From Escherichia virus TH10, in sequence record MT446388.1: a stretch of 64,000 nucleotides of DNA. One strand, given 5' to 3'. The notes beneath the pieces were generated by a model that saw only the letters and a list, made by a program, of their open reading frames with translations, made no database searches and was not told the DNA's origin. Below are positions 1 through 64,000 of this stretch, piece by piece; positions within the stretch are counted from its first letter, which is position 1; each line of letters begins with the position of its first letter. The position numbers and the translations under genes are program-made.

Positions 1-416
1 TCGAAACACAAATTAATTTGACTGCTGAAAGTGACGGTAAGCGAACTGGTATTTTTATCCCTCAAGACCCAGGCGCTGCTGGTAAATCCTACGCAACATC
101 CCTCATCAGGAAACTTGCCGAGAAAGGTTATCGAGCAAGAGCTAAACCAACAAATAAAGACAAAGTTACCCGATTTGCGGGGTTTTCTGCTGCTTCTGAA
201 GCTGGACTTGTAAAAGTCTTGAGAGGTAGTTGGAACGAAGCTTACTTCCAAGAACTTGAAGGCTTTTGTGGTGATGGTAAAACTAAAGATGACCAAGTGG
301 ATGCTACCAGTGATGCTTTCAACAGTCTTAACGAAGTTAAATTATTCAAGCCACCATCAATGGGTGCTCACACAGACTTAGTGAGAGGAAACCCATATGA
401 GGGGCTTAGACGTTGA
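1..416 (+). CDS. terminase large subunit, C-terminal fragment (gene starts upstream of window)
   Basis: Frame open from window edge; sits immediately upstream of portal gene; acidic DDQVDA motif near C-terminus as in terminase nuclease domains. Confidence 0.5.
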   Translation, partial: ETQINLTAESDGKRTGIFIPQDPGAAGKSYATSLIRKLAEKGYRARAKPTNKDKVTRFAGFSAASEAGLVKVLRGSWNEAYFQELEGFCGDGKTKDDQVDATSDAFNSLNEVKLFKPPSMGAHTDLVRGNPYEGLRR

Positions 417-423
417 TAGCTAG

Positions 424-1899
424 GTGAGAAGAATGGCAGAAATTACAGAAACACAAGAAAGCTTACCACCATTTAGAATGGGTGAAGTAGGTTCTTTGGG
501 TCTGAAGGTTAAGAATGGAAGAATCTATGAAGAACCTCGTCAGGCACTAAGGTTCCCTGAAAGTATTAAAACTTTCCAATTAATGATGCGTGACCCTGCT
601 GTAGCAGCATCTGTAAATATTATCAAGATGTTTGTCAGAAAAGTCAACTGGAGATTCGTACCTCCAAAGGGAAAAGAGCAAGACCCTAAAATGCTTGAAA
701 GAGCAGACTTCTTTAATTCTTTAATGGATGACATGGAGCATGATTGGGCAGATTTTATTAACTCTGTAATGTCATTCTGCACTTATGGGTTCTGTGTTAA
801 CGAGAAAGTTTATAAGAAGCGACAGGGTAAAAAAGGAAAGTACCAGTCAAAATTTGATGATGGTCTCATTGGATGGGCTAAATTACCAATCAGAAACCAA
901 TCAACACTTGATAAGTGGTATTTTGACGAAGACTTTAGAAAAGTTACTGGTGTTAGACAGAATCTGAGAAATGTTTCACATATTGCTGGAGCAATTAATC
1001 TTGGAGAAAGACCGCTAACAAGAAAACTTCCACGAGCTAAATTCATGCTGTTTAAGTATGATGATGAATATGGAAACCCAGAAGGTCGTTCACCATTACT
1101 TAATGCCTATGTACCGTGGAAGTATAAAGTTCAGATTGAAGAGTACGAAGCTGTTGGTGTTTCAAGAGACTTGGTAGGTATGCCAAAAATTGGTTTACCA
1201 CCAGATTATCTGGATGAAAATGCAGAACCTGAAAAGAAAGCTTTCGTACAATACTGCAAAACTGTTGTTAACGATATGATTGCTAATGATAGAGCAGGTT
1301 TAATCTGGCCTAGATATATCGACCCAGATACTAAAGAGGATATTTTCGAGTTCTCATTAGTTTCTAGACAGGGTGCTAAAGCATACGATACAGGTTCTAT
1401 TATTGATAGATATTCCAAGCAGATTATGATGGCATTTATGTCAGATGTTCTTGCTATGGGTCAGTCAAAATATGGTTCATTCTCTCTTGCAGATTCTAAG
1501 ACAAGCTTACTAGCAATGTCAGTAGATATTCTGCTTAAGCAGATTAAGAACGTAATTAACCGTGATTTAGTTGCACAGACTTATGTTCTTAATATGTGGG
1601 ACGATGAAGAACATGTACAAATCACTTATGATGATATCGAAACTCCAGACCTTGAAGCAATTGGTTCTTATATCCAGAAGACTGTTGCAGTAGGTGCTTT
1701 GGAAGTTGACAAAGAGCTATCTAACAAGCTTAGAGAGCATATTGGTCTCCCTCCTGCTGATGAGTCTCAGCCAGTATCTGAAAAGCTTTCTCCAAATAGT
1801 CAAAGCCGTTCAGGAGATGGTTATAAGACCGCTGGAGAAGGTACTGCAAAGACACCTTCAGCGAAAGACCCAAGCACAGCAAATAAGGCAAATAAATAA
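424..1899 (+). CDS. portal protein (true start may be ATG at 433)
   Basis: 491-aa ORF directly after terminase and before prohead protease; size and position typical of portal. Confidence 0.6.
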   Translation: MRRMAEITETQESLPPFRMGEVGSLGLKVKNGRIYEEPRQALRFPESIKTFQLMMRDPAVAASVNIIKMFVRKVNWRFVPPKGKEQDPKMLERADFFNSLMDDMEHDWADFINSVMSFCTYGFCVNEKVYKKRQGKKGKYQSKFDDGLIGWAKLPIRNQSTLDKWYFDEDFRKVTGVRQNLRNVSHIAGAINLGERPLTRKLPRAKFMLFKYDDEYGNPEGRSPLLNAYVPWKYKVQIEEYEAVGVSRDLVGMPKIGLPPDYLDENAEPEKKAFVQYCKTVVNDMIANDRAGLIWPRYIDPDTKEDIFEFSLVSRQGAKAYDTGSIIDRYSKQIMMAFMSDVLAMGQSKYGSFSLADSKTSLLAMSVDILLKQIKNVINRDLVAQTYVLNMWDDEEHVQITYDDIETPDLEAIGSYIQKTVAVGALEVDKELSNKLREHIGLPPADESQPVSEKLSPNSQSRSGDGYKTAGEGTAKTPSAKDPSTANKANK

Positions 1900-2399
1900 T
1901 GGCTGAAGTTATCTCTATTTCAAATGCTACACGAGTGCATTCGTATAGAGGTGTTCTTATCATTACTGACAAATTATCTGTAGAGGCTGGCTCAAGGGTC
2001 AGCCTTTCAGGCTATGTAAGTGATGGTGGAACCTCTGACGTTTTCACTATTTGCAGGTTACTTGATGCTCCAATGAGTGGAAAACCGTTTATTTCAGGAA
2101 ATTGTAGTGAAATTGTTAAAATTCCATTTGACAGTTCATGCCTTTTGGGTGTAAAGTTATATAACTGCGAGAATAAACGTATCAATGTTAATAGCATTGA
2201 AGCTGCTTTCATTACCCTCGACACTGCATTTCAATCTCCAATGACAGTTAATAAAGAAACAAACAGACTTGAGTACATTTTTTCACAAAATGATTACAAA
2301 GTACTTGTCAAAGGTAAAGTATATGATATGATTGTAAATGTGGTAGATGAATCTGGTAACCATTCAACAGTCCTTAAACAAAAAGTAAGGTTTAATTAA
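1899..2399 (+). CDS. hypothetical head-module protein
   Basis: ORF in tight structural operon, start overlaps upstream stop. Confidence 0.45.
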   Translation: MAEVISISNATRVHSYRGVLIITDKLSVEAGSRVSLSGYVSDGGTSDVFTICRLLDAPMSGKPFISGNCSEIVKIPFDSSCLLGVKLYNCENKRINVNSIEAAFITLDTAFQSPMTVNKETNRLEYIFSQNDYKVLVKGKVYDMIVNVVDESGNHSTVLKQKVRFN

Positions 2400-2731
2400 T
2401 GGGAACATTAACTATTGATGGTAAGAATAAAATCCTCGCCACGCTAACCCCAACGACTATTATTTTACACAATGTAGACCCAACGGCAGACCCTACAGCA
2501 AATAAGGTTACTCAGCCAGTGGCTATTTATTTTTCTGAACCGGATAATGGCTTAATTACCTCAGAAGATACAGTTAATATTACTGTTCCAGCTTCTGCAA
2601 CGGTCTCACACTATAGCTTGTGGGATGCTAACGATAAATGCGTGGCAACTGGTGCTCTTAGCAAACCTCAATTCTTTGCTGAAGAAGGTATCTATGTTAT
2701 CTCTTCAGTCTCTGTAGATTTAAACAAATAG
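2399..2731 (+). CDS. hypothetical head-module protein
   Basis: ORF in structural operon with overlapping start/stop (TAATG). Confidence 0.45.
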   Translation: MGTLTIDGKNKILATLTPTTIILHNVDPTADPTANKVTQPVAIYFSEPDNGLITSEDTVNITVPASATVSHYSLWDANDKCVATGALSKPQFFAEEGIYVISSVSVDLNK

Positions 2732-2742
2732 GGTGAGTAAAA

Positions 2743-4089
2743 ATGAGTTCGAATATCTTCAGACTTGCTGATAGATTATTCAACCAACCTTTACTAGCCA
2801 CTGAATCATTAGCTCACTCAGCAGCAACTTATGTGAATAACAGATTGCTGGGTGATGTCCAAGCAGCAGTAAACTTTGATAAACCCAAAGGCGAAGCAAG
2901 AAGTCTTTTAAAAGTAAAAGATGACATTGCTATTATCCCTATTATGGGTGGTTTAACCCATCGTATGACATTCATTGATGCAATGTGTACAGGTGGATTA
3001 AGCTCTTATGAAGGTTTGCGTAGAGGCTTTGACGAAGCTTTAGCAGATGAGTCAATCAAGACTATTGTTCTGCACATCGATTCTGGTGGTGGTGAAGCTT
3101 CAGGTTGCTTTGAATTAGCACGTCACATTATGGCTTCAAGAGGCCAAAAGAAAATTATTGCCTATGTAGATGAGTTCGCTTGTTCCGCTGCATATGCTCT
3201 TGCATCTTCTGCTGAAGAAATTATTGCATCACCAGATGCAGATGTTGGTTCTATTGGTGTAATTATGGTTCATCAGGAATTAACTAAGGCATTTGAAAAG
3301 AATGGCGTAACAATTAACGTCATCAAAGCTGGTGAGTTTAAAGGTATGGGTTCACCATTCCAAGCACTCTCAGAAGAAAGCAAAGAAAGACTTCAAAAGA
3401 GAATTAATGATACCTACGCAACCTTTACAGGTTTTGTAGCCGAATCTCGTAATCTCTCTGAAGAAGCTGTAAAGAATACTGAGGCGAATGTTTATTCTGC
3501 TCAGGAAGCTCTTGAACTTGGTTTAATTAACTCAATCATGTCTCAAGATGATTTCTTAAATTACTTACAAGGTTCTGAAGAGGCTCCTGTAAGTTTAAAC
3601 GTTAACAATTCAGGTGAAGAAATGACTGAACAAGAAAAGCAAGAACTAGAAGCTTTGCGTCTTCAGGTTGCTCAAATGAAAGCTAAAGAACAGGAAGCTG
3701 CTTTGTCAGATTTGACTAATAAGATTTCTGCTTCTGCTGAAGCTTTTGGGTTTGATGCAAAAGAAGCTGCAACGACTATTTTAGGTGCTGGTCTTGATAA
3801 CCCTCTGAGCGTTCTGTTTATGAATGCTATGGAAGGTGCTAACCAGAAACTTAATGAAACTATCGCGTCCCATGCTTCTGCAATGGAAGAAAAAGAATCA
3901 GAAATTACCAAGCTGAAAGAAACTGCTGGTGCTGTTCTTGAACATTCCAACGCTATGGAAGAAATGGGTAATGACGGCGAAGCTGATTTGGTTGAAGAAG
4001 AAAAAGAACCAGCTAAGAATGCTTCCGAAGACACCGCTGAACAACGCAAACTGGCTCTCCAGAATGCTCTAAAATCTCTTATTAAATAA
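2743..4089 (+). CDS. prohead protease (S49/ClpP-like) fused to coiled-coil scaffold-like C-terminal domain
   Basis: IDSGGGEASG and SAAYALAS serine-peptidase motifs; C-terminal half Glu/Ala/Lys-rich helical repeats; lies between portal and capsid genes. Confidence 0.7.
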   Translation: MSSNIFRLADRLFNQPLLATESLAHSAATYVNNRLLGDVQAAVNFDKPKGEARSLLKVKDDIAIIPIMGGLTHRMTFIDAMCTGGLSSYEGLRRGFDEALADESIKTIVLHIDSGGGEASGCFELARHIMASRGQKKIIAYVDEFACSAAYALASSAEEIIASPDADVGSIGVIMVHQELTKAFEKNGVTINVIKAGEFKGMGSPFQALSEESKERLQKRINDTYATFTGFVAESRNLSEEAVKNTEANVYSAQEALELGLINSIMSQDDFLNYLQGSEEAPVSLNVNNSGEEMTEQEKQELEALRLQVAQMKAKEQEAALSDLTNKISASAEAFGFDAKEAATTILGAGLDNPLSVLFMNAMEGANQKLNETIASHASAMEEKESEITKLKETAGAVLEHSNAMEEMGNDGEADLVEEEKEPAKNASEDTAEQRKLALQNALKSLIK

Positions 4090-4100
4090 GGAACACAATA

Positions 4101-4478
4101 ATGGCATATGAAGGTTTTACTAAGCTAGGTAAAAGAGAACCTCTGAATGATATCATTCTTTGGGAACAGGTTACCCCAACAGGCCACTCTCGTAAAGAGT
4201 ACACTCCAGTTGCTTCAACAGAATACCGTGTAGGTGAAGTTCTGAAAGCAGATGGTACTAAAGTTGCAGCAGGGGAAGAAACTCAGGCTGATTCTGTATG
4301 TATCGTTAACTTTTATGCAGACCTGCAACTGTCTTACCACGGTCAGTTGAAAGTTGTTGGTATTTACCGCGACGCAGAACTAAAAGACCTGCTTACTCTT
4401 GAATCAGGTGTTGATGCTGCCGCAGTCAAGACAGCTCTGGCTGCTAAAGGTATCGATTTCGTACCAACTGGCCTGTAA
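4101..4478 (+). CDS. hypothetical head protein (decoration candidate)
   Basis: Small ORF between protease/scaffold and major capsid gene with highly-expressed-looking codon usage. Confidence 0.4.
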   Translation: MAYEGFTKLGKREPLNDIILWEQVTPTGHSRKEYTPVASTEYRVGEVLKADGTKVAAGEETQADSVCIVNFYADLQLSYHGQLKVVGIYRDAELKDLLTLESGVDAAAVKTALAAKGIDFVPTGL

Positions 4479-4511
4479 TAACAATAATAAGACATTCTGG
4501 AGAATTTTACA

Positions 4512-5615
4512 ATGTTGACTAATTCTGAAAAAAGCAGATTTTTCCTTGCTGACCTGACTGGTGAAGTCCAGTCTATCCCAAATACTTATGGGTATATTTC
4601 CAACTTAGGTCTGTTCCGTTCAGCACCAATCACCCAAACTACTTTCCTTATGGACTTGACTGATTGGGATGTTAGCTTGCTTGATGCGGTAGACCGTGAT
4701 AGCCGTAAAGCAGAGACTAGCGCACCTGAGCGTGTTCGTCAAATCAGCTTCCCAATGATGTACTTCAAAGAAGTTGAAAGCATCACTCCTGATGAAATTC
4801 AGGGTGTACGTCAGCCAGGCACTGCAAACGAACTGACTACTGAAGCTGTAGTACGTGCTAAGAAACTGATGAAGATTCGTACCAAGTTCGATATTACTCG
4901 TGAGTTCCTGTTTATGCAAGCTCTGAAGGGTAAAGTTGTTGATGCTCGTGGTACTCTGTATGCTGACCTGTACAAGCAGTTCGACGTTGAGAAGAAAACT
5001 GTTTACTTCGACCTTGACAACCCTAATGCTGACATCGACGCTTCTATTGAAGAACTGCGTATGCACATGGAAGACGAAGCTAAGACTGGCACTGTAATCA
5101 ACGGTGAAGAAATTCACGTAGTTGTTGACCGTGTATTCTTCAGCAAACTGGTTAAGCATCCTAAGATTCGTGACGCTTATCTTGCACAGCAGACCCCACT
5201 GGCTTGGCAACAGATTACTGGTTCTCTGAGAACTGGTGGTACTGATGGAGTTCAGGCTCACATGAACACCTTCTACTACGGTGGTGTTAAGTTTGTCCAG
5301 TACAACGGTAAGTTCAAAGACAAGCGTGGTAAGGTTCATACTCTGGTGAGCATTGATGGTGCTGGTGCAGAGGTTGGTGTAGGACACGCTTTCCCTAACG
5401 TTTCTATGCTTGGTGAAGCAAACAACATCTTCGAAGTGGCTTATGGCCCATGTCCTAAGATGGGTTACGCAAATACACTTGGTCAGGAACTATACGTATT
5501 CGAATACGAAAAAGACCGTGACGAAGGTATTGACTTTGAAGCTCACTCTTACATGCTGCCATACTGTACTCGTCCTCAGTTGCTGGTAGATGTTCGCGCT
5601 GACGCTCAAGGCTAA
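4512..5615 (+). CDS. major capsid protein
   Basis: 367-aa ORF after protease/scaffold; strongly biased codon usage (cgt/ctg/ggt/gct); RBS ggag upstream. Confidence 0.7.
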   Translation: MLTNSEKSRFFLADLTGEVQSIPNTYGYISNLGLFRSAPITQTTFLMDLTDWDVSLLDAVDRDSRKAETSAPERVRQISFPMMYFKEVESITPDEIQGVRQPGTANELTTEAVVRAKKLMKIRTKFDITREFLFMQALKGKVVDARGTLYADLYKQFDVEKKTVYFDLDNPNADIDASIEELRMHMEDEAKTGTVINGEEIHVVVDRVFFSKLVKHPKIRDAYLAQQTPLAWQQITGSLRTGGTDGVQAHMNTFYYGGVKFVQYNGKFKDKRGKVHTLVSIDGAGAEVGVGHAFPNVSMLGEANNIFEVAYGPCPKMGYANTLGQELYVFEYEKDRDEGIDFEAHSYMLPYCTRPQLLVDVRADAQG

Positions 5616-5636
5616 TATTCTTAAGGAGGGTTATGA

Positions 5637-6086
5637 ATGTGTTATACAGGCAACCCAGCCAATAACCCTCTTGATAGAGTAAGAATCCTCTGCACAGACA
5701 CCAATAATGATGAAATTCTTATTGAACAGTCTGTGCTAGAGTGGTTCTATCTAGAATCTGGAAAGGATGAAAAGAAAGCAGCCATCAAAGCTCTTAAATA
5801 TTTACTCTTTCAAGTAGCCAAGATGGGAGATGAGAAGGTTGGTGGTGTTTATTTACGTAACTCTTCCAGATTCAAATCTCTGAAAGCTGTTTATGACGAC
5901 CTTGTTAAAAGCTCTGTTTCAGGACTACCCTATGCAGGTGGTATTAATCAGTGTGACATTGATATGCGTCGTCAGAATCCTTGCTCTGTCAAGAAATACA
6001 CAGAATATGGTGATGCTGCCAGATACGAAGGCAGAGATTACTGCAACCGTGTTAATGGCGTATTTATTATCGAGCGAGATGAATAA
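5637..6086 (+). CDS. hypothetical structural protein (head-tail joining candidate)
   Basis: ORF with aggaggg RBS in structural operon. Confidence 0.45.
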   Translation: MCYTGNPANNPLDRVRILCTDTNNDEILIEQSVLEWFYLESGKDEKKAAIKALKYLLFQVAKMGDEKVGGVYLRNSSRFKSLKAVYDDLVKSSVSGLPYAGGINQCDIDMRRQNPCSVKKYTEYGDAARYEGRDYCNRVNGVFIIERDE

Positions 6087-6568
6087 TGGTTAAAAGGGTT
6101 ATTCACCCCGCTAGAGCAAAATTAGTCGGGGCTATGAAGAACTTGCAAACGGCTAATGCTCAAGTTGGGTATTTTCAAGAACAAGGTCAACATAGCTCTG
6201 GTTTTTCTTATCCTGCTTTAATGTATTTACAAGAGGTTATTGGGGTTCCTTCAGCTTCTGGTAAAGTATATCGTAGGTTGTTTGAAATCACTATGATGCT
6301 AAACAAACAGACCTTGTTAGAGCAGACTAAGAAGAATCTATATAAGCAACTTAGCAGTCTCAATACAGACCCTTCAAATACCTTAGAAGCATTTGCAAAG
6401 AATGCTCAAAAGGCAATTAAAAGAGGTTTTGGTAATTCTGCTATCCTCCCTCCTAACGCACCTTCCACAGTCAAGAAAAAAGGCTTTAATGCACCTCTTG
6501 TTGAGACAGGTGACTTAAGGGATAACCTTGCTTATAAAATTTCTACTAAGAAGGGTATTAAAAAATGA
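6086..6568 (+). CDS. hypothetical structural protein (head-tail connector candidate)
   Basis: Translationally coupled ORF in structural operon. Confidence 0.4.
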   Translation: MVKRVIHPARAKLVGAMKNLQTANAQVGYFQEQGQHSSGFSYPALMYLQEVIGVPSASGKVYRRLFEITMMLNKQTLLEQTKKNLYKQLSSLNTDPSNTLEAFAKNAQKAIKRGFGNSAILPPNAPSTVKKKGFNAPLVETGDLRDNLAYKISTKKGIKK

Positions 6569-6966
6569 GGCTCTTAAACAGACACAGCTTTGTAGTAAAG
6601 CGTAAAGTCTCTGAAGACGGTTATTATAATGATGATGGTGATTGGGTAGCTTCACAAGATATTGTTGAGGTTAACTGTAAAGGTAATATCCAGCCATACA
6701 TCAAAGGTTCTGTAAAGAATGGTACACAGATTGCTTTACCGGAAGGTATTAGGCTAACCGATACAAGAATCCTGTATACCACATATAAACTTAGAACTTC
6801 AGATGATGTAGAGTGGAATGAGTCTGACATTGTTATGATTGATGGTCATGAGTATGAAGTATTTATGACTATGGATTGGTCACAGCAATTAGCCCATACG
6901 TCCCATTATGAATATATCATTATTAGAAGGGATAAAATGAATGCAGTTAGAAACAGCAGAACTTGA
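6565..6966 (+). CDS. hypothetical structural protein
   Basis: Overlapping start/stop in structural operon. Confidence 0.4.
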   Translation: MRLLNRHSFVVKRKVSEDGYYNDDGDWVASQDIVEVNCKGNIQPYIKGSVKNGTQIALPEGIRLTDTRILYTTYKLRTSDDVEWNESDIVMIDGHEYEVFMTMDWSQQLAHTSHYEYIIIRRDKMNAVRNSRT

Positions 6967-7540
6967 AAAAGGTCTAGTTAGAACCTTAGTGGATGTTATT
7001 GGTCACAGACTAGCTCGTGATAAAAATAATAGGCCAAACGTAATTAGAGCTTACCCTTCTGATAACTCAAATGACAAAGGTTTAAAACCTGACCAGCCAT
7101 TTATTACCGTATATTGTCAAGATGCTGCAACACCTTATGGTTGGGTTCTTGATAAGTTTGTTGAGGATGATGTAGTTTGCTACAGAATTGCTTTTCAGAT
7201 TCCAGTGTTAATTACGGTGAATGGTAAAGGTGCTCACAGTATTATGCTTGAGCTTAAACAACGATTAGAGATGAGTTCAGTCAGAGATTTAATCCTTGAA
7301 GAAACAGGAGCTACAGTACTAGACACTGGAGCAATCCCTAATGATTACACTTATCTCAATACAGATTTCGAAAATTCTGCACCTCTTGTTGTAACTCTTG
7401 TAAAAAACTCAGTCCTGAAAGATGAACGTGGAAGTATTATTGAGCGTGTCATTGTTGATGGTGAGTTAGTTTATGAAGAAGGACAAGAGCCACCAGAATA
7501 TACTATCCATCTAGATGTAGACTCCAAAGGGGTAAAATAA
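6941..7540 (+). CDS. hypothetical structural protein (neck/tail completion candidate)
   Basis: ORF directly upstream of putative sheath gene. Confidence 0.4.
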   Translation: MQLETAELEKGLVRTLVDVIGHRLARDKNNRPNVIRAYPSDNSNDKGLKPDQPFITVYCQDAATPYGWVLDKFVEDDVVCYRIAFQIPVLITVNGKGAHSIMLELKQRLEMSSVRDLILEETGATVLDTGAIPNDYTYLNTDFENSAPLVVTLVKNSVLKDERGSIIERVIVDGELVYEEGQEPPEYTIHLDVDSKGVK

Positions 7541-8893
7541 ATGTGGAATCCAATTGTTAATGTAGATATTACATTGAACACCGCAGGAACTACAAGAGAA
7601 GGTTTTGGTTTGCCACTATTCTTAGCTTCAACAGATAACTTTGAAGAAAGAGTGCGTGGTTATACTTCCTTAACTGAAGTTGCTGAAGATTTCGATGAGA
7701 AGTCTGCTGCATATAAGGCTGCTAAACAACTTTGGAGTCAAACTCCTAAAGTAACTCAGCTTTATATTGGTAGACGTGCTATGCAGTACACTGTATCAAT
7801 TCCTGATGCCGTTACCGAAAGTACAGACTACTCAATTACTGTAGCTGTCGGTGGGGGAATGTCACAACCATTCCAGTACACCTCACAAGGTGAAGATACT
7901 GCCGAGAATGTATTACAACAGTTTAAAACACAGATTGAAGCTGACCAATCAATTAAAGATAAAGTTTCAGTCAATGTTACTGGTAGCAACGGTTCTGCCA
8001 CAATGATTATTACCAAAGCTGGTGATAATGATTTTGTGAAAGTAACAACCACAGCACAGACTGTGTATATTGCAAGCACAACTGCTGATACAGCATCAAC
8101 TGCTCTGGCAGCTATTGAAGCTTATTCTACCGACTGGTATTTCATTGCAGCAGAAGACAGAACTCAACAGTTTGTCTTAGCAATGGCTTCTGAAATTCAG
8201 GCTCGTAAAAAGATTTTCTTCACGGCTAACTCTGATGTAACAGCACTACAAGGGACAGAACTAGCTAGTGCAAATGATGTTCCAGCACAACTCTCTAAGG
8301 GTATGTACACCCGCACAGTTTGCTTGTGGCATCACACAGCAGCAGAAGACTATCCAGAGATGGCATACATTGCTTATGGTGCTCCATACGATGCAGGGTC
8401 AATTGCTTGGGGTAATGCTCAGTTGACTGGTGTAGCGGCTTCTCTACAGCCAGCTAATAAGAGACCTCTGACAAGTATTCAGAAGTCAGCTTTAGATGCG
8501 CGTCACTGTAACTTTATTGACCTTGATGGTGGTGTTCCAGTGGTTCGTAGAGGGATTACTTCTGGTGGGGAATGGATTGATATCATCCGTGGTGTTGACT
8601 GGCTAGAATCAGACCTGAAAACTTCTCTGAGAGACTTGCTAATTAACCAGAAGGGTGGTAAGATTACTTATGATGATACTGGTATTACCCGTATTCGTCA
8701 AGTCATTGAAACCTCTCTACAAAGAGCAGTCAACAGAAACTTCCTGTCATCTTACACAGTTAATGTTCCTAAAGCCTCTCAAGTTGCTTTGGCAGACAAG
8801 AAAGCTCGTATCCTGAAAGATGTTACCTTCGCAGGTATCTTAGCAGGGGCTATCTTGGATGTTGACTTGAAAGGTACAGTGGCTTACGAATAA
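7541..8893 (+). CDS. tail sheath protein (candidate)
   Basis: 450-aa ORF immediately upstream of small tube-sized ORF, chaperones and tape measure; order sheath-tube-chaperone-TMP typical of contractile tails. Confidence 0.5.
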   Translation: MWNPIVNVDITLNTAGTTREGFGLPLFLASTDNFEERVRGYTSLTEVAEDFDEKSAAYKAAKQLWSQTPKVTQLYIGRRAMQYTVSIPDAVTESTDYSITVAVGGGMSQPFQYTSQGEDTAENVLQQFKTQIEADQSIKDKVSVNVTGSNGSATMIITKAGDNDFVKVTTTAQTVYIASTTADTASTALAAIEAYSTDWYFIAAEDRTQQFVLAMASEIQARKKIFFTANSDVTALQGTELASANDVPAQLSKGMYTRTVCLWHHTAAEDYPEMAYIAYGAPYDAGSIAWGNAQLTGVAASLQPANKRPLTSIQKSALDARHCNFIDLDGGVPVVRRGITSGGEWIDIIRGVDWLESDLKTSLRDLLINQKGGKITYDDTGITRIRQVIETSLQRAVNRNFLSSYTVNVPKASQVALADKKARILKDVTFAGILAGAILDVDLKGTVAYE

Positions 8894-8908
8894 TAGAGGT
8901 AAATTGGA

Positions 8909-9355
8909 ATGGCTATGTATCAGCAATATTCCCCTAAAGACGTTGTATGTAGCTGGAATGGTATTGCCATTGAAGGCTTTGCCCCAGACTCATTTTTACG
9001 TCTACAGAGAACATCACCACTTGTGACACCAGTTGTTGGGGCAGGTGGTCAAGTTGCTCTGACAAGAAATGCAGACAAGACAGGTACTATTGAGATTGAG
9101 CTAATGCAGACTTCTCTCTCTAACCAGATGCTTTCTGCAATTCAAGCTAAACAAGACAACATGGAACTTGAAGAAGATATCTCTTCTAACTTCGTAATCT
9201 ACGACCCATCAGGCTCTGTTCTGGCAACTGGTATTAATGCTTGGTTGCAGGAATTACCACAGATTGAACTTGGGCGTGACCAGAACTCTAAAACTTGGAT
9301 TTTTGGTTGTGAGAAGCTAGACTACACTTCTACAATTCCAGCGTCAAGTGTTTAA
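8909..9355 (+). CDS. tail tube protein (candidate)
   Basis: 148-aa ORF after sheath candidate, followed by strong terminator. Confidence 0.5.
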   Translation: MAMYQQYSPKDVVCSWNGIAIEGFAPDSFLRLQRTSPLVTPVVGAGGQVALTRNADKTGTIEIELMQTSLSNQMLSAIQAKQDNMELEEDISSNFVIYDPSGSVLATGINAWLQELPQIELGRDQNSKTWIFGCEKLDYTSTIPASSV

Positions 9356-9367
9356 TAAATCCTATAA

Positions 9368-9408
9368 GGGGGAGACTTTAAAAGGTCTTCCCCTTTTTTG
9401 TTTCTTTT
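9368..9408 (+). terminator. rho-independent terminator after tube gene
   Basis: gggggagact/ggtcttcccc stem followed by ttttttgtttctttt. Confidence 0.6.
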
Positions 9409-9427
9409 AAAGTATTAAGGAATCACA

Positions 9428-9826
9428 ATGAAAACAGAATCTAGAGTAATTAATGGTAAGAAAGTAAATATCGTTCTGCTTGGGGCAAGAGATGGTATTA
9501 AGATGTCTATGAAGTTGGGTAAGATTGTTGTTCCAACCTTTGCACAGATGCTGTCAAGTCTGACTGATAAAGATAAGAAAGAAGCTCCAATGGTTCCATT
9601 TAAAGAACTTGTTGAAGCTTGTTTTGACAGAATTGAAGAAATTAACCTTGAAGAAATGGCTACCCTGTTATTTCAAGGGGCAACTGTTGATGACTTCCCA
9701 CTTAATATTGATACATACTTCCAAGCAAACTATGGTGAGTTTATTGATTACTTAGCATTTGCGCTGGAGGCAAACTTCGGAAGTTTTTTCGAAGCAAGCA
9801 TTTTCAAAAGCCTAACTTCTCAGTAA
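9428..9826 (+). CDS. tail assembly chaperone (candidate)
   Basis: Acidic 132-aa ORF immediately upstream of tape measure. Confidence 0.4.
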   Translation: MKTESRVINGKKVNIVLLGARDGIKMSMKLGKIVVPTFAQMLSSLTDKDKKEAPMVPFKELVEACFDRIEEINLEEMATLLFQGATVDDFPLNIDTYFQANYGEFIDYLAFALEANFGSFFEASIFKSLTSQ

Positions 9827-9828
9827 AC

Positions 9829-10067
9829 ATGGGTAATACTCTACAGACACCACTGACTGATGCTGCTGTAGAGGCAACCTATGAAGAAGCAGACGAGATG
9901 AAATTTGTGCTTGCTATTTATGGTATGGAAGGGTGTAAAGAAACACTTGACCAACTCTTTGCTATGACATTCTCTGATTTATTATCATTGAGACAATTTC
10001 TTGAAATTCAGAGGTCGTATAAAGAGGAAATTGCTTACAACGAACTTAGAAGAGCAGGAAAAATGTA

Positions 10068-10068
<1 letters not shown>
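9829..10068 (+). CDS. tail assembly chaperone partner (candidate)
   Basis: 79-aa ORF between chaperone and tape measure; stop overlaps TMP start (ATGTAATG). Confidence 0.35.
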
Positions 10069-18081
<8,013 letters not shown>

Positions 18082-18083
18082 TA

Positions 18084-19256
18084 ATGGCAGTAGGTGAAAT
18101 TCAAATTAGTGCCTTGCCTCAAGCAGCTTTACCAATTGACCTTAGTGATATCTTCCATCTTAAGCAGGGTATTGAGGATAAGAGGTGTACTCTTGAGCAA
18201 TTACTTGCTCCACACGCAAGCCTAAGAAATAACCCTCATGGTGTTACTAAAACACAAATTGGTTTAGATAATGTTATTAATGCTCTTCAGTTAGTCGCTG
18301 CAAATAACTTATCAGATATTGTTAATGTAGCTGAGGCAAGAGCAAATCTACAGATTATGTCTTCAGAAGAGGTTAATAACCTTGTTCAGCAACATATTCA
18401 GGACAAGAGCAACCCACACAATACAACTAAGGCACAGGTAGGATTGAGTAATGTTCAGAACTGGACAACATCTAACCTTTATAATGAAGATGCAGATAAG
18501 TATGCTACAGCAAGAGCAGTAAATAACTTGTACAAGGCTGTTCAGGCTTCCTATCCAGTAGGTACTATCCATCTTTCCATGAACTCTGCAAACCCTTCTA
18601 CATACTTAATTTGCGGAGGTACTTGGGAGTTAGTCTCAAAAGGTAGGGCATTGGTTGGTTATGCCTCTGATGCAAGACCAGCAGGTTCTGTATTTGGTGC
18701 TTCAACTGTCACTTTGTCAGTTAATAATATGCCTCAACACTCCCACTCTGTATCTCTTAGTGGTGGTGGTCACACTCATAATGCAACTGTGTCAATCTCA
18801 GCTTTTGACTATGGAACTAAGACTACCAACTCTTTTGACTATGGAACAAAAGCTACTAACACAACTGGCAACCATACACATAGTGTGTCAGGTAACACGA
18901 GTACAAACGGTACTCATGACCATGACGTGTATCCTAGAGAAAATGATGGCACTGGTAATGCTGTAGCTGACTCTGATGGTGGTGGTGCAAGAAGGACATC
19001 AAGGACATCTAGTGATGGCGCACACTCACATAGTTTTAGTGTTACATCTGGTGCATCCGGTAACCACAGTCATACAGTCGGTATTGGTGCTCACAGCCAC
19101 ACAGTTGGTATTGGTTCACATACACACAGTGGTACTGTGACAGTTTCTTCTTCTGAGCATACACATAGTGGTAACACGAATAGTGTTGGTGGAGGTCAGG
19201 CTGTGAATATCGAACAGCCGTCCTTCGTGCTGTATGTATGGCAGAGAACAGCTTAA
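18084..19256 (+). CDS. tail fibre protein with C-terminal His-x-His repeat domain
   Basis: N-terminal duplicated NPHGVTKTQIGLDNV / NPHNTTKAQVGLSNV fibre repeats; C-terminal HSHSVS..HTHSVSG..HSHTVGIGAHSHTVGIGSHTHSG metal-binding-like HxH repeats; ends with terminator. Confidence 0.65.
   Translation: MAVGEIQISALPQAALPIDLSDIFHLKQGIEDKRCTLEQLLAPHASLRNNPHGVTKTQIGLDNVINALQLVAANNLSDIVNVAEARANLQIMSSEEVNNLVQQHIQDKSNPHNTTKAQVGLSNVQNWTTSNLYNEDADKYATARAVNNLYKAVQASYPVGTIHLSMNSANPSTYLICGGTWELVSKGRALVGYASDARPAGSVFGASTVTLSVNNMPQHSHSVSLSGGGHTHNATVSISAFDYGTKTTNSFDYGTKATNTTGNHTHSVSGNTSTNGTHDHDVYPRENDGTGNAVADSDGGGARRTSRTSSDGAHSHSFSVTSGASGNHSHTVGIGAHSHTVGIGSHTHSGTVTVSSSEHTHSGNTNSVGGGQAVNIEQPSFVLYVWQRTA
18804..18863 (+). 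repeat. perfect-frame 30-bp tandem duplication inside tail-fibre gene (SFDYGTKTTN / SFDYGTKATN)
   Basis: tttgactatggaactaagactaccaactct followed by tttgactatggaacaaaagctactaacaca. Confidence 0.8.
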
Positions 19257-19265
19257 TTTCTTTAC

Positions 19266-19287
19266 AGGGGCTTTATAGCCCCTTTTA
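19266..19287 (+). terminator. terminator-like hairpin after first fibre gene
   Basis: ggggc-tttata-gcccc followed by tttt. Confidence 0.45.
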
Positions 19288-19302
19288 AGAGGAAAATTTA
19301 TA

Positions 19303-21660
19303 ATGGCAGATTACAAGTTGAGTGAATTAAACTCAATCGACACAATCCGTTCAGACGACCTTCTTCATGTCAGAGTTAAAAAGAGACCTGAAATGCTAGG
19401 TGATGAAGACCGTCGAATGACCTATCAAGACTTCTTAGCATCTTTTAAGCTTGAAAGATTTGTCCAGATTGCTGGTAGTACTATGACGGGTGACTTAGGG
19501 ATTGTTAAGTTACTCTATGGCGGTAAGGCAGTATTTGACCCAACAGATTCTTCTGAGATTAATATTGGGGATGTTTTAAAGACTTTTAAAATTAACGCAA
19601 ATGGCCTTAAACTAACTATTGCAGATGCTTCGAGGTCAGCAACTGTTTATCATACTCTGAATAAACCAAGTCCTAATGAGCTTGGGATGAGAACTAATGA
19701 AGAGAATGATGCAAGATACTCAAGATTGGCTGTAAAAAACACCTTTAGCAGTACTCAAGCTATTCTCTCTGATAATGAAGCCCTTATTATTAAGAATACC
19801 ACACAAGGTGCGCCAATCTACATTAGTTGCCAAGATGCAGATGGCACTCAAAGATGGTATCTTGGCAATGATGCTTTTAGTAGAGATAACCTTGTTATCA
19901 AAAATGTTAAATATGGTGTCTATTTAGCTCTTTTAGACGGCCTATTATCCGTGAACAAATCACTCCAGATTGTTGGTCAAGTTCGACCTTCTGATTGGGC
20001 TAACTTAGATGCTAGATACTTTACTCAGACAGTCGCTAATCAGAGATTTGCACAGCTAGCTGGTGATAACACCTTTAGGGGTATTAATAATTTTGTAGGT
20101 GAGTTCAAAATTACCAGAGATAATGCTGCGTTAGTTATTAAGAATGCCTCTAATGCAACCGGACTATACCTACTTGGGGTGAAGGCTGACGGTACAAGCA
20201 AATTCTACTTAGGGACTGATACTTCTGACTCTGTAGTTAATCTGCACAACTACAGCACAAGCACAACCATCTCTTTGTCAGATGTGATTAGTGCTACTAA
20301 GACTGTGAGAATCACTGGTCAAGTTCAACCTTCTGATTGGACTAACATTGACTCTAGATACGTTCCGGCAGGAACTTTGAGCAATCTTGCTAAACTCAGT
20401 GACATGAATACTTTTAGGTCTGCACAAATTATTACACAAAATGGTTCATTGTTGCGACTAAAAAACACTGTTCAGGATAATGAACTGTACCTTTCTGGTC
20501 ATAATGCTGATAATGCGAGAAGGTGGTACATCGGGACTGCTGATAGAGCAAACCCATCTAGATTCATTATCCACAATGATAAAACTGTGACCACTATTTT
20601 TATGGAAGATGACTTTTTGCTAAATAAAACTGTAAGGATTACTGGTCAAGTACAACCTTCTGACTTCTCTAACTTAGATGCTAGATACTATACCCAATCT
20701 GCCGCAAACGCAAGATATATGCTTGCAAGCATCACTGGCTCAGCTTCTGAAGCAGATGGCGGTGATGGTGTTGCATGGAATGCAAAAACAGGTCTCTATA
20801 AGGTTACTAACACAAGTGGCCAGTCCTCTCTTCTTGTGTATCACATGTTTTTGGGCACTAGTTCTACGCCATCTGCACAATTAAAGTTTAATTTTAAAAA
20901 TGGTGGGATGTGGTATAGAACAGCAAGAGATAGCTATGGTTTTGAGGCCAGTTGGTCTAAAGTTTACACAGATACTCAAAAACCAACCCCTTCAGAAATT
21001 GGTGCATATACTAAAGCCGAAACTGACCAGAAAATTGCAACAGCAATTAGTGACTCTACAGACCTTAATAAAATCTATCCAGTAGGTATTGTAACGTGGT
21101 TTAACAGTAATGTTGACCCTAATACAGCACTTCCTGGGTTAACTTGGACGTACCTTAACAATGGTGTTGGTAGGACTATCAGGATTGCAGCAGCAAATGG
21201 TTCAGATGTTGCTACAACTGGTGGTTCAGACTCTGTAACGTTGTCTGTTGGTAACTTACCATCACACACCCATAGTTTCTCTGCTACCACTTCATCTTTT
21301 GATTATGGTACAAAGAACACTAATAACACTGGTGCTCACACCCACTCTGTAAGTGGTACTGCTAACTCTGGTGGTGGACACGCACATAGAATCTCACAAG
21401 GTGACAACGCTAACGTACCATCTGGTCGTGTTGCTTCATCAAACTCTGCTCAAACGCACGTTGGTTGGACAGAAAGTGATGGTGTTCACACTCACTCTGT
21501 AAGTGGTTCTGCTGCATCTGCTGGGGGACATGCTCATTCTGTAGGTATTGGCGCTCACAGTCACACAGTTAGTGGTAACACTGGTGGTACAGGTTCTGGT
21601 TCAGCATTCAGTGTTACTAACCAGTTCTACAAGTTAATGGCTTGGGTAAGAACTGCTTAA
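19303..21660 (+). CDS. long tail fibre / receptor-binding protein with triplicated internal domain and C-terminal HxH domain
   Basis: Three copies of V(R/Q)ITGQVQPSDW(T/A)N(L/I)D(A/S)RY spaced ~110 aa; C-terminal GGSDSVTLSVGNLPSHTHSF..FDYGTKNTNNTGAHTHSVSG..GGHAHSVGIGAHSHTVSG paralogous to C-terminus of 18084..19256. Confidence 0.7.
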   Translation: MADYKLSELNSIDTIRSDDLLHVRVKKRPEMLGDEDRRMTYQDFLASFKLERFVQIAGSTMTGDLGIVKLLYGGKAVFDPTDSSEINIGDVLKTFKINANGLKLTIADASRSATVYHTLNKPSPNELGMRTNEENDARYSRLAVKNTFSSTQAILSDNEALIIKNTTQGAPIYISCQDADGTQRWYLGNDAFSRDNLVIKNVKYGVYLALLDGLLSVNKSLQIVGQVRPSDWANLDARYFTQTVANQRFAQLAGDNTFRGINNFVGEFKITRDNAALVIKNASNATGLYLLGVKADGTSKFYLGTDTSDSVVNLHNYSTSTTISLSDVISATKTVRITGQVQPSDWTNIDSRYVPAGTLSNLAKLSDMNTFRSAQIITQNGSLLRLKNTVQDNELYLSGHNADNARRWYIGTADRANPSRFIIHNDKTVTTIFMEDDFLLNKTVRITGQVQPSDFSNLDARYYTQSAANARYMLASITGSASEADGGDGVAWNAKTGLYKVTNTSGQSSLLVYHMFLGTSSTPSAQLKFNFKNGGMWYRTARDSYGFEASWSKVYTDTQKPTPSEIGAYTKAETDQKIATAISDSTDLNKIYPVGIVTWFNSNVDPNTALPGLTWTYLNNGVGRTIRIAAANGSDVATTGGSDSVTLSVGNLPSHTHSFSATTSSFDYGTKNTNNTGAHTHSVSGTANSGGGHAHRISQGDNANVPSGRVASSNSAQTHVGWTESDGVHTHSVSGSAASAGGHAHSVGIGAHSHTVSGNTGGTGSGSAFSVTNQFYKLMAWVRTA

Positions 21661-21667
21661 TCCCTTG

Positions 21668-21696
21668 TTGACTGATTGTTAAGATGGTGTTAATAT
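21668..21696 (+). promoter_or_regulatory. sigma70-like promoter (TTGACT-17-TAATAT)
   Basis: -35 ttgact 21668-21673, 17-bp spacer, -10 taatat 21691-21696, upstream of 21740 gene. Confidence 0.5.
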
Positions 21697-21739
21697 TCTT
21701 TATGGGTATTCTCACCATCTTGGCTGATGAGGTGATTAA

Positions 21740-21937
21740 ATGCCTACAATCCTAGCAATTCTTCTAAAAAATCTAGGTAGCTTCTTCTGGAAACTCATTT
21801 TATCCCTTCTAAGTGAATACATGATTGAGAAAGTGTTCTTTAGGCTTGCAAGATACCTTGCGAGTAAAACAGACACACCTATTGATGATGAGTTCGTAGA
21901 TAACTTAGAAAAAGCTTTTAAGGGGGAGAATAAATGA
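21740..21937 (+). CDS. small membrane protein
   Basis: 65-aa ORF with hydrophobic N-terminal segment; coupled to next ORF (ATGA overlap). Confidence 0.4.
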   Translation: MPTILAILLKNLGSFFWKLILSLLSEYMIEKVFFRLARYLASKTDTPIDDEFVDNLEKAFKGENK

Positions 21938-22305
21938 AGTGGCTAGAGGAAGCTTTTAAAAATAATATTGGTGCAATTGTAGTTGGTATTTTTAGTGTTA
22001 TTGGGATGTATACCACCATGCAAGTTTCAAGTGGTAAACAAGAAGTGTCTGTCACAACAAAGTTACAGCAGCTAGATAATTATTCCAAAAGTAACTATTC
22101 AGCTATTCGTGATTTACAGTCTGACATGAGATTGATTCAGCTAGGGATGGAGAACCAGAAAGTTCAGTTAGAGAATGTTAAGGGCGAAAACGCAAAACTT
22201 ACCAAAACTCTTGATAAATTTTCTGACAGTGTAAATAATCTGGCTCAATCAGTATCAGCCCTCCAAGCTATTACTGAGAAGAACACAAAGAATACTGAAA
22301 AATAA
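21934..22305 (+). CDS. N-terminally membrane-anchored coiled-coil protein (possible lysis or host-interaction role)
   Basis: Single N-terminal TM segment (IGAIVVGIFSVIGMY) followed by helical Q/L/N-rich domain. Confidence 0.4.
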   Translation: MKWLEEAFKNNIGAIVVGIFSVIGMYTTMQVSSGKQEVSVTTKLQQLDNYSKSNYSAIRDLQSDMRLIQLGMENQKVQLENVKGENAKLTKTLDKFSDSVNNLAQSVSALQAITEKNTKNTEK

Positions 22306-22311
22306 AATTTT

Positions 22312-22346
22312 AAGGCTCCTTTTGACGGGAGCCTTTTTTGTTTTTA
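22312..22346. terminator. bidirectional rho-independent terminator between convergent late (+) and early (-) operons
   Basis: aaggctcc / ggagcctt stem with T-tract on + strand and A/T run on - strand; lies between convergent stops at 22305 and 22344. Confidence 0.65.
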
Positions 22347-23243
22347 CTTACCTACTGACAAAGGCGCTTCAATCTTTCCTGCATGTTGGTAGTTGTTAAT
22401 TCCACCGATAAAGTCACTTGCAGTGAGATGTTTTAGGTCACTTAAAGTGTTAAGTGGGATACCAATCTCAAAAGTTGGTGCATGGAACTCTTCATTGTTC
22501 ATCAGTTCATAAACCTGCTTCATATGGTTCTGATAAATCTGAGTATCTCCAAAGACACCTATCAAATATCGTGGAGTGTATCCAGTCATCTTACAAAGGA
22601 CTTCCAGAATAAAACCATAAGATGCAATGTTAAACGGAAGCCCTAAAAAGGTGTCTACAGAACGCTGATACCATTGTAAGTCAACTTCACCCTCGTTGGT
22701 GATATAAATCTGAAACAGAACATGACAAGGTGCTAAAGCCATCGAGTTTGCTGCAATATCTGCTGCATTCCAAGCATTAACAAGCATGTAACGGTCTGTG
22801 ATATCACCTTTCATCTTCGTTACTAAGGTTTCTAACTGGTCTACAACACAACCATTATGACCTTCAAAGTTTCTCCACTGAACCCCGTAGATTCTCCCAC
22901 CTGCATCTTCTAACCAGTCTTGCTCAGAAGAATAGTTAGAGCTTAACCAACGTTTAAAATCATCTGACCAGATAGTCCAACGTTCTCCATCATTTTCACC
23001 CCAAGTGCGATAACGGAGTTCACCAAGTTTATTCTCACCATTCAGGAACCATAAAGCTTCCCCAATGACTTGCCGTGTAAACACCTGTTTAGATGTTAAG
23101 AGTGGGAAACCAGTACGCATATCAAAACGAAACTTAGGTGGAGCAAATGCAGAGATAACATCTCCAGTTCGTGTAGTACGCAGTTCACCAACGGATAAAA
23201 CATGGTTCAGGATATTTTTGTAACTTGTATCTGCTTGTGACAT
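22344..23243 (-). CDS. thyA: thymidylate synthase
   Basis: Full-length match to ThyA signature blocks: RTGxG, GFPLLT-K, ALWFL, QWR, ALAPCH, QxYQRS-D-FLGLPFNIASY, GDTQIYQNH. Confidence 0.93.
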   Translation of the reverse strand: MSQADTSYKNILNHVLSVGELRTTRTGDVISAFAPPKFRFDMRTGFPLLTSKQVFTRQVIGEALWFLNGENKLGELRYRTWGENDGERWTIWSDDFKRWLSSNYSSEQDWLEDAGGRIYGVQWRNFEGHNGCVVDQLETLVTKMKGDITDRYMLVNAWNAADIAANSMALAPCHVLFQIYITNEGEVDLQWYQRSVDTFLGLPFNIASYGFILEVLCKMTGYTPRYLIGVFGDTQIYQNHMKQVYELMNNEEFHAPTFEIGIPLNTLSDLKHLTASDFIGGINNYQHAGKIEAPLSVGK

Positions 23244-23244
23244 A

Positions 23245-23790
23245 TCAAAAGTGTCCTTTTACTTGTGGAACATAAATTTCAAAGGTTGCTTTACCATCCT
23301 CTGATGGTTTTGACTGTACCTTTGTGAATACACGGTTATCATACAGCTTCTCAAAGAAGTTTTCAAAAGGTAAATGCACAGTGGCCTCTTCAGTAACTTT
23401 ATGGAAAACTGTATGGAAAACTACACCAGCATACGGTAAAGCATTGACAAGGACACCTGCACCACCAATTACAAAGACATCTTCATCAATAGAGCTATCA
23501 AGATAGTTCAAAAATGCTCCAAAGGATTCTTTACTGGCCTTAGCATACATTACCTCATCTTTGCCAAAGTCTATGCCTAAGTATGGTACAGAATTTGTTA
23601 AGATGAGGTTTGCACGTTCTGGTAAAGGCTTACTCCCCAGAGTCTTGAAAGTCTCGTTACCCATCACTACTAAGTTGTTTTTAGTAAGTCTCTTAAACTC
23701 TTGCATATCCTGTTTATGTCGAGGCCACGGCATACCAGTTGGAGTACCAAACTCCCCATTTTCACCACTTGCAAAGATTAATTTAATCAT
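23245..23790 (-). CDS. folA: dihydrofolate reductase
   Basis: GMPWP, VVMGNETFKTLG, PLPERANLILT motifs matching DHFR; directly upstream of thyA. Confidence 0.88.
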   Translation of the reverse strand: MIKLIFASGENGEFGTPTGMPWPRHKQDMQEFKRLTKNNLVVMGNETFKTLGSKPLPERANLILTNSVPYLGIDFGKDEVMYAKASKESFGAFLNYLDSSIDEDVFVIGGAGVLVNALPYAGVVFHTVFHKVTEEATVHLPFENFFEKLYDNRVFTKVQSKPSEDGKATFEIYVPQVKGHF

Positions 23791-24047
23791 TTTGTAAATC
23801 CTTTCTTAATGAACCAGTTGATAACATTCTTCACAGCTTTATTGCTATGGTAGATTAAGTGTGGTGTAGGTTGGTATGAACCATAAGCCCAGAAAGCAAT
23901 GATTGCATTACACCCTGTACACCTTGTACTCTCTTCAGCAATATGACCGTTGACTATTTCACTTACCTCACCTTGTAAGTCTGTACATCCACAATGTGGA
24001 CAACGGATAGGTGCTCCGTCAGACTCATAGCAGTGTTCAATTTTCAT
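23787..24047 (-). CDS. small zinc-ribbon protein
   Basis: CPHCGC ... CTGC four-cysteine pattern in 86-aa ORF. Confidence 0.5.
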   Translation of the reverse strand: MKIEHCYESDGAPIRCPHCGCTDLQGEVSEIVNGHIAEESTRCTGCNAIIAFWAYGSYQPTPHLIYHSNKAVKNVINWFIKKGFTK

Positions 24048-24563
24048 TTATTTAACCTCAAAAACTGGCTCAAGAGCCAATATAAAGTCTACACAGTCAT
24101 CTTCTTCATCCAGAATACCATCAAAGTTCTTAGGAACGAAGTCGAAGAGGCTCATAACAAAGCAGTCAGAAGTAACCCTGATAGTGCCTCCCATATTCTC
24201 TACAGTCAACACTGTACGGCTTTCTTTTACCTCTCTCAGAAGATTACTCACAAAGTCATCTAAGAAGTATTTCATCAGTGACTTAAAGCCTTTAGGGTAA
24301 TCTGTACCAGAGTATGTTTCAATCTGGGGCACAAGCTTAACATTTATACTAGTCTTTGTTAAGAACGTGCTAGAGAACATACTGTCAGGTAACTTACAAA
24401 CAGTCTTTCCAGTACCTTCATGTTCAATCTCAACAAAACCAGCTTCGTCACCACATGTAACTATTTTAAAAGATGCTTCATTCTCATACTGTGAAGCCAT
24501 AAACTTTTTAAGCATCTCTTTAAGGAAATCTGCATGAGCATCTTGTAAGTAGATATCAATCAT
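24048..24563 (-). CDS. hypothetical early protein
   Basis: 171-aa ORF in co-directional early cluster. Confidence 0.45.
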   Translation of the reverse strand: MIDIYLQDAHADFLKEMLKKFMASQYENEASFKIVTCGDEAGFVEIEHEGTGKTVCKLPDSMFSSTFLTKTSINVKLVPQIETYSGTDYPKGFKSLMKYFLDDFVSNLLREVKESRTVLTVENMGGTIRVTSDCFVMSLFDFVPKNFDGILDEEDDCVDFILALEPVFEVK

Positions 24564-24576
24564 AGTTAATCACCTA

Positions 24577-24936
24577 TTATGGGAACAGACACTTGATGTC
24601 ATCGTTTTTAAAAACAAAACTTGTGTAGTTATGACCATCAACATCCAGCCAAACAGCCTGAACATCTACACCATCAAGGTTGTGGTAAAGCTCTTTGATG
24701 AAGTGGTCTTTTACAATCTGGCTGCTAGTTGTTTCCAGCTTAATGTTTGAGATTGCTGAACCTACAGCCATATAGCCCATGACACGTTTCTTCTCAGTAT
24801 GCTTAATCTTACCATCTTTGTAAGCCATAATGAGATTGGAGAGAATCTTCACACCATAATACTTTTCAAGGTGAGTAGGTACACCATAAAAGCCTAATGC
24901 AAAGTTTTCAGAGTGGATAATGTTTTCACGTTTCAT
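24577..24936 (-). CDS. hypothetical early protein
   Basis: 119-aa ORF in early cluster. Confidence 0.45.
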   Translation of the reverse strand: MKRENIIHSENFALGFYGVPTHLEKYYGVKILSNLIMAYKDGKIKHTEKKRVMGYMAVGSAISNIKLETTSSQIVKDHFIKELYHNLDGVDVQAVWLDVDGHNYTSFVFKNDDIKCLFP

Positions 24937-24937
24937 A

Positions 24938-25237
24938 TTAATCTGCCAACCTTAAATTAAAATTAACACCAAATTTTTCACAGACACCCAACATATACTC
25001 AAGGGAGACATTACCAGTGAGGTGGATTATGTTGGATACACGAGCCTGAGAGATACCACAAATTTTAGCAACTTGCTCTTGAGAAAGACCTCTGGATTTA
25101 ATCTCTCTCTTAAAACGATGTGCAACGAAATCTCTCATTTCGTCTACATCCATTGGACAAATATAACTCTCCATTTCAGCCTCTCTGTCAGCCTCCCAAT
25201 CATCTTGTGGAGCATAAGGGTCAAAAACCTCATTCAT
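24938..25237 (-). CDS. helix-turn-helix DNA-binding protein (start likely ATG 25237, 8-nt overlap with upstream gene)
   Basis: C-terminal LSQEQVAKICGISQARVSNI HTH-like segment. Confidence 0.45.
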   Translation of the reverse strand: MNEVFDPYAPQDDWEADREAEMESYICPMDVDEMRDFVAHRFKREIKSRGLSQEQVAKICGISQARVSNIIHLTGNVSLEYMLGVCEKFGVNFNLRLAD

Positions 25238-25442
25238 CTTTCTTCTTCCGTTTTCGTGAAGTGTCAATCAATGAATCTATGTTTGTAGCCCTAACCTTTT
25301 CACGTTCATCGTTAAGATAATCGTCAAGAGCCTTTTCAATCTGTGAATCATCCTGACAGATGACTGTAAAGACTGTAAAGCCGTCTGTATCGTCAATTAT
25401 CTTACCATAACCGCTTCTGGGATGTAACTTTTTAAGAGCCAT
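25230..25442 (-). CDS. hypothetical small protein
   Basis: 70-aa ORF with basic C-terminus, adjacent to stop of upstream gene. Confidence 0.4.
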   Translation of the reverse strand: MALKKLHPRSGYGKIIDDTDGFTVFTVICQDDSQIEKALDDYLNDEREKVRATNIDSLIDTSRKRKKKDE

Positions 25443-25443
25443 A

Positions 25444-25827
25444 TCAAATACCTGTGCAGCTTCTGTTTTCTAAGAAATACTCAACACCATACATAGCTTT
25501 TTGCATCAAATCTTCTTTAAACTGGATACGATGATTGAGCATAGCCTGTACATCAATATCATCAGGGTGCTTCTCTTTAATATTTGCAGATTGCAGGAAA
25601 TACTCTGCAAGAACACGATACTGATAGTCAGTTACCTTATCAGTCATCTCTGTTAAAGACTCTTCAGAGATTGGTTTAAGTAGTTCACCTTTAGATAGGG
25701 CAACACCTTTAACAATCTGGCAAGTGTCTTCTGGAACACCTGATAAGTCCACATTTGGAAGTTCTGTTGCATTGACTGGTAAATTCATTGCCATAACCAT
25801 TGCAGCAGCTAATAAAATCTTTTTCAT
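25444..25827 (-). CDS. secreted/periplasmic protein (signal peptide)
   Basis: N-terminus MKKILLAAAMVMAMNLPVNA is a classical Sec signal peptide. Confidence 0.5.
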   Translation of the reverse strand: MKKILLAAAMVMAMNLPVNATELPNVDLSGVPEDTCQIVKGVALSKGELLKPISEESLTEMTDKVTDYQYRVLAEYFLQSANIKEKHPDDIDVQAMLNHRIQFKEDLMQKAMYGVEYFLENRSCTGI

Positions 25828-25871
25828 AATGACCTCAAAGTTATATTAAATTTTGTATTACATTGAGTATA

Positions 25872-25900
25872 AAAATAAGCTATAACACCTGACTTGTCAA
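25872..25900 (-). promoter_or_regulatory. candidate sigma70 promoter for 25444..25827 operon
   Basis: minus-strand TTGACA (plus 25895-25900) with 17-bp spacer and weak -10 TATTTT. Confidence 0.3.
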
Positions 25901-25960
25901 CAGATTTTATAGCTTATTTGGCAGATTTTTTATAAGGCTACTGCCATCCTTCCAAACTAT

Positions 25961-26018
25961 ACCAAACCTAACCCCACCTAACCCCACCTAACCCTACCAC
26001 ACCAGACCTAGCCTAACC
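25961..26018. repeat. pentanucleotide-periodic array (NNACC)x12
   Basis: ACC/GCC at exact 5-bp phase from 25961 to 26018 (accaa accta acccc accta acccc accta accct accac accag accta gccta acc). Confidence 0.85.
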
Positions 26019-26020
26019 TT

Positions 26021-26054
26021 GTTAAAAGACCCTCTTAAAGACCTTTTAAAAAGG
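26021..26054. repeat. conserved box copy 1 (gttaaaagaccctcttaaagaccttttaaaaagg)
   Basis: Near-identical to copies at 26149-26186 and 27428-27465. Confidence 0.85.
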
Positions 26055-26086
26055 TAAGTCTCATTTTAATGTAGCTGAGACTAACT
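26055..26086 (-). other. hairpin HP1 copy A (agtctca-12 nt loop-tgagact)
   Basis: Inverted repeat identical to 27466-27496; on minus strand followed by a short T-run. Confidence 0.6.
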
Positions 26087-26092
26087 ACCCAT

Positions 26093-26150
26093 ACCAGACC
26101 CTACCTTACCAAACCAGACCTCACTCTACCCCACCATACCGTATACTACC
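26093..26150. repeat. pentanucleotide-periodic array (NNACC)x12
   Basis: CC at exact 5-bp phase 26094 to 26150 with two imperfect units. Confidence 0.85.
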
Positions 26151-26186
26151 TCATTAAAAGACCCTCTTAAAGACCTTTTAAAAAGG
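26149..26186. repeat. conserved box copy 2
   Basis: cctcattaaaagaccctcttaaagaccttttaaaaagg. Confidence 0.85.
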
Positions 26187-26203
26187 AGCCTCCGAAGAGG
26201 CTA
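26176..26203 (-). terminator. rho-independent terminator of 26214..27259 operon
   Basis: minus-strand stem agcctc-ttcg-gaggct followed by ctttttaaaa; 10 nt downstream of stop at 26214. Confidence 0.65.
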
Positions 26204-26213
26204 CCTAGTCAAC

Positions 26214-26654
26214 TTAGAAAGGTTTTCTGCGTTGCTTGTTAATGTTAGCTTTCATAGCAGCTAAGTGGTTTTGCTGTTCAATTAGTCGTGAACGTTCTTG
26301 GTGGCTAAGTGCCATAGTGTTCACATTCTCAATCGCTTGAGTGGCTTGCTTTAAAGCACGACCAATCTTACCAGACATTTTACGTTTTGCAATAGTTGCT
26401 TGATGCTTAGGTTCAACCACACGATAACCAACACCCATTGAAGCAACCAGATAAATCTTCTCTTCTTTAAGAAGCTTCTCAATAAACTTCTCAAGTCGGT
26501 TTAGACGTGTAAGCGCATAAGCCTTCATTTCATCTTCGTACTTAACAATGTCACCTTGATAAGTTGGTTTCACAATACCTAAGAAGGTATCCATCTCAGA
26601 ATGTGATACAGTGTCACCGTAACTAAACTTTGCTGCTAATGCTTTTGTATTCAT
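26214..26654 (-). CDS. hypothetical protein (cassette gene 2)
   Basis: 146-aa ORF, basic C-terminus, 3-nt spacing from upstream gene. Confidence 0.5.
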   Translation of the reverse strand: MNTKALAAKFSYGDTVSHSEMDTFLGIVKPTYQGDIVKYEDEMKAYALTRLNRLEKFIEKLLKEEKIYLVASMGVGYRVVEPKHQATIAKRKMSGKIGRALKQATQAIENVNTMALSHQERSRLIEQQNHLAAMKANINKQRRKPF

Positions 26655-26656
26655 AA

Positions 26657-27262
<606 letters not shown>

Positions 27263-27357
27263 TTAGTTGATTGTTAAGTTGTTTGTAAAGAACCCTCAAC
27301 AGAAGACTCTTTAGAAACTTGGTAGATTTTTAACGTGGCTACTACCATCCACCCATA

Positions 27358-27429
27358 CCATACCGAACCTTACCTTACCAAACCAGACCGCGCCTTACCA
27401 AACCAGACCAAACATTACTTTACCCTACC
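27358..27429. repeat. pentanucleotide-periodic array (NNACC)x15
   Basis: CC at 27358-59, 63-64, 68-69 ... 27428-29 in constant 5-bp phase. Confidence 0.85.
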
Positions 27430-27465
27430 TCATTAAAAAACCCTCTTAAAGACCTTTTAAAAAGG
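27428..27465. repeat. conserved box copy 3
   Basis: cctcattaaaaaaccctcttaaagaccttttaaaaagg. Confidence 0.85.
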
Positions 27466-27496
27466 TAAGTCTCATTTTAATGTAGCTGAGACTAAC
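27466..27496 (-). other. hairpin HP1 copy B
   Basis: gtaagtctcattttaatgtagctgagactaac identical to 26055-26086. Confidence 0.6.
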
Positions 27497-27497
27497 T

Positions 27498-27595
27498 ACC
27501 CGCACTTTACCGCACCGGACCTTACCGGACCGCACATCACCGCACTAAACCAGACATCACATTACCTGACCACACCAAACCAAACATCACATTAC
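27498..27595. repeat. pentanucleotide-periodic array (NNNAC/NNACC)x20
   Basis: AC dinucleotide at every position ending in 4-5 and 9-0 from 27498 to 27595. Confidence 0.85.
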
Positions 27596-27623
27596 TTAAA
27601 AACCCTCTTAGAAGACTCTTAAG
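27591..27623. repeat. degenerate conserved box copy 4
   Basis: attacttaaaaaccctcttagaagactcttaag. Confidence 0.5.
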
Positions 27624-27658
27624 TGATGCTGGTGAGTACCCGTTGGTTTATGCTGCTC

Positions 27659-27686
27659 AGTATACTCACCAAATTTTCTATGTCAA
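27659..27686 (-). promoter_or_regulatory. sigma70-like promoter (TTGACA-16-TATACT) reading into the repeat array
   Basis: minus-strand ttgaca (plus 27681-27686), spacer tagaaaatttggtgag, -10 tatact (plus 27659-27664). Confidence 0.55.
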
Positions 27687-27693
27687 CAACTTT

Positions 27694-28794
27694 TTATTCG
27701 TAATCTCGAATAACTAACCCAACAGGGAACTGTAAAGAACCCTTACGAGTCATCTTCTGGAACTGAACAGTTAAAGGTTTCCCGATAAACTCTTCAGGAT
27801 GTTCAGCAAGATACTGTTTCTTCTCATGAGTAGTCTTCCATGAGACATCTACAAAGACGTTAGGAAGAGTCTCTACGACGAACTTACCATGACCACGTTT
27901 ATCAGTCTTTACACCAGTTACTTTAAACTCTTCAGTGTGCATCTTCTTGTGCTTAATCAAGAAGTATGAACGGTGACAACACTCATAGAAGGAGTCTTCA
28001 GAGATTGAACGGTACATTGCACCTTCAAACTTAGCTTCAACCCACTTATCATGAGCTTCATCAAACTCTTCCCAAGAGTTAACACGACGAGACTTAACAG
28101 GGACAACTTTACAGCCGTCTCTGAAGTCATTCAATGGTGAAGTCTCAATAATATCTCTACGCTCAGGCCACGTCTTAGTGCTGTCACAGATATCATACCA
28201 GTAGAACTGGAGTAGATGTCGGTCTGGATTGTCAGCATTCTTAATCATAGACACAATATCTTCTAAGTCCCAACCATGAGCATAAATCTCACCATCAAAG
28301 TCTTCTACTTGTGGATGCAATTTAAGCAACAAAAGCAAATCTGGGATTAGTTCTTCTGGGACGTTGTAAATAGTATTCTCACGAGAATAAGCCGTGAAGT
28401 TAACTAAATCAGCATCTCTTGAAATCCTACAACGGACACCATCAAGTTTCGGTTGAGCATCAGCAGGGAACTTCAGATACTTTGCGTGACTAACCTTTGC
28501 AGCATCATGAGCAAGCTGTACACCCACCTTTTCAGTATTCTGTGCAGACTCTTTTGTGTAAGCATAACCTTTACGGTCAACTTGCTTTTTATACTTAGCA
28601 GCAACTTCAAAGAGAGCTTGCTGTTCAGCGTTACGCTCATTCTTTTTACCGATGTTTTTAGGTTCTGCTGTATACTCTTCAAACATCATCTTGCCATTTT
28701 CTTTACCGTAGGTTGTGATAACTTTGTCGCCTACAGCAACACATGACCAGACGTTGAAGGAACCATCTTTATTTTGTTTGTACAGAATTGTCAT
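27694..28794 (-). CDS. ATP-dependent DNA ligase (start at ATG 28794 preceded by gagg RBS; ORF track extends to 28830)
   Basis: Nucleotidyltransferase motif I AQPKLDGVRCR (KxDGxR), motif III FDGEIYAHG, motif IV EGAMYRS, motif V LIKHK. Confidence 0.65.
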   Translation of the reverse strand: MTILYKQNKDGSFNVWSCVAVGDKVITTYGKENGKMMFEEYTAEPKNIGKKNERNAEQQALFEVAAKYKKQVDRKGYAYTKESAQNTEKVGVQLAHDAAKVSHAKYLKFPADAQPKLDGVRCRISRDADLVNFTAYSRENTIYNVPEELIPDLLLLLKLHPQVEDFDGEIYAHGWDLEDIVSMIKNADNPDRHLLQFYWYDICDSTKTWPERRDIIETSPLNDFRDGCKVVPVKSRRVNSWEEFDEAHDKWVEAKFEGAMYRSISEDSFYECCHRSYFLIKHKKMHTEEFKVTGVKTDKRGHGKFVVETLPNVFVDVSWKTTHEKKQYLAEHPEEFIGKPLTVQFQKMTRKGSLQFPVGLVIRDYE

Positions 28795-29122
28795 TTTTAA
28801 CCTCTGAGTGATACCAAGTATTGCAAGCATTACATGCGTAAAGCTCTAAGTCATTTTTATCTGGTTTATGAAAACAGTTTGCTCCACAGTGGCAACGAAA
28901 CGGCTTTCCACCAACTGTCAGGATGAAGGATTGAACCTTTCCATCAGGAGTTCGTACAGCATTTTTATTCTTGGCTTCTTTACTCATTTGTGCTATTACC
29001 TGTGTCAGATTTAATATAAGACCTATCACTACGTCTTTTAATGAAATGTACAAAGCATTTTGGTGTATTTTTTGCATCTTTAATATGCAACCTTTCGAAA
29101 CTGAGTACTGTGAAGATTGCAT
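28769..29122 (-). CDS. zinc-finger protein
   Basis: CHCGANC ... CNACN cysteine/histidine cluster in 117-aa ORF. Confidence 0.45.
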   Translation of the reverse strand: MQSSQYSVSKGCILKMQKIHQNALYISLKDVVIGLILNLTQVIAQMSKEAKNKNAVRTPDGKVQSFILTVGGKPFRCHCGANCFHKPDKNDLELYACNACNTWYHSEVKNDNSVQTK

Positions 29123-29143
29123 CTGTCATTGTTTGCTTAGATT

Positions 29144-29350
29144 TCATTTTCTCTTACCACCAATTTCCACGTCGATAACCTGAACACCACTAGCAACATC
29201 AAACTTGTGAGTAATACTCTCCACAGTGTAAGTCCAACCATCAATGCGAACCCATTCACCCTCTCGTGGTACTATTGGGTTTTGTTGGGCCACGGTTGCA
29301 GTGGAATAAACAACATCGTAGCAGTAGATATAGTGTACTAAAACTTGCAT
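29144..29350 (-). CDS. hypothetical small protein (start placed at internal ATG 29350 to avoid 92-bp overlap with lipoprotein gene)
   Basis: ORF 29144..29449 in track; internal Met lies 8 nt downstream of lipoprotein stop. Confidence 0.3.
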   Translation of the reverse strand: MQVLVHYIYCYDVVYSTATVAQQNPIVPREGEWVRIDGWTYTVESITHKFDVASGVQVIDVEIGGKRK

Positions 29351-29357
29351 ATTAGTC

Positions 29358-29618
29358 TCATCCATCAATAACAGTAGTGTGTGATTGACCATTTTTGCCA
29401 TATCTATAAGATGTTGTTGTTTGAGAGTTGGGGCATCTGACAACAACAATATCCCTGCTTATAGCATCACCATTGAGTTTGTAGATTTTGCAGTCTTGCA
29501 TCTCTGGAGGGAGGCTGTAAGAGGCATCTTTGTTTTCATAAGATGGGTTACAGCCAGCCAGAAAAATTACTCCAAGTGCAACCATTGCTTTCACACAACT
29601 CTTAACCTTATTGTTCAC
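29358..29618 (-). CDS. lipoprotein
   Basis: N-terminus MNNKVKSCVKAMVALGVIFLAGC has signal peptide ending in lipobox L-A-G-C. Confidence 0.55.
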   Translation of the reverse strand: MNNKVKSCVKAMVALGVIFLAGCNPSYENKDASYSLPPEMQDCKIYKLNGDAISRDIVVVRCPNSQTTTSYRYGKNGQSHTTVIDG

Positions 29619-29750
29619 GATAGTCTACCTCTCTGTATGTTTTTAAATAGTGAGTGATGAGTTCTGGTAATTCACTACGCTTAACGTTTGAACGAAGAAG
29701 TGTCCAGTCAAAACCTTTACCAACCCTTCCCCAGAGACTGTACATTTTCT

Positions 29751-29984
29751 TCATAGCAACTCCAGAATATCAATACGTTCACCTTTGAGTACTCCAGTAC
29801 GGTCTTTTGCAATCTTACCTTCAACAATAAGAATGTGTGCAGACCTTAAAGTGTCACTGTTAAAGGCTTTTACGAACTTGCTAGGCATCACTACAATACA
29901 CATCTCCTGAATCAACTCTGGAGTATAGCAGTTGTCGTGAAGTTGCTGAATAACGTCTGCAAGTGTCATTTTTGATGTCTCCAA
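29751..29984 (-). CDS. hypothetical early protein
   Basis: 77-aa ORF. Confidence 0.4.
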   Translation of the reverse strand: METSKMTLADVIQQLHDNCYTPELIQEMCIVVMPSKFVKAFNSDTLRSAHILIVEGKIAKDRTGVLKGERIDILELL

Positions 29985-30175
29985 TACTCAATGTCAATAA
30001 GTTCTTGTGCAATGCTTTTCAGATTACCTTTCAAGAAAACCTTCTCAGAACCTGAAAGAGATGAATTGTCAATTAACCTGCTCATTCTCTCAAACAACTT
30101 CTGCTTACGGTTCTTGATAGTCTCCTTTGAAGCACCTTTCATCATCGCTGCATGGGTTCTTCCACGGTGGCTCAT
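29966..30175 (-). CDS. hypothetical basic protein
   Basis: 69-aa Lys/Arg-rich ORF. Confidence 0.4.
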   Translation of the reverse strand: MSHRGRTHAAMMKGASKETIKNRKQKLFERMSRLIDNSSLSGSEKVFLKGNLKSIAQELIDIEYWRHQK

Positions 30176-30226
30176 AAGCCCTCCTATATAAGATATAGTA
30201 TAAGGTACTCTTCCATGAGCACCTTG

Positions 30227-30742
30227 TCAACTTAGTTTTGCAAACTCTCCGTGGAGTTTAATAGCAGCTTCACAGTAAGCTTTATGGGCTTCTTCTTCCG
30301 TTGTGTATGTTCCTATATGTATAGTCTTGCCGTTATGGTTAATCTGGGCTATCCACTTACCAGACTTGCTTCTACTTGTACCTTTTAAGTTTTTTGATGT
30401 TCTAGGTTGTCTCCTATTAGACATGTTCTGTTCTTTTGTGGCCTCTCTTAGATTGTCCCAAGCGTTATTCAAACCATCTCCATCTTTGTGGTCAATGTGT
30501 TTGTCAGGCCACTTACCTGTCATCCAGAACCAAGCAATTCGGTGATTACCTGTCCTGTATCCTAAAATCTGTGTGTGCATATACACACCAGACCTTGTGC
30601 GCTTAATTGCTCCGGCTTGGCTTCCAATAACCACCCTACTACTATGTGGAGGTCTGCCAATCCATGTTAAGACCCCTGTTTCGGGGTCATAATCTAACCA
30701 AGATTTTAACTGTTCATGTGTGAATCCACAATCTCTCATCAA
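30227..30742 (-). CDS. HNH homing endonuclease with AP2-like C-terminal DNA-binding domain
   Basis: HIDHKDGDGLNNAWDNLREATKEQN HNH motif; C-terminal GTYTTEEEAHKAYCEAAIKLHGEFA; paralog of 53064..53555. Confidence 0.7.
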   Translation of the reverse strand: MMRDCGFTHEQLKSWLDYDPETGVLTWIGRPPHSSRVVIGSQAGAIKRTRSGVYMHTQILGYRTGNHRIAWFWMTGKWPDKHIDHKDGDGLNNAWDNLREATKEQNMSNRRQPRTSKNLKGTSRSKSGKWIAQINHNGKTIHIGTYTTEEEAHKAYCEAAIKLHGEFAKLS

Positions 30743-33468
30743 TGTACCTCATACCAGCTCTTACCAACCTTACCAGTACCAGTTACCAGTGTTTCTTTCT
30801 TAAGACCTAAGTTCTTAGAAGCTTGTCCATAATACCAGTCAGTAACCGCTTTCACCTCTGCCGTCATACTTTCTGGACATTCCCAACTCGTCTCATCGTG
30901 ATATGCGCAGAGTAAACGAGCACCAATAGCTGGTTTGCGACCATTCAACTTCATCAAGCCTTCGTCAATCATACGACGACAAGCAAGGTTAATCGCCTCA
31001 TTTTGAATCTGAGCCTCTGAACCCATCAAAAGATAGTTCAATAATTTGTGTGGAGATTTACACCACAACCAAGCTCCAGCAACCTTTACAAAACCACCTT
31101 TAGAGATTGCAGCGGTCTTACCAAACACCTCTTCAAGTGCCTTTTTAGTTGCTTTGTAGTCAGCTTCCAAGTTATCTAATAGTTTCTTAATCTTTGGCAA
31201 ACGCACAAAGTAAGTCTGTTTAGTTAATGCACCTTCCTGAGTAGTAGCTGCCTTAATAGTTTTAGCAAACTTCTCATCACCTGCACCGAACAGTAGTGCA
31301 TAGATACCATTCTTAGCTTTCTTACGACCTTTGCTAATCTCATGAAGAAGATTCTCATCCTGAGTAGCTCGACAAGTCAAGATATCCTGCTCATCATTCA
31401 AGCTAAAGTAAATACTGTTCAGTGTATGTGCATCAGTCCCTGAATAGACAACGTACAGGTCATTCTCAGAGTCATAGCGAAGGTACTTATCAATCTCTGG
31501 GTTTAGGTACTCATCAAAATGTTTGCAGTAATAGCGTCCATCTTCTTGACGAATGAACTCAATCTCTTCTTTACCTTGCGTTACCGCTTTGGTGAAGTCT
31601 TTATCACCCATAAAGTTACAAAGAAGAACTAGCTGGGCTGAGTTCATATCTACAGATACTACGTTGGTTCCCTCTTCACAAATCCACACTGCCCTCATTG
31701 GTTCCCCATAGACAGCAGCACCAGACGGTACGTTTACAATACCATATTGTGTCATACGTCCAGTTGAAGTACCAAACACCATTGCACCAGCACTAAGGCG
31801 ACCATCAGGACGAATCTGGTTCAACCAACCTTTTTCATCATCCTTTGAGTTCTCAATAGTTCTGCGTCTGTGCATCAAAGTGTAGTATTTAGCAATCTTC
31901 TGTCCAAGCTCACCTTCAATCGTATCATAAGATGATTCAGTAAGTTTTGGTGAAGTACGGATTAAGCAAGGCTCAAGCAAATCTGTGTATTTCTTCACAG
32001 ACCAGTTATGCTCGATGTACTGTACACCTTCATGTTCAACATAACTCAAACCACACCGCTCAATCATTTCCTGCCACTTAGGATGCTTTGTAATCATCTT
32101 TTTATTGTCTTTGAAACGACAAACTTTGACAGGGCGACCATCTGAGTCTTTCTTGTAATTCCAGTCATCTGGAATCCAACCAACTGATTTCAAGTAGTCT
32201 TTAACAACTGCTACCTGAGTCATACGAGAAACTTCAAACTCAATTGGTGTATATGGTGCATCAATCAATCCTGTGTAGCGACTTGACTCAAGTTCAAAGT
32301 GGTTAACAACATGGCTGTTATAGTACTTCACAGTTTTAACAGTTTTTACTGGCTTCCAGTCTTTGCATTTCTTACCAATCTTTGCATTCAACTCGTTGCA
32401 AATTGCACGGGCATCCTTCATTGCTACAAAGCCTTCCTTGTACTCTTCACCAGTTACAGAGTTGGTTGGTGTATAGCAATTTCTCTTTTCAATGTTAAAA
32501 ATCTTTGTAGTTGGCTTACCAAATGGCTTGATTTCGTATGTCTGCATCTCACCGTTACGTACCTGCTGACGATACTTTGTTTTAGGGTACTTGGTAATTC
32601 TCTTCAGTCCATCTGCATGACCGAATGTTTCAACATACTCATTCCAAGCTTTTGCAAACTCTTCTCCAGTGACTTTACCTTTGGTCTTAATAGTTGGAGG
32701 TAGATGTGGTTCAACCTCTGAAGCAAGCTCATTAGTCAACTTGTCAAGTTCCTTTACATGGAACTCCATAAGCTCTTTATCAGCTTTCCAGCCATTGATA
32801 GCTTGTTGACTCATCCAGAAAGATGTTTCTTTAGCTCGCATGTAGGTTTCATAAGTGTCTATGCCACACTTCTTAAGCTTGAGATATTCATTATCAAGTG
32901 CCCGTTTAGTTTTGGCGTTAATACGGATATCTTCTACAACACGAGTGAAGATTTCTGCATTCCACACACCCCAATGTTCAATCTCTGGTTTACGAACACC
33001 AACACGAGCACCCCATGCAGCCAAACCATGAGCACCTTTATAACCCTTTGGAGTTGGTCTATCCATCCACTGAACACGAGACTGGATAAGAGAATCCTGA
33101 AAGAAATTACTCCACGGTTTACACTTTGGATTATCAAAGTTCCATAAATCAGGTGCAATGTGATTGAAAACCCACCAGTCATAACCGAGGCCGTTATGGA
33201 TGCAAAGTCGTTTTGCCTTTAACGCAAACTCAACACCTTCACGTAAACCACCCTTGATGTACTTAGTGTACTTGTGACCGAGGATAGGCTCATCTGTAAA
33301 GACCCATACAGGTGGCTCTTCATCGTCAGATTTATAGTCTGCGAAAGCCATTACGTGCACTTTAGTGAACTCAAGGAGTAAACCATCAGTTTCTGTATCA
33401 CCAACTAAATGTAAGTTTTTAAAATCTACGTTTTCCATTTTTACTCCCTCTAAAATCATTAACCTCAT
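30739..33468 (-). CDS. DNA polymerase, family A, with 3'-5' exonuclease domain
   Basis: N-terminal exo I motif GDTETDGL; C-terminal Pol A motif C YHDE; 909 aa. Confidence 0.85.
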   Translation of the reverse strand: MRLMILEGVKMENVDFKNLHLVGDTETDGLLLEFTKVHVMAFADYKSDDEEPPVWVFTDEPILGHKYTKYIKGGLREGVEFALKAKRLCIHNGLGYDWWVFNHIAPDLWNFDNPKCKPWSNFFQDSLIQSRVQWMDRPTPKGYKGAHGLAAWGARVGVRKPEIEHWGVWNAEIFTRVVEDIRINAKTKRALDNEYLKLKKCGIDTYETYMRAKETSFWMSQQAINGWKADKELMEFHVKELDKLTNELASEVEPHLPPTIKTKGKVTGEEFAKAWNEYVETFGHADGLKRITKYPKTKYRQQVRNGEMQTYEIKPFGKPTTKIFNIEKRNCYTPTNSVTGEEYKEGFVAMKDARAICNELNAKIGKKCKDWKPVKTVKTVKYYNSHVVNHFELESSRYTGLIDAPYTPIEFEVSRMTQVAVVKDYLKSVGWIPDDWNYKKDSDGRPVKVCRFKDNKKMITKHPKWQEMIERCGLSYVEHEGVQYIEHNWSVKKYTDLLEPCLIRTSPKLTESSYDTIEGELGQKIAKYYTLMHRRRTIENSKDDEKGWLNQIRPDGRLSAGAMVFGTSTGRMTQYGIVNVPSGAAVYGEPMRAVWICEEGTNVVSVDMNSAQLVLLCNFMGDKDFTKAVTQGKEEIEFIRQEDGRYYCKHFDEYLNPEIDKYLRYDSENDLYVVYSGTDAHTLNSIYFSLNDEQDILTCRATQDENLLHEISKGRKKAKNGIYALLFGAGDEKFAKTIKAATTQEGALTKQTYFVRLPKIKKLLDNLEADYKATKKALEEVFGKTAAISKGGFVKVAGAWLWCKSPHKLLNYLLMGSEAQIQNEAINLACRRMIDEGLMKLNGRKPAIGARLLCAYHDETSWECPESMTAEVKAVTDWYYGQASKNLGLKKETLVTGTGKVGKSWYEVH

Positions 33469-33498
33469 ACATTACTGCAAAAAATTATAAAAAGCAAG

Positions 33499-33527
33499 TT
33501 GACAATGCACTTGACAAGGTGTTAATC
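33499..33527 (+). promoter_or_regulatory. sigma70-like promoter in divergent region (tandem TTGACA boxes)
   Basis: ttgaca 33499-33504 and 33511-33516; -10 candidate ttaatc 33522-33527. Confidence 0.4.
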
Positions 33528-33634
33528 TTTGCGAAGTGGGTTTTTACTTAAAAGGTTACTTAACAGTTTAACTATACAGATACTTTAAAACTCTTAAAAG
33601 ATTATTTAATAGCTTTTAAAAAGCTTTAAAGTAT

Positions 33635-33651
33635 AACGTATAGAATACGTT
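33635..33651. promoter_or_regulatory. 17-bp perfect palindrome (operator-like)
   Basis: aacgtat-aga-atacgtt. Confidence 0.5.
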
Positions 33652-33695
33652 AAGATAAAAGATTAAAACTTAATAGCTACTTAAAAGAGGCTTAC

Positions 33696-34118
33696 ATGCA
33701 GAAAATGTTTGTTCACCCAGACATAGCTGACTTTGTTAGAGCTTTGCAGAAGTTGGAAGAACTTGACATTGCTGCTCAACGGGAATATGCTCACCATCAC
33801 AGGAGAATGGTTGATATACAACATGAAATAGAGTTGTCTGAAGACTATGAAGATGACTTAAAATGCTCTGTATTTGAGCATATGAAAGATGTTGCTACAG
33901 CGAGACGTAAAGCTAAAGACACAGTTGCTTTACTAGATTCTCTTAAAAAGAGGTTGCAAAGTGGTACAGACCTGTGTAATCTAGCATCACTGATTAACGA
34001 TGTTGAAACTTCTTGGGATAGGCACTATTATCCACGTTCTGAAAAGACACTTGACTTTTCTTCATCCGAAAACTTAAAATGTTCTAGAAAGAAACTTAAC
34101 CAACTGAGAGAGAAATAA
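33696..34118 (+). CDS. hypothetical protein
   Basis: 140-aa ORF, first gene of rightward operon. Confidence 0.45.
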   Translation: MQKMFVHPDIADFVRALQKLEELDIAAQREYAHHHRRMVDIQHEIELSEDYEDDLKCSVFEHMKDVATARRKAKDTVALLDSLKKRLQSGTDLCNLASLINDVETSWDRHYYPRSEKTLDFSSSENLKCSRKKLNQLREK

Positions 34119-34119
34119 T

Positions 34120-34932
34120 ATGAATATCGATGTAGAAAAGATGCTTGAAGAGAAAGGTGTTGATGAAGCATTCTTAATCAATGCTGTAGAAAGCATGGCT
34201 ATGATTCTTCGTGGAAACAACTATACAGAACAGTTTATGCCAAAAAGCTATAACTTGCCTGAAGATAAAACTGATAACGGTGCTTTTGCAGAGCAGGTTA
34301 ATATGATGCTGTGCGACAAAACACTTGCTTTAGCATCTATCGTTGTAGGTGTTGATGCTCTTGCAGAGTTCATTTTTTATGAAATGCAGAAAAATGACTA
34401 TGTTGCCATGACCTCTGAAGAGAAAGACCTGCTACTACTCGCAGGTAATGATGAACTAATTAACCTGTTAATTTCATCAACGAGTGCTGTAATGGCTGCT
34501 CTTGAGAAGCGCATGGAAGAGAAACTTTCACGATATGAAAAACTTGATTGGGGCGTAGAAGAATTAAACCCACGAATCAAAGAGATTATCCAGCAAACTA
34601 AAGAGTCTTTGGAAAAAGCTGTTGAAAATGACTCTGTAGCTGATATAGAACCACTTCAGGTGAAAGTTGCACTGATGATTCCAGCTATCTCTACGATGAT
34701 GAATATCGTTGCACTAATCCAACTTTCACAGATGATGGGTGTGAGTGTTGAGTTCATTGAGGAGATGACTGGTGGCGTTAGTATGCAAGCAATCAATGAT
34801 GTTCTTATGAGCATCGGTGCATCAATTATTGAAGAGAAACTACGCATCAACTTTGGTGATGAGTTTGTGAAGCAAGTTGCAGAGATGGCTGAAAAAGAAT
34901 CTTCTCAAGTGACTGCTAAACAATTGCACTAA
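34120..34932 (+). CDS. hypothetical acidic protein
   Basis: 270-aa ORF, Glu/Asp-rich with few basic residues. Confidence 0.45.
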   Translation: MNIDVEKMLEEKGVDEAFLINAVESMAMILRGNNYTEQFMPKSYNLPEDKTDNGAFAEQVNMMLCDKTLALASIVVGVDALAEFIFYEMQKNDYVAMTSEEKDLLLLAGNDELINLLISSTSAVMAALEKRMEEKLSRYEKLDWGVEELNPRIKEIIQQTKESLEKAVENDSVADIEPLQVKVALMIPAISTMMNIVALIQLSQMMGVSVEFIEEMTGGVSMQAINDVLMSIGASIIEEKLRINFGDEFVKQVAEMAEKESSQVTAKQLH

Positions 34933-34948
34933 TCATTTATAAACTTAC

Positions 34949-34975
34949 AAGCCTCCTTAGTTGGGGGCTTTTTAG
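34949..34975 (+). terminator. terminator-like hairpin
   Basis: aagcctcc-ttagtt-gggggctt followed by ttt. Confidence 0.45.
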
Positions 34976-34992
34976 TAATTGATGGAGATAAA

Positions 34993-35736
34993 ATGAGTAA
35001 TATCATTGCATTTACTGGAAAGGCACGTTCTGGAAAGGACACCTCTTGTTCTATTGTGAAGGCTATTTTGGAAGATGAGTATGGTTACAATGTTGCAGTA
35101 ATGGCCTTTGCAGATAACCTTAAGATATCTGCTTCCAAGATATTTGACCTTACTTGGAATGACCTTTATGGTGAAACTAAAGAGACTCCACAAGTATTTG
35201 ATTTATCATACCATGAACTTATGTTTAAAGTTGCGGAAGCTATGGAGTTCACCTTCAAAGATGAGAGATACCATCTTGACTTTAAGCTTATGTCAGAATT
35301 AACCGGACGATTAATTATGGAGCTTAAAAAGGTTGCTAAACCAACTTTATTAACACGTCTGGGGTTTAGTAAAAAATATAAATTCTCATCAAGGCAAATC
35401 CAACAGATTTGGGGTACTGAAGTTATCCGTAAAGTTATGGGTGATAAATTCTGGTCTAAAGACCTTGAAAAAAGGATGGTTAACTTCTTTGACGCTTGTG
35501 CAATAAGATATCAAGATGGTGTTGTTTTAATCAGTGATTTGAGGTTTGACTCTGAAGCTGAGTGGCTTGGAAGATTTCCACACCAAACTATTGAAGTAAA
35601 AAGAGACAATGTGGATAAGATTTCGTCACATGTTTCAGAAAATGGTATTTCCACCAAATATGAGCGTGACATTATTCATAATAATGGTACTCTTGCAGAC
35701 CTTGAGAACAAGCTAAGAGCTATTCTGAAAATTTAA
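34993..35736 (+). CDS. P-loop dNMP kinase-like protein
   Basis: N-terminus IIAFTGKARSGKDT closely resembles the T4 gene 1 dNMP kinase P-loop (GVKRSGKDT). Confidence 0.55.
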   Translation: MSNIIAFTGKARSGKDTSCSIVKAILEDEYGYNVAVMAFADNLKISASKIFDLTWNDLYGETKETPQVFDLSYHELMFKVAEAMEFTFKDERYHLDFKLMSELTGRLIMELKKVAKPTLLTRLGFSKKYKFSSRQIQQIWGTEVIRKVMGDKFWSKDLEKRMVNFFDACAIRYQDGVVLISDLRFDSEAEWLGRFPHQTIEVKRDNVDKISSHVSENGISTKYERDIIHNNGTLADLENKLRAILKI

Positions 35737-35744
35737 AAGAGAGA

Positions 35745-35945
35745 ATGAAGATGAGAGTAAAAGATAATTTTAAAGTTATTGACCATCGTTTAGTGGAACT
35801 CTCATCTCTTTCCAATGAAGTGATGTTTGAACGTCTTAAAAGAGTTGAATCACGAAGGAAAGAGATTGCAGATGAGATTTATGAACTGGACAAGATTGAG
35901 AATGGTTTAAAAGCAGAACTACAACGAAGAGGTGCTAATGTCTAA
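35745..35945 (+). CDS. hypothetical small coiled-coil protein
   Basis: 66-aa ORF, ATGTCTAA-type overlap with downstream gene. Confidence 0.4.
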   Translation: MKMRVKDNFKVIDHRLVELSSLSNEVMFERLKRVESRRKEIADEIYELDKIENGLKAELQRRGANV

Positions 35946-37923
35946 AGGTCGTAAATTAAAAGAGGCTGGTCAGTTTGTAGGTCATTGTGCATGTCCACGT
36001 TGTGGTTCGTCAGATGCTGGTTCAATCTATCACCATGACGATGGCTCTTACTCAATGACTTGCTTTAGTTGTAACAAAGGTTTCCCAGAATGGGATTTTG
36101 ATAAAGGACAAATCGTGAGCACTTATTCTACTGGTTCAGATAGCAAAAATCGTACATTCCGTGGGATGGATTTAGATGATGTAAAAGATAATCTTGAAGC
36201 TATGGACTTAAAAGACAGGAAGATTCCTGCAAAAGTCCTTGAGAGATTAGGTATCAAGGTTGATATTGATAGTGATGGTGAAATTGATGCACACTTCTAT
36301 CCAACTTACAAACGTAATGAAGATGGAAAGCTAGAGCATGTTGGTTACCGTGTTCGTCATCGTTACCCAGAAGACCACCCAAAAGAACACCTACGTGGTA
36401 AGTTAAAAGATTTTTCAGGTGGTGTTGGAGACATTAAAGGTGAACTGGCAATGTTTGGTTCATGGATTGCTCCAGAAGGTGGTAATCGCCTGTTCATCTG
36501 GGAAGGCGAGATGGAATGTGCTACAGCAATCTATATGACTTCTCTTGCGATTAAGGACAAATCTCGTCGTAAGAATTACTGTCATGTGTCCGTTCCATCA
36601 GGTGCAAACATCAAGTCTATCAAAGATAATTATCAGTACATTACATCATTTGATGAAATTTACTTGTGCTTTGATAACGATGAAGCAGGTGCTAAAGCTA
36701 CTAAGGAGGCTGCTGGTATCCTACCTATTGAGAAGGTTCGTTTATTCCAGTATCCAGAGGGTGTAAAAGACCTTAATGAATGGTGGACAAAGTTCTATAA
36801 AGAGAAAGATACAGTTCTGGAAGGATTTAAGCAGCGTATCTACAACGCACCTCGTTACTGCCCTGCTGGTATCAAGAACTTTGCAGACGGTTTTGAGGCA
36901 ATGAAGAATCGTGGTCAGATTCCATTGATTCCTTTCCCAGAATCTTTCGGGGATTTGAACAGACTGACTTATGGTGGCTACGGTTTAGGTGAGATTACAA
37001 CTATTGCAGCACCATCTTCAGTAGGTAAGTCAGCTTACACTCGTGAGATGATTTACTCAGCTTGGAAAGAAACTGATTATAATATCGGTGTAATTCCTGT
37101 AGAAGATACCTATGAAGAGTTGATGGAGATGCTCTGTGCAATCCACCTGAGCAAGCAGATTTCTGAGATTCCTTATGATGAACGGGATTGGGATGAATTA
37201 AAAGGAGCACACGCAGAACTATCTAAAGGCCGTCGTATCCATATCGTTGACCATCAAGGGGCAATTGACCAAGATAACCTGCTAGAGTTTGTTGACTATC
37301 TTGTTAACAGTTTAGACTGTAAGATTATCATTCTTGACCCTATCACGTTAGCCCTGTCACGTTCTGATACGGATGAAGAGGAAGTTTTGTCTGAGCTATT
37401 GCGTCGTTGCAAACGCTACCAGTATGCACAGGTAAACGTCTGTCACGTTCGTAAGAGTGCAGGTGGTCAGAAAGCTAACTCTGAAGGTGGAGATATCTCT
37501 GAAGAGGATATTAAAGGCTCTGGTGCGTATTTCCAGATTTCTATGAACAACATTCTGTTAATGCGTAACAAGGTTGACCCAGACCCTGTTAAGAAAAACT
37601 TGACAAAAATCAAGTTAACTAAATGTCGTCGTCATGGTAAGTCAACGGGTATTGCTGGTCATACTTGGTACAATCCAGATACAGGACGTCTCATTAAAGC
37701 ATCTGGTTGTGGAGTTGACATTGATGGTGCAGCAGAAAATATCCGTCAACAGTTTGGTATTGGTGAGGCTGAAGACCATTACGATGACTCTTTGCCACAT
37801 TATGAGGATGAAGTGTTTGACCGTGAGACTGGTGAAGTCTATACTGATGAGCAGCGTCAAAGTTCAACAATTCCACCAGTCGTAAGTGAGGATGCAGATG
37901 ACTGCCCGTTCGAAACTGAGTGA
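35932..37923 (+). CDS. bifunctional DNA primase/helicase (T7 gp4-like)
   Basis: N-terminal Cys4 zinc ribbon CPRCGS...CFSCNKG; TOPRIM-like WEGEMECA and CFDNDEAG; Walker A APSSVGKSAYT and Walker B IIILDPIT. Confidence 0.8.
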   Translation: MLMSKGRKLKEAGQFVGHCACPRCGSSDAGSIYHHDDGSYSMTCFSCNKGFPEWDFDKGQIVSTYSTGSDSKNRTFRGMDLDDVKDNLEAMDLKDRKIPAKVLERLGIKVDIDSDGEIDAHFYPTYKRNEDGKLEHVGYRVRHRYPEDHPKEHLRGKLKDFSGGVGDIKGELAMFGSWIAPEGGNRLFIWEGEMECATAIYMTSLAIKDKSRRKNYCHVSVPSGANIKSIKDNYQYITSFDEIYLCFDNDEAGAKATKEAAGILPIEKVRLFQYPEGVKDLNEWWTKFYKEKDTVLEGFKQRIYNAPRYCPAGIKNFADGFEAMKNRGQIPLIPFPESFGDLNRLTYGGYGLGEITTIAAPSSVGKSAYTREMIYSAWKETDYNIGVIPVEDTYEELMEMLCAIHLSKQISEIPYDERDWDELKGAHAELSKGRRIHIVDHQGAIDQDNLLEFVDYLVNSLDCKIIILDPITLALSRSDTDEEEVLSELLRRCKRYQYAQVNVCHVRKSAGGQKANSEGGDISEEDIKGSGAYFQISMNNILLMRNKVDPDPVKKNLTKIKLTKCRRHGKSTGIAGHTWYNPDTGRLIKASGCGVDIDGAAENIRQQFGIGEAEDHYDDSLPHYEDEVFDRETGEVYTDEQRQSSTIPPVVSEDADDCPFETE

Positions 37924-38175
37924 TAGCTATAAAAGAGAGGGGTTCATACCCTTCTTTGAAGAAAAAAGTTTAAATAAATTTCAGGAAGAGTGTTTGACAA
38001 AGGTTGATAGGTTCTATAGAATGCTCTACATGAAATGTGATGGGGGTGTCGAAGTAGAGAAAAAGTCCTATCACAATACTGTCACAGTCATCATCACTAT
38101 ACCTGAACATAATATTGGTTGGCTGTTTGTAATAAAAGAAAATGTGTTTGAATATCAAGTATATCGGAGAATATC

Positions 38176-38325
38176 ATGAAACACTCTAAAGCATTTGAAA
38201 AAGTTTTTGGGGATTCCTTAAAAGCCACTGCTGGAAAACCAGCAAAATACTATGAAGAGAAGCGTGTAAGAACTGGAAAAACTGCACGCAAAGCATCTTC
38301 TAAAGATAAGCACAACTTCCAGTAA
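38176..38325 (+). CDS. small basic protein (49 aa, below ORF-track cutoff)
   Basis: ATG 38176 preceded by ggaga RBS; MKHSKAFEKVFGDSLKATAGKPAKYYEEKRVRTGKTARKASSKDKHNFQ. Confidence 0.25.
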   Translation: MKHSKAFEKVFGDSLKATAGKPAKYYEEKRVRTGKTARKASSKDKHNFQ

Positions 38326-38332
38326 TTAATGT

Positions 38333-38361
38333 TTGACAATAGAGTATCAACAAATTAGAAT
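38333..38361 (+). promoter_or_regulatory. strong sigma70-like promoter (TTGACA-17-TAGAAT)
   Basis: ttgaca 38333-38338, 17-bp spacer, tagaat 38356-38361; 37 bp upstream of 38398 gene. Confidence 0.6.
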
Positions 38362-38397
38362 TGGTACTCTTCATAAATTGAGATAGAGGTTTAAATA

Positions 38398-39255
38398 ATG
38401 TCTAAAGTTGTTAAAATGAAAGCTCCGGTAGAGAAGTACAACGGTACTGAACGTCAAACTCTGCGTTACCTTCTGAAAGATGTCTGGTTTTATTACCTGA
38501 ACACTTCACCACGTCCGGGAAAAGGTAAGTCCATTGATAAGAAATTCCCAGGCAAAGACTGTAACTACAGCGTTTCAATTCTGGCAGAAGATGGTAACAA
38601 GCTGTTTAAAGAGTTTACTAAGTCTAAGAAAAACCCAGAAGGTTGGGATAAAGTTACTACTGAAGCAGTTGATGCAGATGACTTCGAAGAGAAGTTTGGT
38701 TGTAAACCACCTTTTGAAGCAGACACTTACTACATCTTGAAAGTAAGTCGTGCAGCAGCTTATAAAGACGGTGCTGTGTGGACAGCTAAACAGTCATTCC
38801 CTGTGATGCTGATTGAAGAAGTAAATGGTAAGCGTGTAGCTGTTAAACAGCCGATGAAGAAAATCAAAGCTCAAGCATCTGATAAACATGAAGATGACAA
38901 GAACTATGATGTAATTCATCCAGATATTGCAGTCGGTAACGGTTCTTTTGGTAGTGTGATTCTTTCTACTCACTTCTACACTTTTGAGAACAATGTTCTT
39001 ACAAAACCTATTCAGGAACAGTTTATCATTGATACCCTTGTACCTTACACTGGTGGTAACGGTGCTAATGGTGAACCTGAACTGGATGAAGATGAACTGG
39101 CTATGCTTGGTCTTGATGGTGTTGAAGATAACGGTGAAATCACTGAAGAAGATGCAACAGACCACAAACCTTCTAATGACTCTGATGATGGCGATGACGA
39201 AGACTTGCCAGACCCAGATGACGAAGAAGATGAAGACTTCGATACAGAAGACTAA
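38398..39255 (+). CDS. single-stranded DNA-binding protein (candidate)
   Basis: 285-aa ORF, highly expressed codon usage, extreme acidic C-terminal tail DDGDDEDLPDPDDEEDEDFDTED with penultimate aromatic; own promoter and terminator. Confidence 0.5.
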   Translation: MSKVVKMKAPVEKYNGTERQTLRYLLKDVWFYYLNTSPRPGKGKSIDKKFPGKDCNYSVSILAEDGNKLFKEFTKSKKNPEGWDKVTTEAVDADDFEEKFGCKPPFEADTYYILKVSRAAAYKDGAVWTAKQSFPVMLIEEVNGKRVAVKQPMKKIKAQASDKHEDDKNYDVIHPDIAVGNGSFGSVILSTHFYTFENNVLTKPIQEQFIIDTLVPYTGGNGANGEPELDEDELAMLGLDGVEDNGEITEEDATDHKPSNDSDDGDDEDLPDPDDEEDEDFDTED

Positions 39256-39273
39256 TCTCTAAAAAGTTACTTT

Positions 39274-39305
39274 AAAGCCCTGTACTTAGTATGGGGCTTT
39301 TTCAT
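39274..39305 (+). terminator. rho-independent terminator
   Basis: aaagccc-loop-gggcttt followed by ttttt. Confidence 0.55.
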
Positions 39306-39318
39306 ATGGAGAGCCATA

Positions 39319-40359
39319 ATGGAGAAGTACACATTAACAAAACTTCCAGATTCAGTTACACATGTCTTTATTGACTCTGACAGCATTGCCTATAAAGGTG
39401 CTTGTGTAGTTGAGAAAGCAAAGTATAAATACGTTAATAAACTCACAGCAGAAGAATCTGAACCATTTGATAATGCGAAAGATGCTGCAAGATGGTTAGC
39501 AGACCAGAGAATCCTTGTGGAAGAGCTTGGCCTGACATTTGATGAAGATGAATGGGAAAGACAAACTTGGAAAGAAGCTAAGAGTGAAAAAGAAGCTATC
39601 ATGGCTACTCAACAGGTGCTTCAGGAATGGCTTAAGATTGTTGGTAAAGAAAGAACTTGGGTAGGTTATTTAACAGAGAAGGGTGTGCATAAACATAAAG
39701 ACATTAAAGGTCTTGAGCACCAATATCAAGGTAACCGTAAAGATGCCGTCACACCAACACACTTAGTCGCTTGTCGTGAATACCTTTTATCCAGACCAGA
39801 GTTCAAGCTCTTAAAGGGGGGCTTCGAAGCCGATTCAATCGTAATTGCTAAAGCTGAAAATATGGGTAAGAAGGCTGCTCTTATGAGTATTGACAAAGAC
39901 CTTCGACAAGCTGAAGGAACTTATTGTATTGATATGACTTATGAAAAATCACCACTAATCTTTATTGCTGATAATAATGTTGGTGATATCTGGGATTGTC
40001 CTATCAAATCAAAACCAAAAGCTGCAAAAACAGTTGGTGTAGGTTTTAAATTCTTGTGCTATCAGGCTGTTGCTGGAGATAATGCAGACAACTACTTCGG
40101 ACTTAAAGGTGCTGGTAAAGTAGCTGTGATGAATGCTTTAGAGGGTAAAGAGACCTACAAAGAGTGTCTTGACGCTATCTATGAACTTTATGCTAAAAAA
40201 GATTCTTATACCTATGTGTCATGGGATGGACAGACTGTTACCAAAACACCATTAGAGTTAATGGAACAGCACTTCTGGATAGCATATCAAGAGAGAAATC
40301 CAAAAGACAATTTCTCTTTCAAGAAATATAATTGGGAGCCGTGTATGAATGAAGATTAA
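39319..40359 (+). CDS. 5'-3' exonuclease / flap endonuclease (RNase H-like, FEN family)
   Basis: N-terminal VFIDSDSIAYKG, central GFEADSIVIA and SIDKDLRQ matching FEN/T4 RNase H motif blocks. Confidence 0.65.
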   Translation: MEKYTLTKLPDSVTHVFIDSDSIAYKGACVVEKAKYKYVNKLTAEESEPFDNAKDAARWLADQRILVEELGLTFDEDEWERQTWKEAKSEKEAIMATQQVLQEWLKIVGKERTWVGYLTEKGVHKHKDIKGLEHQYQGNRKDAVTPTHLVACREYLLSRPEFKLLKGGFEADSIVIAKAENMGKKAALMSIDKDLRQAEGTYCIDMTYEKSPLIFIADNNVGDIWDCPIKSKPKAAKTVGVGFKFLCYQAVAGDNADNYFGLKGAGKVAVMNALEGKETYKECLDAIYELYAKKDSYTYVSWDGQTVTKTPLELMEQHFWIAYQERNPKDNFSFKKYNWEPCMNED

Positions 40360-40846
40360 AGGATTTGGCAATTGCCCTACCTACGGTCATTGGGTATCTT
40401 TATGTGGGGAAGTTGACCCCACTAAACATTTTGGTTTTGTCTATTTAGTATATTGTAAGAAAACCAGACAATATTATATAGGGAAGAAACAGTTTAATAG
40501 CGTGACCAAAAGAAAAGTTGCTGGCAAGACTCGGAAGAAGGTAGTCACTAAGGAGAGTGATTGGATGACTTACGAGACTTCTTCTGAGTATATTAAAAAA
40601 GATATTGAGAGCTTTGGAAAAGAATTTTTTGACTTTTACATTATCCAAACCTACTACACGAAAGGTGGTCTAGTTTATGGTGAAGCAAACCTCCAACATA
40701 AATTCGATGTAATGACAAAAAGGATTGACTCTAAGCTCAGACTCTTCTACAATGCCAACATTGCAGCAATTAAGTTTATCACTAAAGAAACTTATGAGGA
40801 TGCTGAAAAAAGAATCCATAAGGTAATGAAAGCAAATTGTGCTTGA
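40349..40846 (+). CDS. GIY-YIG homing endonuclease
   Basis: FGFVYLVYCKKTRQYYIGKK GIY-YIG signature near N-terminus. Confidence 0.6.
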   Translation: MKIKGFGNCPTYGHWVSLCGEVDPTKHFGFVYLVYCKKTRQYYIGKKQFNSVTKRKVAGKTRKKVVTKESDWMTYETSSEYIKKDIESFGKEFFDFYIIQTYYTKGGLVYGEANLQHKFDVMTKRIDSKLRLFYNANIAAIKFITKETYEDAEKRIHKVMKANCA

Positions 40847-40852
40847 TAACTA

Positions 40853-41098
40853 TTGAGAGAGAATAAAATGTTTAACAAAAGTAAAGCTGTGAGTCATGTA
40901 GCAAAAGTTGACAGCAAGATTGAAGAACTTGAGCGCATCCTTGCAAATGCCAGAGAGTCAATAATTAAAGAAGTTGAAGCTGTTGAATCTCAAATGCAGC
41001 ACCTAATGCTTAAACGTCAAGAGTTACGTGAGCATCTGGAATATATTGAAACACGAGAGCTAAAAGTTAACAGATTTTTAAGGAGTCCGAATGTTTAA
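40853..41098 (+). CDS. hypothetical small coiled-coil protein
   Basis: 81-aa ORF. Confidence 0.4.
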   Translation: MRENKMFNKSKAVSHVAKVDSKIEELERILANARESIIKEVEAVESQMQHLMLKRQELREHLEYIETRELKVNRFLRSPNV

Positions 41099-41846
41099 CT
41101 CAAGAGAATCAGTAAAAAACTGGAATCTTCGTTGCGGAAACACCCAAAAGCAACCTTACAGTGATGAGTATTGGGAATCTTTGAAATCCCAGTCTCTGTG
41201 TATGCTTGAAGAAGCAAAAGAGCTTGTAAAAGCAATTGAAGAGAAAGACCCCATTGAGACACTGGATGCTCAGGCAGATTTACAATATGTTCTTGACGGT
41301 TTGATTTACCTGTCACAACATGACCATAACGGTGCTATGGAAGCTGTTTGCCATAATAATGACCTGAAGTACACAGATGACTATGAAGAAGCTTTAAAAC
41401 GTCTTGCAGATATTGAGAAGCGTACTGGTCAAGAGTGTATTATCAGAATGTCAGTAGTTGATGGTAAAGAATGGTATGCGATTGTTCGTGCAGCCGATGG
41501 GAAGATTATGAAGCAATCAAATCTCCCTAAAGTACAGCTTGGTGAATACATTGTAGAACTTGAAAGCCAAGAACTTTTTGTGGTAGTATCTGAGACATGC
41601 GTTATCTGCAAAGGTATTGTAGATAGCTTAAAGGATTTGGGTGTAGATGGTTTTGTAGAAGTTAATCCAATTACCTCTAAAGCAGATAAAGATTTCTGTA
41701 AAGAGAATGGACTATGGATTGCAGATATTGTCTACTATGATGGTGAGCAGTTCCATGTAACCTCATACCCGAAACTGAATTATGATGCTAATAACCTGAA
41801 GTGCTGGTTAAAAGGGGTTGGTTATAATGGATTCACAGAACATTAA
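41091..41846 (+). CDS. hypothetical protein with MazG-like all-alpha NTP pyrophosphatase N-terminal region (candidate)
   Basis: LEEAKELVKAIEE...ETLDAQADLQYVLDGL resembles the EExxE...D MazG motif; weak. Confidence 0.35.
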   Translation: MFNSRESVKNWNLRCGNTQKQPYSDEYWESLKSQSLCMLEEAKELVKAIEEKDPIETLDAQADLQYVLDGLIYLSQHDHNGAMEAVCHNNDLKYTDDYEEALKRLADIEKRTGQECIIRMSVVDGKEWYAIVRAADGKIMKQSNLPKVQLGEYIVELESQELFVVVSETCVICKGIVDSLKDLGVDGFVEVNPITSKADKDFCKENGLWIADIVYYDGEQFHVTSYPKLNYDANNLKCWLKGVGYNGFTEH

Positions 41847-42150
41847 TAAAGAAGGTGTGGCTCAGAAGAGCCACTTCTCAAACTACAATATTTCTATGAC
41901 GGTGTTTATGAATGACCCGTTACTAGAAAAGTACGGAGAAACTCCAGATACACTTCTGGATAATGAACAAGTTTTAAGAGCAGTTCTGTACAAATACGGG
42001 ATTGATATTGAAAAAGAGTATTCTTTTGAAATTTGCCAACATAGAAATACTTTTGGTAAAGTTGTAGTCGCCCCCCTATTCATGGGTGTAGAAAGAACTG
42101 ACTATGGTTGGTTGTATCTAAAAAGAAACTTGGAGAAATACCGTGTCTAA
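41818..42150 (+). CDS. hypothetical protein
   Basis: 110-aa ORF. Confidence 0.4.
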   Translation: MVIMDSQNINKEGVAQKSHFSNYNISMTVFMNDPLLEKYGETPDTLLDNEQVLRAVLYKYGIDIEKEYSFEICQHRNTFGKVVVAPLFMGVERTDYGWLYLKRNLEKYRV

Positions 42151-42478
42151 AACAAAAAAGCTATCTTATGATGACATCATCTCAGGTGCTAAGTTAGGTG
42201 TTGACAGTATCGGACAAGATATCAAGCACGGGGACACAGTGATGTACTGTGATGACCGAAGAGGAAGAAGTGCAATCTTGTTTGGAAGAATTGTTTGCAA
42301 GATGCGAGGTAATTACGTTGTTGCAGACATGGATGAGAACACTACACAAGAGCTTGAAGCAATTATGAATGGCAACACCTCATCGTGGTTCCTGAATTGT
42401 ATGCACACTGCTTCAGTCACAAAGGTAAGTGATAAGTTTTACGACATGTGGCAGAATGAGCAAATTTTCAAGATTTAA
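42143..42478 (+). CDS. hypothetical protein
   Basis: 111-aa ORF followed by terminator. Confidence 0.45.
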   Translation: MSKTKKLSYDDIISGAKLGVDSIGQDIKHGDTVMYCDDRRGRSAILFGRIVCKMRGNYVVADMDENTTQELEAIMNGNTSSWFLNCMHTASVTKVSDKFYDMWQNEQIFKI

Positions 42479-42483
42479 ACTAG

Positions 42484-42507
42484 GGAGCCTCTTCGGAGGC
42501 TCTTTTC
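42484..42507 (+). terminator. rho-independent terminator (UUCG tetraloop)
   Basis: ggagcctc-ttcg-gaggctc-tttt. Confidence 0.7.
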
Positions 42508-42524
42508 ATCTGTAGGATTTAAAA

Positions 42525-44759
42525 ATGATTAAGACAATTAAAAAATCAAACGGTACAGTAGTAAGCTTTGACCCAGAAAGACTGAATAAGTGGGCATCAT
42601 GGGCAGATAAACGTGGAATTATCTGGTCAGAAGTCACTATGGAAGCTATGAAACGTGTCTATGAAGGTTGCACTACAAAAGAGATGCACCAAGCCATGAT
42701 TGATGTTTGTGTTGATAAACAAACTCAAGAGTACTCAGATATGGCTGGACGGCTACTTCTGGGGATTATCTACAAAGAAGCCTTTGGAGGCTTTACTAAG
42801 GTTCCTACGCTGATTACCTTCGTTAAAAATATGGAGAGAGCAGGACTTTGGGAGAAGATGGACTATTCACAGGAAGAGCTTGAATACCTGCAAGGTTACA
42901 TCGTGCACTCAAAAGATATCTCCTACGGTTATGCAGTCTTGAAACAGTTCAGAGACAAGTATGGCATCCGTGATATTAAAACGGGAAGACTTTTTGAGTC
43001 ACCACAATTTATGTTCATGGGTATGGCTATGAAAGCCTTTGAGAAGCAACCAAAGCACCGTAGACTGCAAGATGTTATCAAGCTGTACACTTACCTATCT
43101 GACCTAAAGATTAACGCCCCTACACCTTATTTAAATGGTTTAAGAGCTACTAAATCAGGTTATGCGTCATGTTGTTTGATTAAGGCGAACGATACTGCCG
43201 AATCACTTGGTATTGCTGCAAAGGTTGCTTATGACATGACTACAAAGCAAGCTGGTATCGGGATGCTGATGGAGACTCGCACTATTGGTGATGGTATCCG
43301 TCAAAACACGATTGAGCACATGGGTAAGCTGCCTTATTATAAGCTTGTACGTTCATCTGTAGAGGCAAACAAACAGAAGAGTCGTGGTGGTTCAGCTAAT
43401 AACTTCTACACTGCTCTAGACCCGCAGATTGAAGATTTACTGCGTTTGAAGCACCCGACAACGGTTCCTTCTAAACGTATTAATGAGATGGACTACTCAT
43501 TCGGCACAAACGATTATTTCTGGCAGTGTGTTCAGTATGATACAGACTGGTTGCTATTCTCTTACAAAGATGCACCAAAACTCTATGACATGTTCTACAC
43601 AGCATCTGCTGATGAGTTTGCTATGGCAGTTGGTCACGCAGTACATTCAGGAGTCAAGCACAGACGAGTCAAGGCTCGTGAAATTGCTAAGCTGTTTATT
43701 CAACAGCGTTATGCTACAGGTCGTGTGTATCCATTCTTCACTAACAATGCAAACACACATACACCATTTAAAGAACCATTGAAGATGTCAAATCTTTGCA
43801 TGGAAATTGTGTTGCCAGTGTATGGTTTTGAGAAAGAGACAGACCTTTACAGAGACGATGCTGTGAAAGAGGATGGTGAGGTGGCTCTTTGCTTCCTAGC
43901 TAGTTTGGTTGCAGGGAGAATTTCAGAAGATGAATACGCTGACGTTGCTTATTATGCTCTTGCAATGGTTGACTCCGTTATTGACCTTATGGATTATCCG
44001 TATCCGTCGATGCGTAACCATGTTCAGAAGCGTCGTTCTGTTGGGATTGGCCTTACAAATGTGGCTCATTACCTTGCGAAGAACTACGTGAACTACTCTT
44101 CACGAGCAGGTAAGACAAAGCTTCATGAGCTTGCTGAAATGCACTCTTACTATCTGCATGAAGCCTCTCTGAGACTTGCTAAAGAGCGTGGAGTTCCAGA
44201 GTACATGAAGTTCACTAAGTACCCTGAAGGCTGGGTTCCTCCAAAGACAGCTAACAAGAAGATTGATGAAAAGCATGATGCAAAACTACGATATGATTGG
44301 GATAACTTAGCACAACGTATCAAAGAAAATGGTGGAATCCGAAACTCTGTATTAGAAGCTTACATGCCTAATGAGAGTTCTTCACTAGCAACTAATACGA
44401 CAAATGGTTTGTACCCAATTCGTGACTTTATTTTAACTAAAAAGTCTGCAACTGGTAACGTACTGTTTATTGTTCCAGATTATGAAGAGTTGAAGTATGT
44501 CTATGAAATTGCTTGGTATATCGACACCTTTGATATGATTGACTGTTATGCAATTGTTCAAAAGTTCACTGGTCAAGCTATCTCTTCAGACTTCTATGTT
44601 GACTATGCAAAGTCTAAGAAGGTATCATTGGCTCAAGCTCTGAAGTACATGATTTATGCCAACTCGGTAGGTATGAAAACCATGTACTATCTGAACAGCC
44701 GTATCGGTGTAGGTAAATCTGCACTGCAAGATGCTTATTGCGAGGGTTGTGGTGTTTAG
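42525..44759 (+). CDS. nrdA: ribonucleotide reductase class Ia large subunit
   Basis: 744 aa; N-terminal ATP-cone-like segment; active-site SNLCMEI motif; followed by nrdB. Confidence 0.88.
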   Translation: MIKTIKKSNGTVVSFDPERLNKWASWADKRGIIWSEVTMEAMKRVYEGCTTKEMHQAMIDVCVDKQTQEYSDMAGRLLLGIIYKEAFGGFTKVPTLITFVKNMERAGLWEKMDYSQEELEYLQGYIVHSKDISYGYAVLKQFRDKYGIRDIKTGRLFESPQFMFMGMAMKAFEKQPKHRRLQDVIKLYTYLSDLKINAPTPYLNGLRATKSGYASCCLIKANDTAESLGIAAKVAYDMTTKQAGIGMLMETRTIGDGIRQNTIEHMGKLPYYKLVRSSVEANKQKSRGGSANNFYTALDPQIEDLLRLKHPTTVPSKRINEMDYSFGTNDYFWQCVQYDTDWLLFSYKDAPKLYDMFYTASADEFAMAVGHAVHSGVKHRRVKAREIAKLFIQQRYATGRVYPFFTNNANTHTPFKEPLKMSNLCMEIVLPVYGFEKETDLYRDDAVKEDGEVALCFLASLVAGRISEDEYADVAYYALAMVDSVIDLMDYPYPSMRNHVQKRRSVGIGLTNVAHYLAKNYVNYSSRAGKTKLHELAEMHSYYLHEASLRLAKERGVPEYMKFTKYPEGWVPPKTANKKIDEKHDAKLRYDWDNLAQRIKENGGIRNSVLEAYMPNESSSLATNTTNGLYPIRDFILTKKSATGNVLFIVPDYEELKYVYEIAWYIDTFDMIDCYAIVQKFTGQAISSDFYVDYAKSKKVSLAQALKYMIYANSVGMKTMYYLNSRIGVGKSALQDAYCEGCGV

Positions 44760-44814
44760 TTTTAACAACTATGAGGGTCGTAAAAGACCCTCTAAAAATA
44801 ACTTTGGAGAGAGT

Positions 44815-45072
44815 ATGAAGGACTTAATAGCAAATCATGAGTGGCCAATTTATCTGCTCTACAAACCTCGGAAAACGTTGTACTATGTAAGTAGTACAGA
44901 TATGATGATAAAACAAAATGATGACTCATGGGTCGATGGTGTGTCATACATCTCTACAGCAGATGGTAAAATCTATGCAAGACCATATGAGATGTTCAAT
45001 GAAGAAAATTGGGAAGTTCTAGACCGAAAACAAGCCTTAGAAATGATAAAGAAAGGAGAAATCACACTATGA
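44815..45072 (+). CDS. hypothetical small protein between nrdA and nrdB
   Basis: ATG 44815 after ggagagag RBS; ATGA overlap with nrdB start. Confidence 0.35.
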   Translation: MKDLIANHEWPIYLLYKPRKTLYYVSSTDMMIKQNDDSWVDGVSYISTADGKIYARPYEMFNEENWEVLDRKQALEMIKKGEITL

Positions 45073-46142
45073 TTAACCAACACCCAATCTTTTTAGGTGG
45101 TGAGAGAAAGACATTTGACTCACTTAATAAACACTACCCAAAAATCTTTGAGCTTTATAAACAACAAAAAGCACAAGATTGGTCAGAAGATGAGTTCCCT
45201 TTTGAACAATCACGTCTTGATTTTGAGAGTGTCCCAGCATCAATGTCAGGTGTAATGCTTGAGATTCTTAAGTGGCAGTGGGAAGCAGATACCCAAGTTG
45301 CTAAGAGCTTGGCATTCGCCTTTGCACCATTCATCTCTGATGACATCTATGCAACTGCAATTATGAAGCAGTCTGAGATTGAAAACCTACATGCTCTTAC
45401 TTACTCAGAGATTGTAAGGCAATGTATTAAAAACCCTGAAACAATTTTAGATGAGATTAACCAGAATGTTGCTGTACAAGACCGATTAAAAACTGTGAAT
45501 CGTGTTCTTGAAGAATTACTGGATGAAGGTATAAACTACCGCCTGAGTTATGTCCGTGATTCACTTCTGGACAAAGACCCTTTACACTTCCATAAAGTGA
45601 TTCTGAAAGGGCTGTTTGCAGTGACTGCACTTGAAGGCATTTCCTTCATGGCATCCTTTGCATGTACCTTTGCACTTGATGCTCAGGATAAATTTCAGGG
45701 TATTGCTCAAGCTGTCCAGAAAATTATGCTTGATGAAATCCTTCACACCAAAATTGATATTGAAGTTTTAAAAGAAACTTTAAGAGATGATGAGTGGCAG
45801 AAAGCTTTTCAACAAATTCTTCCAGAGATTAAAGTAATCTTAGATGAAGTAGTTGAAAGTGAAGAGAAATGGTCGTATTATATCTTCTCCGAAGGACGTG
45901 CTGTAGTTGGCTTAAACACAAAACTTCTTCATGAGTGGGTTTACTATAATGCTGCCCCACTGTATGATATGTTTGGCATTCCCAGAGATTTTGTAGCTCC
46001 TAAAGAACCACCTTTGAAGTATATGATTAAGAAGATGGAAATTGATAAAGAGCAGAATGCTAATCAGGAGCAACAGAACGGTGCGTACCTGTTGAATACT
46101 GTTGTAGATGATTTGAATAGTGGATTTTTAGAGGTTCCTTAA
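45069..46142 (+). CDS. nrdB: ribonucleotide reductase class Ia small subunit
   Basis: Ferritin-like di-iron motifs (EGISFMASFA, DEILH); start at ATG 45069 after aaaggag RBS. Confidence 0.8.
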   Translation: MINQHPIFLGGERKTFDSLNKHYPKIFELYKQQKAQDWSEDEFPFEQSRLDFESVPASMSGVMLEILKWQWEADTQVAKSLAFAFAPFISDDIYATAIMKQSEIENLHALTYSEIVRQCIKNPETILDEINQNVAVQDRLKTVNRVLEELLDEGINYRLSYVRDSLLDKDPLHFHKVILKGLFAVTALEGISFMASFACTFALDAQDKFQGIAQAVQKIMLDEILHTKIDIEVLKETLRDDEWQKAFQQILPEIKVILDEVVESEEKWSYYIFSEGRAVVGLNTKLLHEWVYYNAAPLYDMFGIPRDFVAPKEPPLKYMIKKMEIDKEQNANQEQQNGAYLLNTVVDDLNSGFLEVP

Positions 46143-46384
46143 TGACTTATGTGATTTACTCCAAAACTGGATGCCCTCAGTGTGAGACTGCAAAGAATTT
46201 TGCAAAAGCTCGTGGTATTGACCATGTTGTGAGAATGTTAGGGCAGGATTATGAACTGTCAGACCTGATGGATATTGCACAGATGCCAGTTCGTCAGATG
46301 CCATTCATCATGAAAACTGATGGACAAAACCTAAAACCTGTTGGAACGCTACAGAATTTTATGGCAGAGGTGAATAATGCTTAA
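46142..46384 (+). CDS. glutaredoxin-like protein (NrdH-type redoxin)
   Basis: 80 aa, N-terminal YSKTGCPQCETAK CxxC thioredoxin-fold motif; coupled to nrdB. Confidence 0.7.
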   Translation: MTYVIYSKTGCPQCETAKNFAKARGIDHVVRMLGQDYELSDLMDIAQMPVRQMPFIMKTDGQNLKPVGTLQNFMAEVNNA

Positions 46385-46583
46385 ACGCCTTTGGGAAGGT
46401 CTGGTTGTTGATGCACCAGCCATTGTGATTGGTATGCTGATTGTTAACCTATTTACTGATTTTGAACAAGGTTCATTGTTTGGGGCCATGTTACTATGGG
46501 TTATCTTTGAAATATTAGAGATACAGTTAGGCATCACTGAAAAACTAAGAAAACTCGTTTCGAAGTTTTCTAAAAAGATTTAA
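46377..46583 (+). CDS. small two-TM membrane protein
   Basis: 68 aa, two hydrophobic segments. Confidence 0.4.
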   Translation: MLKRLWEGLVVDAPAIVIGMLIVNLFTDFEQGSLFGAMLLWVIFEILEIQLGITEKLRKLVSKFSKKI

Positions 46584-46587
46584 AATG

Positions 46588-46613
46588 AAAGGGTCTCTTC
46601 GGAGACCTTTTTA
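46588..46613 (+). terminator. rho-independent terminator (UUCG tetraloop)
   Basis: gggtctc-ttcg-gagacc-ttttt. Confidence 0.7.
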
Positions 46614-46631
46614 GCATGTAAAGGGGCAATA

Positions 46632-48776
46632 ATGAACAAAGTACAGATTATTAAAAAGAATGGCTCACTCGAAGAACCTGATATCAAAAAAGTTTTAGCA
46701 GCAGTCACAAAGTCAGCTAATAGGGTTGGGTATAAAGAACTCCCACCAGATGTTACTCAAGCTCTTGAGTCAGCATTTATGAGGATTCTGGTAAAGTCCA
46801 CTAAGCAGAATAATTTGCTAATTTCAGTAAATGATATTCACAGTATTGTTGAGGGTGCTTTGGCAGAAGTCAATCACGAGATTTATGAGTCTTACTCAAC
46901 ATATAGAAATTACCGTAAAGAGGTTGCTCAAAATTGGGATGAACTCTACCAGAAGACTAAAGATACACTCTTCTTAGGTGACCGTGAAAATGCTAACTTT
47001 GACAGCAGTTTAATTTCTACGAAAGGTTCAATTATCCGTGGTTACCTGACTAAAGAAATCTTTAAACAGTATCATCTAACACCAGAGGAACTTGAAGCCA
47101 TTGAGAAAGGCTTTATCTATATCCATGATTTAAGAGACCTGATTTTTGGTGGTATTAACTGTTGCCTGTTTGACATTGGTAAAGTCCTGAAAGGTGGCTT
47201 TGAAATGTCCGGCATTGAGTACTGTGAACCTAAATCTGTACTGTCAGCGTTGCAGGTTATTGGTGACGTAGTACTTTCAGCAACTGCACAGCAATTTGGT
47301 GGTTTTACTTTAGCAGAGATTGATAAGGTACTTGTACCGTATGCTAAGAAGTCTCTACGCTATCATGCTGAGAAAGCATCATCTTATGGTATTCCTAAAG
47401 AGCATTACCACAATTATGTAATGGAGCAGTTACAAATTGAATTAACTCAAGGTTTTCAGTCACTTGAAATGAAACTGAACACTGTACCTTGTAGCCGTGG
47501 TGATTTCGCATTCACAACTTTAACATTTGGTTTACTTGACTCAGACATGTCTAATGAAGACAACCGGCTACAATACATGATTGCAAACACCATTCTTGAT
47601 GTTCGCATGAATGGACAAGGTAAGAGTAAGAAGCCTGTTGTATTCCCTAAACTGGTTTATATTCATGACCAGAAGAGACACGATGAGAATATCTGTCAAG
47701 GCCAACTGTACAGTAAAGCTATTGAGTGTTGCTCTAAAGCAATGTATCCAGATTTCTTAAGCGTATCTGGTCATGGTGCTGTAGCAGAGGCTTTTGAGCG
47801 TTCTGGTAAGGTAATTTCACCGATGGGTTGCAGAGCTTTCTTATCCCCATATCTTAACGAGAATGGAGAAGAGTTCTACGTTGGTCGTGCTAACATTGGT
47901 GCTGTATCTTTGAACTTACCAATGATTTACCAGTATTCTAAAGAGAATGGCTTAGATTTCTGGAAAGAGCTTGATAAGTACCTAGAGATGATTCGCAGCT
48001 TCCACAAGAAACGCTACGAAATGATTGCTAATATGCCAGCAAGTTCTAATCCCCTTGCATTTACACAAGGTGGCCTGTATAAAGGAACTAAGAAGCCTAC
48101 TGACAGGGTTGGTTGGGATATTGTGAAATCCTTCACAGCTTCTTTTGGGGTTACTGCGCTTGATGAGCTATCTGTTCTTGCTGAAGGTAAACGACTTCAT
48201 GAAGTTGGAAGCTATAGTTTTGCATATGATGTTCTGGCATACATCAACATGAAAACTGAAGAATTTAAAAATGAAGATGGCTTCTTATATGCCGTCTATG
48301 GCACTCCAGCAGAATCACTTTGTGGAACTCAGCTAAAACAGTTCAGAGATATGTTTGGAGTTATCAAAGGTGTTTCTGATAAGGAATACTTTACAAACAG
48401 CTTCCATATGAATGTTGCAGCAGACATTACACCATTTGAGAAGCAGGACTTAGAAGAACCCTTCTTCCATATCTGTAGAGGCGGCAGAATCCAGTATGTA
48501 AGGGTAGCTAACCCAGAAAACTTGCCAGCACTTAAAAGTTGTATTACCAGAGGGATGTTGAAGGGTTTTTATCAGGGACTTAACTTTGACTTAGCAATCT
48601 GTGAACATTGTGGTAACAGACCAAAGTCAGATGTTGAAGAGTGTGAAGTTTGCCACTCACATGATATCTCTGTGATTAACAGGGTGTGCGGGTACTTGTC
48701 ATTCACAAAAATTAAAGGTCAGTCTCGAATGAATGACGCTAAGATGGCAGAAATTAAGGATAGGGTTTCTATGTAG
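46632..48776 (+). CDS. nrdD: anaerobic ribonucleotide reductase (class III)
   Basis: C-terminal zinc ribbon CEHCGN...CEVCHS followed by glycyl-radical motif RVCGYL. Confidence 0.85.
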   Translation: MNKVQIIKKNGSLEEPDIKKVLAAVTKSANRVGYKELPPDVTQALESAFMRILVKSTKQNNLLISVNDIHSIVEGALAEVNHEIYESYSTYRNYRKEVAQNWDELYQKTKDTLFLGDRENANFDSSLISTKGSIIRGYLTKEIFKQYHLTPEELEAIEKGFIYIHDLRDLIFGGINCCLFDIGKVLKGGFEMSGIEYCEPKSVLSALQVIGDVVLSATAQQFGGFTLAEIDKVLVPYAKKSLRYHAEKASSYGIPKEHYHNYVMEQLQIELTQGFQSLEMKLNTVPCSRGDFAFTTLTFGLLDSDMSNEDNRLQYMIANTILDVRMNGQGKSKKPVVFPKLVYIHDQKRHDENICQGQLYSKAIECCSKAMYPDFLSVSGHGAVAEAFERSGKVISPMGCRAFLSPYLNENGEEFYVGRANIGAVSLNLPMIYQYSKENGLDFWKELDKYLEMIRSFHKKRYEMIANMPASSNPLAFTQGGLYKGTKKPTDRVGWDIVKSFTASFGVTALDELSVLAEGKRLHEVGSYSFAYDVLAYINMKTEEFKNEDGFLYAVYGTPAESLCGTQLKQFRDMFGVIKGVSDKEYFTNSFHMNVAADITPFEKQDLEEPFFHICRGGRIQYVRVANPENLPALKSCITRGMLKGFYQGLNFDLAICEHCGNRPKSDVEECEVCHSHDISVINRVCGYLSFTKIKGQSRMNDAKMAEIKDRVSM

Positions 48777-48783
48777 CATACAA

Positions 48784-49341
48784 ATGAATTACGAACTAAT
48801 ATATAATGCAATTATTAAGAAGGCACGTTCTGAAAGGGGTGTGCCTCTTACATACTACAAATGTCAAGGTAAGGGTTATGAAAGACACCATATCATACCA
48901 GTATGTCTAGGTGGCGATAAAATTAGTGGAGATAATATTGCTTTACTTACACCTAGAGAGCATTATATAGCTCATAAATTACTGGTTAAGATGTATCCAA
49001 ACAATCATAAGTTATGGTTTGCATGGAACAGGTTAGCTCATGATGGCCTAGATAGGAAAATATCATCCAGAGACTATGAAAAGGTAAGGGCTTTGAACTC
49101 GAAAGCTCTATCTATTGTGAATAAAGGTAGGGTTTTCACTGAAGAACATCGAAGACGATTAGGAGAATCTCAAATAGGCAATACAAAATCAAAAGGTTGT
49201 AAAAGGTCTATAGAAACAAGGAAGAAGATGTCAGAAGCCGGAAAAAAGCCAAAGAAAAAGAAAACTTGCCCTCATTGTGGTATGACTGGTGGTGCTGGTA
49301 ACATGACTCGATATCATTTTGACAATTGTAAGAAAAAATAA
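48784..49341 (+). CDS. HNH homing endonuclease inserted between nrdD and nrdG
   Basis: YERHHIIPVCLGGDKISGDNIALLTPREHYIAH HNH motif; C-terminal CPHCG zinc knuckle; ORF-track version (48733) overlaps nrdD 3' end. Confidence 0.6.
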   Translation: MNYELIYNAIIKKARSERGVPLTYYKCQGKGYERHHIIPVCLGGDKISGDNIALLTPREHYIAHKLLVKMYPNNHKLWFAWNRLAHDGLDRKISSRDYEKVRALNSKALSIVNKGRVFTEEHRRRLGESQIGNTKSKGCKRSIETRKKMSEAGKKPKKKKTCPHCGMTGGAGNMTRYHFDNCKKK

Positions 49342-49505
49342 CCTTATGTAAAACTTGACAAGGTGGTGTGAGTCTTGATAGGCTTACATCACCTTTTTTA
49401 TTGGATGTTAGATATGGCAGAGAGCATCATTGGCCTGTTCATAGGTTCTGTCTTACTGGGGTTCTTTTTAGGACTCTCTTATTGTGAGTTGAGAGATAAG
49501 TTAAA

Positions 49506-49706
49506 ATGTTTAAAATATCAAAAACGTTGATATACATACTTCACATTCTAATCTTCTTTTTTGGAGTTAGTGTTATGGTATGGGGTTTTTCAGACCCACA
49601 ATGGAGTTTCGCATATCATGGTCAGATGGATTTATGGTCATGCTTCAAACCATTTTTAGGGTTAGCTATAGCATTCAGTGCATTACCAACTAAGGTGAAA
49701 TTATGA
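49506..49706 (+). CDS. small membrane protein
   Basis: 66 aa, two hydrophobic segments. Confidence 0.35.
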   Translation: MFKISKTLIYILHILIFFFGVSVMVWGFSDPQWSFAYHGQMDLWSCFKPFLGLAIAFSALPTKVKL

Positions 49707-50098
49707 TTAAGTTGAACAAAAAACAGTTAGAGTGGATTAAAGATTACGCCTCAGAGTGTGGCTCTTGCGAAAAGAATCACGTAAGATACTCAACATTCCA
49801 TACGGTCTTCACATTGTACATAGGTGACAACGTTCTAAGTGATTCCGTAGAAGATGGTGTAGCGTTGCCTAATGAATTGCTTGACAAATTAGCTATAGTC
49901 ACTGGAACTTGGTCTGAAGAAGACGGTCATGAATTATTTGACAATGTTGTCTTCTACACCATTGAAAATATTATGAATCCAGAGTACATTATGCTAATGA
50001 CGTGTGCACAAGACTGTGTGCCATTACAAAACTTCATTAAAGAACACTGTGAAGAATTTATTACTAAACAAGTTCCTTGTCAGGTAGTGTTTGAATGA
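49703..50098 (+). CDS. hypothetical protein
   Basis: 131-aa Cys-containing ORF. Confidence 0.4.
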   Translation: MIKLNKKQLEWIKDYASECGSCEKNHVRYSTFHTVFTLYIGDNVLSDSVEDGVALPNELLDKLAIVTGTWSEEDGHELFDNVVFYTIENIMNPEYIMLMTCAQDCVPLQNFIKEHCEEFITKQVPCQVVFE

Positions 50099-50133
50099 GT
50101 AAAACAATTAAATAATATTGGTGAGGTAACGAG

Positions 50134-50619
50134 ATGAATTACATGGAGATTCGACCATTTGACACAGCTAATGGTGAAGGGGTTCGGATAAGCCTCTTCG
50201 TAGCTGGCTGTAAACATCACTGTGAAGGCTGCTTTAACAGGGAGTCTTGGAAGTTTAATGCTGGTAAAGAGTTTACTTATGCAAACCTCTACGGTATCAT
50301 TAAGTTAATGGATGATAATGCCATCAGTGGGCTGTCAATACTTGGTGGAGAACCTCTGGATGATAGAAACATTCAAGAGGTTACCAACATATGCAAACGT
50401 ATTAAAACCGTTTACCCAGAAAAATCTATCTGGCTCTGGACAGGTTTTCAGTTACATGAAAAAATTCACCTTGATGTGATGAAATATGTTGACGTGGTGA
50501 TTGATGGTAAGTATGATTCATCTAAACCAACAGTTAAACCATATCGTGGTTCTGATAACCAAAACCTCTGGAGAAAAGAGTATGGATGGCAAGGCGATTG
50601 TCAATGGAGAGCCGAGTAA
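50134..50619 (+). CDS. nrdG: anaerobic ribonucleotide reductase activating protein (radical SAM)
   Basis: CKHHCEGC CxxxCxxC cluster near N-terminus; size 161 aa. Confidence 0.85.
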   Translation: MNYMEIRPFDTANGEGVRISLFVAGCKHHCEGCFNRESWKFNAGKEFTYANLYGIIKLMDDNAISGLSILGGEPLDDRNIQEVTNICKRIKTVYPEKSIWLWTGFQLHEKIHLDVMKYVDVVIDGKYDSSKPTVKPYRGSDNQNLWRKEYGWQGDCQWRAE

Positions 50620-50743
50620 GTCTCGTCGTAAAGTAGGTTATCGGTAAAGGGCACTTTACAATGTTCTACAGAACAAACTTAACCGTTTGTGTCACTGAAA
50701 AAGAACTTAAAACATTTTGTGAAAAGATTGAGAGAGATATGAA

Positions 50744-51001
50744 ATGGGACTCTGGAATAGTTTTAAATCAAAAGTAAAAGCAGCACTAGCTTCATTAGGT
50801 ATGCTCACTGGTGTTGATGTGACTCACCTTATGCAGAACTTCAATATGGATGAGAAGCTGGCTAATGAGATTATGAAAAGTATCTATGTAGGCCGTGGTA
50901 AAGGTGGTAAGAAACAAGCCCACCGTCCGTCTGGTGCAGCAGCTATTAAACGAGCAGCTAAGAAAGCTCGTAACCGTAAACGTAATAAGAAGGCTAAATA
51001 A
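50744..51001 (+). CDS. small protein with highly basic C-terminus
   Basis: GRGKGGKKQAHRPSGAAAIKRAAKKARNRKRNKKAK tail. Confidence 0.4.
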   Translation: MGLWNSFKSKVKAALASLGMLTGVDVTHLMQNFNMDEKLANEIMKSIYVGRGKGGKKQAHRPSGAAAIKRAAKKARNRKRNKKAK

Positions 51002-51003
51002 TC

Positions 51004-51324
51004 ATGAGCAAAGTTTATAACACTCGTAAATTACAGATTTTCGTACTGTGCCAGTTTATGGCTAAAGAATATAACTTCTACTATTGTGGCACAGGATTCA
51101 TTAGTGACGATGATGGCTCGTATCTACCATTCAAAGAGGCTGTAAAACTCTTCAATGAAGAGAAAAGCTCTAAGAAAGATATTGAAAAGGTTAAGCTAAC
51201 CTACAGCAAGAAAGATAAGAAGATTATCTGCCTAGATAACTTTGTAAAAGTTACTGGAGAAGCAAAAGAGTTTATGGATGAGAGTGAGATTTCATTCACA
51301 AGCATCTTGAAAGTAGCTCAGTAA
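51004..51324 (+). CDS. hypothetical protein
   Basis: 106-aa ORF followed by terminator. Confidence 0.45.
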   Translation: MSKVYNTRKLQIFVLCQFMAKEYNFYYCGTGFISDDDGSYLPFKEAVKLFNEEKSSKKDIEKVKLTYSKKDKKIICLDNFVKVTGEAKEFMDESEISFTSILKVAQ

Positions 51325-51335
51325 ATAGATACTAT

Positions 51336-51366
51336 AAGGGAACTGTAAAGGTTCCCTTTTTATTTT
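51336..51366 (+). terminator. rho-independent terminator
   Basis: gggaac-tgtaaag-gttccc-tttttatttt. Confidence 0.65.
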
Positions 51367-51375
51367 GGAGATGAT

Positions 51376-51891
51376 ATGTATCTGTCAAACCTAAAACGTT
51401 CTGCTGCAATGTCAGTGTTAAGACTCAGCTTTGAGGAACGTCAAGAGTTCATTGACTCCCACCAATACGACCCTTCCAACTCCAATCACATGATTCTCTG
51501 GAATCGTGAGAGTACTCGTGAAAGAGCATTATTCCGATATTACCCACACTACACCATAGATAACCTGTATGAATGTTTTGTTGTGAAGAACACCATTACA
51601 GTGCTCAATAAACTCTGTAGATACACAGGCAGTCAATCCTTCACATTAGGCCATCACAAACCTGTTACAAAGGGTGGTGAGCATCACTGTGCAAACTGGT
51701 TTATTCAGACTAAACTTGATAACCAGAAGCAAGGGGATAACCTTCTAAGCACCCCTAAGATGACCTACGAAGAGCAAGAGAAATATATCAAAAATAATAT
51801 GCCAGATGTGCTTGACAACAACTATACAGATTTGGCAATATCTCTCCTGTTGAAGTTCGAGACAGTTTATAGGGCAACTTACAATGGCTAA
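51376..51891 (+). CDS. hypothetical protein with HNH-like nuclease motif (candidate)
   Basis: LGHHKPVTKGGEHHCANWFIQTKLDNQKQGD resembles an H-N-H core. Confidence 0.35.
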   Translation: MYLSNLKRSAAMSVLRLSFEERQEFIDSHQYDPSNSNHMILWNRESTRERALFRYYPHYTIDNLYECFVVKNTITVLNKLCRYTGSQSFTLGHHKPVTKGGEHHCANWFIQTKLDNQKQGDNLLSTPKMTYEEQEKYIKNNMPDVLDNNYTDLAISLLLKFETVYRATYNG

Positions 51892-52162
51892 AGAAAAGTG
51901 GGAGATTTTACCATTAGTCAGTGAAGGTGGTAATGGTTGTGAGATGTACATGATACGTGGTCATGTTCCAGAACCAATTGCGCTTGAGATGGTAAACAAC
52001 TTTACAGATGGTTCTTACAAAGACTTAGGAGAGCCAACTATAAAGCATCAATGGGTAAAACCTGTACCAGACAGCACAGGTAACTGTAGTGTACTTTACC
52101 ACGTTGTAGACCCTGTAAAATGCAAATCTGCAATGGCAGTAACAAGCGTAACCTTTGATTGA
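51884..52162 (+). CDS. hypothetical protein
   Basis: 92-aa ORF. Confidence 0.4.
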   Translation: MAKEKWEILPLVSEGGNGCEMYMIRGHVPEPIALEMVNNFTDGSYKDLGEPTIKHQWVKPVPDSTGNCSVLYHVVDPVKCKSAMAVTSVTFD

Positions 52163-52173
52163 GAGACAAAACT

Positions 52174-53055
52174 ATGAAAACTGTTATTGAAGCCGTCGTC
52201 ACCGCACAAGAGAAATTCTTCCACACAGAAAAATTTAATATCATCCAATTCCCATCTGGAGAAATTGGTGGAAACTTCTCTGAAGATTTTGTTAAGTTTA
52301 CTGAGCGTAATGCTGGTAAGATTGACAATGTTATACTTACTGTGCAGGGATATGATAAAGATACACTGTTTGCATTAGCTTTGGCTAAGGATGCCGTTGA
52401 CAGTCTTGTTCCCCAGAAATCAGCGATGAAAACCGTTGTTTTCGGGTTCTTACCAAATGCTCGATATGACCGCCACATGTTCAAAGGTGATGCAGCAGCA
52501 CTGAAAGTCTTTGCCAACCTAGTTAATGCAATGGGCTTTGATGCAGTATGTGCTCTTGACCCTCACAGCAATGTTGCAGAAAACCTATTTAAGTGCTTTC
52601 AGAGCATGAAGCAAAAAGATGTGGCAGTACACTTTGCAAGTGACCCACGCATTGATTTCTTGGTAGCCCCAGATGCAGGTGCAGCTAAGAAGACTGAAGA
52701 GACTGCTAAAGAGGTGGATAAACCATATATCACAATGTCTAAAATGCGTAACCTTAAGACTGGTGAAATTACTGGTATGCGAATCCTTGATGATGTTGAT
52801 TTGACCGATAAAACTGTTATGATTCTCGACGATATCTGTGATGGCGGTCGAACCTTCATAGAAGCAGCTAAACATCTTCGTGAAGCAGGTGCAAAACGTG
52901 TGGAACTCTATGTAACTCATGGCATTTTCTCTAAAGGTGTTGAAAGCTTACTTGACAATGGTATTGACCATATCTACACTACAAACACTTTAGGTGAAGC
53001 TAAAGACCGTGGCTTAACACATTACGGTCAAGTGACTGTAGCAACCATTGATTAG
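52174..53055 (+). CDS. prs: ribose-phosphate pyrophosphokinase-like protein (PRPP synthetase family; ADPR-pyrophosphokinase possible)
   Basis: PRPP-binding loop VMILDDICDGGRTF; ATG 52174 after gagaga RBS. Confidence 0.75.
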   Translation: MKTVIEAVVTAQEKFFHTEKFNIIQFPSGEIGGNFSEDFVKFTERNAGKIDNVILTVQGYDKDTLFALALAKDAVDSLVPQKSAMKTVVFGFLPNARYDRHMFKGDAAALKVFANLVNAMGFDAVCALDPHSNVAENLFKCFQSMKQKDVAVHFASDPRIDFLVAPDAGAAKKTEETAKEVDKPYITMSKMRNLKTGEITGMRILDDVDLTDKTVMILDDICDGGRTFIEAAKHLREAGAKRVELYVTHGIFSKGVESLLDNGIDHIYTTNTLGEAKDRGLTHYGQVTVATID

Positions 53056-53063
53056 GTAACAGT

Positions 53064-53555
53064 ATGAATAAGGGTTATTTTGAAAGATACCTAATATATG
53101 AACCAGATACAGGTTTATTAATTTGGAGAGTAACCCTTTGCAGTACCGCTATTGCTGGTAATGTGGCTGGCACAAGGTCTAAGAAGGGTTATACCCAAGT
53201 CCAGATAAATAAGAAGAGGTACTATGCACATAATATTGCATGGATTATGTCTGGAGGTGAGATACCAAGTGGATATGAGATAGACCACATAGACCTTGAT
53301 AAATCTAATAATAAGTTGGATAATTTAAGACTTAGCACAAAGTCACAAAATCAGAGGAATAGGGGTATATACAAGAATAATAAAACTGGTGTGAAGGGTG
53401 TAAGTTTTTGTAAACAAACAGGTCTTTACAAAGCAAGAGTCATGCTTTACCATAAAGAATACTTTTGTGGAAGATTTAAAACGGTAGAAGAAGCAAAAGA
53501 AGCTGTAATTAAAAAGCGAATAGAACTTCATGGTGAGTTTGCAAGACATAACTAA
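53064..53555 (+). CDS. HNH homing endonuclease with AP2-like C-terminal domain
   Basis: YEIDHIDLDKSNNKLDNLRLSTKSQN HNH motif; C-terminal EEAKEAVIKKRIELHGEFA shared with 30227..30742. Confidence 0.7.
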   Translation: MNKGYFERYLIYEPDTGLLIWRVTLCSTAIAGNVAGTRSKKGYTQVQINKKRYYAHNIAWIMSGGEIPSGYEIDHIDLDKSNNKLDNLRLSTKSQNQRNRGIYKNNKTGVKGVSFCKQTGLYKARVMLYHKEYFCGRFKTVEEAKEAVIKKRIELHGEFARHN

Positions 53556-53571
53556 GAGAGAGAGATAAAAT

Positions 53572-55353
53572 ATGAGTAAGTCACTTTACGCAGTACCAGC
53601 AGGTCTTAATGCAGATGCTTACAAGGCATCACATATATATCAGTATCCAGATGCTACGCAATATCTTATGTTGAACCTGACACCACGCAGTGATAAATGG
53701 TTTAACAGCCCCTTAGCAATTGACGGTGTAGTGGCTTTTGGTATTCAACGTTTTGTTAAAGATTACTTGATAGACCACTGGAATGCCACTTTCTTTGAAC
53801 GTGATAAAAGAGAAGCCATTGATGAAATCTTAGAAGTCATGAATGGTGTTCTGGGTAAAGATGCTATCGGTCGAGAGCATTGGGAAGCACTTCACGACTT
53901 AGGTTATCTACCAGTTGAAGTATACGCTGTAGAAGAAGGCACAGTTGTTCCAATGCGTGTCCCGATGATTGTCTTTCAGAACACTGTTTCAGGTTTTCAT
54001 TGGGTAGCAGGTTATCTGGAAGATGCTTTCTCTGCTGAAATTTGGAAGGCTTGCACCATTGCAACTATTGCATTGCATTACAAACGCATCTGTAAGAAGT
54101 GGGCTGACCTTACTTGTGACAATGACTTACATTTACCTTATCAGTGCCATGATTTTGCTATGCGTGGTATGTCCGGCTTTACTGATGACGCATTTAACGC
54201 TGTAGGTCACTTAACCAGCTTTAAAGGGACTGATAGCTTCCCTGCTGTATACACGGCTAAACGAATCTATGGACAGTCCTACCCAATCTCTGATATTGGT
54301 AGTTCTGTACCAGCCACTGAGCACTCTGTAATGTGTGCAAACATTGCTTGGGAAGGTGGTAATGAGTTGATTGAAGAAGAAAGACGCTTTAAAGGTGAGT
54401 TACAAACCTTCCGTCGTTTCTTAACAGAAACTTACCCAACAGGTATTGCAAGCATTGTTTCAGATACTTATAACTTCTGGAGAACTGTGTCAGAAATCTT
54501 ACCAGCACTCCGCAAAGAAATTATGGAACGTGACGGCAAACTGGTAATTCGTCCTGACTCTGGAGACCCTGTACATATTGTCACAGGTTATAAAGCAATC
54601 CACTTAGAGTGTGCTAAGAAGGCTTATTACGAACACCTAAGCAAGCTGGAAGCCAGTGACACAATGTTGAATGCTGTCCTGAACATGAAGCTTGAGAACA
54701 TCAACTATGGTATTGCTGGATGGCTACTGTCAGAAGGCTACGAGATGGTTGTTGACAGAGAAGACTTTGAAGTTGCTGATACAGTGATGTTGAAAAATGC
54801 TTATATGGTTGGTTCTGCAAACGTTGTAACACGTCCTGTAGCTGAGATTGATGGAGCTATTAAGACACTGTACAACATCTTTGGGGGAACTATTAACTCT
54901 AAAGGCTTTAAAGTACTGGATGAACACATTGGCCTTATTTATGGTGACTCTATCACACTGGAACGTGCAAACGAAATCCTGAAGCGTCTGTATGAAATGG
55001 GTTTTGCAAGCTCTAACGTAGTGTTTGGCGTAGGCTCTTACACTTACCAGTACATGACTCGTGACACCTTTGCATTTGCTGTTAAAGCAACTCTTGCAAG
55101 CATTGGTGGTAAAGAGATTATGCTTGCAAAAGACCCTAAAACAGATAGTGGTGTTAAGAAGTCTGCTTTTGGTGGTGTAGCACCTATGTGGGATGGTGAT
55201 AAGTTGAAAGCTGTAGATGGCTATGGATTCCAGAGCTTTGCAGATGTACTTGAACATCCAGCTTGTGCTCTACGTTTAGTCTTTAGTGACTCTGAGCAGT
55301 ACGGTTACACATCTCTTGGTGATATTCGAAATAATATTGACAAGCAGCTTTAA
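53572..55353 (+). CDS. nadV: nicotinamide phosphoribosyltransferase-like protein (NAMPT family)
   Basis: N-terminal NADAYKASHIYQYPDATQY block matching the NAMPT start; 593 aa, longer than typical NAMPT. Confidence 0.7.
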   Translation: MSKSLYAVPAGLNADAYKASHIYQYPDATQYLMLNLTPRSDKWFNSPLAIDGVVAFGIQRFVKDYLIDHWNATFFERDKREAIDEILEVMNGVLGKDAIGREHWEALHDLGYLPVEVYAVEEGTVVPMRVPMIVFQNTVSGFHWVAGYLEDAFSAEIWKACTIATIALHYKRICKKWADLTCDNDLHLPYQCHDFAMRGMSGFTDDAFNAVGHLTSFKGTDSFPAVYTAKRIYGQSYPISDIGSSVPATEHSVMCANIAWEGGNELIEEERRFKGELQTFRRFLTETYPTGIASIVSDTYNFWRTVSEILPALRKEIMERDGKLVIRPDSGDPVHIVTGYKAIHLECAKKAYYEHLSKLEASDTMLNAVLNMKLENINYGIAGWLLSEGYEMVVDREDFEVADTVMLKNAYMVGSANVVTRPVAEIDGAIKTLYNIFGGTINSKGFKVLDEHIGLIYGDSITLERANEILKRLYEMGFASSNVVFGVGSYTYQYMTRDTFAFAVKATLASIGGKEIMLAKDPKTDSGVKKSAFGGVAPMWDGDKLKAVDGYGFQSFADVLEHPACALRLVFSDSEQYGYTSLGDIRNNIDKQL

Positions 55354-55366
55354 AAGTATATGATAA

Positions 55367-55390
55367 GAGGCTCCTACGGGAGCCTTTTTA
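55367..55390 (+). terminator. rho-independent terminator
   Basis: aggctcc-tacg-ggagcct-ttttt. Confidence 0.7.
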
Positions 55391-55406
55391 ATTTCTGGAG
55401 AAGACT

Positions 55407-55742
55407 ATGAAAATCAAAGAAATGAACATCAACATTGTCTTAGAAGAACGTTGGGAGAACATCAAGAAGCCTGAAGATGGCCATAAGTTTCTTAACAAAA
55501 TTTTAGTAGCAGCTAAAGAAGAACTAACTGGCAAGGTCGCAGCAGCAATTACAATAAAGGTCTGTGTAAAAGGTCTTCCAGATAATCACCAATTTGCACT
55601 TGACGAGTTTAAAGAAAGCTTCTACAATCCAAACAAACAGATGCTTGAAAGTAACTTTGCAGTGTCTACAAGTATCGTCCATGACAGAAGCTTTATCCTT
55701 TACAAGAATATGAGAGGTGAGTCATGCAAGCATATTGGATAG
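55407..55742 (+). CDS. hypothetical protein
   Basis: 111-aa ORF. Confidence 0.45.
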   Translation: MKIKEMNINIVLEERWENIKKPEDGHKFLNKILVAAKEELTGKVAAAITIKVCVKGLPDNHQFALDEFKESFYNPNKQMLESNFAVSTSIVHDRSFILYKNMRGESCKHIG

Positions 55743-55900
55743 AAATTTTACTGTCACTTGGTAGTGTAGCAGTTCTTGTTTATCTTCTTTGTAAGTACTT
55801 TGCAGAACACAAGAAGTGTGACTACTGTAACGGAGAAGGGTATACAAGAGCAGGTTGTTGCCCTATGTGTGGTGGTTCTGGTAAAATGTTTAATAAGTAA
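55724..55900 (+). CDS. small membrane-anchored zinc-ribbon protein (58 aa, absent from ORF track)
   Basis: ATG 55724 to TAA 55898-55900; MQAYWIEILLSLGSVAVLVYLLCKYFAEHKKCDYCNGEGYTRAGCCPMCGGSGKMFNK: one TM segment plus CxxC...CxxC. Confidence 0.35.
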   Translation: MQAYWIEILLSLGSVAVLVYLLCKYFAEHKKCDYCNGEGYTRAGCCPMCGGSGKMFNK

Positions 55901-55928
55901 TTTAACAGTAAACTAAGAGGAAAGTATT

Positions 55929-58295
55929 ATGCGCATGGTAAATGACCACGCAGAAGTGATTAAGAGTTCAACTTCTTTAGAGACGTCTCAAGCACAGATT
56001 ACAATGACACCTGAAATGTTCAGCCTTTTGAGTTCTGGTGTATATACCTTTAAAGAAAGGGCAGTGATTCGTGAACTGTCATGTAACGCAGTAGATGCTC
56101 AGAAAGAAGCTGGAAAAGAGAATATCCCGTTCCATGTGCATTTACCTACTCGTTTTGAACCTTACTTTGAAGTCCGTGATTTTGGAACTGGATTGACTCA
56201 TGATAAAGTTATGAGTTTGTACCTAAACTACGGGGCTTCTACGAAGAATGACTCTAATGACTACATTGGTGCAATGGGTATCGGCTCAAAATCACCATTT
56301 GCAATTGCTCAGTCATTCACAGTGTCTAGCTATGTTGACGGTGTTGTTAATAAGTACTCTGTTTATCTTGAGAATGGTATCCCTCAAGTAACTAAACTGA
56401 CCACTAACCCAACAAAAGAACCTAATGGTTTAGCTGTACGTGTGGCAGTTGCTGACCACCGTATTTCAAAGTTCTTTGAAGAGGCTGGTAATGTATACTC
56501 ATACTTTGCTGTAAAACCAGAAAGTAATATTGATTACGACGATGTATTAGCAGATATGAACGTCATTGCCCGTGAAGAAGGTGTTTATGATGCCATGATT
56601 CATAAGCACAGCTGGCGTTCTAGTGATAACAGGACAGAGTTTAATGTGGTGATGGGTAACATTGCCTACCCTGTTAATATGGAAGCATTACTTGGCGATG
56701 ATTTCTTCAAAGTATTGCCAGAATTTTTCCGTAGGAGCGTAGACCTTGTAAACATCTACATGCCTATTGGTTCAGTTGCTATTGCAGCTTCTCGTGAAGC
56801 ATTGCAGATGAATGATACGACAAAAAATGTCATCATTGAGGCTACCAAAAAGATAACTGAAGCCATTACAAAGGATGTTATCAAAAAGATTAACAATCAG
56901 CCCACACTCATGGATGCTGCACAGGCTTATGCTGAGTTACGTTTGAACTCACGAGAGATGTTTAATGCTGTGTGTCCAAAGCTAGAGTGGGGAGGCATTA
57001 AGCTTGATTCTCTGGAAGAAGAATTGTTAAACATTCGTCGTGGAATTATCTACGCAGAAGACGGCTCAGTCATTTATGAACGTGACGGTAAAGGCAATAT
57101 TAAGGTTGATAGGAACGGGAACAATATCCCTAAAGTAGATTATCTTTATGACCCAGTTGCTTATGTCAAGTTCAACTCTTTAGAGAGTAAGATTCGTGCA
57201 ACAGCACTTTCCTACACTCAAGAGGCAAGCATGTTCAATATCTTTGGTGCAATGCGTAAAAGCCAAATTGAACAGTTTTTGTTCGTGATTAATGACCGTC
57301 GCAATAAAAACGGTACTGAGAAGACTGTAGGACGCAATCAAATTTTGCGTGGTGCATGTCGAGACTACGCCAGTGAGTCAAATCTGTTTCACAGATACAA
57401 TGGTATTGTCTTTGTATTCTCGACTGAAAAAGAGTTAGATGATTTAATCAATCTACACAAACTTGATAAAAGCTTGTTAAAGATTGTGAAGATGTCTGAT
57501 AAGGAACACCACTATCAGCGTAAAGAAGCTGTAAGGGGTGTTGTAAAACTCTGGAAAGCTGTTCCAGCAGAAGGTGTAGCTTCCTATAAAGAGGTTTCAG
57601 AGGACTTTGATACAATTGAAGAGCCTCAGCTTTACATTAAGGCAGTTGGCGACACAGTTGATGGCGAATGTTTTTGCTCATCTCCAGAAGATGTAGCCAA
57701 GTCAGTTGCTAATGTTACAGGGAAGACAGTCTATGTTTTCCGAAAAGCAAATTGGAAAAAGATACCAGAAGACTGGATTGAAGTAGATGAGAAACTCTTG
57801 AACGACAGCTTAACTGATGTTCATTGGATTAATCATAACAGATATATGACACGCATCTACATGAATGGTGTTCTTGACCTGACAAGCAGTTGGATTATTG
57901 CCAGAAACTTTACGTTCAATAACAGGAAGATTTCTCGTGGCTATTGCTATTCACGGGATACAAACAAAACTATCTTCCTAGAAGGAAATGAAGATGCTGT
58001 AGAGGCAATGTTTGGTAAAATCCAATACGTTGCTGCACCATTTGCATACACTTATACTATTAGTGTATTGAAAACTTTGAAAGACTGTCTTGACAATGAT
58101 ACAAAGCTTTACAAGAAAATTAAGAAAGCTGGTGACCGTATGGTCATTAAGGTGACAAACTACCTTTCAAAAAGAAAACAAGAAAACTTCTTGCTTTCTC
58201 ATTTGGATTGGAATAAAGTGTCACCCATCGAAGTGAGTAAGTTCTTAGGCTTTGATGTAAAATGTGTTCCAGAAGGGACTACAATTTACGATTAA
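55929..58295 (+). CDS. rIIA: rIIA-like protein with N-terminal GHKL-type ATPase domain
   Basis: N-box RELSCNAVDA, G1 box RDFGTGL, G2 box GAMGIGSKS; 788 aa. Confidence 0.6.
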   Translation: MRMVNDHAEVIKSSTSLETSQAQITMTPEMFSLLSSGVYTFKERAVIRELSCNAVDAQKEAGKENIPFHVHLPTRFEPYFEVRDFGTGLTHDKVMSLYLNYGASTKNDSNDYIGAMGIGSKSPFAIAQSFTVSSYVDGVVNKYSVYLENGIPQVTKLTTNPTKEPNGLAVRVAVADHRISKFFEEAGNVYSYFAVKPESNIDYDDVLADMNVIAREEGVYDAMIHKHSWRSSDNRTEFNVVMGNIAYPVNMEALLGDDFFKVLPEFFRRSVDLVNIYMPIGSVAIAASREALQMNDTTKNVIIEATKKITEAITKDVIKKINNQPTLMDAAQAYAELRLNSREMFNAVCPKLEWGGIKLDSLEEELLNIRRGIIYAEDGSVIYERDGKGNIKVDRNGNNIPKVDYLYDPVAYVKFNSLESKIRATALSYTQEASMFNIFGAMRKSQIEQFLFVINDRRNKNGTEKTVGRNQILRGACRDYASESNLFHRYNGIVFVFSTEKELDDLINLHKLDKSLLKIVKMSDKEHHYQRKEAVRGVVKLWKAVPAEGVASYKEVSEDFDTIEEPQLYIKAVGDTVDGECFCSSPEDVAKSVANVTGKTVYVFRKANWKKIPEDWIEVDEKLLNDSLTDVHWINHNRYMTRIYMNGVLDLTSSWIIARNFTFNNRKISRGYCYSRDTNKTIFLEGNEDAVEAMFGKIQYVAAPFAYTYTISVLKTLKDCLDNDTKLYKKIKKAGDRMVIKVTNYLSKRKQENFLLSHLDWNKVSPIEVSKFLGFDVKCVPEGTTIYD

Positions 58296-58301
58296 AGTGT
58301 T

Positions 58302-58331
58302 TGACAAGGGGCTTCAAAGCCCCTTAAAATG
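58302..58331 (+). promoter_or_regulatory. promoter-like element with hairpin in spacer (TTGACA-ggggcttcaaagcccc-TTAAAAT)
   Basis: ttgaca 58302-58307; 17-bp spacer is a perfect 6-bp-stem hairpin; -10-like ttaaaat. Confidence 0.4.
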
Positions 58332-58374
58332 GCATCACAAAATGATTTATTAACTAACAAGAGAGAGTAATAAG

Positions 58375-59484
58375 ATGACTACTAAAACTAAAGCACAGAT
58401 TGACGCAGAAATTTACAAACTGGTTAAAGAGGGCAAGCTGACTAAAACCGCTATTGCACAGAAATTTAACACCTCAACCCGTTCAGTCGGTCGTGCTGTA
58501 GAGCGTCATGAAGCAACCCTAAAAGGGAATAAAAAGGCAACTTCTACACCAGCTACGAAGACTTTGAAGCAAGTTGCTAAGACCTTTAAAAAGAAAGCTG
58601 GCAAACCAGTTGAAAAGGTCGTTAAAGACACTGTACAGAAAGCTCCAGTAAATAAACTGCACGAAGCTATGCAGAAAGATGACAAGATTGAGTACATGAT
58701 TACTGGTGATTCTGTAATTATGACTTATGGTTCAGAATCTGAAATTGTTGAGTCTACTCATCCGAACTATCAAGAGATTGTAGTTCATGTTGTGAAAGGT
58801 GAGTTCAAGAAAGCATTTGAACTGATGAACATTCGTAAGTCTATCGAAAACTTCACTCAGGGTGCTATCACAATCAAAGGCGACAAGCTATTCTACGGTG
58901 CTGTTGAGATGCGTTCTACTCTGGTTGACCGTATTCTTCACATGATGAAAACTGGTGATAAAGGTTTTGAACGACTTGTAATGTTCTTCGAAAAACTGAT
59001 GGAAAACCCATCTAAAGATTCTGTAGAACAACTTTGGGGATTTGTATCTCACCTTGATGTTGAAATTGATGAAGAAGGTTACATCATTGGTTGGAAGAAA
59101 GTCTCTACTCGTGAAGGTAAGCTGGTTGACTCCCACACCTACAAAGTTCCTAACGATTTGGGTAACATTGTAGAGATGCCACGTTGGATGGTTGATAATA
59201 ACCGTAACGTGACTTGCTCTCAAGGTCTTCATGTTGGTGCTTGGGATTATGTTCGTTGTTTCTCAGGTGATACAATTCTGAAGGTTCGTGTCCATCCACG
59301 AGACGTTGTATCCGTACCAACTGATTACAACGATATGAAGATGCGCTCGTCTCGTTATGAAGTTGCAGCAATCGTTGATAATCAACGTAAAGTGCTGAAA
59401 GCATGGGATGGCAAGACTGAAGCTTTACATGTCATCGTTGGTACTGCTGGAGAACTTATCTCCCAACGTAAACGTGAAATCTAA
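58375..59484 (+). CDS. rIIB-like protein (candidate, by synteny)
   Basis: 369-aa ORF immediately downstream of the rIIA-like gene; no motif I could confirm. Confidence 0.3.
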   Translation: MTTKTKAQIDAEIYKLVKEGKLTKTAIAQKFNTSTRSVGRAVERHEATLKGNKKATSTPATKTLKQVAKTFKKKAGKPVEKVVKDTVQKAPVNKLHEAMQKDDKIEYMITGDSVIMTYGSESEIVESTHPNYQEIVVHVVKGEFKKAFELMNIRKSIENFTQGAITIKGDKLFYGAVEMRSTLVDRILHMMKTGDKGFERLVMFFEKLMENPSKDSVEQLWGFVSHLDVEIDEEGYIIGWKKVSTREGKLVDSHTYKVPNDLGNIVEMPRWMVDNNRNVTCSQGLHVGAWDYVRCFSGDTILKVRVHPRDVVSVPTDYNDMKMRSSRYEVAAIVDNQRKVLKAWDGKTEALHVIVGTAGELISQRKREI

Positions 59485-59499
59485 TAAGTAATTTCTTAA

Positions 59500-59526
59500 A
59501 AGGCTGCTTCGGCGGCCTTTTTTATT
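59500..59526 (+). terminator. rho-independent terminator (UUCG tetraloop)
   Basis: ggctgc-ttcg-gcggcc-ttttttt. Confidence 0.7.
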
Positions 59527-59584
59527 TGTATTTTGTGCAGAGTGCTGTATAATTGTTGTCACGATAAACTAAACAGGAGAACCA

Positions 59585-60133
59585 ATGAAGAAATTGATTC
59601 TAGGTTTGTGCTTAATGTTTACAGCACACTTATCTTATGCAGTTGACTGCCCAGAGCTATCAATTAGCCAAAAAGTAAACATGTTAAAAGCTTACCAGTA
59701 TGGTGAGAATAACATGGGCAAAGGTTGGGGTATCACTCTAGCTGCTATAGCCTTACAAGAGTCAGAGTTAGGTCTGAAGGTAGAGAATAAAAAGACACAT
59801 GATTATGGTATTTTCCAGAATCACTTGAAGACTGTTGTAAAGCGTAACAAAATTAGCCCTAATGTGGCTAAAAAGAAACTCTTAAGAGACTTTGATTATG
59901 CTGCGAAGGAAACTCACAAAGAACTTGAGTTTTGGACAAAGGTGCATGGTCAGCCAAAGTCAAAGAAGACTTTACAAAAAGTTTTAGCATCATATAATGC
60001 TGGGTATTCGTACAAAATCCCTAAAGCTAAGAAATATTCTCAAGATGTCTATAACAATATGAAAGTGATTGCTCAATGTGAATTTGCAACAAACATTTCT
60101 AAGGTAAACCATGAAAAAATTAAGAAAGTCTGA
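59585..60133 (+). CDS. secreted lytic transglycosylase-like protein (SLT domain with signal peptide)
   Basis: Signal peptide MKKLILGLCLMFTAHLSYA; SLT-like blocks LQESELG, DYGIFQ, SYNAGYS. Confidence 0.5.
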   Translation: MKKLILGLCLMFTAHLSYAVDCPELSISQKVNMLKAYQYGENNMGKGWGITLAAIALQESELGLKVENKKTHDYGIFQNHLKTVVKRNKISPNVAKKKLLRDFDYAAKETHKELEFWTKVHGQPKSKKTLQKVLASYNAGYSYKIPKAKKYSQDVYNNMKVIAQCEFATNISKVNHEKIKKV

Positions 60134-60806
60134 TGAAGTACTGTGCCATGCTTATGACTTGCACCCTCATGAGTTAGGTCTTGATTCCTGTGTATGGACT
60201 CCAGAACAGTGCAGGGATTTTGAAGATACTGCAAGAGAAGTTGTATGTTCACTTGAAGAGTTCCATACATCAGAACCAATTGTGAGCGTTGTGGACAAAG
60301 AGACTGGACAAACTATAGGTGTAAGGCGTGATAGTTTAGTCATAGTCAATAAAGACCTTGTAGAAAAAGGTAACCTCATCTTAGCAGATATTGATGGCGT
60401 TCTTACAAATTTTAATCACGAAGATTGCTCAACGGAATTGACTGATGGGTCATTCTCACAGTACACTAATCTTCTTGATTCTGTAAGAGCAAAACCAACA
60501 TATGTTTTCAACATTATTGATGCAATTGCAAATCATGCAGCAGTTGGACTCTTGACAGCAAGAGGTGAATCTCAGAGAATACCTACTGAGATGTTTTTAA
60601 GGCACAATATAGAGCATGATTACTTGCTTTTTATGCGTGGTTTTGGAACTAACTCTATAAGTGCAGAAAGTTTGAAAGTGAGGATGATTCAGTCTTGCAT
60701 TCTTCCTTACTTTAATATAGTATGCTTTATAGAAGATACAGAGAATAATGTTCAGAAGGTAAACAGAGTCCTTCCACACATTAAAACTATGTTAGTTAAA
60801 CATTGA
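60111..60806 (+). CDS. HAD-superfamily phosphatase-like protein (candidate nucleotidase)
   Basis: HAD motif I LADIDGVLT; later LLTARGE and FIEDTENN. Confidence 0.4.
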   Translation: MKKLRKSDEVLCHAYDLHPHELGLDSCVWTPEQCRDFEDTAREVVCSLEEFHTSEPIVSVVDKETGQTIGVRRDSLVIVNKDLVEKGNLILADIDGVLTNFNHEDCSTELTDGSFSQYTNLLDSVRAKPTYVFNIIDAIANHAAVGLLTARGESQRIPTEMFLRHNIEHDYLLFMRGFGTNSISAESLKVRMIQSCILPYFNIVCFIEDTENNVQKVNRVLPHIKTMLVKH

Positions 60807-61282
60807 GAGAAGAACTTATGAACAATATCATTACGGTAGCACTGGACGATACGGCAAACAAATCTGAAGTAGTTCGTAAAATGATTCAAGGTAACTTTGA
60901 AGGTAAAATTTTCCGTGCTGTTAATGTAAAAGCTGACGGTAGCATTCGTGAATATCGTGCATTGTTGAACGTTAAGAAGCACGTAAAAGGTGTTGGTTCA
61001 ACGACTGCACACAAAGAAAACCTGATGACTATCTATGATATGGGTAAGGCTTCAGAGTTAGGTGCTGAAGGTATCGTTAAAGAAGGTGCTCCGTATCGCT
61101 CTTTCAATCTGGAAACTACTCTTATGCTTTCCTTTACAAGTGGTTCCAAAACAATCACTTATCTCTTTACTGATGCTGCAACGGTATCTGCTATTAAGGA
61201 TAGCACTGTCAAAGCTGGCGTAGTTGCTGCTGCAAAAGCTTCTTCGATGGCTGCGAATATCCTTGCTAAAGTCCTCGGTTAA
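60803..61282 (+). CDS. hypothetical protein
   Basis: 159-aa ORF followed by terminator. Confidence 0.45.
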   Translation: MREELMNNIITVALDDTANKSEVVRKMIQGNFEGKIFRAVNVKADGSIREYRALLNVKKHVKGVGSTTAHKENLMTIYDMGKASELGAEGIVKEGAPYRSFNLETTLMLSFTSGSKTITYLFTDAATVSAIKDSTVKAGVVAAAKASSMAANILAKVLG

Positions 61283-61292
61283 GGTTAAGATA

Positions 61293-61318
61293 CAGGCTCC
61301 TTCGGGAGCCTTTTTCAT
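61293..61318 (+). terminator. rho-independent terminator (UUCG tetraloop)
   Basis: aggctcc-ttcg-ggagcct-ttttc. Confidence 0.7.
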
Positions 61319-61334
61319 TTTAGGAGATTGTTAA

Positions 61335-61688
61335 ATGACATTTAAAGAGTTCTGTCAAGCTACTTTCATAATTGTTTTCTTAGTTGGGGCAGGTGTCTGG
61401 GGAGGATACTCTTACAGAGACTACCAAGTTGCTGAAACTGAGCTAAATAATGAGAAACTAATTAGTGTAGCTAAAGACGCTTATCAGGAAGGGTTAGTTA
61501 CACTGAGCACCAATTACAAAAATGATTTGAAAGATGTGCTTGCTAAGAATAAGCATACAAAAGAGGTACTAACATATGAAAAAACTAAGCCAGAGTTTTA
61601 TAATGTTTGTGTTACTGATAATTATGTCAGGGTGTTCAACGAACAAAGTGAACAGTACATTCAAAAACTCCCAAGTGAGCGAGAGTGA
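61335..61688 (+). CDS. i-spanin-like protein (Rz-like, N-terminal TM anchor)
   Basis: N-terminal TM FIIVFLVGAGVWGGY then soluble helical domain; contains embedded lipoprotein gene in another frame. Confidence 0.5.
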   Translation: MTFKEFCQATFIIVFLVGAGVWGGYSYRDYQVAETELNNEKLISVAKDAYQEGLVTLSTNYKNDLKDVLAKNKHTKEVLTYEKTKPEFYNVCVTDNYVRVFNEQSEQYIQKLPSERE

Positions 61689-61845
61689 TAAGTACACTCA
61701 AGAAGATTCAAGATTTACTATCAAAGGTAATACTGGTAGTGATGTGGCAGCAGCCCTTGAGTTCTATCGTGATGGATTTTACCAGTGCACAATCAAAGCT
61801 AATAACCTTATTGATATGATTTTATTAGGAAATAAACAGCAATGA
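61576..61845 (+). CDS. o-spanin-like outer-membrane lipoprotein (Rz1-like), overlapping the i-spanin gene
   Basis: MKKLSQSFIMFVLLIIMSGC signal peptide with lipobox-like MSGC; starts 113 bp inside 61335..61688 in a different frame. Confidence 0.5.
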   Translation: MKKLSQSFIMFVLLIIMSGCSTNKVNSTFKNSQVSESDKYTQEDSRFTIKGNTGSDVAAALEFYRDGFYQCTIKANNLIDMILLGNKQQ

Positions 61846-62111
61846 CAGAGAATGAAGATACTTTTTACGTAGAAGGTTACTTACTGTTACCGCGACCAAA
61901 AGAAACTTATATGCGAATTGACTTCATACCAACCATTATGGATAATGTGATGTGTCATATCTTTATGCAGGGTGTCACAGCGCAGCTTAAGCATGTTGGT
62001 AAAGAGTGCAAAATAAAGGTTGACACTCATCCAGAAATCAAAGAGAATCACTACACATGGTTCTTACCAGACTCTAAAGAAATCTTAGCAGTTCTTAAAA
62101 CGAGGAAGTAA
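61842..62111 (+). CDS. hypothetical protein
   Basis: 89-aa ORF, ATGA overlap with upstream gene. Confidence 0.4.
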   Translation: MTENEDTFYVEGYLLLPRPKETYMRIDFIPTIMDNVMCHIFMQGVTAQLKHVGKECKIKVDTHPEIKENHYTWFLPDSKEILAVLKTRK

Positions 62112-62113
62112 CT

Positions 62114-62437
62114 ATGCAGATTAACGGAAGAGACTTTGTAGCCGTTTACTACGAGAAAGGTAAAAAAGTTGGCGTAGCACAAGTATCTTATGGCAATGGT
62201 AAGTGGCTATATGGAACAATCGCAGTAGTAGGAACAAGAAGTGATACAAAAACCTTTAAAGATTGTGTTGACCTTCTTGAAGAATCCATCCAGAATCATT
62301 GGTGTCTGATATGGATGACTGACAATGAAGTGATAGAACGTTTCAAAAAGATTGATATCAACATTGACAGTATTGAGCATGTTGATTTATATGAGCTAAC
62401 TGAGAAGGTAAACTATGAAAGCTCTAGAAATAATTGA
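62114..62437 (+). CDS. hypothetical protein
   Basis: 107-aa ORF. Confidence 0.4.
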   Translation: MQINGRDFVAVYYEKGKKVGVAQVSYGNGKWLYGTIAVVGTRSDTKTFKDCVDLLEESIQNHWCLIWMTDNEVIERFKKIDINIDSIEHVDLYELTEKVNYESSRNN

Positions 62438-62642
62438 CAAAGATACTGGAGAAGTCGTATCTGCATGTGTTTTCATGAGCGATGACACAGTAATACCGTT
62501 TTACAATCTTGATGGTTTTAGTTTTACAGGTATAACTCCAGAAGAATACTTTGAAGACCTTACCTTTGCCAGAATTTCTATAGATACATTCTATAAATGC
62601 TTCTATGATGAAGGTAAAGAATTACGAGAAACTGAACTATAA
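62415..62642 (+). CDS. hypothetical protein
   Basis: 75-aa acidic ORF. Confidence 0.4.
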   Translation: MKALEIIDKDTGEVVSACVFMSDDTVIPFYNLDGFSFTGITPEEYFEDLTFARISIDTFYKCFYDEGKELRETEL

Positions 62643-62654
62643 GGTGTATGTTAT

Positions 62655-62855
62655 ATGGCTGACTTCTGCAAAGACTGTTCTATTGAAATGTTCGGACGTG
62701 ATACAGGTGACTTAAAAGGTCTTATCACTGAAGATGACTTTAAAGCTGGTTATGCAATGCCAGTAATCTGTGAAGGTTGTGGGTGCATCTGGGTAGACCA
62801 TGAAGGGCAACGTGTAAAACCTTCTGAAGATAAAGAATCTTGGGAGAGATGTTAA
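62655..62855 (+). CDS. small cysteine-rich protein (zinc-binding candidate)
   Basis: CKDC ... CEGCGC cysteine pattern in 66 aa. Confidence 0.4.
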   Translation: MADFCKDCSIEMFGRDTGDLKGLITEDDFKAGYAMPVICEGCGCIWVDHEGQRVKPSEDKESWERC

Positions 62856-62856
62856 G

Positions 62857-63642
62857 ATGGGTATTGTAAAAATCATCAATGGTGATATCTTTAATGCTTT
62901 TGATAAAGGCAAGTTTGATGTCATTGGACACGGTTGCAACTGTATGAACTTAATGGGTGCAGGTATTGCTGACAAGATTTCTAAACTTTACCCAAAAGCC
63001 TATGAAACTGACACAGAAGTTTACTTGTACGCAGGTGGCATTGGACATAAACCCTGTGAGGATTTACTAGGTAATATCTCTGTAGCACGTTTAGAACAAG
63101 GCCGTATAGCTAACCTCTACACTCAGCTTAAAACTGGTAAAGATGCCAGATACAGTGCTTTAGAGTCATCTTTGAAGAAACTTAACAGGTACTGCGAAGT
63201 CAATCAGTTGAAGAAAGTTGGTTTACCTATGATTGGTGCAGGTATCGGTGGACTTGACCATCAAGCTGTCACCGTTATCATCAATCAGGTAATGAAAAGC
63301 GTAGACGTTTACTTATATGTCTATGAAGGTGAGATGTACCACAAGTTACGCTCAGGTTGGAAGAACTATTGTGAACCAGAATATTTTGCAGGTATAGCAG
63401 TGTTCACAGATAATGCAGTTACCCTCTTCAGACGTAGAAAGGGTAAGATACATCAAAGTAACCCTCCGGTTGAAAAGATGTCTCTAAGTAACGCTCTAGT
63501 TACCCGCCTGTCAAAGAGCAATAATCGTATTGCTGTGACATTCGGTAGTGATGCAGATGCTTACATTTATGCGAGAACTGATGAGAATGTTAAGGCAATC
63601 TTCTCATCACCAGAAGTTACCTTCTTAGACGCAAAGAACTAA
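62857..63642 (+). CDS. macro-domain protein (ADP-ribose binding/hydrolase candidate)
   Basis: INGDIF...FDVIGHGCNCMNLMGAGIADKI and later VGLPMIGAGIGGLD match the macro-domain NAAN..GGGV and PxISTG blocks. Confidence 0.5.
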   Translation: MGIVKIINGDIFNAFDKGKFDVIGHGCNCMNLMGAGIADKISKLYPKAYETDTEVYLYAGGIGHKPCEDLLGNISVARLEQGRIANLYTQLKTGKDARYSALESSLKKLNRYCEVNQLKKVGLPMIGAGIGGLDHQAVTVIINQVMKSVDVYLYVYEGEMYHKLRSGWKNYCEPEYFAGIAVFTDNAVTLFRRRKGKIHQSNPPVEKMSLSNALVTRLSKSNNRIAVTFGSDADAYIYARTDENVKAIFSSPEVTFLDAKN

Positions 63643-63715
63643 GAAACTGTGTAGAATATACACAATAGACTAAGCCTTTCTTATCTGGTAAATTTTTCAG
63701 GTAAGGGGGGCTTTT

Positions 63716-63894
63716 TCATTTCAGAATTGTGCAGGTAAAAGTCTGGACAGAAATCTGTGGAGAGAATTTTGAACTCCAAAGGGAAAATTCATTTTCAAAC
63801 TGTGCAGGTAATCTCCAAAGAGCTTTTTCATTTTCAAAACGTGCAGACCCCGCTCAGGTCGGGCAAGAAAAATCATTTTAGAATTGTGCAGGTA
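63716..63894 (+). repeat. four direct repeats of ~22 bp (consensus TCATTTTCARAAYTGTGCAGGTA)
   Basis: Copies at 63716-63737, 63789-63810, 63828-63847, 63873-63894. Confidence 0.8.
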
Positions 63895-63918
63895 GGTTTT
63901 TATAGACAGCCAGACCAA

Positions 63919-63949
63919 CCCCTCTCCCCCTCTTACTCCCCCTCTCCCC
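63919..63949 (-). other. G-quadruplex-capable tract on minus strand
   Basis: plus-strand cccctctccccctcttactccccctctcccc gives four G4-5 runs separated by 3-7 nt on the minus strand. Confidence 0.6.
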
Positions 63950-64000
63950 AAAAGTCAAGAGAAAAATTTGTAGAGGATTGAAAAATAATTCTTGATTTGT

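Follow-up and report, generated by a model that had tools for sequence, protein, structure and literature searches.

The rII-proximal region of Escherichia virus TH10 contains two envelope-directed functions, both apart from the endolysin, and the two are likely to be explained jointly as a Vs.1-family accessory murein enzyme and a two-component spanin of the overlapped class. The window, that is, the whole 64,000-nt stretch of record MT446388.1 that was analyzed, shares ∼96% nucleotide identity with wV8 and ECML-1, which identifies it as Felixounavirus, and the region under study is a non-structural part of a Felix O1-like myovirus genome. All of the open reading frames named in an initial annotation of the window are present at the coordinates of Table 1. 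The stretch is ordinary save for the role of the Vs.1-like enzyme: a secreted transglycosylase that, by prediction, appears to be catalytically competent persists in >2,000 phage genomes, and Felixounavirus and T4 also have a complete lysis system. In terms of annotation, the "putative lysin" beside rIIB corresponds to T4 Vs.1 in Felix O1-type phages and is not the endolysin, while the spanins of Felix O1-type phages are of the overlapped, previously catalogued type.

Table 1. Features of the SLT-like/spanin region and the two holin candidates (positions are those of the window)
Feature	Position	Strand	Description
Holin candidate 1	46377..46583	+	68 aa, two hydrophobic segments, charged C terminus; phrog_4532 (unknown function)
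Holin candidate 2	49506..49706	+	66 aa, two hydrophobic segments; phrog_11929 "membrane protein"
Intrinsic terminator after rIIB	59498..59521	+	10-bp GC-rich stem, then T-run; annotated also in wV8 and Mijalis
TATAAT hexamer, perfect	59548..59553	+	31 nt before the start of the SLT-like gene; identified by direct reading
SLT-like gene	59585..60133	+	182 aa; Vs.1-family, GH23 lytic-transglycosylase-like, with signal peptide; Felix O1 gp3 / wV8 gp3
Sec signal peptide, predicted cleavable	59585..59641	+	MKKLILGLCLMFTAHLSYA; hydropathy, -3/-1 rule
E59-S60 codons	59759..59764	+	predicted catalytic Glu of the E-S motif; codons checked
HAD-type phosphatase gene	60111..60806	+	DIDGVLT at aa 93; phrog_3970; annotated "polynucleotide kinase"
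gp5 gene	60803..61282	+	phrog_2267, unknown function; last gene ahead of the second terminator
Intrinsic terminator	61294..61311	+	7-bp stem (5 GC pairs), then T-run; annotated also in wV8 and Mijalis
i-spanin (predicted)	61335..61688	+	117 aa; TM helix and periplasmic domain with single conserved Cys92; phrog_1152, hydropathy, alignment
o-spanin (predicted)	61576..61845	+	89 aa, +1 frame; signal peptidase II signal; lipobox IMSG/C; conserved Cys71
Dual-coding overlap of the spanin genes	61576..61688	+	113 nt

The SLT-like gene encodes a Vs.1 homolog with GH23 motifs and an export signal

Sequence comparison identifies the product of the SLT-like gene as a homolog of T4/T2 Vs.1. It matches phrog_600 (E = 1e-57) and aligns over its full length with T2 Vs.1 (31% identity, E = 5e-16). 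By its sequence and predicted structure it is a small, basic, GH23 family-1-type lytic-transglycosylase-like protein, a class within which sequence cannot tell transglycosylase from lysozyme chemistry (1,6-anhydro-MurNAc ends). The match to Pfam SLT (PF01464) is weak and falls below the cut-off (E = 8e-4; 19.4 bits against a gathering threshold of 21.3), which T2 Vs.1 clears with 24.7 bits. The GH23 assignment is made, not from this score, but because the protein has the invariant family-1 motifs, a confident AlphaFold model with GH23 fold matches, and a profile alignment that places E59 on known catalytic residues. Indeed, the family-1 motif set is complete, comprising E59-S60, GxFQ (G-x-x-Q), SYNAG ((A/S)-Y-N-x-G), and Y151. 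Across the Vs.1-family alignment E59, G63, Q78, Y137, N138, G140, and Y151 are invariant, and S60, G75, and S136 nearly so. In the profile alignment E59 falls on the catalytic glutamate of EtgA (E-S) and on E73 of goose lysozyme, and the other GH23 motifs align with those of the same two proteins.

The AlphaFold model (pLDDT 84.8, with residues 30 to 160 mostly >90) consists of a single small domain with a goose-lysozyme/EtgA-like fold and has no structural fusion partner. Foldseek gave probabilities of 1.00 to 3gxk, 3w6f, 8urn, and Cj0843, with TM values of just ∼0.5, while the values between the model and phage SLT proteins were ∼0.7; the fold matches include g-type lysozyme, a GH23 chitinase, EtgA, MltF, Slt, and phiKZ gp144. 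At its N terminus the protein reads MKKLILGLCLMFTAHLSYA and, after the predicted cut, VDCPE. This segment has a KK n-region, a hydrophobic core, and S-x-A ahead of the predicted cut, and a search of it for a lipobox found none; residues 1 to 19 have pLDDT <50 in the model. A hydrophobic N-terminal segment is likewise present in 135 of the 147 Vs.1-family representatives, just 7 of which show a lipobox-like motif. The SLT-like protein with a cleavable signal peptide described in the initial annotation is thus borne out by the predicted export signal as well as by the GH23 motifs and fold.

That the Vs.1 family is SLT-like has long been predicted. For Felix O1 ORF3, the best homolog listed by Whichard 2010 is Aeh1 Vs.1. 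We found no experimental study of any Vs.1-family protein in the literature, and the sole paper found on Vs.1 calls its SLT match "marginally significant," which "suggests some role in cell lysis." The family is large: tblastn matched 2124 phage records, clustering at 50% identity gave 1270 clusters, and the median length is 179 aa. Among the matched sites are the "vs.1" features of T2, ime09, and phiAS4. Comparison with T2 Vs.1 shows nearly the same length (181 versus 182 aa), an N-terminal signal peptide, and the E-S / GxFQ / SYN.G motifs. However, T2 Vs.1 lacks the Cys22/Cys165 pair of the Ounavirinae clade, and its gene, a conserved hypothetical ORF of the early class, lies between regB and vs, whereas the gene studied here lies between rIIB and the HAD phosphatase gene.

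Among solved structures, the best profile match of the Vs.1 family is EtgA from the type III system of EPEC (8urn, E = 7e-4), with the E-S, GxxQ, and YNAG motifs aligned and the fold matching as well. EtgA is also a small single-domain enzyme with a signal peptide, and its "YDIG" aspartate is present in the phage protein (D74), though it is not conserved across the Vs.1 family. EtgA-type "specialised" transglycosylases, which include the EtgA relatives IagB, IpgF, VirB1, and P19, differ in serving a trans-envelope machine, for which they make local gaps and one component of which activates them; no counterpart of that component is known here.

The Vs.1-like enzyme most likely cleaves murein in an accessory capacity

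We infer that the most likely role of this protein, as predicted from its sequence, is accessory cleavage of murein in the periplasm. With its Sec signal peptide, the enzyme would need no holin to reach the periplasm, where E59, its one predicted catalytic glutamate, would cleave the glycan strands of the sacculus, and limited or latent cleavage from the periplasmic side would pre-condition or speed wall breakdown at lysis without being the lethal step. An accessory role is favored because a separate cytoplasmic endolysin of the T4-lysozyme type is encoded elsewhere: the relatives carry a Phage_lysozyme-type enzyme (wV8 gp40, 20729..21193; Felix O1 gp35), located ∼17 kb further on the wV8 map, past the end of the window. 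T4 also has a separate lysozyme-type endolysin, encoded by gene e. T4 e mutants do not lyse despite carrying vs.1; therefore, a Vs.1-type enzyme does not suffice for lysis, and it may contribute little to lysis or have nothing to do with it. The location of the SLT-like gene among early/middle-type genes beside rIIB, away from the late and lysis genes, also counts against a lysis role.

An alternative that is possible, though somewhat doubtful, is that the Vs.1-like enzyme, while active in the periplasm, takes no part in lysis and instead trims or remodels the sacculus in the course of the latent period. Such remodeling could possibly serve cell enlargement, the removal of uncrosslinked glycan strands, an envelope change directed against superinfecting phages, or altered release of wall fragments. 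Consistent with it, the gene resides in early/middle-type neighborhoods and not in lysis cassettes in several phage families, its neighbors being regB/vs in T2, alc in an Aeromonas phage, and gp46 in Kuttervirus. In addition, Sec export would put the enzyme at the wall long before lysis, and EtgA, the closest solved relative by profile, makes local openings and does not lyse cells. The retention of the family in >2,000 genomes, when Felixounavirus and T4 already have a full endolysin, points the same way. However, RT-PCR of Felix O1 placed ORF3 in the same 25-min class as ORF35 (the lysin) and ORF6 (the i-spanin), and in the marine Cobetia phage Carin-5 the gene of the Vs.1 homolog overlaps one for a multi-pass membrane protein (86 aa) that resembles a holin. 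Both findings argue against remodeling, and the shared RT-PCR class fits an accessory part in lysis.

More tentatively still, large virulent phages may widely carry a Vs.1-type secreted transglycosylase as a second murein enzyme, one that Sec would export well ahead of lysis and that would be conserved for a role other than terminal destruction of the wall, such as controlled remodeling of the sacculus. Vs.1-type enzymes occur in T4-like, Felix O1-like, and Vi1-like phages and in at least one chimallin-encoding jumbo phage. If this generalization were true, they would form a functional class that is new among phage envelope effectors. The presence of the family in T4 and in the easily handled Felix O1-like biocontrol phages makes the question amenable to testing, and the role of Vs.1 has implications for the way in which therapeutic phages set the timing and efficiency of their lysis.

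The initial annotation had proposed either a Sec-exported endolysin or an accessory murein hydrolase, and the in silico data favor an exported accessory hydrolase over an endolysin. A true signal-peptide endolysin would lie inactive in the periplasm until the holin fires, as do Lys44 of Oenococcus phage fOg44 and Lys of the Campylobacter Fletchervirus F352, the latter an SLT lysin that Sec exports, that does no harm by itself, and that lyses cells when a holin is present (Zampara 2020, PMC7692668). It thereby provides a tested precedent for a secreted SLT enzyme with a function in lysis, which also favors the accessory role proposed above. F352 Lys, which was shown to require both Sec and holin, resembles the protein studied here in combining a signal peptide with an SLT domain and in size (188 versus 182 aa); F352 also has scattered lysis genes and overlapped spanins, and some GenBank records name the Felix O1-type gene "putative lysin." We nevertheless regard this reading as improbable. 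F352 Lys is the sole endolysin of its phage, whereas a canonical Phage_lysozyme endolysin is encoded elsewhere in Felix O1-like phages, and the behavior of T4 e mutants noted above likewise argues against it. Moreover, tblastn and profile comparison of the F352 Lys ortholog, NCTC12673 gp11, with the Vs.1 family detected no similarity beyond the signal peptide, the two being related at the level of the Pfam SLT superfamily alone. An endolysin is the main muralytic enzyme of a phage and its gene usually lies beside that of a holin; judged by gene content, the SLT-like gene has no holin next to it, as the initial annotation had remarked, and the main enzyme would be the separate endolysin.

The initial annotation had also raised the prospect of an ejection protein found in virions, and the ortholog is missing from the published Felix O1 virion proteome, in which Whichard 2010 identified 16 ORF products, ORF3 not being one of them. 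Although many phage SLT domains do sit in virion proteins, and PRD1 P7 and tape-measure or tail proteins are among the weaker fold matches, a virion-borne enzyme that pierces the wall for DNA ejection, like T7 gp16 or PRD1 P7, is extremely unlikely given this proteome list, the location of the gene outside the structural module, the lack of a fusion partner on its one small domain, and a cleavable Sec signal peptide that would remove the protein from the cytoplasm, where virions assemble.

A predicted overlapped spanin pair is maintained by selection on both frames

The two genes that follow the second terminator have the organization of a two-component spanin of the overlapped class, a function predicted from architecture and not from homology to a tested spanin. 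The i-spanin matches phrog_1152, "Rz-like spanin" (E = 2e-41). Its sole hydrophobic stretch spans aa 5 to 26 and includes the N-terminal TM helix (aa 9 to 25, nt 61359..61409), in agreement with the N-terminal anchor proposed initially, and the rest is hydrophilic. The protein would thus adopt a type II topology with the remainder in the periplasm. The o-spanin begins with MKKLSQSFIMFVLLIIMSG followed by CST, in which the lipobox cysteine, Cys20, is encoded at 61633..61635, and the serine at +2 (there is no aspartate) corresponds to outer-membrane sorting. The lipobox protein in another frame had therefore been read correctly in the initial annotation, whereas its description of the pair as embedded had not, as the o-spanin gene ends 157 nt past the i-spanin stop, which defines the overlapped class.

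Both spanin frames are under purifying selection. In the part that encodes only the o-spanin, dN/dS is 0.03 to 0.06 and stops number 2 and 11 in the remaining two frames, which excludes a chance origin of the lipoprotein ORF; in the part that encodes only the i-spanin, dN/dS is 0.05 to 0.14. The overlap has a nucleotide identity to Mooglevirus/Suspvirus of 0.89, compared with 0.74 in the flanks, and changes that are synonymous in the i-spanin frame are almost absent from it. Alignment shows that the o-spanin frame and its lipobox cysteine are kept in five genera, four of the Ounavirinae plus the Kuravirus podophages, so the lipoprotein frame whose conservation the initial annotation had put up for checking is indeed retained in relatives. 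The conserved cysteines and C-terminal motifs of the spanins also persist from Ounavirinae to Kuravirus. No other lipobox ORF of the window, or of the complete wV8 genome, has a membrane-anchored partner. Every in silico criterion applied here, together with the conservation of both frames, supports a spanin reading. In this predicted complex, a type-II inner-membrane protein and an outer-membrane lipoprotein would join across the wall via their periplasmic C-terminal parts and, after the endolysin clears the murein, would disrupt the outer membrane.

The spanins of Felix O1-type phages are not new, having been catalogued in a 2018 census: the supplements of Kongari 2018 list the Felix01 and wV8 orthologs as overlapped i-spanin/o-spanin, overlapped spanins have been described for Moogle and Mijalis as well, and the pair is annotated in many GenBank records of relatives. 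In that census Felix01, wV8, Moogle, and the P2-like phages WPhi and Fels-2 are all coded "ovl." As in P2 LysB/LysC-type overlapped spanins, a type-II inner-membrane protein is combined with an outer-membrane lipoprotein, and the o-spanin begins in the +1 frame within the i-spanin gene and ends past its stop. In contrast, lambda Rz/Rz1 are embedded and T4 PseT.3/PseT.2 are separated. The T4 spanin genes, like those here, lie far from the endolysin gene and beside a pnk-type gene, though the spanins of the two phages have no detectable sequence similarity. In composition, the mature o-spanin lacks proline and contains a single cysteine, and the i-spanin has one periplasmic cysteine, unlike lambda Rz1, which is proline-rich, and Rz, which has two periplasmic cysteines.

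It is very unlikely that the membrane-anchored protein and the lipoprotein instead have another envelope role, for example in superinfection exclusion or receptor masking, as do the T5 Llp or Cor lipoproteins. The lack of similarity to the T4 spanins, the predicted nature of the function, and the location of the genes behind a terminator in a non-late region would fit such a role, as would the absence of a predicted coiled coil from the Felix01 i-spanin ortholog, to which Kongari 2018 assigns 66% helix. However, the T4 spanins are likewise in an early region, next to pseT, and the obligate overlapped pairing, the cysteines, and the C-terminal motifs persist across differing hosts and receptors, the pairing spanning myoviruses of E. 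coli, Salmonella, Citrobacter, and Erwinia as well as the Kuravirus podophages. Further, the genome has no other spanin candidate, its sole other lipobox ORF having neither a partner nor a C-terminal anchor.

Holin candidates, neighboring genes, and transcription signals

The two small proteins proposed as holin candidates do each have two hydrophobic segments by hydropathy, but no relative carries a holin annotation on either. Candidate 1 is conserved in Felixounavirus, Mooglevirus, and Suspvirus. At ≥80% identity, candidate 2 is found only in Felixounavirus-type records, and it lies under gp117-gp119 of phage FO1a. Both correspond by position to the small membrane proteins of the nrd region that Whichard 2010 considered possible holins.

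Downstream of the SLT-like gene, and overlapping it by 23 nt, is the HAD-type phosphatase gene. Although labeled "polynucleotide kinase," its product shows only the HAD-type phosphatase signature: a P-loop is lacking, and BLASTP gave no significant match with T4 PseT. The terminator after rIIB marks the start of a unit made up of the Vs.1-like, phosphatase, and gp5 genes. The TATAAT hexamer near the start of this unit has no good −35 element and was not scored by a consensus scan; it is possibly a promoter. The second terminator directly abuts the ribosome-binding site of the i-spanin gene.

Genomic context of the lysis-related genes

A megablast search with 59000..62500 matched 259 phage records, 246 of which cover the query, with the Escherichia phages ECML-1 and wV8 as best matches (~96% identity). 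The structural module of these two phages is matched by the first 25 kb of the window. Taken together, these matches identify the window as part of the genome of a Felix O1-like myovirus (Felixounavirus); on the wV8 map it extends from ~32.5 kb past the linear end to ~8 kb. The region after rIIA and rIIB is colinear with wV8 genes 3–12, and deposited sequences are up to 98–100% identical to its proteins; an NCBIfam search with five proteins gave no meaningful match. All ORFs named in the initial annotation are present.

Between the intrinsic terminators lie two units, the first composed of the Vs.1-like gene (encoding the SLT-like protein), a gene annotated as polynucleotide kinase and gp5, and the second starting with the spanin genes and ending with a macro-domain "phosphatase" gene. 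The strong terminator ahead of the spanins lies directly against the i-spanin ribosome-binding site, with no space for a promoter between them, and spanin expression presumably relies on read-through.

Features of the lysis-related region and of comparison genomes
Feature	Genome	Coordinates	Strand	Remarks
Second predicted lipoprotein	window	29358..29594	-	78 aa
Holin candidate	window	46377..46583	+	
Holin candidate	window	49506..49706	+	under gp117–gp119 of phage FO1a
rIIA	window	55929..58295		upstream of lysis-related region
rIIB	window	58375..59484		upstream of lysis-related region
Intrinsic terminator	window	59498..59521		
SLT-like ORF (Vs.1-like gene)	window	59585..60133	+	182 aa
"Polynucleotide kinase" gene	window	60111..60806	+	
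gp5	window	60803..61282	+	
Intrinsic terminator	window	61294..61311		strong
i-spanin ribosome-binding site	window	61318..61337		
i-spanin	window	61335..61688	+	117 aa
o-spanin	window	61576..61845	+	89 aa, +1 frame
Macro-domain gene	window	62857..63642	+	"phosphatase"/Appr-1-p processing
Intrinsic terminator	window	63672..63713		
Macro-domain gene	comparison locus L009	2995..3777		downstream of spanin pair
Macro-domain gene	ShigP1 (L010)	2939..3379		downstream of spanin pair
o-spanin open frame	ShigP1 (L010, PQ818763.1)	2679..2939		86 aa from the true start; annotated as 57 aa
Membrane protein after Vs.1-like gene	Carin-5 (L020)	2989..3784		coordinates for the gene pair; membrane protein of 86 aa, multi-pass, overlapping
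Membrane protein after Vs.1-like gene	Asswx_1 (L019)	2986..3683		coordinates for the gene pair; membrane protein of 35 aa, single-pass
Endolysin gp40	wV8	20729..21193	opposite	

The product called polynucleotide kinase in relatives is without a P-loop and matches the phosphatase half of Pnk profiles only, with the HAD motif DIDGVLT starting at aa 93; BLASTP against T4 PseT gave nothing significant. It resembles a phosphatase-only protein, and the kinase name probably over-reaches. The macro-domain gene, which closes the spanin unit in the window, directly follows the spanin pair in Erwinia Kolesnikvirus and in Kuravirus, and in T2 the macro-type gene tk.4 lies two genes past vs.1. The linkage is a recurring one.

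The SLT-like protein is a predicted GH23 enzyme of the Vs.1 family

The N terminus of the SLT-like protein (MKKLILGLCLMFTAHLSYA/VDCPE) combines a basic n-region, one hydrophobic core and small residues at −3/−1, with no lipobox, and these features predict the cleavable signal peptide proposed in the initial annotation. The direct Pfam SLT match was weak, under the gathering score, and PHROGs places the protein in phrog_600, "unknown function". Sequence comparison makes it the counterpart, in Felix O1, of T4 Vs.1. Whichard et al. 2010, in their supplementary gene table, name Aeh1 Vs.1 as the closest homolog to Felix O1 ORF3, and the window protein is 31% identical to T2 Vs.1 over its full length (BLASTP, E 5e-16).

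The Vs.1 family was found by tblastn in 2124 phage records, spanning T4-like Straboviridae of Escherichia, Klebsiella, Aeromonas, Acinetobacter and Vibrio, the Ackermannviridae and all Ounavirinae, and an exhaustive profile search yielded 1270 clusters at 50% identity. Typical members have 160–195 aa and match from residue 1. An N-terminal hydrophobic segment is present in 135 of the 147 best-ranked representatives, most of the others looking like truncated gene calls. Our literature search on Vs.1 function found Nolan 2006 alone.

Several GenBank records (H35, H42, H44, H51 and H60 among the tblastn matches) label the Vs.1 homolog "endoribonuclease" or "RegB", which looks like an annotation error, the name having been carried over from the neighboring T4 regB. 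A Vs.1-like SLT gene also occurs in a "Campylobacter coli" assembly (L016; GCA_053226485.1, contig ACBEZJ010000004.1, 214.8 kb), together with a gene for chimallin, the phage-nucleus shell. The chimallin gene led us to reject a bacterial origin of this homolog: the 215-kb contig is probably the genome of a jumbo phage.

In the family alignment, E59, G63, Q78, Y137, N138, G140 and Y151 are invariant and S60 is nearly so; these residues correspond to the E-S, GxxQ, (A/S)YNxG and Tyr motifs of family-1 lytic transglycosylases. The best solved-structure matches of an AlphaFold model built from this alignment (pLDDT 84.8; signal peptide and last 12 residues not confident) are g-type lysozymes, a GH23 chitinase, EtgA, MltF, Campylobacter Slt and phiKZ gp144, and among viral proteins it comes closest to SLT-domain proteins from Aeromonas and Pseudoalteromonas phages (TM ~0.7). 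A single-sequence search of solved structures found no match; only the family profile, run against PDB sequences, reached EtgA (E 7e-4) and goose lysozyme, with E59 aligned with their catalytic Glu. Collectively, motifs and predicted fold describe a conserved GH23 enzyme with an export signal and a complete catalytic motif set, which is very probably a periplasmic, murein-cleaving enzyme.

The SLT-like protein is neither endolysin nor virion enzyme

The initial annotation suggested that the SLT-like protein might be the endolysin, a designation that fails because the canonical endolysin is encoded separately, as gp40 in wV8 and as its equivalent gp35 in Felix O1, which has Phage_lysozyme and endolysin_autolysin domains; the gene of this type falls outside the window. 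The same annotation had raised the alternative of a virion protein. However, ORF3 is not in the Felix O1 virion proteome, in which the products of ORFs 23, 36, 53–55, 57–59, 63, 64, 67–69, 73, 74 and 77 were identified, and a cleavable Sec signal would take the protein out of the cytoplasm, the site of virion assembly. The protein is thus neither endolysin nor virion enzyme and is more aptly called a secreted transglycosylase of the Vs.1 family, present alongside the canonical endolysin and not in its place.

A precedent for a secreted SLT enzyme acting in lysis is F352 Lys of a Campylobacter Fletchervirus, which is likewise an SLT protein with a signal peptide (188 aa) and was reported to be a Sec-dependent endolysin, inert alone, that lyses cells when holin is co-expressed (Zampara et al. 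2020). Its ortholog, the 188-aa signal-peptide SLT protein gp11 of NCTC12673, was identified within 125 kb of that 135-kb genome (all but 50001–59999). Both gp11 and the Vs.1 family reach the Pfam SLT model, but tblastn and hhalign of gp11 against the Vs.1-family profile found no similarity beyond the signal peptide. F352 Lys was therefore rejected as a Vs.1-family member and is best treated as an analogue, not as a relative close enough for function transfer.

Role of the SLT-like enzyme

Following cleavage of its signal peptide, the SLT-like enzyme would reside in the periplasm, where it may cleave glycan strands in a limited or latent manner and could contribute to wall breakdown at lysis. 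We advance this accessory role in lysis tentatively, as the likelier of two. In Felix O1 RT-PCR, ORFs 1, 3, 4, 6 and 35 belong to a class peaking at 25 min, which puts the Vs.1-like gene, i-spanin and lysin in one coarse timing class, and in Cobetia phage Carin-5 the overlap of the Vs.1 homolog with a multi-pass membrane protein gene hints at lysis. By contrast, Vs.1-like genes have early or middle-type neighborhoods that differ by family (regB/vs in T2, alc in an Aeromonas phage, gp46 in Kuttervirus), as would suit remodelling unconnected with lysis, a role that we regard as somewhat less likely. T4 lysozyme mutants fail to lyse despite vs.1; these established genetics count against a lysis role.

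The membrane proteins that follow the Vs.1-like gene in Carin-5 and in Aeromonas phage Asswx_1 could be holin-like partners. The two ORFs after the Asswx_1 homolog were considered as spanins and rejected, as they carry neither lipobox nor membrane anchor.

Holin candidates

The two small proteins proposed as two-TM holin candidates indeed each contain two hydrophobic segments. By position, both are among the nrd-region small membrane proteins, which Whichard 2010 listed as possible holins. Annotation in relatives calls neither a holin, and one is restricted to Felixounavirus-type records. Both are unverified holin candidates only.

The spanin pair is of the overlapped class and conserved

The i-spanin has one hydrophobic helix (aa 9–25) and matches the PHROGs "Rz-like spanin" family phrog_1152 (E 2e-41), while the o-spanin carries a lipobox with Ser at +2 (MKKLSQSFIMFVLLIIMSG/CST) and matches the unnamed phrog_4180 and, weakly, another spanin family. 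Rather than being embedded, as first described, the o-spanin gene overlaps that of the i-spanin by 113 nt and extends 157 nt beyond its stop, and the pair belongs to the "overlapped" class. Relative to the 115-aa proteins of wV8, Felix O1 and Moogle, the i-spanin gains two residues because the usual TGA stop is CGA here, such that translation runs to the next TGA (61677..61688) and the C terminus reads …PSERE instead of …PSK; the same bases also code for part of the o-spanin.

Selection was assessed on a gapless 511-nt alignment, from i-spanin start to o-spanin stop, of the window, wV8, radambza, Mijalis (Mooglevirus) and SUSP1 (Suspvirus). In the o-spanin-only part, dN/dS is 0.03–0.06 for the o frame and the two remaining frames hold 2 and 11 stops. 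Nucleotide identity is 0.89 in the overlap versus 0.74 in the flanks, and i-frame-synonymous changes are nearly absent from the overlap, a pattern matching that expected of dual coding. The lipoprotein frame, whose loss in relatives had been named as grounds for refutation, is kept, with the lipobox Cys intact in Erwinia Kolesnikvirus and in the Kuravirus podophage ShigP1. Across the Ounavirinae-to-Kuravirus lineages compared, the i-spanin retains one periplasmic Cys within EK..P.F.N.C...Y...FN and the o-spanin one Cys within LE[FYW][YW].D.[YF]..C....N.L. The spanin reading thus stands on family match, selection on both frames and conservation.

In ShigP1 the annotated o-spanin begins at a late Met and carries no signal, whereas the open frame, read from its true start, yields an 86-aa lipoprotein (MRKLNQFFIMSALVMSMSA/C) whose gene overlaps that of the i-spanin by 116 nt.

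Genuine and conserved, the pair has also been described before, both in print and in databases. Kongari et al. 2018, in their supplements, code Felix01, wV8, FO1a, FSL SP-010 and Moogle as "ovl", with tables that list, for these phages and Mushroom, a 115-aa i-spanin, an 89-aa o-spanin and a 107-nt overlap. An overlapping pair is likewise reported in the genome notes on Moogle and Mijalis, the former adding that the lysis genes are scattered and form no cassette, and both genes are annotated in many GenBank records. Our literature search found no experimentally tested member of the Felix O1-type spanin family. The T4 spanin genes likewise lie apart from those for endolysin and holin (gene order alc, pseT.3, pseT.2, pseT.1, pseT). 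As no sequence similarity was found between Felix O1-type spanins and T4 PseT.3/PseT.2, or between the "pnk" gene and T4 PseT, homology was rejected and the parallel is one of placement alone.

Among the ORFs of the window and wV8, one lipobox ORF was found besides the o-spanin, and a second spanin system was rejected, as this ORF has neither a partner nor a C-terminal anchor. Its predicted lipoprotein (MKAMVALGVIFLAG/CNPS; phrog_902, unknown function) equals wV8 gene 100 and is encoded within the replication gene cluster. Lacking a C-terminal membrane anchor, it is not a unimolecular spanin, and it could serve in superinfection exclusion or receptor masking.

What the first reader, a model, noticed from the sequence alone, without database searches (positions are those of the whole stretch)
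62857..63642. Macro-domain protein: possible ADP-ribose processing or reversal of ADP-ribosylation
The N-terminal 160 aa carry macro-domain signature blocks (GDIF, N-x-x-L-M-G-A-G-I-A, G-L-P-M-I-G-A-G-I-G-G). A phage macro domain could remove ADP-ribose modifications (DarT-type DNA ADP-ribosylation or protein ADP-ribosylation) or process ADPR generated by NADase defence. That would be functionally linked to the NAD+ module 8 kb upstream. The ~100-aa C-terminal extension has no motif I recognise.
Basis: partly seen in the sequence, partly recalled or inferred. Interest (0 to 1): 0.6.

Follow-up and report, generated by a model that had tools for sequence, protein, structure and literature searches.

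The report
Phage macrodomain, likely anti-DarT enzyme
This early gene of a Felix O1-like phage encodes a genuine macrodomain enzyme related to phage T4's recently named anti-DarT factor AdfM, so it most likely strips defensive ADP-ribose marks off phage DNA, and it carries an extra 100-residue tail domain of unknown role found only in this phage subfamily.

Summary

The window is a Felixounavirus and the gene is wV8 gp012 ('phosphatase'). Its macro domain is 34% identical to T4 Tk.4 and falls in the same PHROG. A 2025 preprint named Tk.4 AdfM because a T4 knockout becomes sensitive to DarTG2.

DarG is the best curated-family hit, but only for the macro part. The TARG1/DarG catalytic Lys position holds an invariant Gln (Q90), as in SCO6735, a thymidine-ADP-ribose DNA hydrolase. 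H25 and N28 are also conserved.

The most likely function is an orphan-antitoxin enzyme that removes DarT2-type ADP-ribose from phage DNA. This is inferred, not shown.

The C-terminal ~100 aa form a real domain (dN/dS 0.18-0.44; 28 of 28 orthologues intact) confined to Ounavirinae. No sequence or fold relatives were found, so its role is unknown.

The proposed link to the NAD+ module is unsupported. Verdict: a new variant of a known kind, of moderate interest.

The parts
62857..63642 (+). Complete CDS, 261 aa plus stop; orthologue of wV8 gp012 ('phosphatase' / 'macro domain protein')
   Evidence: 28 of 28 orthologous ORFs intact
62857..63327 (+). Macro domain, aa 1-157 (TARG1/DarG/Poa1p-like; same PHROG as T4 Tk.4/AdfM)
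62929..62970 (+). H25-G-C-N28-C-M-N-L-M-G34-A-G-I-A38: active-site His/Asn plus first Gly-rich (phosphate-binding) loop. H25 aligns with TARG1 H32; N28 aligns with TARG1 S35, the position of DarG N22 / SCO6735 N27 / PhiKZ AdfM N23
   Evidence: invariant columns in A1; mapping; roles of these residues
63112..63126 (+). N86-L-Y-T-Q90 motif. Q90 occupies the position of the catalytic Lys of TARG1 (K84) and DarG (K80), i.e. a Gln as in SCO6735 Q85
   Evidence: equivalence K84 = K80 = Q85 stated in PMC9411070
63235..63258 (+). G127-A-G-I-G-G-L-D134: second Gly-rich loop. G131 sits where TARG1 has D125
63328..63639 (+). C-terminal extension, aa 158-261: linker helix (158-167), then six beta-strands (179-239) and a helix (243-249). 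Orphan domain restricted to Ounavirinae macro proteins
   Evidence: AF2; no relatives found; dN/dS 0.18-0.44; Felix-type and divergent-clade versions are homologous
62842..62848 (+). Shine-Dalgarno-like GGGAGAG, 8 nt before the ATG
   Evidence: read directly from the sequence
63672..63713 (+). Intrinsic-terminator-like hairpin plus T-run ending the transcription unit
   Evidence: the equivalent position is annotated as a terminator in wV8
62655..62855 (+). Upstream 66-aa CxxC...CxxC mini-protein whose stop lies 1 nt before the macro ATG. Possible partner; its function and any link are untested
   Evidence: conserved and coupled in 27 of 27 Felix/Moogle-type loci; no Pfam hit

Best explanation
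The gene encodes an AdfM-type 'orphan antitoxin': a phage early protein whose N-terminal macrodomain hydrolyses ADP-ribose from thymidine bases on single-stranded phage DNA. DarT2-type toxins of host DarTG2 defence systems place that mark, and removing it lets replication proceed. Shown here: the macro fold, homology to T4 Tk.4/AdfM and to DarG macrodomains, conservation of the His/Asn/Gln/Gly-loop active-site set, purifying selection, and the conserved position downstream of rIIA/rIIB. Inferred: the substrate (T-ADPr on DNA), the catalytic route (water activation positioned by N28/Q90 as proposed for SCO6735, not a Lys-Schiff base as in TARG1) and the biological role. The C-terminal beta-rich domain is a lineage-specific accessory module. 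Its variable charge and the lack of invariant polar residues suggest a binding or scaffolding role rather than a second enzyme. Its target is unknown.
Against: No Ounavirinae protein of this family has been tested, and no paper on it was found. The evidence for T4 AdfM is genetic and comes from a preprint; its enzymology is itself inferred. Identity to Tk.4 is only 34%, and macrodomain substrate specificity can shift between relatives. The DarG/TARG1 catalytic Lys and the TARG1 Asp are absent. The DarG HMM score (49 bits) is far below the equivalog cut-off of 250. The equivalence with SCO6735 residues is transitive, through TARG1, not a direct alignment. The role of the C-terminal domain is unexplained.
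Confidence: 0.6

Rival explanations
1. It reverses ADP-ribosylation of a different macromolecule. Candidates are RNA (for example mRNA-targeting ADP-ribosyltransferase defence toxins such as CmdT) or proteins modified by host or phage ADP-ribosyltransferases. In this reading the C-terminal domain provides target recognition.
For: TARG1, the best PDB sequence match (E 2e-11), acts on proteins. SCO6735 acts on both DNA and proteins. The AdfN paper notes that such counter-defences may also detoxify RNA ADP-ribosylation. An added binding domain would fit a macromolecular target.
Against: The only homologue with a phenotype (T4 Tk.4) maps to DarTG2, a DNA-modifying system. The best curated family is DarG, not a protein-ADPr hydrolase. 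MacroD-type catalytic motifs are absent: Ala38 replaces the Asp, and the second loop has no aromatic residue (direct reading, judged against established MacroD motifs).
Confidence: 0.15
2. It is a small-molecule enzyme, as its database names suggest: an ADP-ribose-1''-phosphate phosphatase or an O-acetyl-ADP-ribose deacetylase (Poa1p-like). It might feed ADP-ribose derivatives into the phage NAD+ salvage genes.
Against: The Poa1p sequence match covers only the N-terminal third, and DarG/TARG1 score better over the whole domain. The 'phosphatase' name derives from a motif label and was never tested (note). The macro and Nampt genes are not co-distributed in phages and are not in one transcription unit. 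No Tpt1/KptA-type source of Appr>p was looked for or seen.
Confidence: 0.12
3. It is a non-catalytic ADP-ribose-derivative binder (a sponge or reader), for example sequestering ADPR-derived immune signals such as the Thoeris cyclic ADPR isomers.
Against: The residues needed for catalysis in relatives (H25, N28, Q90) are invariant, which points to an enzyme. Its closest relatives are hydrolases. There is no resemblance to known Thoeris sponges; this last point rests on background knowledge and was not tested here.
Confidence: 0.05

Closest known systems
T4 Tk.4 = AdfM (anti-DarT factor Macrodomain; bioRxiv 10.1101/2025.11.20.689424)
   Same: Phage-encoded stand-alone macrodomain in the same PHROG (phrog_335), 34% identical over the whole domain. 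Same HGCNC...MG(A/S)G, NLYTQ and IGAGIG motifs, with Gln at the catalytic-Lys position. DarG is the top curated-family hit for both.
   Different: T4 AdfM is 155 aa, macro only. This protein has an extra ~100-aa C-terminal domain. It sits in a different phage family (Ounavirinae vs Straboviridae) and a different gene neighbourhood (downstream of rIIA/rIIB, not next to vs/tk). There is no phenotype data for this protein.
DarG2 antitoxin of DarTG2 (T. aquaticus / M. tuberculosis; PDB 5M31, 5M3I; NCBIfam NF048014)
   Different: Catalytic K80 is replaced by Gln. The C-terminal domain is shorter and shows no match to the DarG profile beyond position 155 or to any PDB structure. There is no adjacent darT gene. 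The score is far below the equivalog cut-off.
PhiKZ gp104 AdfM (Cell Rep 2026, PMC13309987)
   Same: Phage macrodomain acting as an orphan antitoxin against DarTG2. The enzymatic removal of T-ADPr shown for it is the activity proposed here.
   Different: PhiKZ AdfM retains the DarG-type Lys (K78) and is imported into the phage nucleus. It was not compared directly with this protein here.
SCO6735 of Streptomyces coelicolor (PDB 5E3B; PMC9411070)
   Same: TARG1/DarG-class macrodomain that hydrolyses thymidine-linked ADP-ribose on DNA without the catalytic Lys, using His24/Asn27/Gln85/Gly128. These match H25/N28/Q90/G129 here by transitive alignment.
   Different: A bacterial DNA-damage-regulated protein with a longer mobile loop and no C-terminal domain. 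It was not a significant direct sequence hit for this family's profile at E<0.01, though it was for T4 Tk.4.
Human TARG1/OARD1 (PDB 4J5R, 2LGR)
   Different: The catalytic dyad K84/D125 is replaced by Q90/G131.

Membership tests
Macro domain (Pfam PF01661) | Profile match above the Pfam gathering score | tested here: met
   30.8 bits against a cut-off of 22, aa 25-141
Macro domain (Pfam PF01661) | Three-layer alpha/beta/alpha macro fold | tested here: met
AdfM (T4 Tk.4-type phage anti-DarT macrodomain) | Sequence homology to T4 Tk.4 and same protein family | tested here: met
   34% identity, E 5e-23; both in phrog_335
AdfM (T4 Tk.4-type phage anti-DarT macrodomain) | Shared active-site residues (HGCNC Asn, NLYTQ Gln, Gly loops) | tested here: met
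   Columns invariant across Ounavirinae, phiEa104 and T4 Tk.4
AdfM (T4 Tk.4-type phage anti-DarT macrodomain) | Required for phage growth on DarTG2-expressing hosts | not testable with these tools
   Needs a phage knockout and plaque assays; no published data found for Felix O1-like phages
AdfM (T4 Tk.4-type phage anti-DarT macrodomain) | Removes thymidine-linked ADP-ribose from ssDNA | not testable with these tools
   Biochemical assay needed
DarG antitoxin (NCBIfam NF048014 equivalog) | Full-length score above the equivalog cut-off | tested here: not met
   49.4 bits against a cut-off of 250; only profile positions 4-155 of 338 match
DarG antitoxin (NCBIfam NF048014 equivalog) | C-terminal DarT-binding domain | tested here: not met
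DarG antitoxin (NCBIfam NF048014 equivalog) | Encoded next to a darT toxin gene | tested here: not met
   Neighbours are small phage early genes; none is annotated as, or gave a Pfam hit to, an ADP-ribosyltransferase
DarG antitoxin (NCBIfam NF048014 equivalog) | Catalytic Lys (K80) | tested here: not met
   Invariant Gln (Q90) at the equivalent position
TARG1/OARD1 | Catalytic dyad Lys84/Asp125 | tested here: not met
   Q90 and G131 at those positions
SCO6735-type Lys-less T-ADPr DNA hydrolase | His24/Asn27/Gln85/Gly128 active-site set | tested here: inconclusive
   H25/N28/Q90/G129 match by transitive alignment through TARG1; no direct alignment to 5E3B was obtained
Poa1p-like ADP-ribose-1''-phosphate phosphatase | Homology over the whole domain, and phosphatase activity on Appr-1''-p | tested here: inconclusive
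MacroD-type hydrolase | N-x6-GG[VLI]-D and G-[VIA]-[YF]-G catalytic motifs (established knowledge) | tested here: not met
   The first loop ends in Ala38, not Asp; the second loop is G-I-G-G with no aromatic residue

The most novel reading that the evidence does not exclude
The orphan C-terminal domain is a second, non-enzymatic anti-DarT module, for example a DarT2-binding inhibitor or an ssDNA/replisome-targeting domain. It would have evolved independently of the DarG C-terminal domain, making this protein a convergent two-pronged DarG mimic (eraser plus stoichiometric inhibitor) with a previously undescribed fold. Its faster evolution, and its replacement by an unalignable tail of the same length in Kolesnikvirus, would then reflect an arms race with variable host toxins.
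Probability: 0.15. Interest if true: 0.6.

Novelty: new variant of a known kind. Interest (0 to 1): 0.38.

Why it matters
If the prediction holds, Felix O1-like phages carry a built-in counter to DarTG2 DNA ADP-ribosylation. These phages are widely used for Salmonella and E. coli typing, biocontrol and therapy, so this bears on their host range. It would also extend the newly described AdfM class from T4 and jumbo phages to a third major myovirus lineage. It adds a second example of the Gln-type (Lys-less) catalytic variant to study. The conserved orphan C-terminal domain is a defined, testable unknown. Working out whether it binds DarT, DNA or a phage partner could reveal how orphan antitoxins become specialised for their phage. 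The AdfN work raised that same question for T4.

Tried and rejected
(1) I first read K95 as the equivalent of the TARG1/DarG catalytic Lys. Renumbering TARG1 (S35, K84, D125 verified) showed that K84 aligns with the invariant Q90. K95 is variable (K/R/H, and Pro in T4) and was dropped.

(3) C-terminal domain as a fused copy of a small gene next to T4 tk.4 (Tk.3), or related to AdfA (T4 61.2): hhalign probabilities 0.1-0.2%. Rejected.

(4) C-terminal domain as a basic nucleic-acid binder or an acidic DNA mimic: pI ranges from 4.75 to 9.34 across homologues, so there is no consistent charge signature.

(5) Searches for the C-terminal domain elsewhere all returned only the family itself: phmmer against 1.8 billion representatives, a profile search of 5.8 billion proteins, BFVD Foldseek, PHROGs and Pfam. 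AFDB50 was unavailable.

(6) C-terminal region as non-functional read-through: rejected, because 28 of 28 ORFs are intact and omega is 0.18-0.44.

(7) Literature searches for DarTG data on Felixounavirus, Bas63 or the Felix O1 macro domain found nothing. The 'AdfM' term search was mostly noise.

(8) ICP1 AdfB was not compared, because its sequence was not retrieved.

Full report
OBSERVATION. Window 62857-63642 (+) is an intact ATG-initiated ORF of 261 codons plus stop. The opposite strand is closed. A GGGAGAG Shine-Dalgarno-like element lies 8 nt upstream. The ATG follows the stop codon of the preceding 66-aa ORF by one base. A strong terminator-like hairpin follows at 63672-63713, at the position annotated as a terminator in phage wV8.

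IS IT A MACRO DOMAIN? Yes, and well beyond chance.
- Pfam Macro (PF01661) scores 30.8 bits against a gathering cut-off of 22.
- PHROG phrog_335 matches aa 1-260 at E 7e-110.
- A profile of 17 family members hits human TARG1/OARD1 (E 2e-11), the M. tuberculosis DarG macrodomain 5M3I (2e-8) and the T. aquaticus DarG macrodomain 5M31 (4e-7).
- An AlphaFold2 model built on that alignment is confident (mean pLDDT 86.6, pTM 0.87).

WHERE IT COMES FROM. The window is a Felixounavirus, about 94% nucleotide identity to wV8 and relatives. The gene is wV8 gp012, annotated variously as 'phosphatase', 'macro domain protein' or 'O-acetyl-ADP-ribose deacetylase'. It closes a block of small same-strand genes downstream of rIIA and rIIB. 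Full-length relatives occur in about 257 phage records. All named ones are ~88-kb Ounavirinae: Felixounavirus, Mooglevirus, Si3-like and SUSP2. More divergent two-domain homologues (33-42% identity) sit at the same locus, downstream of rIIA, rIIB, an SLT-like gene and a HAD_PNKP-like gene, in metagenomic Ounavirinae-like contigs. The macro part alone has homologues in 2,793 phage records, including the T-even gene tk.4.

WHAT THE MACRO DOMAIN MOST LIKELY DOES.
- The domain is 34% identical to T4 Tk.4 over its whole length (E 5e-23), and both proteins fall in phrog_335.
- A November 2025 preprint found tk.4 as the single transposon-sequencing hit for T4 growth on a DarTG2 host. It confirmed this with a clean knockout and renamed the gene adfM, anti-DarT factor Macrodomain. 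The authors inferred, but did not show, enzymatic removal of ADP-ribose from DNA.
- Independently, PhiKZ gp104, a DarG2-like macrodomain also named AdfM, was shown to remove thymidine-linked ADP-ribose from an oligonucleotide and to be required on DarTG2 hosts.
- Phage 'orphan antitoxins' have a precedent in the NADAR protein AdfN, which acts against DarTG1.
- In curated libraries the best hit of the window protein is the DarG antitoxin: NCBIfam E 4e-13 and PADLOC E 9e-14, macro part only. DarG is also the only NCBIfam hit of T4 Tk.4.

ACTIVE SITE. TARG1 numbering was verified through S35 and D125. TARG1 H32, S35, K84 and D125 align with H25, N28, Q90 and G131 of this protein, both in the HMMER alignment and in an independent MAFFT alignment. 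H25, N28 and Q90 are invariant in all 17 Ounavirinae-type homologues. N28 and Q90 are also conserved in Kolesnikvirus phiEa104 and in T4 AdfM. So this phage clade lacks the catalytic Lys of TARG1 (K84) and DarG (K80) and has Gln instead. That is the situation in Streptomyces SCO6735, a TARG1/DarG-class macrodomain that hydrolyses DarT-made thymidine-ADP-ribose. There, Gln85 (stated to be equivalent to K84/K80), Asn27, His24 and Gly128 are needed for activity. The mapping to SCO6735 is transitive, not direct. MacroD-type motifs are absent: Ala38 replaces the catalytic Asp, and the second loop has no aromatic residue. I therefore assign the protein to the T4-type (Gln) AdfM group, working like DarG or SCO6735 on DNA. 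It is not a DarG equivalog: it scores 49 against a cut-off of 250 bits, has no DarG C-terminal domain, has no adjacent darT and has no Lys.

THE C-TERMINAL EXTENSION. Residues 158-261 are predicted as a linker helix followed by six beta-strands and a helix. The high pTM of the full-length model (0.87), together with the linker helix being confident in it but below pLDDT 50 when the domain is modelled alone, suggests that the domain packs against the macro domain.

It is a real domain. All 28 orthologous ORFs examined are intact. dN/dS is 0.18-0.44, against 0.06-0.17 for the macro part. Amino-acid identity between the Felix and Moogle types is 48%, against 77% for the macro part. The Felix-type and the divergent-clade extensions are homologous (hhalign 96%, E 4.5e-9). 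The equally long tail of the Kolesnikvirus protein cannot be aligned with them.

Nothing else resembles it:
- phmmer against 1.8 billion representatives finds only the family.
- A profile search of 5.8 billion proteins finds no new architecture.
- There are no Pfam, NCBIfam, PADLOC or foreign PHROG hits.
- BFVD returns only the family's own member.
- It is unrelated to T4 Tk.3 and to AdfA.

Only P174, G179 and Y236 are (near-)invariant, and net charge varies from acidic to basic. That argues for a binding or scaffolding module rather than a second catalytic site, and against a simple DNA-binding or DNA-mimic signature. Natural variants exist that lose either half: P0008 is a frameshift after the macro domain, and P0042 is an in-frame deletion between the two GAGI loops that keeps the tail. 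Their biological status is unknown.

THE NAD+ LINK. The Prs-like and Nampt-like genes are real. However, they are separated from the macro gene by rIIA, rIIB, about ten genes and two terminator-like sites. Nampt homologues occur in 2,028 phage records, only 191 of them named Escherichia phages. The macro homologue occurs in 2,793 records, 993 of them Escherichia phages. Nampt is frequent in Staphylococcus, Mycobacterium and Listeria phages, which are not among the ten genera listed for macro carriers. Co-residence in Ounavirinae therefore gives no evidence of a functional link.

VERDICT. The thing is a new variant of a recently defined kind, an AdfM-type phage macrodomain carrying an Ounavirinae-specific orphan domain. 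Confidence in the anti-DarT2 DNA de-ADP-ribosylase reading is about 0.6. The rivals are other macromolecular ADP-ribose erasure (0.15), small-molecule Appr1p/OAADPr processing (0.12) and non-catalytic binding (0.05). Interest is moderate, because the enzyme class is no longer surprising. The untested prediction for a widely used phage group and the conserved orphan domain are still worth a bench test.

Noticed in passing
window 62655-62855 (+): A 66-aa ORF with a CxxC(5-8)...CxxC(39-42) zinc-ribbon-like pattern. Its stop lies 1 nt before the macro ATG. It is conserved and coupled in all 27 Felix/Moogle-type loci. In the divergent locus L003 the same slot (7810-8001) holds an unrelated 4-Cys mini-protein (CPKC...CNEC). 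No Pfam hit. It may be a partner of the macro protein.
   Followed up: partly
window 63720-63900 (+): The motif TGTGCAGGTA (once CGTGCAGAC) recurs 3-4 times at roughly 40-65-nt spacing just downstream of the terminator. This matches the region where wV8 has annotated direct repeats (DR_1 to DR_9) in front of small early ORFs. They may be phage-specific promoter or regulatory repeats.
   Followed up: no
window 52159-55353 (+): NAD+ salvage genes: a Prs-like phosphoribosyltransferase (298 aa) and an unusually long Nampt-like protein (593 aa), with an HNH homing-endonuclease ORF (53064-53555) between them. An NrdD gene (46632-48776) is followed by a NUMOD3/HNH-like ORF (48733-49341).
   Followed up: partly
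L005 2998-3780 (Erwinia phage phiEa104, Kolesnikvirus): The orthologous macro protein is also 260 aa, but its C-terminal 105 aa cannot be aligned with the Felix-type tail (hhalign probability 0.1%). The tail has been replaced or has diverged beyond recognition while keeping its length.
   Followed up: partly
proteins P0042 and P0008 (relatives): P0042 (166 aa, seen on ~88-kb contigs) carries an in-frame deletion joining the MGAGI and IGAGI loop motifs. This removes the macro core but keeps the C-terminal domain. P0008 (179 aa, 15 member sequences) is frameshifted after the macro domain and loses the tail. These could be natural loss-of-function alleles or assembly artefacts.
   Followed up: no
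H98, Pseudomonas phage PPSC2 NC_073678.1 78318-80039: The feature under a full-length Nampt match is annotated 'macro domain protein'. This is either a mis-annotation or an adjacent or fused macro gene. It was not examined.
   Followed up: no
window 60111-60806 (+): A 231-aa protein. Its wV8 orthologue is annotated 'polynucleotide kinase', and the syntenic gene in related loci has weak HAD_PNKP Pfam hits, but the window protein gave no Pfam hit at E<=0.01. Its relation to RNA or DNA end repair is unverified.
   Followed up: no

Follow-up and report, generated by a model that had tools for sequence, protein, structure and literature searches.

Iteron origins, represented by lambda ori with its four O-protein sites, by the Rep iterons of P1, F and pSC101 and by T4 oriE, comprise three to six direct, asymmetric repeats of about 18-22 bp with conserved ends and a variable middle. 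The repeats follow each other at about 22 bp in one non-coding locus per replicon, with AT-rich DNA, a GC-rich patch and a strong promoter alongside, and in P1, F and pSC101 an extra copy serves as operator in the rep promoter. A different non-coding repeat cluster, the iss region of phage T5, is located about 8% from one genome end, where it sets off small genes driven by host promoters; it is made up of inverted repeats together with paired DnaA boxes and lies inside a 10-kb terminal repeat. T4 middle promoters, which number in the tens, combine a MotA box at -30 with a good -10 element and have no -35 element.

Here we analysed an array of four direct repeats at the right edge of a 64,000-nt stretch of Escherichia virus TH10 DNA (MT446388.1; referred to as the window). 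The array resembles iteron origins in the number, length, orientation and asymmetry of its repeats, in their conserved ends and variable middle, in its restriction to one non-coding locus, in having AT-rich DNA, a GC-rich patch and a strong promoter alongside, and in the presence of an additional copy over a promoter. It differs from them in its irregular spacing of 35-112 bp, in having neither a recognisable Rep or initiator gene nor sequence similarity to known iterons, and in its AT-rich neighbour, which is surpassed in instability by other parts of the genome and has been lost from one sequenced variant. With the T5 region it shares the position relative to one genome end, the small host-promoter-driven genes that follow and, in the version found in Erwinia phages, DnaA-box-like sequences, but the repeats are direct, the terminal repeat measures only ~0.6 kb and genes resembling T5 A1 or A2 were not found. 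The additional copy, a solitary fifth core with its centre at about -29.5 of a promoter that combines TATAAT with a poor -35 element, recalls the architecture of T4 middle promoters; its motif, however, is unrelated and there are five sites per genome, and Felix O1 is not reported to have a MotA or AsiA homologue (PMC3185647). Finally, a C-rich tract following the repeats matches the patterns of both canonical G-quadruplex (G4) motifs and H-DNA mirror repeats as far as prediction goes, but is polymorphic.

The repeat array and its genomic setting

The large terminase gene covers the first 1.5 kb of the window, and its last 1.4 kb matched 245 phage records with 80-95% identity, nearly all of them from Felixounavirus. 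The window is thus an arbitrary 64-kb slice of the genome of a Felix O1-like myovirus, and its source is a Felixounavirus. The repeats sit in a non-coding gap of ~0.5 kb (about 520 bp) that contains no credible gene and that, in terms of the wV8 annotation, falls between gene 12 and gene 14. To the left the gap is bounded by the terminator of the rIIA-to-macro-domain gene block, whose T-run leads straight into repeat R1 and whose counterpart in wV8 is annotated as a terminator. As the stem contains several G-U pairs, as read from the sequence, this terminator should be active on the + strand only. To the right the gap reaches as far as the right-terminal cluster of early genes and ends at the first of its strong early promoters. 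This promoter, just beyond the window and seen in wV8, is of the strong host type (TTGACT-17-TAGTAT), is preceded by an AT-rich, UP-like stretch and heads a series of small early genes that each have a copy of a repeated promoter unit. Going rightward, the direct repeats are followed by a conserved AT-rich block, a GC-rich patch and the strong promoter with its UP element. The GC-rich patch, located to the right of the window, is of alternating purine/pyrimidine sequence, a character that is kept in every lineage.

Table 1. Features of the repeat locus and of the solitary fifth core (window coordinates).
Feature	Position	Strand	Remarks
Solitary fifth core TTATTTGTATTTTGTGCA	core 59522-59539, with -10 to 59553	+	right after rIIB terminator
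Macro-domain gene ("phosphatase", gene 12 of wV8)	62857-63642		last gene of rIIB-downstream operon
Intrinsic terminator of rIIB-downstream operon	63672-63716	+	17-pair stem and T tail
Repeat R1 TCATTTCAGAATTGTGCAGGTA	63716-63737	+	conserved in Felix-, Moogle-, Susp- and Kolesnik-virus
Repeat R2 TCATTTTCAAACTGTGCAGGTA	63789-63810	+	preceded by CTCCAAAGGG and AAAAT
Repeat R3 TCATTTTCAAAACGTGCAGACC	63828-63849	+	preceded by CTCCAAAGAG and CTTTT
Repeat R4 TCATTTTAGAATTGTGCAGGTA	63873-63894	+
Polypyrimidine (+) / G-rich (-) tract	63919-63949	-	predicted canonical G4 motif; variable cassette
Start of AT-rich block, AAAAGTCAAGAGAAAAATTTGTAG to GAAAAATAATTCTTGA	63950-64000	.	near-invariant in alignment of Felix- and Moogle-type sequences

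The initial annotation had described four 22-bp direct repeats within about 180 bp, and we recovered them as four ungapped 22-mers, all in direct orientation on the + strand and all inside 180 bp, with start-to-start spacings of 73, 39 and 45 (Table 1). Its 23-nt consensus, in contrast, is one base too long and therefore fits just a single copy at up to three mismatches. The invariant core of the repeats reads TCATTT-N7-GTGCA and has a T5 or A5 tract in front. Beyond the core, GGTA continues the sequence in R1, R2 and R4, and the spacer motif CTCCAAAGRG is common to R2 and R3. A -10-like hexamer, TATAGA (63901-63906), which misses the final T, is located exactly 10 nt beyond the GTGCA of R4, and in Felix, Susp and Moogle sequences TRTAGR is found 10 nt past GTGCA after both R1 and R4. 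Each site is bipartite and asymmetric, with TCATTT and GTGCA ~12.5 bp apart from centre to centre and in the same orientation throughout, an arrangement that would place contacts in two successive major grooves.

The core is highly specific to these sites. Scanning the window with the pattern T[CT]ATTT-N7-GTGCA gave five matches, i.e. R1 to R4 and the fifth core, and the complete 88.4-kb genome of the relative Pr103Blw likewise contains five matches, all on the + strand, as compared to 0.18 expected by chance from its composition. With a position-weight matrix the array sites scored 29-35 bits and all other positions 12.9 bits at most. Tandem Repeats Finder did not detect anything at the locus, being blind to these repeats as the copies are interspersed.

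The fifth core lies 4.2 kb upstream of the array. A perfect -10 element (TATAAT, 59548-59553) starts 8 nt after it, so that the core spans positions -38 to -21 of a promoter whose -35 element is poor. Core sequence and promoter position are the same in Felix and in Moogle/Susp sequences while the flanking bases are different; in Erwinia phage phiEa21-4 the fifth core is not present. Both the fifth core and R1 begin within the T-run of an intrinsic terminator, and the terminator tails of this phage all read CTTTTT(C/T)ATTT, a sequence shared with the first half of the core. For the fifth core only the correctly spaced GTGCA thus needs explaining; it is unlikely to have arisen by chance, and it is conserved.

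Conservation of the array and variability of the C-rich tract

In all sequences of Felixounavirus, Mooglevirus, Suspvirus and Kolesnikvirus (Erwinia phages) that we read or aligned, the array is located after the terminator of the macro-domain gene, always as one locus per genome, and its copy number ranges from three to six across the Felix-like lineages examined. Identity to UAB_Phi87 was 85% in the cores as compared to 61% in the spacers for Susp/Moogle, and 68% as compared to 37% for Kolesnik sequences. Repeat spacing is 73/39/45 in Felix, 75/41/45 in Moogle and Susp and 37/37/39 in the Erwinia phages, and ranges from 35 to 112 bp among relatives, whereas the 18-bp length of the core never varies. 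A few Felixounaviruses (BPS17L1, Si3 and phiWec177) have lost R2, leaving three copies. A T5 or A5 tract precedes each core in the copies of Felixounavirus, Susp/Moogle and Kolesnikvirus.

More distant relatives were reached via distant homologues of the macro protein (34-36% identity). One of them, L169, has six copies of TCAT(A/T)T-N7-GTGCATA in 47-bp units, with the T5/A5 (W5) tract missing before the cores; L170 carries TCATT(C/T)-N7-GTGCAG four times within 813 bp of non-coding DNA; and L194, an 88-kb IMG/VR contig, has about five copies. In all three, TGTTA/TAACA repeats phased at ~11 bp directly follow the array. As one or several genes intervene between the macro gene and the array in L169 and L170, the constant partner of the array is the downstream early promoter and not the macro gene.

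Scanning IMG/VR with a single-copy pattern was swamped by chance matches, and a gapped two-copy scan of the same resource returned the array only from Felix-like contigs, all other matches being in-frame coding repeats. A seeming second location in Moogle-type records, suggested by BLAST, proved to be only an off-register alignment of repeat on repeat. Nothing similar to the array was found in the E. coli genomes and plasmids searched, and the motif strings did not occur in any relevant paper of the searchable literature. Thus, by sequence comparison, the array occurs across at least six lineages with the core conserved but not the spacer, and it is an undescribed yet conventional-looking cis element. 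The term "iteron-like", used in the initial annotation, is apt for a direct, asymmetric array at one locus with cores conserved across genera and drifting spacers.

The C-rich tract behaves differently. Its complement, GGGGAGAGGGGGAGTAAGAGGGGGAGAGGGG, is the sole canonical G4 motif (at least three G per run, loops of 1-7 nt) on either strand of the window, as compared to 0.01 expected per dinucleotide shuffle, with four G4-5 runs on the - strand and loops of 3, 7 and 3 nt. Read from the sequence, the tract is at the same time a perfect homopyrimidine mirror repeat, CCCCTCTCCCCCTC-TTA-CTCCCCCTCTCCCC, with 14-nt arms and a 3-nt centre, an arrangement that favours an intramolecular triplex (H-DNA). 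The G4-capable tract had been placed immediately after the repeats; the motif is indeed canonical, but it begins 24 nt after R4. In 140 phage records an unrelated 55-bp cassette (cassette B) replaces the tract, which is absent from more than half of the Felixounavirus records; some cassette-A phages have one G run fewer, and the Erwinia phages only have a short C-rich stretch with three runs, CCCACCCTCCCCTC. As the tract can be swapped for unrelated sequence, G4 or triplex formation is not the conserved function, and the notion of the G4 as an integral part of the element did not stand up to the comparison. Judged by its distribution among the records, the tract is an optional accessory outside the conserved mechanism.

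In the variant LF110P2 (OZ035782) a deletion of ~640 bp extends from inside the tract to the next CCCC, removing the AT-rich block together with the early promoter and the early gene that comes first, while the array is retained. If this assembly represents a viable phage, the deleted parts are dispensable. The tract is a natural presence/absence polymorphism of a G4/H-DNA-prone sequence, at which a deletion endpoint and assembly breaks are also found, and the two cassettes make it possible to compare cleanly what such structures cost a phage genome.

Coding, RNA and genome-end interpretations

Frames are open over the repeats on both strands and in several frames, and several records have ORFs annotated here, on differing strands (e.g. 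wV8 gp13 on the + strand and a 76-aa ORF on the - strand). If these were small protein-coding genes, however, their peptides would change frame between close relatives, as the spacing differences between genera amount to 2 or 4 nt and are not multiples of three; moreover, the variable positions of the core are contiguous instead of falling on every third base. The frame shifts bear out the initial assessment that the two ORFs built from the repeats are probably not genes. The repeats might also be functionless, neutral duplications of a terminator tail, with which they share CTTTTT(C/T)ATTT, but the 18-bp core is kept even between lineages that share only 34-65% identity in the adjacent macro-domain protein. 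We consider it highly improbable that the array is either coding or neutral.

We also asked if the element acts at the RNA level, either with the repeats as motifs on read-through or antisense RNA or with the C tract as a Rho loading site that backs the intrinsic terminator. The region is less folded than shuffled sequences, with MFE z-scores of +1.4 and +0.5 in an analysis covering both strands, and the tract is C-rich and G-poor like rut sites. An RNA running leftward across the array could be driven from the AT-rich block, which carries TTGACT on the - strand (63953-63958): in cassette-B phages this hexamer is paired at 17 bp with TGgTAGCCT to give a strong predicted promoter, whereas in cassette-A phages its partner, 17 nt away, is the poor -10 element TAAGAG (63930-63935). 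Against an RNA-level function, the cores are preceded by T5 in some copies and by A5 in others, two tracts that are interchangeable as regards duplex shape but not at the level of RNA; no conserved fold or covariation was found, the RNAalifold energy being weak; an Rfam search with permissive thresholds gave only sub-threshold microRNA and snoRNA noise; and a Rho site would not be conserved since cassette B is not C-rich. We therefore regard an RNA-level element as unlikely.

A boundary of the terminal repeat or a packaging signal had been another suggestion. Such a pac- or cos-like terminase recognition site would be in line with the short array of asymmetric repeats, which resembles the R sites of lambda cosB, and with the ends of one GenBank record and several metagenomic contigs, which fall in or shortly after the C tract. 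These ends are better explained as assembly breaks at a low-complexity, structure-prone sequence, and the terminal repeats are located elsewhere. Felix O1-like phages have direct terminal repeats (DTRs) of about 0.6 kb (PMC4837284, PMC8303462). In Pr103Blw the PhageTerm-defined DTR is annotated at 1-581 and 87841-88421, and the array is found at 81.55-81.73 kb. This DTR maps 6.3-6.7 kb downstream of the array; when located in UAB_Phi87, it falls 6.3 kb to the right of the array. The end fragments of UAB_Phi87 from Bal31/SpeI analysis, 4322 and 2819 bp, sum up to 7141 bp (PMC4837284), in agreement with the 7176 bp that we obtained from the 6568 bp between the two SpeI sites on either side of this region plus the 608-bp repeat. 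Mapping the fragments correctly relies on a second SpeI site at record position 13014; a genome end at the stop codon of the macro gene (11820 - 2819 = 9002), which we also considered, was discarded as the partner SpeI fragment did not fit. With the DTR 6.3-6.9 kb downstream in Pr103Blw and UAB_Phi87, a role of the array as terminal boundary or terminase site is next to inconceivable. From the same positions it follows that 6.7-6.9 kb, corresponding to 7.6-7.9% of the genome, separate the array from the right end.

Probable protein binding and possible roles of the array

The fixed site length, the variable middle, the T5-or-A5 flank and the single orientation give the repeats the appearance of a binding site on duplex DNA, and we conclude that the array probably binds protein. 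The putative binding protein is most likely encoded by the phage. Regarding its function, our leading guess, which we put forward tentatively, is that R1 to R4 are cis-acting sites at which one sequence-specific protein docks on double-stranded DNA, with an origin-type complex in the leading role; a purely transcriptional array ranks as a close second. In the origin-type arrangement the protein would load on the three to six sites and form an iteron-like nucleoprotein complex that heads the right-terminal early-gene block. The AT-rich block, the helically phased TGTTA repeats of the distant lineages, the GC-rich patch and the strong early promoter would then be the neighbouring DNA that supplies unwinding and transcriptional activation for the initiation of replication. 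The fifth core would act as an operator through which the same protein may set the expression of the operon between both loci.

We next considered which protein might bind. In phiEa21-4 the cores match the DnaA box (TGTGNAWAA; TTWTNCACA) at eight of nine positions in all four copies (TGTGCATAG and CGTGCATAA), and the cores of Felix, Moogle and Susp (TGTGCAGGT) at only six of nine. None of the consensus sequences of IHF, Fis, CRP, LexA, sigma-54, sigma-E and sigma-32, nor those of the marbox, PhoP, NtrC, Tus/Ter, ops, nut boxA and EcoKI, fits all copies when compared by eye. The small neighbouring genes, including those between the fifth copy and the array, encode no recognisable DNA-binding domain or signature. 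Among the proteins encoded nearby, gp5 (60818-61282) is 81-86% identical between Felix and Moogle/Susp and was modelled as a stand-alone WYL-like barrel, and the macro protein has an unassigned, beta-rich domain at its C-terminus. Further away, an Xre-type helix-turn-helix (HTH_3) protein is encoded at 24941-25237 on the - strand.

Several observations count against an origin-type complex. No initiator was found, and the least stable duplex DNA is elsewhere, i.e. next to the terminal repeats and in a divergent region at 50.4 kb in Pr103Blw coordinates, by the DNA polymerase and primase genes, with the array region ranking at the 0.3-2.5 percentile of duplex stability. The right flank is deleted in OZ035782, the spacing exceeds that of classical iteron origins and is less regular, and neither the fifth core, which is missing from phiEa21-4, nor the W5 tract, which is missing from L169, is universal. 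GC and AT skew of the complete genome do not shift at the array; GC skew, however, is uninformative about the origin as it follows transcription only.

Alternatively, the cores could serve purely transcriptional control, as operator or activator sites for a phage regulator, e.g. the Xre-type protein, or a host regulator, with replication uninvolved. The fifth copy would then control the promoter after rIIB, R1 and R4 with their TRTAGR hexamers would be weak, factor-dependent restart promoters, and R2 and R3 would provide cooperative occupancy or act as a roadblock or insulator between the upstream operon and the early cluster. This reading is in keeping with the position of the fifth core at -38 to -21, exactly the location taken by class II activators, by the T4 MotA box (near -30) and by repressors, with the start of the fifth site and R1 in terminator T-runs, with the fixed 10 bp that separate TRTAGR from R1 and R4 in Felix, Susp and Moogle, and with the orientation of every site along transcription. 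The phage does encode an HTH_3 protein, and in cassette-B phages the strong predicted leftward promoter abuts the array. Xre-type proteins, however, normally bind palindromes and not asymmetric 18-mers, and five sites per genome do not make a general class of middle or late promoters. The TRTAGR hexamers are devoid of the T at -7 that sigma-70 needs, and no -10-like element is present at R2, R3 or any of the Erwinia-phage copies. The idea of a promoter array, also raised in the initial annotation, found no backing: no repeat carries a -35/-10 pair that passes a sigma-70 scan, as consensus scans with 16-18 bp spacing gave no hit in the repeats and weight-matrix scores were low. The one promoter to pass is TTGACT-17-TAGTAT, which lies beyond the window and was seen in wV8. 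Furthermore, the array is 190-270 bp away from the early promoter, and such sites are lacking at the dozen other early promoters located downstream. Taken together, a purely transcriptional role is possible but rather unlikely.

The position of the array suggests yet another role by analogy to the injection stop signal of T5, i.e. a DNA-entry pause or membrane-anchoring signal. The right end would enter first and its early genes would be expressed while transfer halts at the repeats until an early product releases it. The distance of the array from the right end compares well with the first step of T5 transfer, which covers 7.9% of the genome and stops in a non-coding repeat region carrying DnaA boxes; the stretch from the array to the end comprises only small early genes behind strong sigma-70 promoters, and the Erwinia-phage cores come within one position of a DnaA box. 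The Felix-type cores, in contrast, do not come as close to it, the terminal cluster encodes no protein of more than 180 aa and no Pfam domain that would correspond to T5 A1 or A2, two-step transfer is without report for Felix O1-like myoviruses, and the T5 model is itself a hypothesis. We thus consider an entry pause very unlikely. If true, it would mean staged genome delivery in a group of contractile-tailed phages, with the terminal early genes delivered and expressed before the remaining DNA, and it would define a new class of stop-signal sequence, TCATTT-N7-GTGCA.

The Felix O1-like phages, which belong to the classical typing phages, find wide use in biocontrol and therapy. According to the Felix O1 genome paper their temporal regulation is not understood (PMC3185647), and our literature search found no transcriptome study of Felix O1. 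The array, a short cis element in every lineage examined, provides a concrete handle here, e.g. as bait for its binding protein, and in the engineering of Felix O1-like phages it would be a sensible locus to avoid, or to exploit.

Terminator tails and the repeat core

The final 4.7 kb of the window contain three intrinsic terminators, all ending in one shared tail, CTTTTT(C/T)ATTT. The first half of the core common to the four direct repeats R1 to R4 has this sequence too. The start of R1 lies within a terminator T-run, and the same holds for a fifth core copy that stands alone, directly 3' of the rIIB terminator. This fifth copy overlaps positions -38 to -21 of a promoter whose TATAAT is perfect and whose -35 element is poor. 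The copy is kept in Felix and Moogle/Susp phages; phiEa21-4 lacks it.

We scanned the genes near the array and the six-gene block around the gene of an Xre-type helix-turn-helix protein for DNA-binding domains, and this protein was the only one scanned with a recognisable sequence-specific DNA-binding domain. It is a candidate regulator, not linked to the repeats.

Features in and around the array (window positions unless a record is named)
Feature	Position	Strand	Remarks
Xre-type helix-turn-helix protein	24941-25237	-	99 aa; Pfam HTH_3, E = 5e-10
Solitary fifth core copy	59522-59553		TTATTTGTATTTTGTGCA
Terminators with shared tail	59498-59531, 61294-61321, 63672-63723
CTRTAGAGA / TCTGTACAGA motif	63743-63766; L001 (wV8) 7140-7170; L011 1150-1175; L170 4655-4670
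Cassette site	63919-63949
LF110P2 deletion	L134 (OZ035782.1) 1790-1810		window equivalent 63944
Conserved TTGACT	63953-63958	-
Record or contig ends	equivalents of about 63930-64060		L002 (MN850610), L139, L142, L144, L160, L168
GC-rich patch	L001 7420-7440		outside window, about 64020-64040 by extrapolation
TGTTA/TAACA repeats	L194 5600-5760; L170 4685-4750; L169 6075-6114	- (L194)
Terminal early cluster	L001 7500-13300		wV8 8.1-13.9 kb; units annotated DR_1 to DR_9 in wV8

Small motifs around the array

A second small motif, CTRTAGAGA / TCTGTACAGA, recurs after R1 and, in L170, one of the most distant lineages carrying the array, after R4; it is palindromic in BPS17L1 and degenerate in the window (CTGGACAGA, CTGTGGAGA). 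On the stretch from the array to the early promoter every lineage has a GC-rich patch of 10-12 bp with alternating purines and pyrimidines, its sequence differing among lineages (GTGTGCGCAC, GCGTACACGC, CACGCGCACG, ACGCGCAC); the patch may be Z-DNA-prone or a further binding site. Short TGTTA/TAACA repeats, spaced by about 11 bp or multiples thereof, follow the array in the three most distant lineages, and none occur in Felix, Moogle or Erwinia phages.

The C tract and the early-gene cluster

The C tract to the right of the array is one of two alternative cassettes found at this site and at the equivalent place in relatives. The other is an unrelated 55-bp sequence present in 140 phage records; combined with the conserved TTGACT it yields a leftward promoter that is predicted to be strong (TTGACT-17-TGgTAGCCT). 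In one assembly of Felixounavirus LF110P2 a deletion of ~640 bp starts inside the C tract and extends to the next CCCC, which lies in a stem-loop before gene 15. Lost with it are the early promoter, the first early gene and a conserved block of AT-rich DNA. One GenBank record and several metagenomic/Logan contigs stop inside the C tract or a few tens of bases beyond it, suggesting a coverage or assembly problem at that sequence and not a physical end.

The terminal early cluster, which lies beyond the right edge of the window, consists of small genes, each located behind a repeated promoter-plus-hairpin unit. The arrangement recalls T4-type hyperplastic regions with their promoter-early stem-loop units.
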